In this document: positions 1-64,000 of the stretch, one piece after another
Layout of the letters: each line of letters starts with the position of its first letter
Numbering within the stretch: the stretch's first letter is position 1
Assembly: GCA_051362555.1 (NCBI GenBank)
Contig: CM120643.1
Location: 9,114,001-9,178,000 of the forward strand
Direction: 5' to 3'
DNA: 64,000 bases
From: Lingula anatina
Lineage: Eukaryota > Animalia > Brachiopoda
Made by a program: the position numbers and the translations under genes
The notes under the pieces: generated by a model
The model's input: the letters and a program-made list of their open reading frames with translations, nothing else
Databases searched by the model: none
What the model was told of the DNA's origin: nothing

Positions 1-50
1 ATCCAACACGCTAGCTGTAAAATGGAATAGGCCTATGCTTTCTTTCACAG

Positions 51-1973
51 CATCGGCGGCAGTAGATACAAATGAGCTTGCCAAAGCATTACACAATAAG
101 CTATCCAGTATTCTGGAGCCCGAGCTTATGCTTGCCCCGGCACCGCCTGGGAGTAAAGTTCAACCCCAACCTGTGTCGACCAAGCTTGACTTTCTTCTTG
201 TACTCGACAGCAGCGGGAGCATTACTGCCAAGTATTTTGAAGAGGCAAAGGATGTGTGCGAGGTATTTTTGTACACATGTACACATGTACACACAGGCGC
301 GCGCGCACACACACATGCATACGCACATACACGTGTACACACACTCACGCACATGCACACACACACGCGTGTACACACACACACAAACATACGCATACAC
401 ACACGTTAACAGGTATTTAATATTTTACTAAGAAATACCACACAGAGAAAAAAAAAATTGCCATGATATGAATTTTTAATATAATTAACGTAGATACTTA
501 GACCAGCACTAAAAACACGTCTTTTACATTGTACCTTTAACTCGAGGTGGCTACATTTTCATGAAACAATTCCCCTCTTCTTTCTTCATCATCATTATTA
601 ATAGTAATATGTACTACGACAAATGTACTTATCATTCAGATTCTAGTAGACTACATTGATGGTAAGTCACCGATTGGCAAGTATGGATCACGTGCCGGAC
701 TCATCGAGTACTCTACCAAAAGCAAAACCCACGTTGAATTTTCTTTCGGCGACTACAACACTGTCAGTACTATAAAAATCAGGATCAATCAAACGGATTT
801 TGATAACGGTAGGGCAGGTTTTAATTCTCTATAAATTAAGGTTTTAAATTGGAATTAATGTTCGAAATCATGGGACTATTTTTGCTGGCCTTGCAATAGT
901 ACTTGAAGAGTTTTCATAATTGCAGGCATTGCAGACCGTGTGTTGCGCTTTGGATAATCGTAACACGATTACTTTGGTTCCTAACTGATGCCACCATTTT
1001 TAAAGGTTAGAAATTCTGTATCACAACGGAATCTATTTCAGGCGGTGCCACAGCAACGGGCCCTGCACTACAGTTGGCTAAAAAGGAACTGGATGCCAAA
1101 AGTCGCCCAGGCAACGCGAGAGTGGTGTGGGTAATTACAGACGGCAAATCGAACTCTGGAGTGAAACCTAAAATACCCGCTGATGACCTTAAAGCAAATG
1201 GTAAAGAAACTAGCTTCATTTTGCTTAGATCGCATTCAGATCAACGGAATAACAAATCTGATAAATAGTGCAAATAACACATGGAAACGCTAATTTGGTA
1301 ACTGCTAACTCATTTGTAGGCAAATGCACTACAGAAGAAGATTCCACGAAACACTAATACTGTAGCTAAAACAGCGACTTCTAAACTATCCTACTACCTA
1401 AGAGCACATTCAAAACAGCGGACTAACAGATCCGCGGATCAAATATGGCCGACCCACTTGAATGCTTGTTGCGTAATACTCGCGGGGAACCTATTTAGTT
1501 TCTTATTGGGAATTAAGCGGCAAGATTTTAAATGAGTCGCCACATTTGATCCGTGTCCCGTTTACTACGAGCTATAAGGAGGTTATTAACTTTCGTGTCT
1601 GCTCGGCTGGCAGCTATTTAGCGTGAACCCTCGGGGAGTTCACTCTAAATAGATCGATCTAATCTCTGGGAATGGTGTCTATGATGTATCTGGGAAAATA
1701 AATTTATATTACGTCAAGGCGTAAATGTCGGAGTCTGGAGTCACAATGTGTAAAAATAACTTCCACAATTTTGTTACAGGTGTTATGGTTTGTGTTGTTG
1801 GCGTTGGCAATTCCGTTAACAACGTGGAGCTCGATACGATCGGGGACAACGGGTGTGTATTCCGAGCAGACTCGTTCACGCAGTTGAAGACGGCAGCCAG
1901 AATGGCTTACAACCTGAGCCGACCCCGACTGAATTCGGGTTTCTTCAACAATCTTTCGTTCAAGCGTGTTTAA
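51..1973 (+). CDS. vWA-domain protein, 3' part (4 exons; 5' exons lie outside the window); linker+vWA resembles complement factor B/C2
   Basis: Exons 51-262, 640-808, 1042-1200 and 1780-1973 have AG/GT boundaries and join in frame: LDFLLVLDSSGSI (MIDAS DxSxS)...SRAGLIEYS...GGATATGPAL...VVWVITDGKSN...VCVVGVG...FTQLK; stop at 1971-1973; AATAAA at 2341. Confidence 0.88.
275..404. repeat. degenerate (CA)n/(CACG)n microsatellite
   Basis: Runs of acacac/gcacac in the first intron; explains the spurious HTHT/VCVC ORFs. Confidence 0.9.
1401..1555. mobile_element. palindromic MITE, copy 1 (right end truncated); same family as 61049-61235
   Basis: Shares atccgcggatcaaatatggccgacccacttgaatgcttgttg...gggaattaagcggcaag with 61049-61235. 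Confidence 0.75.
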
Positions 1974-4379
1974 TGAAAATGATTTGCAATTTCGATGCAC
2001 TAATTAGCAAAGTCAATCGAAAAACACGTAGCTTAGCTTTGTGCTGTACATTCCCAAACATGTATTTTAACCACTTGGATAATCATTCAAGCAAGATAGA
2101 TTTATCTTAGCAAAGTCTATTGAGAAAATATTATTTTGACTGTGAGAAAAACATAAGCATTAGTAATTTTATATTTATTTGGATGGTTCGTTAGACGTTT
2201 AGGAAACAATACTCTGATTTATCATTGATTAAGTTCATTTTTTTATTAATGCACACGTGTGTGTACGATTTTTTTTTTTCGATGTGGTTTCGAAAGTTCT
2301 CTTGTTTGTTTCATTCATCTTATGTCGTGTCTCTTTTGACAATAAAAATGTGCAAACTGATTTAGTAGAACTTTGAGTATTCTATACACATAGAAAATCA
2401 ATCGAGGCGACATTGGTGTTGATAATTTAAGGAAACTCAGGACAAAGTTAAACGTGTTAAGCGAAAGGTCAATTTAGTATATTAACCGTCACGATTAAGT
2501 AAACTCCGCAAATGTTTAGTAGATCTAGATTTTCTCCCGTCTACGCATTCCAAAATATAATTTGTAAATTTCTATCTCCTAACCCGTTCACTTGTCCTTT
2601 TAACCCCCCCCCTTTTGTGGCGGACACGTTTAACCCAGTATGGTAATAACTTATTTCATAAGAGTTCACTACACAAAACCCTCAAAGCTGCTAACAAATA
2701 TTTTTACGTTTATGACCCTTACGACCTATAGTCTCTCAAGTCTGCAGCAAAAGGTACAACCTAGCACCATAAAGTATGTGACCGAGATGAACAACTGTTC
2801 ATATCTTCATCAGCTTTCTCACTCTCTGTCTCTCCCTCTCTCTCTTCAACACACACACACACACACGCACACCCGCGCACACACAAAAATTGATATATTC
2901 CTCATACATGTATCAAGCATATGCATACGAACACGTTCTCTCCCGTATTCATGAATGCTGACACGCGCATGCATATATATTCGAATTAGAGTACACACAT
3001 TTGCACAAACTGACACGTGTTTCACACGCGTGCGCTCACACACAGTTTTTGTCCCTATCCTCTTTTTCATACAAATGGCATTGAAGTGCATCTAGTTCCT
3101 TTTATAACAAATCTACTTACAATTATCTATGAGGTAAAACCCGTCTATTCCCTGCAAGTAGATGGTGATTAAGAGGAAGCTGATCAAGTACATGTTGTCA
3201 GTACCGCTATGGACACAGTCAAATCCTTTGTTTAAATCCGTTCAGGAAAAGATATCTTCTGAATCAATGTGGTGAGACACTACTCTCCACCAAGAGGCAC
3301 AACGGGAGATAATGCTGTCAATGTATATATGAAAAATTTCCAGTATTCCCTGAAAATCGCAAGGTTGAAGCCAAACAGACACGCCGCCCTGCCCGGTGAA
3401 GATCAACTTTCTGCTGTCCATTAAGGAAATGAGTACACCCTCAATGTATTAGCAATTTTACTTGATCGAAAGCCTTGCCTGTGACAAGTTAGAAATGGTC
3501 CCAAATCCAGCCAAACTGGCGTCAAAGACACGCTTAGGAAAATGATTAATCCCTGTTTTGCTCTACAAGTGACTTGAAAGTGAGTAAGAATGGATGGCAC
3601 AGTCTGCTGCGTCTTACCTTCTCTTGTTTTCTGCAGCATTGGGTGCGGTCAGGAATTATTAGAAGTAAATAACTTCGCACCATATGGCGGGAGAAGATCG
3701 TATAAATGTCAGACTTGCGAGTAGCAGCTTGCAAGCACCTCAGTAACACGACCGATTATAATGTATTTAATACATTTCTGAGAACCTATAGCTACGAGCG
3801 TGCGTACATGAATTTTAATACCGCATTAACCTTTCTGTAGCTTATGTCAACTTAATCTTTCTTAAGCGAATCTCTCTCTGATTAACAAAGTTAATGGAAA
3901 ACCAGTTCATCTTGTACTGATTTTTAAAATGCCCTTTTAACCGGCTAAAAACAATTGACGAAATCTCAGAATTTTCTTTTATTTTAATGAATGTGTTTTT
4001 CAAGTGTGAAGATCTGGATACTCGTGTCTCTGAAACGTAAGCAATTAAGACACAAGTAGCCGCAAATTATTATCTTACTACTTCTGCTTTTTTTTCTACA
4101 AAAAGAAAGAAAATGGACATTAATGTAAAAATATTTTGAAGGAAAGCTAAAAGAAGTATATCGTCGACAAATCCAGGATTTTAAAGCGACTCCCTGCGGA
4201 GACACAAACAAGTGTGAGTGCGCTCTTCATCAGAAATTGAATGGATTGAGCACATCAGTAAATTGAGTCATAATTATTACTTTACTGGGATTTGTACTAG
4301 CAGATAAGCTTGTGTGTGACTATTTTTAAAGTTTGTTTGAGACAATTGTCTTGTTAATTCTTTTAATAAATCTGGATTG

Positions 4380-4546
4380 CAGGTGTGACAGGAATGGTAG
4401 TCCTAGGAATGGGAGTCTGGGGGTCCCGTATGGTTATTACAGGTTAGGGTTAGTTGGAGTACATGTATATGGGACGAATGTCATCTGTACAAAGTATAGG
4501 GGAACGGACTATGGTGCCTAGCGGACTACCATTCCTGCCACACAGG
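4380..4546. mobile_element. MITE with terminal inverted repeats
   Basis: gtgtgacaggaatggtagtcc ... ggactaccattcctgccacac form an inverted pair. Confidence 0.65.
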
Positions 4547-5289
4547 CATGGTGAAAAGGAGGGGTTGGTCTGTCTGAAATAATGTTCGCTCAAATATTGA
4601 TTAAATATAGACCCAAGTAAAAAAAAAGATATTCAATTTCCACATCCCTGTCGCACACCACGCATAATCTATTCTAAAAATGTTTTCTCCTTGGTAGAGG
4701 TAATAATAAGATATGCTATGATAAAGATGAGACGAATTTGTGTCGGATAATCCTAAGCGCCCTATATGTTACAGCTTGGGTTGCACATGTATTTTCCTAA
4801 GGGTTGTGAGAAAGAATTAGAATTGAAAAACGATCCATAATAACCAGGCATATATTACATAATGTGTTTGATGATTCATGGTATTTTTCTGTGTATATAT
4901 TTAATATATAACATACATTGCGATGAAAGAAAGATATAAACCTTATATAATATTAGATCGGTGGGTGAATCAACTATTTTAGCTAGGAAAAGCAGGGTGG
5001 GGTCCACTACACTATGGATCCCGCACGAGGTTAACAATGTACAGTACAGTACAGAAGTAATAGGCAGCAGTTTGGTTGATCATTTACTGTACCTACACTT
5101 ATGAACGTCACTGTATCAATTCACACTTGCGAGCACATCTACATCAATACCAGCAGATCAGATTATACTTGGAATCTTCACTGTATATGAACTTTCCTTG
5201 AAATGTATCCATATTTATGAGCATTACTGTATAACAGTAAGTCAGTTAATATATGTAAATGAACACCGGTATATTTTAACAATTCAATC

Positions 5290-8200
5290 TCATCCGAATA
5301 TTTCCCAATTAGTGCTGATGCAGCTATGATCCGGTATTTCATTAATATCGATAAGAGTCTCAAATGCAGGTTGATCCACTTTGGACATTTTTACCTGTAA
5401 GGAAAAAAAATTAACACGTATATACGTAATTTTGGGAATTAAATAGGTCGGAAAACACACCATTGGCGGGAATGACGGAGCGAAGTTAGCTTTCAGCTGA
5501 AAATCGATTCTGATCAAAGTTTAAGCTCAGCATTAGGTCAGGTTAAAAAAAACAATTTAAGTTGAAAAATTGTTGAGAAAAGTTTTTTTCAACTGATTCC
5601 AGTCAGCCGCGCCGAAGACCAAATGGAGCACAAAATGGCAGGCGTACCTAGGTCGGCGGTGAGACTTTGCCCTAATTTTTTTATAGAGATTGCCTCTGAG
5701 TAGATGTATAATGAACTTTTTGGTCCAAAATAGGCAACACCAGAACAAACATCTCAAGGATAGTTACACAACCCCGCTGTAAGACATGGGGAGGTGCCCA
5801 AGTGGACGGTACCCAAGGGAAAACATCGTTGCTGCTCGTGACTCATTAATATTCATGTGATTAAGACGGCCTGACAGCCGTGGACATATTGGTTTGGACG
5901 AGTTTTACTTCTAACATAAACTTTTACTGCTTTTCATAGCAGTATGGAATAGTATGCATACTTTTCACTGCTTGCCACATACATGTACGTCATTTTCCGA
6001 AAAAAAAACAACCTCACATGCATTCTTGCTGTTGACAACCTTTAACTGTACCCTGTAGAACTCGTTGAAAAAAACAATAAGGTGCTTCTCTATTTAAACA
6101 TAGAAACCCAGTCATTCTCACCTCCTCAACCTTTCTGAACACCCTAAGGAAGTTTTTCCCGGCCAGTTTTTCCAGCTCTTCCTCACTCCAACCACGTGAC
6201 ATCAACTCGTAGAGAATGTTGGGGAATTTCGAGACGTCTTCTAGACCAACAGGATACCTGTGAACACAATACGTATTATGAAACGGTACGTTTGCATTTG
6301 TATTATAAGTGTTGTTCAGACAAAATAAAAAATAGAAATACATGTACATGTACTGTGATTTTTCTGAGGGCGGGAATAAATTACGGGACTGATATTTTCT
6401 TATTTAAATCAAGGAATATTTATGAAAATAAAATATTTCTCTTTAACCTTCTTGTTTAAATACACATAATTCTAATGGTAAAGAAAATATTTCTTATTCA
6501 AATGATACATTAAACAAAGTTAGCCCATAGCGCGTTAATTGGTTTCGGTATTTTCCTCGTGCGTACAATTTCTATTGGTACACTTTGTATTAGCATATTT
6601 TCTCACCTGTCTATTCCATCAAAGTCGCTGCCTAGTCCAACGTGATCAACGCCGGTTATATTGCGTATGTGCTCTATGTGATCTGAAGTATACAATAGTA
6701 TACAATAAGGAAAACGCTCACTGAATTTGACAGAAGTGGTTAATGATATACAGCAGTGTTTTTTCTTACAATTTCGTCTAATTTGGATAATAATAATAAT
6801 AATAATAATTCTGAATTGCGGTTTCAGGTTACAAAGCGGGACTGAAACTTAATTTAATTGAAATAATTGAAGCATTTACAATTTGGTAGTAATGATCATA
6901 GTTTGACATTACAACATAAATATTTTGTATTTGTCTCCTGTCGAGCGACCAAAGCCGTATCTTAATTGTGACACTAGGTCATTTTAAGATATATAGCACT
7001 TACCTATGACTTGGTTGATATCCGCGGGTCTCCAGTCCTGTTCCCCTGTGTATGTGTTTTCAGCAGAACAGTTTATAAAATCATTGTAGAAGTTAACCAT
7101 GACTATGCCGCCGTTTTCTTTCTGTAGAACAAAAAGAACAATACTGCTACCCTCTGTAGGTTGTTAAAACTACAAGACTCCGATATTTAATCTAAATTGT
7201 GTACAAATACATGTAAACTGATCAAAACCATAAATGGAGTACGGACGCTACTTTAAGCACAAGAAAATGCCTCTACTCAGATTAACCAAGTATATTTATG
7301 TTCAAAGAGCAATATGACATTGAAGAATAAGCACTTTATTCAAGGTCTGTCTCAAATGTTTCCTTCTCGCTTCCTTTTAGATAAATCCGAGTCTTTTAAT
7401 TAAGAAATTATCAATTATGAAACTATTAAAAACGTGTGATGAATACCTATCTACATGCATATATTCATAAGTTTACTAAATCAAAGCTGCTGGTTTTTCA
7501 AAGAGACCTATAGTTTTACATACCACTCGTACGAGCACGTCATCCGGGACATTTCTGACATGAGGACAAAGCGCGAAAGCAGATGAGTGGCTGAAGATGA
7601 CCGGTGCTTCAGACACGTTCAGGGCCGCATGCATAGTGTCCACGGCCACGTGCGACAGGTCTACCATCATTCCTAAGCGATTCATCTCCTTCACGACGAT
7701 CTAGAAAAAAAGAAAACAAGAATCACATACTTTTTAAAATAAATATTGTTCATTTTGAGTGATACAGCGCCGCTTATAACCTCCGAGATCAAAATCGCCA
7801 AGGGCAAAATTATCCGTTATAAAGAGGTTCCCATTGGGGGGGGGGGGGGGGGTAGTGGGGGGGGGGGGTAGTGATCACAGTTCACGGGAAATAAAATCAT
7901 CAATTCACAAATCACACTAAATTTAACTTTCTTTCAGATTTCACTGATAATGTGGGTCAAAAATTATGAAATTTACGAATACATCCGAATACACTGACTT
8001 CGTTTCACAAAGGGCAAAGAATAAAAAACCGTATTCACGAGACACGGGAATAAGGTGCTTCACAGATCACACTAAATAATATGAACGTTCGTGCATCTCG
8101 GTAATAAAAAGTGGCCTTCGCGGGTCACGAAATACGCAATGGGACCTTCTATAAAGAATAGACAGGTCTTTATTCTGTTATTTTAAATTTAAAAAGAGAG

Positions 8201-10993
8201 GGCATTCGAATGACGATTTCCTACCCCTCTGTATCAGCCACTGCCTTACCTTGCCGAAGTCCGTCAGACCGTGGTGGACAGGCTTTCGTTGCCTGGTAGC
8301 GACGTTGCAGTCAGCCCTGAAAATGACGTCACAATAAACGGCATTCTGTTTTTGAATTCTAAATAAAAATTTGAGTTGTACACTGTCGTGTTATGTTCTG
8401 AAATTCATATACATATAGGCCTATATATACTCAGTTTCAGCAAATATAGCTCACGGGCTGTGACAGCAAGTGACCACATCTCACACCTCTACCAGGGTCA
8501 CAGATTGACTTTGCACAAATTATTCACAAATAATGTCTTCAGATAAATCAGTTGAATCTCTGTGGAAAATGTGCAGAGGGTATCACACTAGTCTGAAATA
8601 GGCCTACGTCCAGGTTGACTGTAAGCTAAAATTGTGAAAGATTTTCAGCTTGTGCTAGACAATTTTCATTATTTTTATAATAATAATAATAATAATAATA
8701 ATAAGAAGAAGAATAATAATAATAACAGCTCACCACGGTGTATTACAGTTCCAGGTGAGGGTCATATAACGCTGTAATATTATTATTTTTATTATTATTA
8801 TTATTACTCACCACGGTGTATTACAGTTCCAGGTGAGGGTCATATAACGCTGTAATATTATTATTTTTATTATTATTATTATTACTCACCACGGTGTATT
8901 ACAGTTCCAGGTGAGGGTCATATAACGCTGTAATATTATTATTTTTATTATTACTCACCACGGTGTATTACAGTTCCAGGTGAGGGTCATATAACGCTGT
9001 ATTAATATTATTATTATTATTATTATTATTACTCACCACGGTGTATTACAGTTCCAGGTGAGGGTCATATAACGCTGTAATATTATTATTTTTATTATTA
9101 TTATTTTTATTATTACTCACCACGGTGTATTACAGTTCCAGGTGAGGGTCATATAACGCTGTAATATTATTATTATTATTATTATTATTACTCACCACGG
9201 TGTATTACAGTTCCAGGTGAGGGTCATATAACGCTGTAATATTATTATTATTATTATTATTATTACTCACCACGGTGTATTACAGTTCCAGGTGAGGGTC
9301 ATATAACGCTGTATTAATATTATTATTATTATTATTATTATTACTCACCACGGTGTATTACAGTTCCAGGTGAGGGTCATATAACGCTGTAATATTATTA
9401 TTTTTATTATTACTCACCACGGTGTATTACAGTTCCAGGTGAGGGTCATATAACGCTGTAATATTATTATTTTTATTATTATTATTATTATTATTACTCA
9501 CCACGGTGTATTACAGTTCCAGGTGAGGGTCATATAACGCTGTAATATTATTATTATTATTATTATTATTACTCACCACGGTGTATTACAGTTCCAGGTG
9601 AGGGTCATATAACGCTGTAATATTATTATTTTTATTATTATTATTTTTATTATTACTCACCACGGTGTATTACAGTTCCAGGTGAGGGTCATATAACGCT
9701 GTAATATTATTATTATTATTATTATTATTACTCACCACGGTGTATTACAGTTCCAGGTGAGGGTCATATAACGCTGTAATATTATTATTATTATTATTAT
9801 TATTACTCACCACGGTGTATTACAGTTCCAGGTGAGGGTCATATAACGCTGTATTAATATTATTATTATTATTATTATTATTACTCACCACGGTGTATTA
9901 CAGTTCCAGGTGAGGGTCATATAACGCTGTAATATTATTATTTTTATTATTATTATTATTATTATTACTCACCACGGTGTATTACAGTTCCAGGTGAGGG
10001 TCATATAACGCTGTAATATTATTATTTTTATTATTATTATTATTATTACTCACCACGGTGCATTACAGTTCCAGGTGAGGGTCATATAACGCTGTAATAT
10101 TATTATTTTTATTATTATTATTATTATTATTATTACTCACCACGGTGTATTACAGTTCCAGGTGAGGGTCATATAACGCTGTAATATTATTATTTTTATT
10201 ATTATTATTATTATTACTCACCACGGTGCATTACAGTTCCAGGTGAGGGTCATATAACGCTGTAATATTATTATTTTTATTATTATTATTATTATTATTA
10301 CTCACCACGGTGTATTACAGTTCCAGGTGAGGGTCATATAACGCTGTAATATTATTATTTTTATTATTATTATTACTCACCACGGTGCATTACAGTTCCA
10401 GGTGAGGGTCATATAACGCTGTAATATTATTATTTTTATTATTATTATTATTATTATTACTCACCACGGTGTATTACAGTTCCAGGTGAGGGTCATATAA
10501 CGCTGTAATATTATTATTTTTATTATTATTATTATTATTACTCACCACGGTGCATTACAGTTCCAGGTGAGGGTCATATAACGCTGTAATATTATTATTT
10601 TTATTATTATTATTATTATTATTACTCACCACGGTGTATTACAGTTCCAGGTGAGGGTCATATAACGCTGTAATATTATTATTATTATTATTATTATTAT
10701 TACTCACCACGGTGTATTACAGTTCCAGGTGAGGGTCATATAACGCTGTAATATTATTATTTTTATTATTATTATTATTATTATTACTCACCACGGTGTA
10801 TTACAGTTCCAGGTGAGGGTCATATAACGCTGTATTAATATTATTATTATTATTATTATTATTACTCACCACGGTGTATTACAGTTCCAGGTGAGGGTCA
10901 TATAACGCTGTAATATTATTATTTTTATTATTATTATTATTATTATTACTCACCACGGTGTATTACAGTTCCAGGTGAGGGTCATATAACGCT

Positions 10994-11033
<40 letters not shown>

Positions 11034-11999
11034 TCACCACGGTGCATTACAGTTCCAGGTGAGGGTCATATAACGCTGTATTAATATTATTATTATTATT
11101 ATTATTATTACTCACCACGGTGTATTACAGTTCCAGGTGAGGGTCATATAACGCTGTAATATTATTATTTTTATTATTATTATTATTATTATTACTCACC
11201 ACGGTGTATTACAGTTCCAGGTGAGGGTCATATAACGCTGTATTAATATTATTATTATTATTATTATTATTACTCACCACGGTGTATTACAGTTCCAGGT
11301 GAGGGTCATATAACGCTGTATTAATATTATTATTATTATTATTATTATTACTCACCACGGTGTATTACAGTTCCAGGTAAGGGTCATATAACGCACTCCC
11401 AGTTCATAGAACATCCTCAGTACCCCCAGACTACTCCTGATGTGATGGCCGCCCTCCACAGCCAGGAGACTGGCCACTTTACCGCCCCTATGGGCAGATT
11501 CAATACCTGAAATTATATTTACCATTTTAGTTAAAGGGATAACAACTGTTCGTATGATATTTCAAAATAAATACGCTGTAAACAACTCATGGAAATATTA
11601 TGAATTCTGTTTTACCTCCAAAACCGCAGTTAGCGCAATTATTTTAGACTGTGCTTGCCATCACATCACATGACCTCCATAGATGGTTACACTCTGCAAT
11701 AATATCTTCAGGGAACATTACAAAAAAAAATTAAGAAAAAAACATAGACTAACTATGAATGTCGGAATGGAATAATTAACCATTGGTTGGTATGGGAAAA
11801 TGTCCTTTTTTCCAGAAAATCTATTTTTGTCAAAAGTTGATATATTTATCCCTTTTAAGCATGCAGACGAAACCGAGAGTTTGCGTGTAGTGTGCGTGCA
11901 TGTGTGTGCATGTGTGTGTGTTGGGTGTGTGTGTGTGCGTGCGTGTGTGTTATTCCATTTGGTTTTATAGGTTTTTATTCGAAATGTAAATTCTGATAA

Positions 12000-12043
<44 letters not shown>

Positions 12044-14180
12044 CCATCTGCTGTGGTGACAAATTCAAACACATCAGAATACTGCGCAATCATTCGTTTA
12101 ATGAGGTCCAACTGCTCCAGGGCTTTCACTGTGGCGTCCTTGAACTGGGATTCACACGACGCAAATGACACCCAAAACTAAGGGGAAAACTGACAAGTTA
12201 ATGAAGCCATGGCAACAAACTTGTTTTTATTGCCTCCTTGATCTAAGCTGATGTAAAAACTAGGATATGCCACAAGGATAAGCGCCTCATTAATTGCAGC
12301 AGGTGCGACATCACGCCTGCAGTTTGCATGTGGATCAGATAACATTCCTTAATGTATTAAGAACATTAATTCACATATATGCTTTGTACGTGTGTGCGTG
12401 TGATCTAGCAGGAACTTATAAGTTGGAGAAAACAGATGGTACATTTAACACAGAAAATATCATTAATGCTACTATTGATGAGTTAAATGAATATAATGCA
12501 TTTCACTAAAAAAGGAAACAGAAAACGTTTATCTACTTCACCTGTGCGCCAAGGCGTCCCTTCTTTATTCTGGGTATGTCTGTTTGACTGGGATGGAACT
12601 TCGCCCTATATCTCAGCACCTTTCTCAAGTCTTGGCTCATATTTAAGCGTGCCAAGCTTCCATTGATAGCGGTGTCTAGCCGTATATGCCACGGGAAATC
12701 ATTATGACTGAAACAGTACATATACAATTCAAAATCATTGATTGAAAAAGCGTTCAGGACGCGTGCGGAAATGAGTGATCTTTTTTTCACTGGCAGGTCC
12801 ATTTTCAGACAAGGGAGGTTCGCTCATTTCGCTCGGTATACATGTATTTGCATGCATGAAATATCAGACAAGGGCAAAATCACTATATAATCTAGGAACG
12901 TGGATGGAATATTTGGTTGATTTTTCTTGATTTGCTGGTTATACTTTTTTGAGAAATAGATGTACTGTCGAAGCAGGGGAGAGAGGGGGATTGCGCGGAG
13001 GCTGTGCGCCCTCTGCCAACGATTTGTGAGACGCAAACAATCATTTAAACCCAATTGTAACCGACAGCATATGATCTTAAAACGTTGCCACATGTAACTC
13101 AGATAATTCTAGACGACGAGGCATTTAGTGATTTTGAACAAACAAACACGGTCAAACACGCACACCCACTCACAGAAAATGCAACATATGTAATTGAAAG
13201 GAGACGATCCAATCAGATAGTATTTGAATGAAATTATATAAAGTTTTCACACCCCGTGCCGGCTGATATTACAATATCAAACAAAAATACAAGGTCACGT
13301 AGGCGTACGTCAGACCGATTTGTTCCAGTAACTTTTTGCAATCAAACAATTTAAAGTCACTGACCCAATCCCCTCTAGAACCAGCTATCAATTACCCATC
13401 AACTAGTGGCACTCTATCCAGTATATCATTGACCGTCTGCATGCGAGCCTCTCTCGTGGTCCGAGTAGGCACCAGAGTCACTGCCAGAGAGACAGAAATA
13501 ACTATAACCAGAATAACTGAAAGAGAAAATGTGCCAGAATTAGAGAAAACGCAGAGATAAATTAACGATCCAACGTATTTCACATGCAGGCGGTTGTAAT
13601 CTTTGTTTGAAATCCTTTAAATTCAAAAACCTTTACGTCTGTATGAATAGAAACATTTGATCATATATACAGTATATAAAGGTATGAAACGAGTAATCAG
13701 CTTTTTATTCGACAAAGGTTTTCCATCTGCGACATTGATACAAAGAGGTGTCATATAAAAACAAATGATTTATGATAAGAATATAGCTTTATGAAGAAAA
13801 ACATTTTCGGCCTGCTCTTTTATCTATGATCACAGACTGTTCCAATTATACAGGAAAATTGACGTCGGTGACAATTTTTGCTGATTTGGTGAACGAGTTT
13901 TTTTAATGCATTAAACCTCCATTACATTTGCCACCGCCGCCGTGAGATGAAATTCTCATACAGATTGCTGAGCCATTTTTTGACATCGTAAATGGCCTCC
14001 GCATAGAGGCAGTACGAAAAGAGATTGACGGAAAGTAGGCCTATACATGTAAGGTTATAGCATGGCAAATGTAATGTAATGTAGGCTTAAGAAAACACAA
14101 TTACCTGCCACAACCAAGGCGACCTGAATCTTTCTGTTGAGCACTCTAGGTTTCTTCTGTTTGTCGTACTTTTCATACAT
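5290..14180 (-). CDS. DPEP: membrane (renal-type) dipeptidase, peptidase family M19, with type II N-terminal anchor
   Basis: 11 in-frame exons (plus coordinates, in transcript order): 14105-14180, 13396-13516, 12542-12707, 12045-12177, 11356-11506, 8250-8316, 7524-7700, 7004-7121, 6607-6682, 6122-6257, 5290-5394, all GT-AG. Motifs: [114 protein letters not shown]. The metal ligands are intact. Confidence 0.95.
7824..8149. mobile_element. MITE in dipeptidase intron
   Basis: TIR gaggttcccattg / caatgggaccttc, flanked by TATAAA on both sides (6-bp duplication); internal cacgg(g)aataa subrepeats. Confidence 0.65.
8728..11394 (-). repeat. tandem array of 34 units (33 extra copies plus the true exon end): 38-nt dipeptidase exon end + GTGAG donor + (TAA)n spacer
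   Basis: Constant core ctcaccacggtgtattacagttccaggtgagggtcatataacgc (reverse complement encodes [13 protein letters not shown]|gtgag), separated by variable tattattatt tracts; unit about 69-87 bp. Confidence 0.95.
11535..11853. mobile_element. Kolobok-like MITE (TTAA target), copy 1
   Basis: ttaa|agggataacaactgttcgt ... atttatccct|(t)ttaa; similar termini and internal sequence to 33145-33483. Confidence 0.6.
11886..12039. repeat. (TG)n and (GA)n microsatellites
   Basis: tgtgtg runs at ~11890-11950 and an agagag run at 12003-12039. Confidence 0.9.
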
Positions 14181-14417
14181 TGTAACTTTGCTTGAGATTT
14201 CTATGAATAACAATAAAGCGCAAAATGAGGAGACTCCAACATTTGACTTTTCATAATCCACGTAATTCGATTCTCTCTTTAACTCATAGGTAAAAGTAAT
14301 ATAGCATGGTTCGGTTCCACTATGGGACCGTTGGGGGAGGGGGGTGCTTACGCCTTCACCAAGCATTCGTTGAATGTCAAACAAGCTGGTAAGGATAATT
14401 TAGGATCATGGCTCACA

Positions 14418-14453
<36 letters not shown>

Positions 14454-15660
14454 AATTAATAAAATAATAAATAATTAAATAAATAAATAAAAACAATGAA
14501 CAGAGAAATCAAAGGAACATGTGGTTTTAATAGACTAAATATACCAGAAATATACTGCTTTTGTGGCTCTTGTTTACCCTCTGCTGTATGCTTGGGCGGC
14601 TATTTTGATTTTTTCAATAAAAGTTACTTGCTAGAATGGAGTAATTTATACTACTGTGTTCTCCCAACAGGGAATACACTGTACACTTGTGCCCAAAATA
14701 AAGGATATTTGTTGACTTATGGCTGTTTTTCTATTTTCCTTACAAATTGGCGGTCATATTGAAAATGCCCAATGTGTCGGAAGTAGCAACCAAGCTAATT
14801 TTACTTCTCTAGCCATGAGGAATGCATTTCTGTAAAAAAAATGTTCAGGACTGAACATTGCAGGATTCGACTATTGGGCTTATGGGAGTGGCAACTCTAC
14901 TATAATGCTATTGCTGTAATGATTTAAACTATGACATTATTCTTAATATTTCGACAATTTTTCTTCTATTTTTATTAAATTAAAAAAACAACTTATATTC
15001 GAGACAACATTGATCGCGGCAATCACGGACAGTTACGAGAAGAAATATGTAATTGTGATCATGAGATTCAATGGTAATAGACTATATATTAAAATTTTAA
15101 TATATATTAAAATATTTCAGTATATCTAGATTTCAAAATCTGACATACGCTTTTCTGGCTAAATCCATTAAAAGGATATGCTATCAAAATATCCTTAGAT
15201 CTACTGTATATAAACAGTCTCACAAAAATCACCAAGGAAAAAAAAAGCCTCACGACAAAGGTACGGTTTTAGTCACATGTGACGTAGTAATATTAAATTG
15301 TGAAAGCGGAAGTGATTTTAAGCACAATCTGACTGGTATTTAAATATACCTTTGGTTATGTGAGTTTGTTACTCACAATTACATGTGATTTTCTGATTTT
15401 GGGGATTTACTTTGCTCATCTTTGTTGATATATTTAACGAAATGACTCAATTCACGTAACGTTCTATTTTTGTTGTCTACTGTAAAATCACCCACTCAAT
15501 AAAAAACCCACAAGGGCTCTAGTATATTAAAAAGATGCTGAGTCAGGCAAAATACCATATGGCGTCATTCGTTTTTTTTTTACGTCGATCATCAATATTC
15601 TAGAAGTGAAAGTAAAATTCATGGAATTTAACTTTTAGAAAGCAAAATTCCGACATACAG

Positions 15661-15904
15661 CAGTGTCGGATTTAGAGGGAGGGGTCAGGGGGTCCTGACC
15701 CCCGCCCCCCCCCCCCTCCGGTTTCTGAAAAAAGTCACATTAATATTCCCCTCTTGCAAACAGAATTTTGACTAGCTGATTTGTAGCACAAAACCGTTCC
15801 ATATAGCTACGTTCGCCCTCTAAAATAGCAAAAACGGGTGGGGGGTGGGGGGTCGGCTTCGCATCTGCGGACCGCCCCCTTCAAATAATCCGGGTCTGCC
15901 CCTG
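15661..15904. mobile_element. non-autonomous DNA transposon (MITE) with 5-bp target duplication; same family as 63024-63281
   Basis: tacag|cagtgtcggattt ... ggtctgcccctg|tacag; shares ggtcagggggtcctg, tttctgaaaaaa and ttcgcatctgcggacc with 63024-63281. Confidence 0.75.
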
Positions 15905-18900
15905 TACAGTGTACACTTGTATGAAGCAGTCAAATGGAGATTGATCGCAGGTTGAAAGAGACTATACGCAAACTTTTCTTCTATACAATTAAATAGAAAT
16001 CTTTAATCTGGTTGTCTAAATATGATATCTTCCTTCAGTTTTTCTCAATCTGGCTAAAGTCAAATAGACCAAGTTGTCAAAAAATAAATGAATAAACATA
16101 TTTCTCATTAAAAATCTTCAAGCAATTGAATTAAAAGCCTCGCGAGATAAAAATTGACTTCTCTTTCATACTCATCCATACAGTCTTTTAACAGAGGAAT
16201 GCTATTTTTTTGGTATTCTATTCTAAGCGTTCATTATAAACCTCATATGCCACAGTTAAATTGTGTATGACATTGTAGGGCCACAATTATCTTTACAAAC
16301 CTGCCCAATTCGCGTTGAATTGCTCAAAGCGGAATATAAATATATTGATCGAAGTGTCTTGCTCTGTGTGTAAAAAAATGCGACTGATATAAATTTCGAC
16401 TGGAATATCAACAAAGTCTTCTGTCTGTTTTTCAGCTTTCATAAAAAATTATTTAGAATGTAACAGCATACATTTTGAGACTAATAATATCCAATGAAAC
16501 TCCTTTGGGTAAGGGCGTAATAAACTTTTAAAAGAAAGTTTACTTTGTGCATGAACCCTTCACCTTTAATCAAGATAATATCAGATTCCATAATATGAAT
16601 AGTGTCTATCTTGAGGCAAGATAGCACGTTTAAAAATGGTTAATTTCGTATGGGTAATCAAATCAATTACTTAACATAGGAAAAGGCTCCTAAGTCTAAA
16701 ACAGTTAAAAGTTCTACACTAGTAGTTCGATCATGGGCTCGAACCAGGCTTTAGAAACCCCTATATTCAGTAATCAAGTACAATTTTTGTAGCTATGTCG
16801 GATTCAAGTGAAATCGGTGAGATGCTTAAATCCCCCCCGAGGTACTCGTATAGTTCTGCGTTTGCATACTCAAAACCCTAATAGGCCCCAGAGGAGCATG
16901 CGCACAAACTTCTCGTCTGCGTTTTTCCATGAAATGATTCAATTACAGACGCATTGGAAGACGATACACGTAAACTGAGTCACTGCATATAGCGACAAAA
17001 ACATGTATCCTTACCGGGCTTAAAGGCACGCTTGTAACCGTCTGGTCCTCTAAACATCTGTGTCCCACTATCAACGCTGAGGTGGAAGTGTGATTAGTGC
17101 TTCTATCTGCCGGTCCTCAGAAAGTGAAGGATGATCCCGCAGCGTCTGAGAACGTCCCTCTTTCCAGTGTTGGCTTAAAGAGCCGACGATCGATGTGCAG
17201 TTGGACGATAGCAGAAGTGAGACAGTTATGCAGCTCCGCCAGATGTAACAACTTTGTGTGGTAATCGATTTACTGCGGAGTGTCATTTGGGGGCAAGGCT
17301 GCGCAGGTTTGACCTAGCTGCGACCGTGTTTACTTTATAAGCAGGTACATTCGTGTACTGTGCACAAATGAACGGTTTTTGTGCTGTCAAAAACAGGACG
17401 AGTTCAACGCAGTAGACTGAGGTGCGATAAAGAACCGCGGAGCCCGCATCAATAGTGGGATCGTAAAAGAAAGACTGTAATAAAGGGATCGTGAAGGGCC
17501 CGTTAAAACCAAATGGTATCGCAAGAGCATTTTGCTTTTTAAGCTGACTGAAACGAAAGTTTGGAATTTGTATGAGACTGTATATTTATTGATTCTCTTG
17601 TTTCCCCGTGGATTAACAGCAAAAGCCTGCATCTTTTGGTAAAAAGCAATTACATCCTGATTCATAGGAATTTTCCGCTTTCTATAAAGGTAAGTCAGCA
17701 GTCAACGTCTCCAGAATAAAAAAAAATGCGTTTATGAGTTTGAAAAATTCGCTGTAAACAATAAATATTACAACTGTAAACTAGTAATGGATTTAGACTG
17801 AAAATAAATGAATAATTATTAAATCAGTCCAATTTATACTTCGCCCCATATGAGCCCCAGTCGGGTGTACCATAAGGATACAGGTTCACTTTTGAGAAAA
17901 TGAAAGTAAAAAAGAATGTCTTTACCTATATAATGAGAGATATTAGAGGGCTACTGGTGATACTGGAAATGTTTTCTTAAAGAATGTATATTGGACAATA
18001 TCATTATGTACAGTATACCATACATCGGTATAATATAATAATATAATACTGTGTGTGCTTATATATTTCCAAGTGAAAATCAGCTAAATATGCCACAGAT
18101 CTACCTTTGCGATATTCTCCTGCCGACAAAATGGATCCTTAATTGCCGTGTTTTTTTTTTTAATTAAAAGATATAACAATAGAAGCTTAATTGTTAGTTT
18201 ATATATCCAAAATCGAGAAAGAAAGAATCATCCAAGAGGCATCACCGTGTCGCATACCTATAAATGTTGTGAAATTATCAGTTATATTTCATTTAAAAAT
18301 AGCCATGTTCAAAACTTATTTGAACCTGAAATACATGCCTCGTGTAAAAAGTTCCACAGAGACGGGTAGGATTGTGGTTCATGAAGAAAGTAAAATTTCC
18401 TGATGATTTTATTCTTAACAAGGTAAAAAGCATATTCATGTTTGTATTTATTTTGTATACATGTTTTCTTACGTGAATATCTGTACTAGCACAGTTCACA
18501 CCACTATTGGTGAAGGTGTGGCATCGCTCAGGATGTTACTTTCTCCACAAGTACAGTTGCAGATATATGGCTGATAAAATTGTAGGTAGGGGTCCTCCTT
18601 TACTCACTACAGCAGGCTTCTCTAACTGGTTCAAAATCCTTTGACGGACAATTTTGTAACAGGTAAAAAAGACTCCAGAAGAGAATAAGTCAGCCTCTCG
18701 TACTGTCTAACCCCAAAATGTGTTTTAATTCAACCAAAGCCATTTATGAAATCTTGAAATAAAACTGGTTTTTTATTCTCAATTTAAGGTTTTAATAATT
18801 CTACAATGGGTCATAATTTGAAGGTTGTAATTTATGTCTAATTTTATTTTTTATTAATTGCAATATGATTGTAACTTTAATGGGTTAGATGTTGGTAAAT

Positions 18901-20827
18901 TTAAACCGAACGATGGTATTTCATTGTCCTGATGACATGTATCCGTACAATGTAAGTGTTGTGGCTTTTATTCACGTAGAAAATTGAATAATATTAGGCC
19001 ACTGTGTGTTTAAAAAATCAATTGGCGATCACGCGATGTGACTCTTAAACATAAGGTAATTAATTTGTAATCTCGTGATTATTCTTCCAAGGTATGAGCT
19101 ACTCCCACTCTTTCAGTTATACATGTAGTCATAGATTTATCATAAGTTTTAAGTTATATTGAGTAGTGGCACCAGCTGTTTTATTTTTCATTCTCATATA
19201 CAGGTATAATGTCTATTTTCATTAATCATATAATATAGTCAGTAAGAATATCTCTTCGTCTACCAATTAGGGATATTAATTCACCATGATTTTCACAGAG
19301 CTTACACTCTAAATTATCGGAATCTGTTGAAAACCCAGAGAATATATCATTGTTTCACTTTCAAGTGTCAACAGCCCCTACATAGTTTAGTTTCTATAAC
19401 AGTGATAGAAATACAACGTAACGCGTTGTTACTGACTTGCTGTATCGATTGACCTGAAAACTAATGGTGCTTTATATTGTCATATTAACTCCCGCGTCGG
19501 CTCCTTTTCTACATGAGTTAAGCACGTGCACATTGCTTGAATCAGATGGACTCATTTCTGTCCTGTTTTTTTTAATAGGTGGACTGGTTGTTAATATTTA
19601 CTTGATAGCACTGAAATATCAATAATTGTGAACTCTTTACCTACATTTGTACATGGCCCTATGCATATTACAGACTGTTTACGTGAGTGCTATTTTATTT
19701 GTCATATTGGCTCAATTCATTTAATTTGTTTTTACTGAACCATCTCATTGTGCTTCTTTTCAGTTTCAATTTCTTTTTTTGCATATTTTATAGCTTCCAA
19801 AGACCTGATAGATACTAATAACTGTTAATGGGAGCAATAACTTAAATTGCTTCAATTTTTATTCAAAAAAATTCAATAGAACTGTACAGTTAGTGTTAAC
19901 TGTGTATGAACATATACGGGATAAATAACAATCAGACCTTTTCCATAAAATCTGGTAAACAAATTAAAGCATTTCTTAAATTGAACTTAGAAACTTCTGG
20001 CATCTCTTCATTATAATGTTGTTGCAAGAGTGAGTTGTGCTACCTTGTGATGAAATCAGACAATACGTGTAGAGTACGTAACCTAGTGATGCTGGCGACA
20101 CGCATATTGAATTTCGCAGCAAGTTGTATCTAAATCATGGAATTGAGAGACCATCCCAATGCAGTGCCAACATGTTTTTTTTTTATACAAACGTAAAGCA
20201 GTTCAAAGCAGTGCGGGACAACCACCCAGTTCTCCATATTTTATACCAAAATGAGGAACCAAGAAGGGAAAGCGTCTTCTGTTATATAATTGTTAAGGAG
20301 CTATTAAAACATCCAAAACGATATGTCACCAGGATGTCACTTCGTGTTTTTGCTTAATTTAAAAATCATGGGGTTCACTTGTCAATTATTATGCAAAACT
20401 GATTTCTGTTAAGGCTAAGCCTTTAGTATTTTTGATTAATCTGTATTGTTGTAGCCCGAACCACTTGTCTCTAGTTGCTGAGGCCTGCTACCGCTTCCAG
20501 CTAACTTGAAATGGTGGCATTAGCTTTAATTTAGTGAAGGTCTCCCACCCGATTCTAATTATTCAGCTGTGTTCATTTGTTGATAGAATCATATGCTCTT
20601 TAATCATAAAATACTTGGCAAGGTTGAAAGAACTGCTGCGGAGCGCGCGCATGCGTGTGTGTCTTGTAGTCCATCAATTTGTCTGCAATCCGTCCGGTGT
20701 GCTTGCCTCATCATTCAGGACATCCTTTAAAACAAAGAAAGAATGAATCCATGCAATAGCCTGCTTTCCGCTGTTTTAAAACCCCAAAGGACTTTTGTTT
20801 GAAAATAGCATATGCTTTATATTACAG

Positions 20828-20933
20828 TGCGCCCTTCTATTAGCCTCACCACAACAGGAATACATGCAGTCTGTGCTTTTCCATGGTGCCGTCGAATCAC
20901 ATTCTGGTCCAATGGCAGGCGTAGAACAAAAAG
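20828..20933 (+). CDS. probable upstream exon of the NB-ARC/WD40 gene
   Basis: ttacag| ... aaag|gtgggt; open frame (CALLLASPQQEYMQSVLFHGAVESHSGPMAGVEQK) ending in phase 1, which matches the phase-1 acceptor at 22020; ATGs at 20864 and 20912. Confidence 0.45.
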
Positions 20934-21369
20934 GTGGGTGCACATAAAAAACAAATGCACAATTGCATGTTAGTTACAGTATCATTTCAACAAAATTATT
21001 GAATTTACCGATACCATGTCTTCCCTAGACCCTGGAATATATATATGTATACCGGTATGTACTAATTTAATACTGCTTAATTTATTTTCTCATTTGCTTT
21101 TGCTAAACTGCATTTTTTATTTTTAATAATCCTCAACGACAATTAACGCAACGCACAACATCCAACATCAATTTATTTCCAATTGCAATGAGTCGATTTG
21201 TTTTTAACTGCGAACAGTTATTTCGACCTTCTGTACGCCTGGATCAGAATTATTAGTTTTGTTCACGTTTGTCTCATTTTAATATTCTGGTACACACATC
21301 GTACTTTAATCGAATTCATTTTGCGATTGTATTGTTTACGCTATTAAAACAAACGCAAATTGCGTCTAA

Positions 21370-21432
21370 AGACAAGTGATTTGTATCAGGCATTAAGTGG
21401 ATAACTGAATGCCTGATATAAATCATTTGTCT
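21370..21432 (+). other. ~63-nt near-perfect hairpin (pre-miRNA-like or mini-MITE)
   Basis: agacaagtgatttgtatcaggcattaagt-ggata-actgaatgcctgatataaatcatttgtct; ~29-bp stem with two G:U pairs on the + strand and one mismatch. Confidence 0.6.
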
Positions 21433-22019
21433 GTACCGTAAGGCTCGTTTCTCCTTCTCACGTGATCTGTGAACTCAGGATGTTGACCCCCATGGTGTAT
21501 TTGATGCCCTAACTCTTGGATTATGCATTTAAACTTCCCCTAATGCTCTCAAAGTGATGTCTATTTGTCGAGAAAAATATGTTGTTATTTTTGGCTATAT
21601 ACTCTAGTTCCATATATGAAAATAAATCTACAAATTCTTTCGTGCGTTTATATTTTTGTTCAGTATACTTTCACGTGACCCCCTCTTACTTTACGTCATC
21701 GTTGTCCTATTAAACGACAATGGCAATAAGTATATCGATACATAATGCACTAATATTTGCTAAACATGCTTTAAAATAGTCGCTTAATGCAACGAATTAG
21801 AGATTTTGTAAATATGTTCAATTTTCTTTCGAAATTCGATCGGCACAGCTTGCTCATGATCAACTGTTGTTATGTGCCCATGCAATGTGTAATGTTGTGA
21901 TCGAATGTCACTGTTTGTAAATGTCACTATCCATGAGACTACAATACGCAGACCTTCGGCATACATACATACATTAATAAACATTCATACAGATATACAT
22001 ACTAGTATTTTCATTTCAG

Positions 22020-25000
22020 AGTATCCATGCCATGGCATTAACCATATGCCGACGGGTTATGTCGCCCGTGACGACCCAGAGAAGAAGGTGCTAGAGATTC
22101 TCGAGAGAGAGAAATCCGTTGGTATTGTGTCCTCCCAAGGTATTCACGGTCCAGGAGGTGTCGGTAAAACGTACCTAGCCCAGGCTGTGGCCTGGAAAAT
22201 GCGCGGCAAAATGGAGGTAGTCTTTGTGGAAGTCGGCACAAACCCCAACATGCTCAGCATAATGAATAGTTCTTTTTACCCTTATCTTGAAAATGGCACT
22301 AAGGGCAATTTCACCGAATTGGAAGATGTTTGGATATGGTTAAGTAAGATTACAAAAAAGAAGAAAGTTCTCATTGTTTTAGATGACGTCTGGTCGGAAA
22401 AAACGACCATTCAGATTCTATGGCAGATGAGAGAGGCCCTATCTGACGGAAGTCAACTTCTATATACAACACGCACGAAAGATCTCTTGCTTAAAGTCAA
22501 AGCGACACCTTATGAGCTAGGGGTGGTTCCTGAAGCGGAGAGATGGGACTTCTTTGTGAACTGCGCGGCCTTGAATTTAGAAGATGAACAAGTAAAAGCC
22601 AACAAAGAACAAATAGGCAAAGCAATTATAGAAAACACAGACGGACTACCTATTATCTTAGACAACTATGCACAGCACCTAAAACAGGGTACAGAGGGGG
22701 TTAGTTTCCAACATCTGCTGAACCAAATTAAAGATGAAGTGACAGGAAGTGAACAGTGGTTAGAGCGTAGTTTCCATGCGTTGAAACCCAGTACAAATTT
22801 CATAGATTGCGATGTGCTCTCATTGCCAAAGTCGAATGATCTTAACCGCGTGCAGCAGTTGTTCTTGTGTCTCGGGGTCTTCAAGGACGATGAGCGTTTT
22901 CGATCATCAGTGCTGGAAACAATATATAAATTATCTGACGAAATCAACGCAAGCGAAGAGGATATCAAGAAAATTGTACACGAAGATCTAAACATCCTCG
23001 CCAATCACTCATTGATCAAATTCATACATGAGCAGAATGGTGATCTGATATACACCATGCACGACATTGTGCGAGAATATGCGTTGAAGAAGGGGGAACA
23101 TACCTTTAGGTACAAGGAATCAGGCCGGTATGAAAGAGAGTTGCACAAGCTGCTGCTTATGGCATTCAGGGCGAAGCTTAATACTGAAGAGGATATCAAG
23201 CATGCGCCATGGTTTGAGACGGATACGAGTCAAAGCTATTTCTATGAAAATGCGGTATACCACTTCCACAAAGCCGGGTTTTCTCATGTCTATATGTCCT
23301 TGCTTACGAACTACGAATGGCTTAGACAAAAACTTCAGGTCTCGCCTGTGGCAAGCATTCTGTCTGACTTCACCATCGTGTCAAAGCATGCGGCAGAAGA
23401 AAGCATCCTTTTTCGGACTTTGTACGACTGTATGAACTTATCCAAAGATGCTTTGGCCATCGATTGTGACCAGCTGGCTTTCCATTTACTAAGTAGGCTA
23501 AAGGGCCACCCATCCCCAGATGTGGAAGAATTCATCAAGCAAATTCCACAAAATCACATGCCTATACTCCCCTTATCATCGTGTTTAGTGCCACCTGGTG
23601 GTGGTAGAAAAGAAGCCTTGAAACACCCGGGTACCGTATTGGGAATGGCCGTGCCAAACGACGGGAGCTGCCTTTACACGGGCTGCAATGATGGGTTTTT
23701 AAGGGTGTACAACTTTGAATCCGGTATCAAACGAAATGTTGGGAGAAGCAAGCATCAGCATTCGCGTTCTGTTTGGGCTGTGGGAGTTGATGCTAATAAT
23801 AGATACCTGGTAACGGCATCGTTAGACCATACTGTTAAAGTCTGGTCAAATCAAGTCACTGATGACCAGGAAAACGCTGAACCATCTTTAAGAAAGCACG
23901 AAGATCAGGTTTACTCATTGGCAATGTTTCCGGATGGCAAACGCTTCGTTACAGGATCCGCAGATGCAACAATTAAGTTCTGGCGGATAAATGACCCAAG
24001 TGAAGATGGGGCTCCCATAACAAAACACCGAGGCACAGTTCGTGGTTTGTGTATATCGCCGGACGGCAAGAAGTTGATATCTGCTTCCGAAGATGGCACG
24101 GTGTGCGTTTGGGATTGCCAGAAACGAACTAAGTATCGTCAATTTAAACGCCCCCTAGTGAACGGAAATGTCGCCGCTAAAGCCCTATGTGTATGTGTTT
24201 CTCGACCAACCGGTGCTTCAATAATCTCTGGTTATGAGGACGGAATAGCGTGCGTGTGGCATGTGGAGAAGAATACATGTCGAGAGACTACGCGGGAACA
24301 TATCAATGAAATATTTGCTGTTGCCTCAAGGTTTTATGAGGATGAAGAAGGAGAGAAGTCGGTTTTCTTTACCGCTGGAGATGACTGGAAAATCCTTATG
24401 TGGGACATAAAGAGCCTGCAAGTTTTAGCAACTGTCCGTGGTCACAGCGGCAGAATACGCACCATCCTCATAACCCCTGACGACAAGTTCATGATTACCT
24501 CGTCAGAGGACCAACATGCCATCAGGTGGGATCTCAGTAAAATTCAGGCAACAACATCAGCCCCACGAGAACAACACCAGCTATATGTAAGCTCCGTTGC
24601 TGTCTCAGATGATGGGAAGGTGGCGGTTACGGGTTCCTTCGATGGAACTCTAAAACTGTGGGATCCAGTGACTGGCAATTTTCAGATGAATTTGGGGAGT
24701 CCTCATGAGGGCAAAGTCACAAAGGTCCTTATTGATGACGATGCCAAGCAACAAGGCCAACTCTTGGTTGTGTCAGCATCAGCAGATCGAAGCATTAAGC
24801 TGTGGCTGGTATGTTTAGAGCAGGAGAGACCTGTCGTTAATTTGCACAGGCACCACCAGCTGAAAGGCCACAAGTTTGCCGTCATGGACGCGTGCTTCAC
24901 CGCAGACAGGGGGCACATCATCTCGGGATCCTCGGGAGGAGAGATACTGAAATGGAACCTAGGTGATGGGACTCACGTTGGAATTGTCATTAGCCCTGCA

Positions 25001-26647
25001 TTTTGTATCAGGAAGGTTCAGCTGAATGGAGAGAACGAAAGGAAGCTTTTGGTCGCAATGTATGAAACAGTTGCGTGCATCGACACTCAAAGAGCATTCG
25101 ATTCCCTGCAAGCATGCCAACCAGGCGAATGTAACCACGCTGATCTGCGACCGGATGCGATGATCACAGCGCCTAGGAAAGCCAGCGTTCCTGTTTGTTC
25201 GTGGGAGAAGGGGTTCTATTTTCCACTATTAGAGAATGGCAAAGTGGCCACTGTCAATACTGACAACCACATTGAATGTTTTGGTGATACCGCCCACGGT
25301 AACGCACATCGGTTTTTAGTTACTGCTATGAAAAAGATAACCCATGAGGAAAAAGATTATTTCCTCTCTGGGACGGACAGTGGCGACATTCTTCTTTTGA
25401 AAAGAGAGGAAATGGCGTCAGCGCCTGTTGCTATGTCCAAACCAAAGGTGGATGGTATCGAAATTGAAGCCAAAGTCACGTCTCTTTCTTGGTGCGGACG
25501 CACCCTAATCTCTGCCCCGGTGTGTTGTGCGGGTTTTCAAAGTGGTGATGTCTGCATATGGCAAGACATAAGCATAAACGAAATGTCTATAAGTCCTAAA
25601 AGACGTAGCATTCAAGAGAGCATCACAGCTCGTCTTGTCAACAGCTTCGGGAATGAGGCTAATGTCTTGGTGGAGATTGTTCGACATGGAAATCAACAGC
25701 GCCAAGAAGGTGAATCCATAGCTGTGCTGTCGGTGTACATCCCGCTCGACACTGGTGCTGAACCTCACCTCATGATCCACAGTGTGTCCCTAAATACGCC
25801 TGGACAACCGCGGCAATTAAAAAGTGTTATTTTACATGACCATATACCCACATGTTTGCTGCAGTTACCTGGATCCAGGATTGTGGTCGGCAGCAGTGCC
25901 AGCACTTTTTTCATTTATGAATTTCATAAACTTGAACTGCAAAACCCACTAGAAATTTCTACAACTCACCGTAATGGCGTTCGCTCGATGGCAACGTTGG
26001 ATGACAGTGAACCCTACGGGTGTATATTAGCCACGGCAGGTTTTGATAACCTTATTATAATTTGGGACAGGGAGACGTTGTTACAGTTAAAGATTATTAC
26101 AGTTGATGACTTTGTGTCACCAAGGGAATTTGCCTTTTGCAACAATCACTTGACAGCACCGCGAGCTTTCTACGATTGTTACAATTTTGTCGATTTTGCC
26201 GTGGACATAGAAGCCGAGCATCCGACAGCCAAATGTACGAACAATATGTTTGGTATCAAACAAGACTTTTCACCAGTTATGGCCTTGACAGTAAATGGCT
26301 CCCGGGTTATATCGGAAGATATAAAACTCGGATTGAAGGCATGGGATGCTCAGACAGGTGAAGAGTGGTTTACTGTTCAGGACAAAAAAGTCAAACACAA
26401 AAAGAACTTGACGAGCATCGTCAACATGACTGACGACACCTTTGTGACAAGTTCGTACGACACTACCCTTAAACTCTGGAAGACGGACACTGATGCTGAA
26501 GGGGAGTGCAGGGCCGTTCTGTTAAAACAGGTACATCTTGACCATGCAGCTACTTCCATGTCCTTTTGCAAGACCACCAGCACCCTTGTTCTGGGATTGC
26601 ATAGCGGAGAGGTAGCTTTCGTCCATGTCGCACCTGAGGTAATTTAA
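22020..26647 (+). CDS. APAF-1-like STAND protein: NB-ARC + helical domain + WD40 propellers, in one giant exon
   Basis: ORF 21905-26647 with a likely acceptor tttcatttcag|22020. Walker A GIHGPGGVGKT, Walker B LIVLDDVW, sensor-1 YTTR, GLP and MHDIV motifs, helical domain LTNYEWLRQKL, and many WD repeats (SLDHTVKVW, SADATIKFW, SEDGTVCVWD, SFDGTLKLWD, SYDTTLKLW). Confidence 0.93.
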
Positions 26648-26763
26648 CTGCAGCCAATTGCAGAGATGTGACAAAGGGGTTAATGTCTTCGAAAAGTAAT
26701 TTTTGTGAAACGGGGTAAATTGTTGTTGGAAATACTACGTATTTTTCCACTATAAAACATATA

Positions 26764-28423
26764 CAGGGTTGCTACTTAATATGGAATATTTTTATCATTG
26801 TTATTTTTGAGTGCTGATTGAATTTTTTTTTGGCTTGAATCATTAAAAAAGTATGTCACTGAGTGATAATAACATCCAGTCTTCTGTTGTGAGATATTTT
26901 GGTCAATAATATCAAATCTGACATTAGGTGCCATTCAAAAGAAAGGAACACCCCCAGAAAACCATATCAACAGTTTGATGTCAGTATAAACTTTAAGATA
27001 AGATATTAAAGAAAATGATAGCCTCCGGACAGTGATATGTTACACAGACAAAGAACTCACTACAGTAAATCATGAAAAGTCAGTAATTGCGAGTATGACC
27101 TCCAGCAGCCGCTTGCAGCGCCCTCATCCCACATGGCATACCCTGTGACACGTTTTTTAGAGTTTTGGTGGGGATTTCATTCCACACAGTGATATTTGCC
27201 TATCGCAGTTTATCACTATTTACCGGCCGAGGACCCTGGCTATTAATTCTGTGAGTTACATCCGCCCACAGATTTGCAATTGGGTTCATATCTGGACAGT
27301 TTGCAGGCCAGGGCAGTTGCTGAACACATTGGTTTTGAAGAAAAACAGTGATTCTGAGGCCTCGATGTGGGGTTGCGCAGTCGTCTCGGTACACAAAGTT
27401 GTTCCTGAAGATGACTCTTACCAATCGAAGCATTGTTTGCTGTATAATGTCTCTGTAGGAATCCTGGATGAGGTTGCCTCCTAGAAAAACCAACTGGTTC
27501 TGGGCACCGACATGAAATGCTCCCGAAACAGAGACGTTACCATCCCCTGCTTGCACCCTAGGCAGTACACAATCATTGTTTTATGCCCCTCGTACACGTC
27601 CGTGGACACGGATTCGATGATCAACCCTAAAAAATCCATATCTGGCCCCATCACTGAAAACGACGTGATTCCAGTGTTTTGGCTGCAAAAGCACGTGGTC
27701 CCCAGCCCATTGCAGACGTTGCTGTATATGACCTGCTGTTAACAGTGGTTTCTCTACTGGCCTTCGTGCAAAATAACCGGCTTGCAGAAATATCTTGTTC
27801 ACGTGGGACCTTGAAACGGGCGTTTGAAAGACATTCTGCCTCTCTTTTCTGAGGACACTGGTTGTCTTTGTACGACCAGCACGGCGTCCTCTAAGGAGAT
27901 GGCGATCCTGTCTTCTTGGTGTGATACGCGGATACCCTGGTCGAGGTATTGGAGTAGGTGTCCCTGTTGCAGCATTTCTTTGGAGGACATCACAAACGGT
28001 TCCTGATAAATGTTGAATTACCTGGCAATGGCTGTCCGTTTCTGGACATTTTCTCTGAGAGCAAGAATCCCATAGTAAGCTGCGTTGCTTAGCTGTCGAA
28101 TCATATCTTCATTAAGGTACCTGTCAAGTTTCAGAGCGATCCCTTTGTTGCTTCTCTAAACACACCTCAAAGATTGACCAAACCCATGGGTTTTTATACA
28201 ATGGCAGAAATTGCCGAAAAGACCACCCCTCACATTTCTGACCACAGAACATGCAACTGCATGCACCAATTGTTTCGAGAGTTGTGTGGTAATGAGGTAA
28301 CACACCTGGCTACGCATGGAGTAACACCTCAGCTTTGGATTTAAAGTAGTTAGAGAGAAATTAAATATTTTGTAGAAAATTTACTCGCCAAAAAAGAATA
28401 TTCCATATTTAGTGGTAACCCTG
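26764..28423 (-). mobile_element. Tc1-family transposon, decayed (1,660 bp)
   Basis: TA|cagggttgctacttaatatggaatatt ... aatattccatatttagtggtaaccctg|TA; frameshifted transposase pieces ARRPVEKPLLT, HWNHVVFSDG, YRDDCATPH, WPANCPDMNPIANLW (DD34E spacing, E mutated to A). Confidence 0.92.
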
Positions 28424-31354
28424 TATGTCATATTGTTTGAAGAACGAAGTCCATTTTATTACTGTCTATATATCACAGAGATAAGTAAAAATGTAAATAT
28501 AAATTGATAAACGGGGATAATTTTTGTTATGTTTACTCTCGTGTTTTCTTTTTTTTTTTCAGTTGTTAAATGGCACTAGACCTGCTGTTTTTTAGCGTCT
28601 ACACTTTCCTGGTATTGCCTCCATACAAGTATGATCAGTCGCTGTGATGCAGTTTGTACATGCCAGTCAAGGAAGGATCGAAATCTAATTAACGACCATC
28701 ATGTTTATTATATATTACGTAGACATTGTCCGTTAAATTTTTTTTTTTTTTTTTTTTTTTTGTAACATATGTACATCCAGGGTGCTTTATTTAAAAATGG
28801 AAGACGTAGAATTGTTGTTTAGTATAGGTAGAGGCCTTTTTAAAGGTACGCGCATTTACGTCTATGTGGCTGAAATTGACTACATATTTTCCCTCAGAGT
28901 TCATTCTTGCAATGTTCCAATGCAGTATTTGATCCGAATAAGTAATACAGGTTAAATTAACGAATATTTACTACGGTGTTGTCGTTTAATACACATGGGA
29001 ACACATGTACAGTGTGTAAATAATGCTTTGTTTAGACATATATTATTTTGTGTGTGCATAAAGTGTACGGCAGCATATAATGGATACCAGTATGAACCTC
29101 CGAGTTAAGCACTTTCGAACCTGGTGTGACGTCAAAGAAGTGGTATCACCCTAGGTACCGGTATATGGTCAGATTGACTGAACCCAATGGGGTGTTGACG
29201 TGTATGTGGGTGACAACTTCGGTATACGTCTTCAAACATGACTTTCATTAACTCTCTTGTTCTTTCTTAGTATTTAGAATAACATGGTTTGTTTGATCTT
29301 TTTGTCTAGGGGTAGGCTTTTTCAGACAAATTGGCCAAGCGGAGAGGCCGGAATTAGATAGCAATGAGACGAATACCTATACTAGTGCGTGTAGTTGAGA
29401 GCTCAACAATACCAAGATTGGATTGGCATTTTAACATGCGTAATTTTGATTGTTGTATTTTTGCTATTGACTTTTTTATACAAAGAAAGTCATAAAATGA
29501 GTTTTTATACAAAGTGCAATAATTTTAAATATACGTGTGCCATTTTCCGTGTTTTTTTTTTTTTTTTAAGTTTTGAGTCATAACTTTTGAGTCATAATAG
29601 TAATGGAAGTAAAGATTACAGAATCTCGCTATAGAAATTGAAAATGGGTTTATAGTTATTATTTTTTAACAGTTTTGAGCACAACTATCGGTCTTAACAC
29701 GTACCCCTGTATTTGGTACATAGCCTAATGTTCAAATTTCCTGGCACTTTTTTTGGGCAAATGAAAGTTTAGCGGTCGTTGTGTGCCTTAAAGTATTTAG
29801 CAGCCTTGATCGTTTAAGGGATATGCAGTGCGATGAGAAATGTTTGTCGTTTTGTTCCTTATTTTACAAAAGTACTGGATATTTTTATTAGGCAAAGATT
29901 TTGTTATTATTTTGCCGAGAAAACAGAGAGTTTCATTGTGATATCCGATTCCGATCCTACATATTATGTTGACAAATGCCTTTCTCGATTTATTCAAGTT
30001 ACATGTGTGCAAGGGAATTCGCTTGCTTAAAATAAAGTTGCATCAAAAACATGCAGTGCAAAATTGTATTTCCATTTGTTGACTATAAATTTTCTTGCAA
30101 AACTCTATTCAAAGAACATGTTACATCGCGATCTTAACTAATGGTCAAACATACAAGCTATTAAATAACAGTGACTATAATGTGGCATAACATCAGGCTA
30201 GATTTTTAATTTCATATTTCTTATTATCAAAATATGTATGTAGCCCTGCCTCGTTATTTTTCAATTAGTTACCAAAAAGACGCTTCAAGTGTATATTAAA
30301 ATGAATTTTAAAATGGCGATGATTTTTTTTACAAATTTCAATGGCACTTTGAACTTATTTTTATTGTTTTTTTTTTAAATTTTTTATAGGTGGTAACTGA
30401 AACTGAAATCAACTATCGAAAATACGCTCAAAATATGTTTTCAATTTTTCGCCAATAATTTCTTCCTCTAAATTACAGGGTATTCTCTCCTACAGTCTGC
30501 TGATATGTATATTCTCCTCTACTGCACTTAATCTTCGTGATCAGTTCACCACGATAGCTATGCATTAATTATGGTTCTTATGATATCTATTAGGTACATT
30601 AATATCACGGGAACGATATTCCCTTTTTACTTTAACATTTTTCCTACAAAAGAGTCACTTCAAAAAGTTACGAAAGTGATCAACGTTTTATCACCGTTGT
30701 GCTACCTGTAAATTACTAACAATGGTGCGCTGCTCGTGTTTTTGGGAGTGTGACGTGTCTCAATGTACGCTACGCTTCCATCTGTAACAATGCAGTCTCT
30801 CTTACAATAAATGCTAATATCTTAGAACTGGAAGATACAAATCATCTGAGTACGACATAACTGGATTGAATCTCCGATTGTCTCATTCGCAAGATCTTAG
30901 GAAATAATACCTACTGCACGTACATGTATTTCTATCAAGACATTGTGGATGTCACCTTTAATTCTTCTCAGCCTTATTTCAATGCAAGATGGCTCCCGAC
31001 AGTTTAAATCCACAGAAATACCCCAAATAACATGCAGCACGTACATATATAACTTTGCAAATTAAAAAAAAAAACATCAAAATTATAAACTACCTTGTAT
31101 AACTGATGACTAGTAACACTTGTCTTGTTTTATGAAGTTTAATACGACCACAACATCCGGGCACTTCTTATATACAAATCCAATGAATAATAGAAAACAA
31201 TCTGCCAACCGGATGACTGTATTAGGCATTTAAATCTTTGATGATTGTATACGATAGCTACATCTGAAACTGGAAGCATTCTTTTACTGCGTATCTAATA
31301 GAAGACGATCTAACAGACGATCTAAGAGGTGCACGCGTATGTTCTATCCACCTC

Positions 31355-34300
31355 ATGGATAGACAATGTAATGTCTTAGTTTCAGCGGCTTCCTTCTTGG
31401 TGCTTCTCCTTCTTTCGGGCGAGATATTCTCGGTAAGTAAACGTTTGGAGAATCTCGAATTTGATAGTTTTTATTCTATTAAACGACATTCGGTGGTATT
31501 GTTGAAAGAGCATAGCAAATTTCTATCAGTAATGTACGTTTCGATAAACAACCACTGGTATTCTTTTACAAGTTATGTTTTGAAGCTATTTAAAAGTATA
31601 TATAGGCCTATCACCCATCCTTGAAGTTTCTTTAAGTCGATTTTTATGCCGCTGACGGTTTTCAGGAAATCTAGAAACGATATTCTACGTTATCAATCTG
31701 CGCAAACACATATAGAACCATCGTTATTTTACATGTCCGTCGGTATAAAGGTCTCCCTGTTTTAAAAAATGTTAAATGAAGAATTATCGAACGTAATACA
31801 GATGCTCAGGCACCTCTTGCACATTTGGTTTACGCAATTTTCCTACACTAAAAGAAGAACCAGTGATGGGGAAAATGATTTTATTTGGCCGTGATAAGGC
31901 CTCGGAGTTAGGTAAAGGATAACACTCCCTAACGTTGAATAATGTATCATTTTACAGACAGATGGAGCTGTTGTCAAGATGGGCCAGACGAGCCGCTTGT
32001 CGGACAGAGAATGCAAGACCATAGCAGAGAGAGGAGGGAAAATAGTGCGACGTCAAATCGTGGGAAACGTTAGTACACATTCTGGTTAGAACTAGATTAG
32101 ATTAAACTGATAAATTAAAATATTTAAAGCTACGTCGTATAGAACGTAGGCACGGCAGATGTGAAATATAACCACAGCACATAGCAAATGATTAACTCAA
32201 AGTCGGATAAACAGAAGCCGCCCGCATTGACTAAATAATAAATTGACTGATCTGAAGGCTGGTCGCCTTAGAAACACTGTCTAAGCGTAATATTAAACAA
32301 AAAGATGTATTTTTCTACGTCATTTCAGTAATTCCCTCCTTATGTCATGTGTCTGTGAGAAGTTAGTCATTTTATTGAGGTTATATCATGTGATTCATAT
32401 TTGAGGATCTAAATTCAAAGGTGTGTTTATTTTTTAACTTAAGACGAAAAAAACTACAAAACGTATTGTTTGACTGCTTCTTTATTTGGTTGAGGGACAA
32501 TGGCAATCAGAGGAATAAGCTTAAATTCCACTTATAGGAATCTTACTGGACATTTTTTGAATTATCAGAATGGAGTTTGACAATGTTGAGAGGGCGAGGG
32601 GGGGGGGGGGGGCACACGGTATGCTCTCGTACCAATTATTCACCATGCCTAACTCACATGTTTAATGCATATGATATATGCCTAAGCTATCAATATCCAG
32701 CAGTGCACATTGTGACATCTGTTTTAAAAAAGATATCTTAATCAAGGTAGAGTGCTAGGTACACACATGTACACTCCTTAGTAAAACATGGTAAAAATGC
32801 TTTTCACAACCTTTGATGGCACAATGTTTTATAATATAATGCTTGGAAGACCCACCGGAATTTGTTTCATCGACAAAACAGCAACAGATTTTTGCCATAG
32901 CAAGTTTTTCTAAGATTTAGAAAATGCCTTTCTACTATAAGCCTGTCGAATTTGTATACAACAGGAACAGTCCGCATGAATTTGAAACTAATTCTTGTAA
33001 AAAGTACATTTTTCATTTAAGTGCCTGTTCAAATCTTTATTTGTTTTCTGTTCGATACGGTTTGTCTTTCTAAACCATTGAAATGAAATGTGATAATGCT
33101 GATGTCGAAAGGTTACAATTTTATGAAAACTGATAACACGTTAAAGGGATAAAACTCTTCGTATGAGATCTATATTTCACAATAAAAACATTGTGAATAA
33201 CTTATAGAGATATAACATATTCTCTTTTACGACAAAAACAGCAGTTATAGCTATTATTCTGATATCTGAGCTTGTCTGCAAATCACGTGGCCTCCATTGA
33301 TGGCTATCCTCTTTTATAATCTCTGAGGGGATTTTAACAAAAAAAAACAAATTTTTTAGAAAAAAAAAACAGGGATAAACTTTGAATGTAAAAATGGATT
33401 CATTAACCATTGGTAAGTAAGAGAAAATTGTGGTTTACTCCTGGAAAATTGATTTTTTGCCAAAACGAAGAGTTATTATCCCTTTAACATGATTAAGGGC
33501 TGTATTTTTTTTCATTTACTCTGACAGCTTCTTTAATAGACAGTATATGAGCAATTTACTGAATTATGCTTTCCAATAACAATTGATTGCCTTTTTTCTC
33601 TTTCTCTCGCCGAGCAGATCTCGTGTAACGGATCTGAAGACTGCCCTGACGGATGCTGCCGTGACACCGCAGGAAACAATGTGGAGAACGGGCAGATCGT
33701 GTCGACACTTCTGGACGGTATACTCACAGGTAATGGGACAGCTAGTGTTGTTTAAATTACACAAAGGGACGTACTTAACAGGTTAGAGTAAGCAATGACA
33801 TTTGCATGCATTAATTATCTCTATTCTACCGAGGCCTTGTAACTCAAAAGGATCGCGTATTGCGAATGGTGATATCAGATAGAGGCTACAATGTATTATA
33901 TGGGGCGAGTGTGGGCGAGTTATGAAATCGAGACGCTTGCGTTCGGTCGCAATGCGCGATGCTTTCGAGTTACGGGGCCGGGTTGTCTCAAATGGTGGCA
34001 ATCGCCGTTTTCACCAAATAAAACTGCTTTGACGAACGAATTAGGTAAAACAATTAGTTGGAATGAAAGCTATTATGACATGGATATTTAAATCTTGTAA
34101 ACAGAAATATTTGTAGCCACACTGCGTTTATTTCGGGAACAACGAGATCATTATATAACAAATAATCACGTGCACTTGCTACCACGCAAGAGCGAACACC
34201 CAGATTTTTCAATATTTTCTTCACACAACGTAATCAATGCACTGTTCAAATGTAAACCTGATAGCTTGTTGATAAATTACAGGGAGAAATACAGATGGAG

Positions 34301-37300
34301 ATCATATACAATTTGCTTTCAGAACCCATTGGTCAGCCAACGTGTGGAAACGTGTCTGTGGAGTGCGAGCCATGTAGTGATGACTGCAGCTGTGCTCCGG
34401 GTAGGATACGTTTACCCTATCATCATTTTTTTTTTGCATTGTAATGTCTAGACCTCATGGATGTTCTACATATACCAAAGAGTTAAAACTGTTGTGTGCC
34501 ACAGCCAAAATCACGTAGTAAAACTACTGAACTGAAATGGGTTGCTTTTGAAAAATTGATTTTATTAGTTTGGACATTTCTCTATCCTGATGTTTATTTT
34601 GAACTATATAAATTAAAATGGTTAAGGGACCCCATGCACTGTAAATACTGGTACACACACTGTAAATAAGTGTCACAGGACATTAATGAGATTATAACTG
34701 CTATTTTGTACAGTACAAGAAATATATGAGTGATTATATTCATGCCGTATCAATAATACTTACTATATATGTGTGTTTTTATATATGACAAGCGCCCTTG
34801 TTACTGCAGGTTTGGTGTGCCAGGCCCCGTCATTCCCTTCTAACGTCTCCCTGATCTGTGTCTCTGACGCAGCCTACGATGAATATGAAGACATCTTAGA
34901 TGGTGGCAACCTCTATGACCACACCAGTTTCCCGTGGAACAATACCGAAATCGAGGAAATCATCAACGGCACCAAGGAAAAAATGACGACACTGGAGGAC
35001 ATGTTCGAGGACATGATGAAGCTAGCCCCACAGACGAACTGCACCGAATGGGAGTGGGAGTTCACGTGGGACTGGGACGAGGGAGGTACCACACCCGCTG
35101 GGACAACCACCCCGGGGACGCTTAGGCGAAGACGCCGTTGTGTTAGCTCCATTGAGTCGCTGACTTTAACGACCACGGAGCTCCCAGATCCTGATTGGTC
35201 ACAATTGAAAAGAGACACCGATGACGAGATCAAGAGCGTTCTTCTCTCGGCTCTTTACGAACGTCCAATCAGTATGAGGAGGAAACGGCGAGCGCGCCTT
35301 CGAAAGAAGCGGGACCTGCAGATGCGGGAATCTCGAGATGTAAGCAATTCTATTCCATTGACCTCAAGTAATACAGGCACAGGCACACTTCAGGTGGAAC
35401 AGAATGTAGTGGAAGGACAAGCAGACGTGACAACACCCTTTACAAGCCAACAGATATATTCCAGTGCCGACAATGTTGGAGAACTACCCCAGCCTGGCAC
35501 AATGTTCACTGACGTTGAAGAAGAGGGCCTAGGTGGTAATGCCATTGTAGCGGATGTCCCAGAAAAGAATACTGCATTAATTAACTCAAATGGTTTTATT
35601 GATGGTGCAGAGAACGACGTTTCAAATGGGCAAGCTATATTAGAAGACGACACCAAGACCAGCGATTTCAAAGAAACTGAGGGCACTGCTGAATTATTGT
35701 CTGAGGATTCAGAGGCTGGATCTCACTCAGCTAGGACCGACGCCAGTGGCCTGGACGGCTTATTGGTTGTAGAAGATGACACAACAACCACAGTCTTGCC
35801 TCTTCAAGCCACAACACCGATGAACAATGGTGAACTTTACTCCATCCTGGAGACAGAATCTCCAGAAATCCCTGATAAAGATCTGATGGAAATTTTCTTT
35901 GGGCATTGGGACCAGACGAAGGGGTCTTTGTACTCAGAGGTTGACGAAACAGATCCAGGAACGGATTCTCGAAATCAGGAAAAAGGAAGTATGATTATCG
36001 AGGATGATATGACAACTGCTTTACCATGGTACCAATATTCAACTCCCGGAGACGCTTACATGGCTTACTCAACCACTGGAGGTGCTGCGGGGGTAGCAAC
36101 CCTGGACGATGATCCAATTCAAACCTCAAATGCTGGAGTAGCAACCTTGGATGATGATCCAATTCAAACCTCAAATGCTGGAGTAGCAACCTTGGATGAT
36201 GATCCAATTCAAACCTCAAATGCTGGAGTAGCAACCCTGGATGATGATCCAATTCAAACCTCAAATGCTATAAAAGACGGCGAGGCGACAGTAGAGGACG
36301 ATACACCACAGCTACCAGAAATGACCGAGAATGATATGGAAAGTGATAACACCATCCTGAAATTCCAGGCGCATGATCAAGAAAGTTCGGTCTTACCCAA
36401 ATCTTCAGAGGAACTGCCTTTCCACGAGAAAAACTATGGCGGAGAGGCAATACTACAAGATAACCCAGTTAAGAGAGAAACTGAAAATGATTATGGTAGG
36501 ACAAGCGGCGTTGCAGTGGTTCAAGATAACCAAATAACCCCTGAGCAAAAGGGCAGTCCTATGAACAGTTTTTCGTTTTCTGAGAATGGCGAGCCCAACG
36601 GACACGCTGTTCTAGAAGATGACATGGCGGAACCAATTTTACAAAAGGAGAGCCTACCAAGTGGAGAGCCTACATTGATCTCTGAAGGGCCGGCGGCACC
36701 TTTGGAAGAACCTCCTCTATACAAGGGGGCCTCGTTCATGGGAAATGTTGCTACACCACCACTTTTAATTCAGCAAGCTCCCTCATTGCTGTTTTCTATT
36801 TTCAAATTCCAATTTTCGCTTTTGAATCCATTGTATGCCAAGGTGGAAGTCTCATATTCCCAACCACACATTCAAAAAGAGCTGATAGAACCCAGTGGAA
36901 ATGCTGGAATACCTTCTGATGAAGATAATTTGTCCAATGTTAGGGAGGGTGAGACCGCCGGCCAAGCAGTTATACAGGACGAGATAGCAATACCAGAGGA
37001 AAACCAACAAAGGGAACAAAGCGGGGAAGCTAATGTCTATTCCAATGAGGAAAATGTTGGCCCCGATTATCCTGCAGACAGTCAAAGAAATTTTGAACAA
37101 CTGCCTGTGAGACAAAGGAGAGATGTTGATCTTGCAGCTCTACCTGGAGAAGTGTCTCCTCTGCTTGGAATGCTGCGGGATTTCAGTCAAGATTTCTCTA
37201 ACTCTGATAATTCGATTCAAAACCGTGATTCAAGTGCATCCAGCAGCACTGCTGATGATGATGATGATGATGACGATGAAGCAACTTTACAAGATGAACC

Positions 37301-39761
37301 ACATATGATTCAAGAGACTGCTCCCAAAGAGGACAGTTCTTTGCAGACTGTCTTGGCTCCAAATCTAAATAGACATGACACACAGTCTGAAGAACAGCCT
37401 GCTATTACAAATGTAGAATCAAGTGGAGAAGCAATCTTGGAAGACGACATAGCTCCCGAAAAGACAGACACCATGCTGAATGAAAACACTGCACAGATTA
37501 CAAGTGAAGAAGAAACCTATCCTACTCTCTCCAATTGGGAAAATCCCAATACAGTTGGACAGGCAATACTTGAAGAAGAAGATATAGTACCCCCGGCTCG
37601 TCAACCAGATGTTCTGCCAGACAGATATGTTGCCCTCCTTTTCAGTAACCAAGATTCTGTCCAAGATCCTTCCCCTGGTGAAGCTATATTAGAAGAAGAA
37701 ACGCCTCAAGCAGATTATCGCAATTTAGATGGACAAGCAATACTGGAAGAAGATACGGTGCCTCAAGCTCGCCAGCCAGATATTCTGCCAGACAGATATG
37801 CTGCCCTTCTTTTCAACCACCAAGACCCTGTCCCAGGACGTTTTCCCGTGGAAGTTATATTAGAAGAAGAAACGCCTCAAGCAGATTATCGCAATTCGAT
37901 AGGGCAGGCAATACTGGAAGAAGATACAGTACCTACGGCTCGCCAGCCAGATGTTCTTCCAGAAAGATATGCTGCCATCCTTTTCGGTGATCAGGACCCT
38001 GTCTCCGAACCTTCCCCTGGTGAAGCTATATTAGAAGAACAAACGCCCCAAGCAGATTATCGCCATACGGAAGGACAGGCAATACTGGAAGAAGATACAT
38101 TACCTCCGGCTCGCCAGCCAGATGTTTTGCCAGACAGATATGCTGCACAATTATCAAGTGACCAAGATTCTGTCTCAGGACCTTTCTCTGCTGGAGAAGC
38201 CATTTTAGAAGCGGAAGCAGCCCTGCCCAATCTTCCAGACGGTCCCTCTTCAATACTTGGTGAATATGACACCGAGCCTGTTTTGACATCACAAGTTAAT
38301 GATAAAAGGTCTGGAGTGGCGGCCTTAGAAGGTGAAATAACAACACCAACACCTCTTCAACAAACCACTCCCAGTGATAACAACGTGCTTTCCATTGATA
38401 ATGTTGCATACAATTACGATGATGGACACTTTGTCATAGAGGATGATAAGGAAATCCTGAACCCACAGCAAATTCTTCGAGATATTGCAGAAGTAATTCA
38501 CGAGAATTCGGACATCCTATCAGATTTCAATGGAGAAATGTTTAGCCTGCAGGATGACACGATTACGTCATCTCCAAGTTTACAATCATTTATTCCGACT
38601 CAGCAAAGTGTAACTTCTGCCAGTGGACCGAATGAAGAAGACGCTCATCCTTACAGTGCCGTTGGCAGTGAAAATCCTTCTTACATTAACTCAGTAGATG
38701 CAAACAGTGAAGCATATCACTCAGATCACGTGCCTGTCGGTGACATGGATTTCAAAGGGATTGAGTTCACAAATCAAGAATCACCAGCACAATCGAAGAC
38801 ACCGTCAGGCAACTGGAAACCACAGTTCAATGTGGATCATGATTTTCGAGTTGTTGGAAATGACCAAGACGATTTAGGCCACCATGACTACCTTGACATG
38901 ACTGAAAGAGTTGTAAACGAGGCCGACGATGCTCCATTATGGTCAAATGTTGCAAATCGATTTCCGATACTACAACACGACGATATTGACGGTAACATTG
39001 ACTTGACGAAACGAGACGTAGACGATACCGCCACTGGACAAGATGGCTTCTTGACAGGGTCAGATTTCACGCCAGAGGAGGTCCACAATCAATATCCAGG
39101 TGTGGTAGACACTTATCTGCCCGATCCCTTGTCCAGTAGTGATGACATCATTGCCGACCAGAACGCAGTGAAAGACAACAACCGCGGGGTTTTGGTCGAT
39201 ACAAACTGGGATATCCCGCAGGTAGAAAACGACCAAACGAATACCAACGAAGGTAGTGGTGTGGACGAAGGAAATGCGCATGCGCGCTTTCAGCTTGGGG
39301 CATCAGGAAATATGGTCGCTGCAACTGACGACACTCTAAAATTCAGATCTCAAGGAGATGCTACTTCTGATAATAATAAGTTTGGAGAACTACAGAAAGA
39401 AAATATGAACCACGATGACCCAACTGCTTCATTGGCAAGTGGAATCCCAGGTACACCCTCTGATACCAATATAGCGGCAGAAGACGAGAACCATTTGCCA
39501 AAGGCTCAAACAGGCGAAGATACTACAGAGCGACCCTCAACCCCCAGTTTAATGTACATGTTGGGACTTGCACTTGATCACATAAAACAAGCAGAGAAGA
39601 TCTACAAAGACAAGCCAGAATCTTCAGCACAACAATTTCTCGTCAGGAACAACAATCAGGAACAAGAATTCCTAACCGTACCGGCACACAGTGCTCGGAA
39701 TAGTGTTAGCTTAGGAGCAGTGCTTCTCGTTTCTCTCAATGTTCTGTTCTATTTCTTTTGA
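31355..39761 (+). CDS. large secreted, probably GPI-anchored acidic protein with an N-terminal prokineticin/colipase-like cysteine domain
   Basis: Exons 31355-31432 (signal peptide), 31958-32068, 33618-33729, 34323-34400 and 34810-39761 join in frame (phases 0,0,1,1). Cys domain ISCNGSEDCPDGCC...TCGNVSVECEPCSDDCSCAPGLVC...LIC; polybasic sites; D/E-rich stalk; C-terminal hydrophobic tail SLGAVLLVSLNVLFYFF; AATAAA at 40196. Confidence 0.85.
33145..33483. mobile_element. Kolobok-like MITE (TTAA target), copy 2
   Basis: ttaa|agggataaaactcttcgt ... acgaagagttattatccct|ttaa. Confidence 0.75.
36087..36269 (+). repeat. coding minisatellite, 4 x 45 bp (AGVATLDDDPIQTSN)
   Basis: Four near-identical in-frame units. 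Confidence 0.92.
37557..38210 (+). repeat. coding repeat, ~4 x 171-174 bp (57-58 aa)
   Basis: GQAILEED..P.ARQPDVLPDRY.A.LF..QD.V..P.PGEAILEEETPQADYR units start at 37557, 37731, 37902 and 38073. Confidence 0.9.
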
Positions 39762-40631
39762 ATTCGTTATTAAGCCCTGAGACGATTTGCTTTTTGGGAC
39801 CAACAGACTCAGAGCATATTTTCAATGTATGTGCTGTTTTGGAAACACCTCTCTCTTCAAAGTATTCCTTACCCAAAATAAAGGTATTATTATATATTCG
39901 AAACAGCAACCATTTGAAAAATAGCGCCATTCTAGTTCACTGGTGTCTTTGTGGTTATTTTATATAGCTATTGTGTGGATTGAAAAACTGAACAATATGA
40001 CGACTTTAACAGATTGCATGTGCTTGCATCAATGTTTCAAAATGTTTCGGAGTTGGGTAATTTATTTGCATTTATTGTGGATGAATTATTGTCTGCACTA
40101 GTTATTCATTATTTAATATTATTTTGGTCTTAAATGATTTCACAAACCATTAGAATAATATGGATTTATTGGAATGATTTGGTGATTACAAAAGCAATAA
40201 AAAGTGAACGACATTTGGAACTGTACATTTTCATGGTTTATTAATTTATTAACAATATTTTCATATAACTTTATCAAATCCAATTTTTTTTATTTTAACC
40301 TCGTGTCTGTATTGCTACGAACTTCTACAATAGGCATGCGTGTAGCTTATTATATAAAAGCACGTGAACTGAACATACATACCCATTTTTTCAGAGATGA
40401 GGTGTAGATGTGAATTTGCTATTTTGAAGTACGAAGTGCAAAAAAAAATTGCTGACAAGGCTAAGTTTTCCATTGATACTTCATTATTTATCTTAGAGAA
40501 ATACGAAACGGAATTTGGTTGAAAATTGAATGTCGATCTCCATAATTAATAGATACAAGTACAGTGTACTCCATGACACATTGTTAAGTTCCAGGGCGAG
40601 ATTCTCAGACAATCTGCAATTTGTTCAGTGG

Positions 40632-41002
40632 TTAATTACTGACTCTTGTTGCTCTACGGGGCGTAGGCTGTTTCCATAGCCGCGCGGCCGCTGCCAGGAA
40701 CAAGAAGTTGATTACCAGCGCCACCACCATTCCAAAAAAGAGATTTCTCGAACTTTGACAGTTGTGATTCTCTATAAAACAAGGCGTCGCTGAAAATGTC
40801 GACAATCGGCTGAAAGTTTTTTGAACGCACTAAACTGAAGACAAAAGCTCTACAAGCAATTACCCCTATAGAACGATTGGGTTAAAATTAAACAAATAAA
40901 AACAGAATGCAACTTTCAGGTATAAAAATTGTTGGCGACATCCCCTTCACGCCTGCACGCATTTTTTACACATACAAACTGTACGTGCGCACTCGCGCGC
41001 GT

Positions 41003-41054
<52 letters not shown>

Positions 41055-44000
41055 CAAGTACACAACGTCTAAATATAGTCATGATTGCACATAGCTACAT
41101 AAATTAAAATTTTCAAGAAAACTGTATAATCTACGTACCTGGAAATGCTGCTCGAATGAAGTTATCAAACCTTGTGGCCAGTACGGAGCCGATTCCAATA
41201 CTTGTCCATCCAAGTCCCAGCAATACTGCCTGCACTCCTCTGGGGGTCTCAAGGCATACTAATTCAGCCGCTGTGAAGAACATATACATATTTACAGGCA
41301 CATGAACGTACATGTATAGTGGAGCCCAGAAAGAACTCTCCAGATTGTTATCTGTTTGTTTCCTTATGCTACCAAAAGTAACTCTCATGTTAATAGCAAT
41401 AATTATTGGGTATTAGAGCCGACACCTCTGGGGATAACACCCCATGCTGCAATGAGTAACCAAACTATTGTCTGAAAATAACACAATGAGTAAACATGTA
41501 TTGTGTTCATGTAACACATCCATTCATTAAATAAGGGCAGTGTTATAAAAAGTAAACAATTAAGTTGTTACAATTGTTACCTTTGGTATCAGATCAAATG
41601 TACATGTAAATAATCAGACTTAGTATCGTCGAGGTTACTGCCTGTACTGTATGTTCTCGCAGCTTTGAAAAACGTTAAGCAAATTAAGATGCCAGTTGAA
41701 AGTACAGTTCAGTTACAAAACAGTTTTCGTTGATGCCAAGAAGAAATATGCAAGCACGTTATTCAAAAGTACATTTTAAAAAGCAAAATAGAAATGACCT
41801 GAGATGAGTTTTGAGATGCATTGTCGCAATACCTGTTGAAAACAAAATAATCTCCCCTACAGCAGCAAGAATCCACTGAGGCAGTTGGTAGTAAACGGAT
41901 ATCGTCCTGGCACATGGATAGTCCATACGGATGATCTCTAGCACCAAGGCACACACTACGGATAGAACTATGATGGTGCCCCCGAAAGCTGAAAAACAAA
42001 AAGCCAAATCAGATGATAATCATATTCAAAGGGGATATACACACACTGGACAATAGAAGTGTCACCCCTACTGAACCAATACTATGGGAGAGATAAATGA
42101 CTGTGGAATGATATGCTCCTGGTATCATTTTATTAACATCAAATTTCACAAAAAATCACAAAATGAGAACAAAATGTACATTCTACCAAAATATGCAGTT
42201 TCAAGTCCAAAATTAGTACTTAGTGGCATAGCCACGTGACATAATAATAGGTGCCAGTCTACGAGGCAAGGATTGATATAATTGTCTGATGCGTTCAGGG
42301 CTTATGCTGGTCCAAGCATGAAACACTGAATATAACAGAATTTCTCTGCTGGTTAGACGGGCATTTGTCAAAAGTTTTGACATCTCATTCCACACATTTT
42401 CTATTATGTTTGCATCCGGACTCTGGGCAGGCCACATCACCCTGCGAATGTCCTGTTGGTGAAACCAACCATCAACTGCTCTGGGCCTGTGACAAGGAGC
42501 ATTGTCATCCTGGTGAACAAATGGATAATTCCTGTCACCAAACATGTTAGTAATAGATGGTAGCAAGCCTGACTCCAAAACAGCGATATATTTCTAGTGA
42601 TTCATGTTTCCATCAACCACTATCAATTCGCCCACGCCATGGATGCTGATGCAGCCCCACACCATGATAAATATGCTGCCACGGGTTCGAAAATTCAGTG
42701 CATGTGGTTCAAATGCTTTACCAGCAGTTCGCCAGCATCGTACCCGTCTGTCATCAGAGGTCAGACCAAAGCGACACTCATCAGAAAAAATATATAGGAC
42801 CAATTGTCATGGACTGTCCAGTTCCAGATCCTATTGTCCCTAGTTCACTCACCGTTGCCTGTTTTGTAACGATATAAGAGGTTTCAGTCTTGCTACCCTG
42901 CTGTACACTCTCTGAGCATGTAACCGACGCCTAGCAATTTTCACAGACACATTCTTATGTGTGAAATTGTTCCACTGTGTTGCCAATTGTCAAGCAATGT
43001 CGAACTTTGACAACCTGGACATCAAAATCAGTGGTCGGTCTTTACGGCCAGTAGTTTTTCTTGGACAACCCATCAGAGGCAATTTGTCTCTTGATCCAGT
43101 GTTTCTATACCGAGACCAGACCCCCTGCACGGTTCTGACTGAACAATTCAATTGTATCGATATTCTGACATTGCTTATATTCCGCCTCTTCAGGTTAATA
43201 ACTTGACGCCTATAACCGTTAGATAATTGCCTGTATCTTGCCATATTGGAGGAAGACAGGAATAACATTTGCTGTACATGTGCAAGACCAACAATACAAT
43301 TCCATGGTATAGCGGTTTTATACTCATTAGTCACATAATAAGTAAACCAGGCATTATAATTACCCAAGATCTGCCTACTCTTATTACTCTGATTTAGGGG
43401 GTGACACTTCTATTGTCCAGTGTGTGTACATGTAAATAAATTGCATATATTATATATGTAGCGTAATAGTTCCAATTTTTTAACTATGGCAAGGCAACTG
43501 ATCTATAAATGCTAATTGTTCTCTTCTGTTCGGTATTGTATTGTTTTGTATTTTATTGGGTGGCTTTGTGCTGTATTGTATTGCATTACGTAATATTGCA
43601 TTGTATTGTGTTATGCCATCCCATATCATACATTTAAATGGTATTAATGGGGTCTTGTTCACCGTTATCTTATCCATATTTCATATCCTCCCATACGCCG
43701 ACACATTTCATTTGCTTCGTATGTTGGATTAAATTCTTTCTAAACCAAGAAATAATTTTACCTATGCGCAACATAGGAAAGTAGCCTCGACCCATCTTTC
43801 TCAACTTGGGAAGCACACAGTATATAATTATCGGGTTCAATATCAGGACCCCCGCGCACCACGTGATATTGGCAAGGTCAAAGGGCACTGTCGCAGGCCA
43901 CCTGGCGGGAGGGATTAAGCACAATTGCTGTGCCGAATAACTTTCTGTTACCTAAATGTACAAACGGAAATTTGCAATTTACTCGGTACAAAGCTATTTA

Positions 44001-47000
44001 CCCAAATGAAGTTTCAAAAACACTTGTGCAAATAAGTAGTAAAAATGAAAGGGAAGTTACTGTGGAGCGTATGCTGTCATATCTTGTATTGAACTTATTT
44101 TTTAAAAAATCGTTGACAAATATATTTGTATACGTATGTTTTAATGAAACCCGAATTATTACCCTGAACATCTTTAACTTCAATATATGCCATCTTCACG
44201 GCATTAAACTGATGTATACTTTTCTGAATAATTTATCTTGTCTGTGTGATGAATATCAGAGAGGGAAGAAATACATATAGAAGTCGGCAAATGCTGTTCA
44301 CACAAGTTTAATAGAAAGTATATTTTGATTCAGCCAGTTGTACAGTTGTACGCAGTACAGGTGGCACCTCATATTCATATAATTCGTACAGGTACTAGTA
44401 ATATACTTGCCTGCCTTGTCACTAGGGGAAACAACACAAACGTTGCCAGAAAAACCAGCATTCTCAGGAAAATATTGAAGAACCATTTCAATTCGCCGTG
44501 TATTATTTTTTCTGTTTCAGGAGTATCCATGCGCTTAGTACCATAACATATTAAATCATCAGAACGCTCTACAGTATGCTTCCTTGCGAACAAATTCCTA
44601 ATCACCATGGAAAGTGAGCCATCTTAAAAAGGAATATATACAAATTACAATTCTTACAATGACGTTATACTTGCATGCAATTTCATAAATGTTCTCCAAC
44701 GATGATAATACGACACAACAAAATTCTAATTTTAATTCTAATTCTAATTTTAATTCTAATTTTAATTCTAATAGTCTACTAGTACAAATTAAAAAGTAGT
44801 TTGATAAATGTTCGTTACACAGAATCTTTTATGGCATTTTGCAAAATGTTCTCAGAATTAAGGCACAGAAAATTGGCGCACCAAATGTTAAGTGGCTTAA
44901 TTCCCCTCACCAGATTTCGCTGTGTCTATGAACAGGTGCCTTCCACACAAAAGAAGAGTCACAGCACACGCCGAAAGGAAGACCGGGACTCCCATCTTTA
45001 GTCCGTGTAGAACAGGCACTGTGTCCAAATCAGATACATCGTATCTGTACTCCAGTGTGTATGTCGCCATTACCAATGCCTGGGCTAAGGCGTAAATCAT
45101 GAGCAACCTTAAAATAGATGATTTATGGAATGTTTCACTCTGTCTTAGGTGCAATTAATGGAACGTGGGTTTTTACATCTTTTTACTAAGAAGCTACTAG
45201 TTCGCATCATCACAACAAAGAAGCCTGATAGTGGACGTATGTTACGGCTCTGTCCTGGTCGTCGAATCAAATTTGGTCCATTTGTTCTAAATTGTTTCTG
45301 AGAGACTCTGTTCTGGTCCTTCACCTGTGAATGTCTATCATGACGTAAAATTTAGAACCAAGGGGCCGCATTTGATTTGAGGACCAGCGGTGCTAAAGCC
45401 GTAACATACGTACTAAGTCTTCGTACATAATAAACGGGGCATCAAACGTGGCATTCTGTTACGCACGGAAATTATTGTGTTATTTTTATCAACTCTTGAT
45501 TTCCACAGAAATCTTACGTTCATTGTCTTATCTCACCAATATATGTTTGCCCTTCTCTTTCTCTCTCGGTCTCCCCCCTGCGCCACTCCAAAATTGATGA
45601 CGACACTCCTCTGTAGACCAACGGACATGGCGGATATGCCCACCGCCATGTTGAAAAACACTCCTTGAGTCGCCACATTAATGGTCTGTGGGTAAAAAAA
45701 GAGAGAGAACGGCAGTCCAACAAACACAGAACGCTTTAATACGTTGTCATAACGTTTTTTGATCATATTTATTTACGGTGGCGTTATAATAGCGCTCTGT
45801 GTTCGCTGGGAGTAGGGTTTAATACATAACAAAGAAACAATTATACTATGCTCTGTATAGAAGTGGAGTAAATATAAGATTTTACCGTATATATTCCCCT
45901 ACTGCCATGTGTAAAATTATATAAATGTATTAACCAATGCCTTAAATTCAACTTTTAGAAACACTTTTTTTCCTCACAAAACTGTGCTGGCTGTACAACC
46001 GACAAATAAACTGAGCTTAGTTAAAGAAACCAAAGTCATATCTTAGTGTTTTTGCAGAATATTCTGTCATTTTACCTTTTTCCTTCCCGCTCTCATTGAA
46101 ACACTGTAGTTAAAAACAAGTATATAAAATCCAAGTTTCCTGTATTTTATGAAAAACCCTCTAAGTAAGAACTACATGTAGTAAAATCAAGATAAGTGTG
46201 ATAAGAATACTTACGTCATTAGGGATGAATGCAATGACGTCAAAAATCAAGTGGCCTGTCATGGAAAGAGTAAATGATTTTATTAATTGAATGGTTGAAT
46301 ATAAATATATACATGACAATATCTTTTGTAACACAAGAATAAACCACACTTAAAGATTTGTAAATTAATTAGTTCAACGGAGCAATGGGATTTTAATTCA
46401 AATTATTCAATTGGTTCTAAATTTCAAATATACAAATCATATCTTGACGTCGAGGACACCGTTAATCTTACCTAGAGTTAGCATACAATTACATGCCAAT
46501 ATTAAATTGTAATTTCCAAAAACGCCGTCAGACAGAACACCTCCAAATATTGCTGGGAGTGTAGTGGCGGCTGAAAATAAATATAAAACAGTATCATACG
46601 CTTGAAAGAAGTTTGTATAATAGCATTGGGCAAAGTACTGTTAAGTAAGATGTATTATGTATAAAACACAAATTGGCCGGTCATCGCCATAACAAAAATA
46701 TAGATACCTATTAAATAATACAAGTGAATGTCAAAAAGAAAAAATCGATTGTAAACATAACTTGAATTTCATTTAAACCAATGAACAAATATTTACAATC
46801 CGAAGGGAAATTCTAACACAACAACTGTATATTTTGTACTAGAATATTGGGAAACTTTACAACACGCATAAAAATGCAATTGATAAAAGGCCTCCTCCTA
46901 AATGGAAACAATTGTTATTTGTTCTTCAAAGATCAAGAGAAAGAATGTTCTATGGGCTTGTGTTTAGAGCCTTGGTGGATAGTATGATATTTAAGGACCA

Positions 47001-47918
47001 TTCCCAGACCCGATCGTACTATCTGTGGATCGATCTATCTCCGATGGGTTTCTCGTTCAATTGCTTTCAGCTGAAGTGGCTTAGATGTCTGTCTCACCTA
47101 CTGAATTTGCTAGAGGGTAATTACTTATCGCTTAGCAGCTTCAGTAAGTGTGTCAGACATCGAAGCCGTTGAAACTGAAAGCAATTTAGCGAAAAAAATG
47201 GATTGAAAAGATGGATTGATCCTGTTAAATCGATCTAGGTATGGGAACCCAGTCTTACAAACTCACCGATATAGACAGAAGTGCTGATGTCTCCGGCTAC
47301 ACCTATCGATTGGGCAAGTTTCTCCAGCCTCGCGCTTAGGAAAGTAAATGAGGCGTAGATACAAAAAAATATGACCGAATACAATATTGTAGCTTTGACT
47401 TGGTTTTTACGTCGTTTGGATAACCGTTGTGAGTACAAAAAATTTGTTGCTTCACTCTCCTTAATGTCTTCATCTTTATGCATTGGGCTCACTCTGTGAA
47501 AAAATGGGTCGCTTGTGGTCTCGAAACCGGTAAAACGAATTTTGGAAGTCTCTCCTTGCGAGATACTATGTTTTGTCGGTCCTTCATCACTCTCGGAATA
47601 ACTTTCACTGGTTGAATCCGTGGCGTTTGTCTGGTAATACGTGCTATTGATCGACCGGCTGTTTTGCCCCATTGAAGATATGCACCAACTTTCAAGAACC
47701 GACGAGGTATCGTCACCTTCCCAAACAGAGCTGCGGTCATTTGCATACATGGAAGCTTCCGCTGTGTTTTTAGCTTTGGAGCTTAATTGGCTGCTGTTGG
47801 TCGACGTCTTTTTCTGCTTTGCATTTGATGTCTTGCTTGAACTTAAGTCAAAGCGATGATTTCGATCACTTGTTATTCTCATATTTTCTGACGACGGGCA
47901 ATGCAGTTGTGGATCCAT
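40632..47918 (-). CDS. SLC15/POT (PTR2) family oligopeptide transporter-like protein, paralog A
   Basis: 10 in-frame exons: 47267-47918, 46472-46570, 46215-46255, 45537-45685, 44911-45107, 44411-44622 (GC donor), 43762-43951, 41833-41988, 41139-41270, 40632-40771. Motifs FGGVLSDGVFGNY, ISVYYQLPQWILAAVGEI, AELVCLETPRGVQAVLLGLGW. Confidence 0.88.
41004..41050. repeat. (CA)n microsatellite
   Basis: Pure acacac run. Confidence 0.95.
42040..43426 (-). mobile_element. Tc1-family (DD34E) transposon, decayed, in intron 7 of SLC15 paralog A
   Basis: TA|cacacactggacaatagaagtgtcacccc ... ggggtgacacttctattgtccagtgtgtg|TA; HTH piece (LNCSVRTVQGVWSRYRNTG...GCPRKTT), IFSDECRF, MVWGCI, HQDDNAPCH-(34 aa)-ENVW, LYQSLPRRL; contains a stop and frameshifts. 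Confidence 0.95.
45235..45411. mobile_element. MITE / inverted repeat element
   Basis: acgtatgttacggct ... agccgtaacatacgt inverted pair, with internal inverted segments. Confidence 0.6.
46995..47258. mobile_element. MITE family, copy 1 (homologous to 52407-52668)
   Basis: ccattcccagacc...tgtggatcgatcta...agcagcttcagta...gatcctgtta.atcgatct.ggtatgggaa...gtcttac shared by both copies; imperfectly palindromic. Confidence 0.75.
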
Positions 47919-49182
47919 TTTCTCAAAACACGGAATAATGAGGTGATTCTAGAGCTTGAAATGGCAAAACACAGTATAAACTGTGGAGATGAATACGATT
48001 GGATGATTACGCGAATCGTATTAATCACAACAACAATGCATGTTAAATGTGTTGTGGCTGTGGTTTATGGTATATTATCATGTTATCATGTCTGATTTGT
48101 CATGAGATGAAAGATCTAAGATTATACATGTATAATGAGGTTACCGAATGCCCTCCATGGGGACAGCCAAAGTCCACTGTCTGTGAAAACATAGATACCC
48201 AAAATAAAAATGTATGAACTCTGTCATAAATCTAAAATACTAGTACTAATACAAAATGATAACAGCAGTTGATTTTAAAGTCTTTCTTGGTCCAAGAATG
48301 TGAGCAGTATTGGGCATTTTCCACGTCATCATTTTCAGATGCTTGCAGTATTACCATTGCAAATTTCCAGACTCACGTTTTGCAGCGTAATCAATGTGTC
48401 TGGCTTTTAAGTTCATATTGTTTTCGTGACATCATGTACATGTTGAGGGTTGTGTTATACATTTATGTTGGTGCTTTGTGGCACCAAAACTAAATGAGCC
48501 ATACTACAGATTCTTTGAAGAACTTTTATTTAACCAACAAGTGAAGCACTTACAAGTGAAAAACTTATTTTCACTTACACTCGTTTTCAATTTGAGCGCG
48601 GGACGCAAGTGTCACTGAAACAACGTTGACTTAATTCTTAATTTGTAATAAATGTACCACCAGTATAGTAAGCACATGAATAGATCATTACTCAAGAGTT
48701 TAAAATCCAATACCTCAAATAGATTACAAAATATAAATAATGTTTGCATATCAGTGAGGTGATTTGATAACATAGTTATCAAATATGTAAAATACAGATG
48801 TTTTCAATAGTGGGCGCCGACCACTTAAATCACAAGAATCGTAATCACTGTACTGATAATGTTTTACAGTCAATATATCGACACACTGGGATGCACTGGG
48901 CGTTTGTCTGTCATTTAGCTACTAGTATCATGTCAACTGTGTCTTTATCTTCAAGAAAGTAGCACAGATAGTACCAATGTATTTCAATATATAAAAGCCC
49001 CCGCAATTTCACGAACATGGCAATACAGAAACTTAACACACTTTTTACAACCTAACCTTTCAGCACAGGTCCATTCATACTACCTGTACATAATTAACAT
49101 CACGAGACTCATATCAAGACCTTCATCTGCACAATAAACCGATTCTTATGTCATATTTTGCCCCTTCCTAGTATTATTGTTA

Positions 49183-52100
49183 TTATTTATGAGGCCGTCT
49201 TCGTTTGGGCAGAGGTTGTTTCCATATATAGGCGGCTGCTCCGAGGAAGATAAAATTCACAGCAAGAACAATAAACAGCCCAAGGAATACATCAGTAAAA
49301 TTTCTGCAGTTTATACCATTAATGTGGCATGGGGTACCTGTGCGAAATAACAGAAATCATACAGATAGTAATCTCCCATTAAAAAAAATTATGAAACAAT
49401 AATCATTGACCATAAAATTTGATGGTAAATTTTGCGACAGCTACAAAATGAAAAATTAAATCTACTGTTTTGTTAAGCTGTGAGCTGACGTAATTTCGAA
49501 AAAGAAAAATATTGGATCACCTTGTTGTCTACTAGGTACATGTGACGTATTTTAAGTGACATCGCAACAAAATTGTAAATTTTACATTATAATTAAGAGA
49601 TTACATTAAGTGGTGATAGGACCCTCCCTCTGTATTTTAAAGTCCATGAGCAAAACATGATTCCATAACGAAATGTAGCACCCTACCTGGGAAAAGAGAA
49701 AATACGAAGTTGTCAAACTTGGTCCCCAACATAGTTGCTAAACCAAAGCTCGTCCAGCCCAACCCCAGCAACAAGCCTCTGACACCCTTTGGTGCCTCCA
49801 AGCAAGCTATTTCCATGGCTAAAAATAGAAATTAAGAAAAATTCAAAGGATTAAACGGGTCAGCTTGCATGTCGAATGTTGTAATTAAACATCATGGTGC
49901 AACAGTAATGGTTATCGAGAAAATGAAATGAAATTTATAAGAACAATGCATTAATTAAACAAACGTGAAAGAGGAAATTGAAAGACATATTGGTGCGTCA
50001 TTTTTAAGAGAATGTCGTATCTTAACTAAGTTCTTCTGTATATTGAAAAATGATATTTCAAGGACTTACCCGTGACAATCCCAAACAACTGCCCTAAAGA
50101 CAGAAAAAGCCACTGTGGTATTTGGTACAACACAGAAATAGAAACCACGCAGGCAAGAGCACGATATCGCTCCAAAAGTAGTGCAGACCCAACAGACATT
50201 GCCAGAAACAAGCCAGCTAAACCTGTAAACAAAGGACGAAAAAACATGCAGATACACACAAAAAAAAAGAAAAAATGGTGACGCTGTCGTGAACATCTTT
50301 ATGTATATGTGGTGCACAAGTTACTTTAAGCTCTCCTTTCTTGGAGATTTTCTTCCACTCCTTTTCTCCGAACAGAGGTACTCGCGTTTAAATACTATTA
50401 ACATAAAAACATTCAATGAAAAAAACATCTTACTTAGTCTAAATAAGGGATAGTGACCCTTTCCATTTTGTCGGAGTCTTGGAAACACTTTGAGTACGAG
50501 GAATGGCACCATGGTGAGCATGACGACATCCCACGTGTACGAGTGCAGGTTCAAAGGTTGATCAATGGACCAATTCCCGATATGCGTCATGCAAGATGCC
50601 TGCCAGAAAAAGCTCTCCATTGCCTTCCAAAACATAACATAAAATGAAAATTATATTTAAATACTTGACCACGGTTTTAAAAAACAGCATAATCAATGCA
50701 CAAGCTGATAAAAATATTTATGAATTTTTTTCAGTGAAAGTATTAAGCATGCATATTCGTTCAATGCGAATGCGCAAAATGGAACATCGAAATATTTTGG
50801 AGTTCCTTTCTACTGGTACTCCTGATCTAAAAGAGTATTTCCAAGGCAGTCCTCCAAATGTAACAGCAATAAATAAAATCGTCAAGGACAGTTCAGGATC
50901 AAGCTTCTCGTAAACAGAAGGTATGCTACTGGTTATAGCAACCTACTGACAACCAAGAAGAGACCGATAGGCAACCTTTAGGATACTGATAATTTTCATC
51001 TTTAGTCGCACTGGTTGTCGGTGCACAAATATGTCCTTCATGTGTCAACGATCGCAGGCGACCTGTTAGCAACCTTATGCGACCACTTAAAAACCTATGG
51101 CAACCTCATTGCGACTGAGGTTGCAAAGAGGTTGCCAAAAGGTTGCAAGCGCAGTGTGACCCAGGCTGTAGGTCAGGCTAACCTCAACCATTATGACTAA
51201 ATGGAAGGCGCGCTTTCTGTTACACGGACCCTCAGTTTCGTTGTACCGGGCCTTACCTGTTGGGCAGTCAGTGGGAAGAGAACGATGTTAGCCAGAAGTA
51301 CCAGTATCTTGAACACGACCTTGATTTTCTCTCTCTGCTCCTCTCGTCTTTTTAGCAGCTGTTCTAGCTCTGTTGCGGTCATGGTTAGGCCGCTACGCTC
51401 GAAGGACTCTCGTGTGAGGTATCTGGTGAGAAGGCTCTTCATCAGCTGGATGAATGACTTATCTGGTGGGAAATGGTGATACATGGATGACCTTCAAAGG
51501 CGGATCCCGTGGGAGGATAATTTTGAATACAATACTAAGGCTCCGTTCACATGAAAAGTCTATTTTCTAGAAATCTATTTTCTATTCGCGGTATCTTGTG
51601 ATCACGGTCTGTGCCCTGAATACCCCGCGGCGTAATTACTGGCAGCGCGAGCCAGTTACTTCCAAAGCTGTAATAAATTCTCGGCTGCGCTCGGAGTGAT
51701 CACAAGATACCGCGAATAGAAAATAGATTTTTAGAAAATAGATTTTTCATGTGAACGGAGTCTAACTAAAGAGGTTTATCAACTTTGCATGTGTACTTAA
51801 CAATAAGACAGTCTACAACAAGTAATGCAAATCTTAAAGGTAATATGGCGACCCCTACGCCTCCCCGTTTCTGCACATAAATATAGAAGATGTAAAAAAT
51901 AACGAATTTTTTAAATCTTTTTTTTTACTCTTTGGCATACGATTTAGAATTTTCGAACTCTTTCATTAATCTTTCTTGATCAAGGTTACCAAACGTCATC
52001 TCTATTCATAAAAATATGTGAACCATACATGCACGTATACTTCTAATTACCGTCACAGATCAGAACAAAACCGTCGGAAAAGTACACCTATAACGCATAG

Positions 52101-55100
52101 TTTATAGACATTGTTAGAGTGTAGTGCTTTTCTTCCTTTTTTACCTTTTATGTGCTTGGCGAGGAAGATATCCTTTCCCCATATGATAATGATAAGTGAG
52201 ACTAGAATAAAAACCAAAGCTGGCAACATATTCAGCCCGAGCACCAGGGACGAAGAGTTCCAGGCTTCTTTCGACAAATGCAACTGCAAGTCCATTGTGA
52301 TAAGAACTAAAAGGTCCCCGGCGGCATACCCGAACTGGATCCTGTAAAATAAAACATAACAAAGAATAAATTTAAAGCGGTTTGCATTGGTTTATGGGGA
52401 TTTGGGGGCCATTCCCAGACCCAGAACTAACTGTGGATCGATCTACCTCCTAGGAGATTCTTGCTAAATTGCAATCAACTAAAGCGGCGTACACGTAGAT
52501 GTCTGTCACACCTACTGAAGCTGCTAGGGGGTAATTACTTAACGTTTAGCAGCTTCAGTAGGCGTGCCAGACATCTTTGCCACTTAAGCTGAAAGCAATT
52601 CATCGAGAAACCCCTCGGAGATGGATCGATCCTGTTAGATCGATCTTGGTATGGGAAACCTGTCTTACTTGAGATGTGACCTTGGACCTCGGCCGTTTCC
52701 ATGGTTACTGTTCAATTACCCTTTACAAATCAAGCCACATTATTAACGGAAAGGCCTGAGTCTTTTTCGTTGAAACATTTGACACATTTGTTGCAAAGAC
52801 AATACTAATGAAACTATTACTCACCAGTATATTGCAGCCCTTTGCTTATTCTGCATACGGCCGCACTGCGCCGCGGCAAAGCTAAGTAATACGCCTCTCT
52901 GCGTCCCATGAGCCACCGCACACACTCCAACCGCTATCACCGCGGCGAGAACTTTACCTTCCGAATCCAGGTGCTAATGGAATGAACGTGGATGCGTTTC
53001 ATTAATGGCATAGATCCATAAAGCATTTTTCACTCATGTATTCAACTTGACAAGGTAATCAGTTTTATGTCAGAATAGGTTCGTCTGGCATCGTTAAATC
53101 TACGCGATTTCATTTTCAACTAAAATAGAACTGCGCAAGTATTTATCCTATATTTTACCTGTACTTCTACTCGTAACGGAAATCCACATTGAGATATAAC
53201 CAAATCTAATTTGAATCAAACTTTTGTGACTCCTTAAAGTATTCGGTTAATCTTTGATAGATACCATGCACGCTCACTGAATCTTAAGTTGATGACAATT
53301 AAATTTCAGCTCAACAAACTTAAGATTATAAACATCTCATTAAATTACGCAAAATCTGAGCTTCTTGACATCGTACAAGTAGACCAGCGTTAAAAAGAAT
53401 AGAGATGCATAAATGCAAATACTCAGGGGCGGATTTAGGCCATCTTCTTGGTCTTCCGGAAGACGGTGAGATTTTCAAGTATATATTGATGGGTATGTAT
53501 TTTTTTCTGTCGGAAGACGGTCCAAAATGGAGGATGGATCGATAAAGATAATTCGAAACCTGTCAGAAAATATCTCTGGATCCGCCCCTGAATACTTGTC
53601 CCATGTACGTACTGTGTCTGGGATAAAGACAACCACATTGACCACCGAATGACCTGGTAAAGAGATGAAAATATCTATGCGTGATTATACAAGAGAGATT
53701 CCCATGCAATGCGAAATCAGTAAAATATTTGCCTTTAAACTAATTGGAAACTTCGACACAAAGACTGAAAAAAAGCTGACCAATTTTTACACTGTTTTTA
53801 GTGACAAATCACTGACACGGCGAATGAAATTGATAGTGCTTGTAAAATGCTAATAACATACATCACTGCCATTATACTAATTGTAAAGGTTATAGTGCAA
53901 ATTGTGTCTTACCCACTAAAAGCGTGAGGAAACAGCTGAGAATAACGCTGTAGTTTCCAACGAACCCATCTGCCAGGGCACCACCAAATACGGCGGGAAC
54001 AATTGCAGCGGCTGGAATTGATGGTGAACTTTGATTATTGGGGGTTAAAGTGTATTTTTCTGGTTCCTCGTGATATGATGTCCGCTAAATACTGTGGCAT
54101 TGGAAGTTTAGGGCAATAATACTGTCTCCAAAACGGATGTTAAAATCTATACAGATCATTTTTATATGCAATCTTTATAATTTGAAACTCGTGTGTTCAA
54201 TTCCTGATTTTTTTGTTTAGAAAATATTGAAAATACAGGACGCCGATGCAGTGACGACGATGAAAATTTGGAGAAAACTATGTAGTGCAAACTACAACTA
54301 AAACATGTGTAAGGGAAAATTAATGTACTTCATTTATAGCCCAGTATATAAAAACTACATGTATAGTGTGACATGTTGGCACTTGCGCTATACCATCTGC
54401 CAGCTGCAAATACAATGAGCATCATTGTCTTCACGTGTAAACTGCCACGTGCTAGATTCAACATTTCACTGATTACTGAGGTCCTTAAGATGCGTAGTGT
54501 TAGAGATATGGGCGTCTTCAAATAGCTAGTAACCATATGGAAGTGAAATTATCTTTTTCTGTTTGCTACCAGAAAACACTCTTATGGTGAAACTGAATGA
54601 ATTTAATTGGAATGATTTTCTTATGAAATGAAATGATAAAATCTACGCAACATACAGTGGATCTTCTGAGAAAAAAAAAGAAAATCGTGTCTTGGTCTAC
54701 CTCTCTAGCCATCCTACAATAAACCCCTGACTTCCGACTCATTTTAAGGGTGAATCTTTTTTCATACTTGAATAGTATTCATGAAATAATGTTAAGGAAA
54801 GAATGGCGTATAACTCTATTTGCAGAAGTAAAGTAAATCCAAGAATGAGAGTTAGTCAACGAACCCGCATAGAATTGCTGCACCACGTCGTCATTCAAGT
54901 CGAAGTACCTGCTGATTCTGTACAATTGATAGACGGAAACAGAGTTGGCTGTCCATATGAGGGCGTACGATATAATCACTAGGATCGTTGCCTTGGTTTG
55001 GTCCTTGGCTTTGTCGCGTCGATGTTGATGGTCGACAGAGCGGAGCAAACCTTGCCGCAAGATGGTGCCACCTGTCGCCAATTCGTCTTCTTCAGACGTT

Positions 55101-55660
55101 GAGCTTTCTTTCCGCGGAGGACGCTTCTGTTTGGTCGATTTAAACAGGTCGCTGTCCACAGACGCTATGTAGTCATTGACGCCATGGGTCGCGTTCGTTG
55201 AGTTGCGATCGCGGTAAAGGATGCTGCTCCTATGCCGATGACTTCCGAGCGATATTTCGTCAAAAGCTGCTGCTGTGTTTACTTCTTCTTCGTCAGAATC
55301 GTCTTCTTCTTCGTTTGCAGTGGTACGCAATCCGCTTGATCGGGTGTAAATAGTCCCGTACTGTAATATTGGCGTCCGTTCGTCAGCAGGAGATGGGTCA
55401 GTGTTTTCGGTTGGTGCAGTTCTTTCCGACTTTTCTTCAGTTTGTTTTTTTCCAGGCTCTGATATCATCGGCCATATGTGTGCTATATTCTTGGCTGTAG
55501 AATTATAAATCTGGTCGCTGTATTCACTTTCCATACTTGTATTGCTGGTTAGGCTATCAGATTCTATCATGGCGGCTGAAAGTTTGTGCGTTATTTCCTT
55601 TGGTTTCTCCGCCACTTCCGAATTTTCTCCCGGTCCGCTATCTTTTGTAAAGGAATCCAT
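49183..55660 (-). CDS. SLC15/POT (PTR2) family oligopeptide transporter-like protein, paralog B
   Basis: 10 in-frame exons: 54865-55660, 53913-54011, 53613-53653, 52825-52973, 52145-52341, 51257-51462, 50434-50623, 50070-50222, 49687-49818, 49183-49337. Phases match paralog A and most exon sizes are the same (99, 41, 149, 197, 190, 132). Motifs FGGALADGFVGNY, ISVLYQIPQWLFLSLGQ, MEIACLEAPKGVRGLLLGLGW. Confidence 0.88.
51539..51762. mobile_element. Tourist/PIF-Harbinger-like MITE, near-perfect palindrome
   Basis: TAA|ggctccgttcacatgaaaa... ...ttttcatgtgaacggagtc|TAA; ~67-bp inverted arms. Confidence 0.85.
52407..52668. mobile_element. MITE family, copy 2 (homologous to 46995-47258)
   Basis: Same termini and internal sequence as 46995-47258. 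Confidence 0.75.
53424..53590. mobile_element. MITE with 6-bp target duplication
   Basis: aatact|caggggcggatttagg ... tggatccgcccctg|aatact. Confidence 0.75.
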
Positions 55661-57745
55661 TGTGGAAAATCTTTTTAAAAAAGCGCTAGGTCCCGCCTGT
55701 GTATTTTACCGATAAGTTTCCAGAAAATCCATAATTTAAGCACAGTAAAATGCTCGGTCAGTACTACTATACACGGGTAGTATATTACATGAACACCGTA
55801 TCATGATCAGCTGTATGTGTCATCACAGATAACTGACTTTCGAATTATCAGTATTTATCTACGATATAGCTGTGATTGTCCGCCAACCCATACATACACA
55901 AGGATTATCATTATTCTGATACGACAGAAATACCTGATATGGATACAGGGATCATCATACTGGAATGCCTATTTAAATTTTGGATTTTATTTATTTATTT
56001 GTTCGTTTGTTTGTTTATTTATTCATTAATTAACCATCATTGTCGTCGCCTTCATCATCACTTCATTATTATTATTATTATTATTATTCGTTTTGAAAAT
56101 GCTATTCTGAGTAGGAGCTTGACAAAGAAATAGTAAATATTTTGCCATAGATCCTTAATTGTTTTAGAGAGGCTTGCGGGATTGTGCCGGAGGAGATTGC
56201 ATTTGCACAACCTATGTCACATCAGCATATTAAAATGACACCCAGAACTCTATCGTGAATTATTCTATTTGTTTTCATAAGTAGTTAGCAATTTTAGACT
56301 TAAGCTCAATAAAAGTCTCAAATAAGACTGAATAAAATAAATAGCATTCATTTTCTGTATCCGGACACGTACAACACATTTGTTTGAATTAAATTAATAC
56401 ATATACCCTGGGGCAACGAAGAGTTAATCGCCGTTTCACTAACGCGGTCAACTTTGCAAATGGCACGTTTATTTCTCGCTTTATACGTTCCAATCTGACA
56501 TACATATATAAGCATGCGTTTATTACATCGTATTAACCCTTATCATAAAGCATACAGTTTGTTTGGACTGTTGCCAGGCAACCTCGTTTGCTACCTGTCC
56601 AAGTAAGACTCAGGTATACTTTATTGTGTGTAAACAAGCCAGCCTGTCTATTCATGGGCATGGAAAGGGGTCGGGACTGTAGAATTAACTCCGGAACTAA
56701 ACGAATTCGATAACAGCGGTGAGACGTAATTTATTCTGTGTCCAATTGTAGCGTGAGGTTCCTTGGCGTTGGAGCGGTAAATGTGTTGTATAGCGGAGAA
56801 TGGGCACGGGTCAACATAGACCTCCCTGCGTTCAACAAAACATCAACCACATTTACCCGCGCTGTACTCAGTAGAAACCTCGGGGATATTTGCACAGTAC
56901 GTGATTTTTGTCAGACAAGATCCGTACAGCGTATCGCGTTATGAGATAATCCTATGTACTAAGTTTTCGTCTTCAGTATATATTAACCTAGATTATTGAC
57001 AATACAAAATAATACGCTCGGGCAAAGGTAGACCTGCATCACTGAAGAGGACGATTGCATACGCATTGTGATCTGTCAGAGTCAACGGGTGACAGTAGGC
57101 AAATAACAGACGCCTCTATAGGATTAAAGTGCCTACGGAGAGACGATGTCAGCTTCAGGAACAGGGGTCGTGACAAATCAATAACTTCGAAAGCTGCGTT
57201 GCGATTTAAAGGGCATTTCTAGGCTGTCTAATTAACTACATTTGGCGTGTGTTTAAGCTGAAATCTTTAAGCACATTTCAACTCACTCTGAATTTAGCGA
57301 CGGAGTATTTCGATAATCAATTTTGATAACAAGCCATTGCGTGATCACTGAATAATCACAGCCAGTGCATCGATTAAGAGCATCGGCTGTAACGTAGGGG
57401 TGTTAAATCGTTTGCTGAAATCACCGAGTCCCGGTGACACCTCTCACGTCAATAATGCACGCGTTCTTCGTGCTGTCAACCCCGACTCGTTGTCGCGACA
57501 CTTAAGGCGGCCCAAGCCATCCATTTAAGAAACGTGAACAACCGGAACGAGGTGAACAGCGGTAATCAATTAAACATTTACCTTGAGTGCGTTTACGCGT
57601 TACCACAGCAACCGGGACAGTTACAGCGCTGAAGTCAACATACATATCATGAAACCATAGAACTAATACAACAGCTCGCGGACTGAATTCTTCAAGGTTT
57701 ATTTCTTTGTTGGCGCAAGGAATAGTTTGTACGCAAGACAACAAT

Positions 57746-60073
57746 ATGGACAGTAATAAAGCGACTTCGGCGGGCGGTGCTACGCCTGTGGTGCCTGTGC
57801 AATTATATGTGGTTCGTCTCTCTCCGCCTTGTAGAGCGGTATGGATTTATATGCTTCAGGTAAGGAATATTTTGTTGCGTTAACATGATAAATGTGGGGG
57901 GGGGGTGTTGGTTTTCATAAAACATGATGGTCCCTTAATATTTATTTAGAGAAACGTGGATCCTCTTAACTCCTATGTAATAATTCATTTATTTCGTCCA
58001 AAATAACAATTTTAATAAATCAGAGGATGTGTGTGTGTATGTGTGCGTGCGTGCGTGCATGCGTGCGTTCGTGTGTGTGTGTGTGTGTGTGTGTGTTTAA
58101 AACAACAGCTTCATGTATTTATAAATGGACTAATTCATATGGATAATTCAATTTTTATCTGCCGATATGCTTATTTGCCTCACTGAAACGTCGACTTATT
58201 TCATACATCAATATACATGTACATATAGTATATGACCGGCTTTATATATCTTCAGAACAAAATCAACCATGAATTGATAGATGTGGATTTTACCCAGGGA
58301 GAGGAGAGCACTCCCGAGTTTATAATCAAGAATCCCCATCAAGAGGTGCCCATTCTAGTCGATGACGATATCGTGGCGTTTGAAGGGTAAGTGTCAGCTC
58401 GTGTTTTATGGTCTGTAGATAAGGTTCTCACCTTCATTTTCGTTTTCTGGAACCACAAGGCTTTATAGGGCTAAATTGAAGCGTGTCTGTGTCTTTCTTT
58501 GAGAATGAATAGTGCAGGTGTGAGAAAAAATTAAGAAAAAAGGGAGAGAGAGAAAGGATGTGGAGTGAGAAGGAGGCCCGTGGGAGGGAAAAATTCACAT
58601 AACCGCTAAGCACAGTTTTGTTCATTCCCGATCCATAATATAGTACGCTTTGCGACAAAGTCGCACGTCTCGTGTACAAGGCCGCAATCTGAGCCCGCAG
58701 GTGTTGCGTCAAATTGCCGACCCGTATCACGGCAATGGTTTCTGATAACATTCACATTTTTTGTCCATTTGTGATAATTCAGCTTTTTAATGTGCAATAG
58801 CTACAGTAAAGTTGATAGCATTTAGAACCGAAGACAAAGTCAACGAGCCCCACGAGGAGAAAGGCTAGATGATGAAAGCATTAACTGAGGCATCATTATT
58901 CGATGCCAAATACTAGTATTTTTATGTTAAAAAAAGGACCGAGAAAGCCATTCACTGTGCATTACAGTAGGCGTGCGACGCTGTAAGAGGGATGCGCAGT
59001 TGTTTTATTTAATCATGCACGTACACAAGTCAGAGAAAATTTTCATCAGCTGTAATATGAATAAAGTAATTTTTCTCCAATCAGCAGCGTAATATTGAAA
59101 TAGGTTACCTCCAAAGTTTCGATATCTCCTGAATAGAGGCTATTCACTAGGATAGCCTCATTCCCTGGTGAAGATGTTCTGTTAAACATCGATATATTGG
59201 GGGTAAAATATTTCAATGTTAAGCAGTTGATTGAAGAAAAAACACATTATTCTTAACACGTACACACCTTGAGTAAAGAGACGTGTAGGCCTACATTACC
59301 CTCTACCAGGGCCACAGATGGATTTTTCATTTGATATTCAAAGATATATGGATAATCCATGGCATATCTCTCTGCCGCGTTGGAGAAAAGTGCACATAAT
59401 AAATCTGCGTCCCTGGTGGAGGGCACTTGTACGTGTACTGTTAATGGTGATATTGTTAACATTTTGCACAACGGAAAAGATACCCAGGAAGTGTAATAGA
59501 GGAGGAATGCCCCCCCCCCCCCCTTTTTAGCTCTCTCATAAATTCACAATATTATTGAAGATGTCCAGCGATGCCAAAAATATACCGCCGATCATAATTC
59601 CGTCAAAATGAAGAATTATTAAAAGACAAGCATTAAATACTTAACGATTCTGTTGCGACACGATGTGACAGACGGCCGTCGTGGGCATGATTCTAAACTC
59701 TGGTGCTCAATATCTTTATAAAGTCAGTTTAAGTCTACTGTGGAAAGGGCTTATCTCTGTCTGAGAACGCTGACCAAGCAGACGACAGTAAGTCCTCTAA
59801 GACCCATTAAGGGACAGCCCATAGCAACCATCGACACAGCATTCATGGGCTCGCCGATCTGTGACGAATTTTCTCTGGGGAGGCAGAGCTAATCTAGCTG
59901 TACTTTATTTCTGGAAGTATCCTGGCACGCCCACCACAACAGATAAATATATTATTATTATTATTGTTGTTGTTGTTGTTTTCCTTTTCTTGTGGCCGCA
60001 GAGAGACAAGTTATCATTTGTCAGTCCGTTTTATTATCGTCTTACAGTTGCAACCATTTGGAAAAGTGGCAGC

Positions 60074-60148
<75 letters not shown>

Positions 60149-62981
60149 CAGTGAAAACCCTAAGAACACCTGTAGGCGACCAAGGTTAACAACACCGTTA
60201 AATACGATCATGCATAAACCCCTTCTTTACGCCTACCACCCTATTGCAATGACAACCCTACGCGTGACAAGAGGTCCTTCAGGCACCTACGACATTACTT
60301 ATTCACAGCTAGCTTTGAGCGAACGGTTTTATTGCAATGTACAAACATAAGATAAAACTCGAAAAGACCGGCACAGACTGAAGAACAAACAAACCATTCT
60401 TGACTTTATGACGGTTAAGCAAACTTAGATTTGAGGAGAGCGCTGCTCTTGGCTCACGGTATCCTTACCCTACAGTCTACAGTGTTGTATTACGGGTAGG
60501 CCCGTACCCTGAGTTTCAGACTACTGGTATTCTATCATCATACATGTACAACCCGTGCTGTTTCCTTTGCAAAAATGACGGAGAGCACGCTTCTTTTAGA
60601 TTAATCAGCATCAACGCATTGAGGCTATGGGTGAATTACAGTTGTCACAGAATTATGAGTGCAAACACCGCCCGCGTGATTGTTCTGCGACAAAAAATAT
60701 AAGTTATACATTTATAATTAGATTATAATGGTAAAATTGGATTCTTGGGTCAGTGGGAATTCTAGCTGTCAACTTCGATCAGTTTGATAATATAATATAA
60801 TATAACTGATGGTGTTCAATCCACATAGCGTTATGGTTAATAGGCTGTTGCTCAGGAACACAAACGGAGTCGAAATACAAAAGCGGGTTGTCTTTTAATA
60901 TGAAATGCACAGAAAACCGAGTAGCCTACATAGTGTCTTCTAATCACGGTGGCCTGTGTCTTTTTCCATATTATGAAGAAGAATTATAGAAAAATAAGCA
61001 ATTATTATACTGGGAAGCACGAGTTGACTGCACACTGTACAGAGATTATGAGCGTATTCAGAATAGCGAGCTGACAAATCCGCGGATCAAATATGGCCGA
61101 CCCACTTGAATGCTTGTTGTGTAATTCCCGCGGGGAATCTATTGACTGCGTAATCGGGAATTAAGCGGCAAGCTTTTTAGTGGGTCGCCATAATTGGTCC
61201 GCGGATCTGTTAGTCCGCTTTTCTGAGTGTGCTCTATGTTCGTCTAGGGCTGTTCGTGTGTGATTGGAGATGTCTTTACTGATCAGAAATAATTTCAACA
61301 TTTGGTCGCTCACACTTATAAGCATCCTTTAAGATGTCTTTACCGACTAGAAATAAGTTCAGCGTTGGTTCGCTCATTATTATAAGAATCTCCATCGACA
61401 TCTCTTTTTTTTTTAAATAAAATGCGATAAGATATCATCAGAAAACACTTATAAAGGATGTAGTGTACGTTGATTGCTGGGTCAAGAATCTACCAAATTA
61501 CAATGCACACACTTTTTATTTACTCTATCATTTTGGTTTATGGGATTTTGATTATGATGAAATAAAGGGCATTTTACGGTGCTTCTATGGACCTCAGACG
61601 AGAATATGCCATTTAGTTAGAGAAATGGTGGAAGTGGCCCTTCACTCCCCTATTTATTATGTCTGTTCTAGTTTATTTTCGTACTCTAGCACCCACGTTC
61701 GCAATCCGCGCTTTAGAAATCAACACAACTGCGAGGTGCTCAATAATAAATTCCATTCAAGTTTGTAGTCAACACATTTTGTTTGCATGACCCGCCTACA
61801 ACATTGGACGTAACCCCTAACGGTCACATCTTTGCTGGTCCTTAATATTGTTATTGTGGCAAATCATTGTTCAGGCCCTTAGCCGGGAGGGGGGGGAGGG
61901 GGGGGGAGGGGGGATTTGGGGGAGGGGGGATCGAAAGGACCGCCTCTTTTGCTGGGAAAATGCCCGCTCTGGGTAAAATTTGATCTTAGTACATAAAGTT
62001 TTCATGGTGAAAGGTCCTCTTTTTCAGACCCCCCTTTGGAATTTCTGGCTACGAGCTTGTTGTTTTTCTGTTGTGGCATTCTGCATACTAACCGTGCGGT
62101 CCATTGTACGTGCATTGTGGCCGTACCAGTGACCCTGTGATAAGGTGACCGGGCACAAAAAGGGTAAAGAAAAAGGGTATAAAAGGAGAGCGTAATAAGT
62201 TGTAAGAGCGGAACGTAATGTTTTCTTATTGAATAGGTGAAGCTGAATGTGCCTGCGATAATTACATCAAGTAGGGGCGCACGGTTATAATACTCCACAC
62301 GTGTGTCCGTAAAAAGTGAATAAGGATGAATGAAGCAAAGGTTTTGTTTGTTTTCGTTATTTTTATGCAAACCTAGTTACGCAAATGCAACTGGGTGCGT
62401 TTCTCTAGGTGCGTCTTTGTAAATGTTGTTATTACATGCCTGTCTATTTATACCCTGTCTGATATAATTCAGTATTACTGTTGATATTATATTGTTTGCA
62501 AATGGCTACACTAAAAAAGCATTGTTTTATTGCTTCCCAGTGTCATGTGCGAGAAAGCCCCACCTATGATTTTAGTATATTTCATTTAAAGATATAAGAA
62601 TATTAGTATATTCATATGCTGTGATTGTTAATATTACTTTCTGACATGCACTATATGTTTTCATGCGTTTTTGTGAAACTGTGCATTTAATGAGACGTGC
62701 ACATCTCTAACAGTTGTAAAAGTAGTCTCCAAACTCAAGAGTATTTCTGTCATCTCTTCATTCCTGCAAATCTTAGTCCCTATCTTAACAAACAGAGTAA
62801 AAAAAAACCTTTTAAATTATTTTATTCTATTAACTAAAATTTTTATTTATTTGTTATTCAGTCAAGCAATCCTACGCTACCTGGCCACGACGTATACCAA
62901 TTTTGCTGGCTACGGCAATACCGCCCGAGAGCGCGCATTGTGTGAGTCCATCATTAGCTGGGCAAGCAGCGAGCTCCACAG
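57746..62981 (+). CDS. glutathione S-transferase, theta/delta-like, 5' part (no further exon found; presumably continues past the window)
   Basis: Exons 57746-57859, 58256-58386 and 62862-62981 join in frame: VQLYVVRLSPPCRAVWIYMLQ|NKINHELIDVDFTQGE...KNPHQEVPILVDDDIVAFEG|QAILRYLATTY...YGNTARERALCESIISW. Confidence 0.87.
60079..60143. repeat. (GA)n microsatellite
   Basis: Pure gagaga run in a GST intron. Confidence 0.95.
61049..61235. mobile_element. palindromic MITE, copy 2 (apparently full length)
   Basis: gagcgtattcagaatagcgagctgacaaatccgcggatcaaat ... attggtccgcggatctgttagtccgcttttctgagtgtgctc; homologous to 1401-1555. Confidence 0.78.
61872..62059. mobile_element. MITE with 5-bp target duplication
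   Basis: ttgtt|caggcccttagccggg ... ctggctacgagcttg|ttgtt. Confidence 0.65.
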
Positions 62982-63023
62982 GTGAGACCATCGTGTTCTT
63001 AATACTCTATGATTGATATGACG

Positions 63024-63281
63024 TAGTGGCGGATTTGGGGGGGGGGGGGGGTCAGGGGGTCCTGCCTCCCCCCTTCGATTTCTGAAAAAAATCACACCAA
63101 TTTTGTATAGCTGAATCATAGTTCTAAACCGTACCAAATGGCACTATGCGCCCTCTAAAATACTAAAATGTTATGGGGCCATTCACCGAGCCCGGAACCT
63201 ACGCCAAGTGGGGGGAGAGGGGAGGGGCTCTGCTTCGCATCTGCGGACCCCCCCCCCTCAAATGTCCTGGATCCGCCCTTG
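63024..63281. mobile_element. MITE, same family as 15661-15904
   Basis: tgacg|tagtggcggattt ... tggatccgcccttg|tgacg. Confidence 0.78.
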
Positions 63282-64000
63282 TGACGTTTAACCAGGGGTA
63301 AAATCATCGCTTTTATTGAAAAAACAATACACCAAGATTATTCCGGTTACTCTGTTTTCAAAACGTCTATTGCTGATATTGAAACTATTGTATCGCTTTA
63401 AATAGTAATAGCGTAATCACGATGGCAGAAAAATTGATTTGTTATTCTAAGTAGAATCTGTATGTGTATTATGTCATGCGGTGAATCTCTGCAAGACAAA
63501 ATTTGCGTTAGACCTTTATAATGTATAGTAAAATCATGATTTTAATGATACTGATGATAGAAATAAAGTAGCAGATTATCCTTTATGCCAAGTTATACTT
63601 TATAAAATTTATTGATATAATCATTATCTATAAACTAGTTTTCGAGTTCTGAATTATTTTATTTACACCGTCTTGGGTGCAATTCGCCAGTCTGTGCAGC
63701 TGTACCCCTGTATCTTCATTAAGAGTGACTCAAAATCTAGGAAATTAGAACTAATAAGCAAGCATTTTTTCATCAGAAGTTTTGAATACATGTAGTACAC
63801 ACTAGTAGTGAAGGCTACCTTGGGAATAAAGGGGAAAAGTGTTGAAATTTCTCTGAATATTTAAGTTTGTACACAAAGGTCTAACGCTGGTGTGTGTCTT
63901 TAAATTTATTGTTAAAAAAGCTAAACAAATAAAAAAATGGACTGTAACATTTTTAAAGTGAAAAACTGACTTGCATTAAATATAAAAATCAAGTTTACAT

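What the first reader, a model, noticed from the sequence alone, without database searches (positions are those of the whole stretch)
8728..11394. Array of 33 duplicated exon ends forming potential poison micro-exons or decoy donors inside the dipeptidase gene
Seen: on the coding (-) strand each unit reads tacag|CGTTATATGACCCTCACCTGGAACTGTAATACACCGTG|gtgag. That is the last 38 nt of the real exon ([13 protein letters not shown]) with its donor and a newly created CAG acceptor, separated by about 30-50 nt of mostly (TAA)n. Every alternative use is non-productive: inclusion after the true exon gives TGC GTT ATA TGA (C-V-I-stop), read-through to a later donor gives TGG TGA, and splicing from the previous exon meets TAA. 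The rest of the gene is intact. Inference: 33 strong donors next to the true one could act as a copy-number rheostat for unproductive splicing/NMD or as a U1 snRNP sink, or they may be silent because the spacers have no pyrimidine tract.
Basis: partly seen in the sequence, partly recalled or inferred. Interest (0 to 1): 0.8.

Follow-up and report, generated by a model that had tools for sequence, protein, structure and literature searches.

The report
Splice-donor mirage with inverted birth scar
In a lamp-shell (Lingula) dipeptidase gene, the end of one exon and its splice signal are repeated 33 extra times in the next intron; this repeat type is already known from lancelets and humans, and here it likely differs in length between animals, likely began with one DNA-copying slip that flipped the intron's first bases, and is likely harmless rather than a switch.

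Summary
The array is real. The last 38 nt of exon 5 plus GTGAG occur 34 times (1 true, 33 copies; units 69-87 nt) in an intact 441-codon M19 dipeptidase gene of Lingula. All 7 simulated alternative uses hit an early stop. Short-read contigs of two samples hold the core up to the same breakpoint, at about 24x and 1.6-2.9x flank depth: no assembly artefact, and likely a VNTR. It is a splice-junction 'mirage' minisatellite like lancelet Adh3/globins and human F7, LMNB2, PDGF, CBS and 6-16, where only the first donor, or the first three, are used. The scan already noted many in this genome and others. What this locus adds: each spacer resembles the reverse complement of the intron start behind the last copy, so the 'new CAG' is likely a flipped CTG left by one template-switch or repair event. 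Spacers of 31-49 nt likely crowd out the acceptors; weak pyrimidine tracts alone do not explain silence. RNA could not test donor use: the repeat was masked and depth was about 10 reads. A rheostat or U1 sink is unsupported.

The parts
5290..14180 (-). Membrane dipeptidase (M19, DPEP1-like) gene, 11 coding exons, 441 aa, hydrophobic N-terminal stretch predicted to anchor it
   Evidence: Exons 14180-14105, 13516-13396, 12707-12542, 12177-12045, 11506-11356, 8316-8250, 7700-7524, 7121-7004, 6682-6607, 6257-6122, 5394-5290 give an open frame; Pfam PF01244 on 4 of 5 exons scanned, 3 above the curated cut-off; 390 of 401 residues equal Lingula anatina XP_013391152.1 and 197 of 198 equal XP_013401014.2
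11356..11506 (-). True exon 5 (151 nt); its last 38 nt are the repeated core
   Evidence: about 10 RNA reads of run X11 lie on its 3' part
11350..11358 (-). First (most upstream) donor, GTG|GTGAGT, likely the one used
   Evidence: sequence; use inferred from frame, from the database model and from precedent
8729..11394 (-). Minisatellite of 33.6 units: 38-nt exon end + GTGAG + (TAA)n spacer ending TACAG
11316..11355 (-). First spacer (40 nt): GTGAG followed by an inverted copy of the intron-start microsatellite
11393..11394 (-). Left breakpoint of the duplicated segment; GC is shared by the exon and by the inverted template (2-nt microhomology)
   Evidence: sequence; the C-allele contigs of X1 and X3 both end at 11394
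8734..8771 (-). Last copy of the exon end, followed by the weaker donor GTGAGC, inferred to be the ancestral exon/intron junction
   Evidence: ancestry inferred from the inverted match, not shown in a second haplotype
8677..8733 (-). Intron start GTGAG-CTG-(TTA)n with CTT interruptions, inferred template of the inverted spacer
8250..8316 (-). Exon 6 (67 nt), partner acceptor of intron 5
   Evidence: spliced to exon 7 in one X7 contig and 4 X12 reads

Best explanation
This is a splice-junction ('mirage') minisatellite that copies the end of exon 5 and its donor 33 times into intron 5; it likely varies in copy number between animals, likely began with one template-switch or repair event that inserted a flipped copy of the intron's first bases, and is likely tolerated because splicing would use the first donor. 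Shown: the anatomy, the intact gene, and the same breakpoint in short-read contigs of two samples. Inferred birth: synthesis stopped after GTGAG, copied about 35-45 nt of the CTG-(TTA)n intron start from the opposite strand, then re-annealed about 44 nt upstream at a shared GC. That duplicated the exon end, turned CTG into CAG, and left a better U1 match (GTGAGT) first and the old donor (GTGAGC) last. Inferred growth: slippage in the (TAA)n spacers and unequal exchange between units. Inferred silence: the most upstream donor wins, as shown for human F7, and each CAG lies only 31-49 nt behind a donor, likely too close to assemble a spliceosome; any leak would meet an early stop and likely be degraded.
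For: Anatomy and intact frame. Reverse complements of spacers align to the intron start, anchored at GCTG (4 of 5 best local alignments); for 3 of 3 spacers the reverse-complement score (52-68) beats forward (24-30) and plain-reverse (30-32) controls; the commonest spacer type breaks its repeat at the same register as the intron's first CTT; only 3 other (TAA/TTA)4+ tracts lie in 61,270 bases. One contig in X1 and one in X3 carry the copy-type C and end exactly at 11394, at depth 938.5 versus 39.8 flank and 91.1 versus 31.5-56.6 (ratios). In X11 the depth on the core (10) carries on into the exon-only part (8.9), so most reads of the core come from whole exon 5. The database model XP_013391152.1 has the normal exon 5-6 join. 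Precedent: F7, LMNB2 and PDGF use only the first donor, and an F7 pseudo-site changed to TGG/gtgagt did not compete (PMC1557585); lancelet mirages carry AG/GT signals, vary in length and do not disturb splicing (PMC3087553; PMC3902484). Human introns under 66 nt are rare (PMC4463651).
Against: Donor use was not observed: the exon end and the last unit were masked as repeat (11316-11360, 8662-8792), X11 gave about 10 reads, X14 none on exon 5, X12 none across the start of exon 6, and the RNA animals differ from the window's haplotype with unknown array length. The tool warns that contig depth is no copy number; a second database model and uneven depths near exon 6 (21-133 in X2) allow a paralogue that could add to X3's depth. 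Human 6-16 and CBS do use two extra donors. Unit acceptors score like weak real ones, human introns of 43 and 49 nt can be spliced and 15 of 33 spacers are 43 nt or longer; Lingula's minimum intron length is unknown to me. The inverted match lies in low-complexity sequence and needs a 1-nt gap next to GCTG; 8 nt at the spacer end also match the exon's own CTGTAATA in reverse. Template switches that return upstream of their start were not observed in human-chimp data (PMC5453318). A test for higher-order unit patterns was only borderline (p 0.06-0.14; the alternating A>G copies p 0.003, chosen after the fact).
Confidence: 0.72

Rival explanations
1. Same minisatellite, but leaky: the second and third donors are used in a minor share of transcripts, which meet TGG-TGA at once and are removed by nonsense-mediated decay; a small unselected cost.
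For: Human 6-16 and CBS arrays use two pseudo-donors besides the true one (PMC1557585 introduction); 32 copied donors equal the first; read-through gives an early stop.
Against: F7, LMNB2, PDGF and lancelet cases use the first site only; most X11 reads on the core continue into upstream exon 5, though this does not test read-through past the first donor.
Confidence: 0.18
2. A selected copy-number rheostat (poison micro-exons or a U1 sink) that tunes dipeptidase output.
For: Every simulated alternative use is non-productive (7 of 7); each unit has both AG and GT; acceptor scores overlap weak real ones; copy number seems to vary about tenfold.
Against: Early stops come free from a 38-nt out-of-frame piece and a (TAA)n spacer; the CAG is explained as a by-product of inversion; 33 sites on one lowly covered transcript (about 10 reads in 1,766 million letters) are unlikely to drain U1 (inference); notes of this scan report such arrays as common in this genome (unchecked), which fits a mutational bias.
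Confidence: 0.05
3. Different origin: the ancestral intron began GTGAG-(TAA)n-CAG, was duplicated in tandem, and the last spacer was later inverted in place; or the match to the intron start is a chance pairing of two microsatellites.
For: Simple in-place inversion is the commonest short template-switch type in human-chimp data (45%), while return-upstream events were not observed (PMC5453318); the match is low-complexity.
Against: It needs two events whose breakpoints coincide at both ends of the spacer; chance is unlikely given 3 such tracts in 61,270 bases and the GCTG anchor.
Confidence: 0.15
4. Assembly artefact.
For: Long AT-rich tandem arrays can be mis-sized in assemblies; no raw long read was seen.
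Against: The core contig of X1 is about 24 times deeper than its flank and ends at the unit breakpoint (X1 may be the window's own animal, so this supports reality, not independence); X3, from another study, shows the same breakpoint; 13 distinct unit types with recurring variants.
Confidence: 0.02

Closest known systems
Lancelet 'mirage' minisatellites: Adh3, globins BflGb6 and BflGb9, troponin C, PGBD5 (PMC3087553, passages read; PMC3902484, passage read)
   Same: Tandem copies spanning an exon-intron boundary; many units with AG/GT signals; length differs between haplotypes; end units escape homogenisation; splicing reported undisturbed. BflGb9 duplicates an exon's 3' boundary, as here.
   Different: Brachiopod, 33 copies versus 3-6 in BflGb6; the unit here holds an inverted copy of the intron start. 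PMC3087553 calls the generating mechanism unclear; its supplementary alignments were not read, so inverted inserts there are not excluded.
Human exon-intron VNTRs: F7 IVS7 (37 bp, 5-9 copies), LMNB2 (100 bp, 10-15), PDGF intron 4 (81 bp, 16-18), CBS IVS13 (15-20), 6-16 (25 pseudo-sites) (PMC1557585: abstract, introduction and passages read)
   Same: The donor is reiterated many times downstream of the true one; polymorphic length (F7); unit size and copy number like PDGF and 6-16.
   Different: F7 repeats only 4 exon bases, here 38; each unit here also has an AG in front; donor choice was shown by experiment there and is only inferred here.
Short-range template switching and templated insertions of alt-EJ / SD-MMEJ (PMC5453318, passages; PMC7407515, passages)
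   Same: A nearby stretch copied in reverse complement, short microhomology at the return point, direct and inverted repeats created together.
   Different: Here the return point would lie upstream of the start, a class PMC5453318 did not observe in human-chimp data; end-joining with a templated insert is the alternative route; the founder junction was later amplified 33 times.
Membrane (renal) dipeptidases, Pfam PF01244; human DPEP1 chain 1itq_A
   Same: Full-length match (E 1.5e-100 for P0005); motifs DGHND, EGGH, DLSH, FSHS, GSDFD present in the window's protein.
   Different: Trp in place of the residue counted as His152 in 1itq_A; hydrophobic N-terminal stretch and no hydrophobic C-terminal tail (read from the sequence).

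Membership tests
Splice-junction ('mirage') minisatellite | Head-to-tail repeat whose first unit spans an exon-intron boundary | tested here: met
   34 copies, the first is the end of exon 5 with its donor
Splice-junction ('mirage') minisatellite | Splice signal reiterated in the units | tested here: met
   GTG|GTGAG in 33 of 33 copies; 32 continue GTGAGT like the first, the last GTGAGC
Splice-junction ('mirage') minisatellite | Length varies between haplotypes | tested here: met
   Indirect only: core contig with the same breakpoint at about 24x flank depth in X1 and 1.6-2.9x in X3; contig depth is a rough proxy; no data on the core for X2
Splice-junction ('mirage') minisatellite | End units differ from homogenised inner units | tested here: met
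   First unit alone has CTT, last alone has GTGAGC; C is also the letter in 10 of 10 X11 reads
Splice-junction ('mirage') minisatellite | Mature mRNA uses the authentic (first) site | tested here: inconclusive
   Junction masked in both lays, about 10 reads, array state of the RNA animals unknown; database model has the normal join
Poison (NMD-coupled) cassette exon | Inclusion creates a stop well upstream of later exon junctions | tested here: met
   Stop at codon 219 of 442 with six exons downstream; true of most out-of-frame pieces
Poison (NMD-coupled) cassette exon | Inclusion seen in RNA, rising under NMD block | tested here: inconclusive
   None of the 10 joints listed touches exon 5 and one search lists none, but the decisive positions were masked; no run listed as NMD-blocked
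Poison (NMD-coupled) cassette exon | Flanking introns of spliceable length with a working acceptor | tested here: inconclusive
   Spacers 31-49 nt versus 321-727 nt for the gene's other 9 introns; acceptor scores overlap weak real ones; Lingula minimum unknown
Poison (NMD-coupled) cassette exon | Conserved between species | not testable with these tools
   No whole genome is held for the window and the genome collections hold no animals; within the species the array seems unstable
Membrane dipeptidase family M19 | PF01244 match with metal-ligand motifs | tested here: met
   the roles of the individual residues are recalled, not from a call
Membrane dipeptidase family M19 | His at the position of human DPEP1 His152 (substrate-binding role recalled; search gave no usable paper) | tested here: not met
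   Trp in the window's exon, P0005, Pomacea P0015 and Littorina P0116; His in the other 9 of 13 rows. Does not remove it from the Pfam family, but activity is untested

The most novel reading that the evidence does not exclude
A splice-donor array born in one flip-and-return copying event still segregates from about one extra unit to dozens, and its length dials down productive dipeptidase mRNA through later donors or poison micro-exons: a naturally graded allelic series for donor competition in an invertebrate.
Probability: 0.06. Interest if true: 0.6.

Novelty: new member of a known kind. Interest (0 to 1): 0.2.

Why it matters
As a regulatory device it most likely does not matter. Its modest value is mechanistic. 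PMC3087553 calls the way mirages arise unclear, and this locus keeps a readable founder junction: an inverted copy of the intron start between two direct copies of the exon end, possibly with short and long alleles still in the population. If an array-free and a one-unit haplotype confirm this, it would be a concrete birth route for these repeats, of a switch order that PMC5453318 did not observe in human-chimp data, and a natural series for testing first-donor preference outside mammals.

Tried and rejected
Whole-genome search: no genome is held for this window. Run search: no RNA holder listed; this says nothing on expression. Donor use: both lays masked the repeat edge, so what follows the first donor in RNA, and what follows GTGAG in other haplotypes, stays open; 105 loose ends and 584 pieces were not shown, and most of its reads came from a high-copy repeat in intron 4. 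The X7 contig ends one letter past the start of exon 6: uninformative. An ORF through the array: all three - strand frames stop within a unit (and reading), and no ORF of 120 aa or more overlaps it on either strand. 'No pyrimidine tract' as the reason for silence: rejected as insufficient. RNA structure as the reason: copied donors are predicted no more paired than the true donor (unpaired 0.14-0.28 versus 0.22; no shuffle control), so it does not single out the first donor. Higher-order repeat test: borderline. Other mirages in this window: a self-BLAST listed 14 other repeats; the one short tandem pair outside the long ORF (61268-61390) was not checked for splice sites. Paper searches: (CBS; intron gain; His152) gave listings only; PMC10078293 passages added nothing specific. 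Not seen in print for a brachiopod in the listings (11 of 11 listed; 12 of 22 listed); no supplements were read.

Full report
Observation. The - strand from 11393 to 8734 holds 34 copies of a 38-nt sequence followed by GTGAG. The first is the end of a real exon, the other 33 lie in the intron. Spacers are 31-49 nt, mostly (TAA)n, and all end in TACAG; there are 13 distinct unit types counting both ends. TRF gives one array at 8729-11394, score 4128. The true exon has CTT where the copies have CTC, five copies carry an A>G change, and the last copy is followed by GTGAGC and unique sequence.

The gene. Eleven exons from 14180 to 5290 join into a 441-aa frame with AG/GT at all 10 introns. Four of five exons scanned hit Pfam Peptidase_M19. 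Exon 7 is 100% identical to two Lingula anatina 'dipeptidase 1-like' records; the whole protein differs from XP_013391152.1 at 11 of 401 positions and from XP_013401014.2 at 1 of 198, so the animal is Lingula, and a second gene copy or a divergent allele exists. The array sits in intron 5 (3,039 nt; the other nine introns are 321-727 nt).

Is it real and variable? Of 21 runs listed, 7 were laid on the two flanks. In one search, DNA contigs of X1 and X3 each include one contig on 11361-11394 with the copy-type letter; it ends 16 letters from position 11379, that is at 11394, exactly where exon and spacer contexts diverge. Its depth is 938.5 in X1 against 39.8 for a flank contig, and 91.1 in X3 against 45.5-56.6 or 31.5-38.7: ratios of about 24 and 1.6-2.9. 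The tool warns that such depth is no copy number, X1 may be the window's own animal, and a paralogue could add to X3. Still, a tenfold contrast with a shared breakpoint is best read as a real array of variable length. A polymorphism at 11395 could also break the X3 contig there, but it would change a Val that the database model keeps.

How it likely arose. The intron behind the last copy starts GTGAG-CTG-(TTA)n with CTT interruptions. Reverse complements of spacers align to it starting at GCTG in 4 of 5 best local alignments, score about twice the forward and plain-reverse controls in 3 of 3 cases, and the commonest spacer type is interrupted at the register of the first CTT. Only three other (TAA/TTA)4+ tracts occur in 61,270 bases. 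The inverted template ends ...ACAGC and the exon reads ...GTGC-GTT, a shared GC. One event explains this: stop after GTGAG, copy the intron start backwards, return about 44 nt upstream. The CAG is then a flipped CTG, the last copy holds the old junction, and the first donor gained a T at +6 (7 versus 5 matches to an 11-nt U1 consensus; consensus recalled). This is inference. The match is low-complexity and needs a 1-nt gap, 8 nt also match the exon's own CTGTAATA in reverse, and PMC5453318 (passages) did not observe switches that return upstream in human-chimp data. End-joining with a templated insert makes such direct-plus-inverted scars (PMC7407515, passages). Duplication followed by an in-place inversion is the rival; it needs coinciding breakpoints. 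An earlier scan note on another gene judged an odd last copy to be decayed rather than ancestral (e1-9076731, unchecked); here the inverted match argues the other way, but no array-free haplotype was seen.

How it likely behaves. RNA did not settle it. X11 gave about 10 reads on the exon end, 10 of 10 with C at 11379 and with other differences from the window, so from other haplotypes of unknown array length; binned depth falls only from 10 to 8.9 across the breakpoint, so most of these reads come from whole exon 5. X14 had none on exon 5. The donor itself and the last unit were masked. X7 and X12 show exon 6 spliced to exon 7, so the gene is expressed. Geometry is the better argument: each AG is 31-49 nt behind a donor, while the early spliceosome covers 79-125 nt and human introns under 66 nt are rare, though 43- and 49-nt ones are spliced (PMC4463651, passages). 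Predicted folding does not single out the first donor.

Comparison. PMC1557585 (abstract, introduction, passages) describes this architecture in human F7, LMNB2, PDGF, CBS and 6-16: the first three use only the true donor, the last two also use two pseudo-donors, and in F7 minigenes a downstream TGG/gtgagt site did not compete. PMC3087553 (passages) and PMC3902484 (passage) describe lancelet mirages with AG/GT signals, variable length, odd end units and normal splicing. Four of five defining features are met here (one of them indirectly), and the fifth is inconclusive. I had the F7 precedent; the word 'mirage' and the lancelet papers came from earlier scan notes, which report many such arrays in this genome, and one search lists similar ones in other animals; I did not check those loci. 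I saw no brachiopod case in the listings; supplements were not read and may bear on whether inverted inserts are already described.

Verdict. A real, probably polymorphic mirage minisatellite: a new member of a known kind, most likely near-neutral (0.72), possibly slightly leaky (0.18), unlikely a selected rheostat or U1 sink (0.05). Interest 0.2, owed mainly to the legible inverted founder junction.

Noticed in passing
window 11368-11370 region of exon 5, - strand (TLTWNCN): The residue aligned to His152 of human DPEP1 (1itq_A) is Trp here and in Pomacea and Littorina homologues, His in the other 9 of 13 aligned rows. His152 is recalled as a substrate-binding residue, so this may mark a subfamily with changed specificity.
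   Followed up: partly
window 11530-11855: Intron 4 is mostly a dispersed repeat, 72% like 33140-33485, with summed contig depths of 18,000-36,000 in its peak bins in X1 and X3.
   Followed up: partly
window 21893-26647 +: Stop-free frame of 1,584 aa with NB-ARC (E 2e-21) and many WD40 repeats, an APAF1-like STAND architecture without introns in this stretch.
   Followed up: no
window 34734-39761 +: Stop-free acidic frame of 1,675 aa with no Pfam hit, coding repeats of 45 bp (36086-36269) and 171 bp (37556-38146), and a hydrophobic C-terminus that looks like a GPI signal (last point read by eye).
   Followed up: no
window 26761-28426 and 42035-43431: Two Tc1/mariner-like remnants with terminal inverted repeats of 33-34 bp and transposase frames in pieces.
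   Followed up: no
window 46989-47258 / 52400-52668 and 1399-1553 / 61047-61235: Two pairs of palindromic, MITE-like dispersed repeats.
   Followed up: no
P0005 and P0007 (database models); window 8065-8331: Two Lingula models on different scaffolds; the one closest to the window (P0007) starts only in exon 7. X2 contig depths near exon 6 run from 21 to 133. A second gene copy, or an assembly break near the array, could explain this; untested.
   Followed up: partly
window 61268-61390: A 64-bp tandem pair at about 80% identity; not checked for a splice junction.
   Followed up: no
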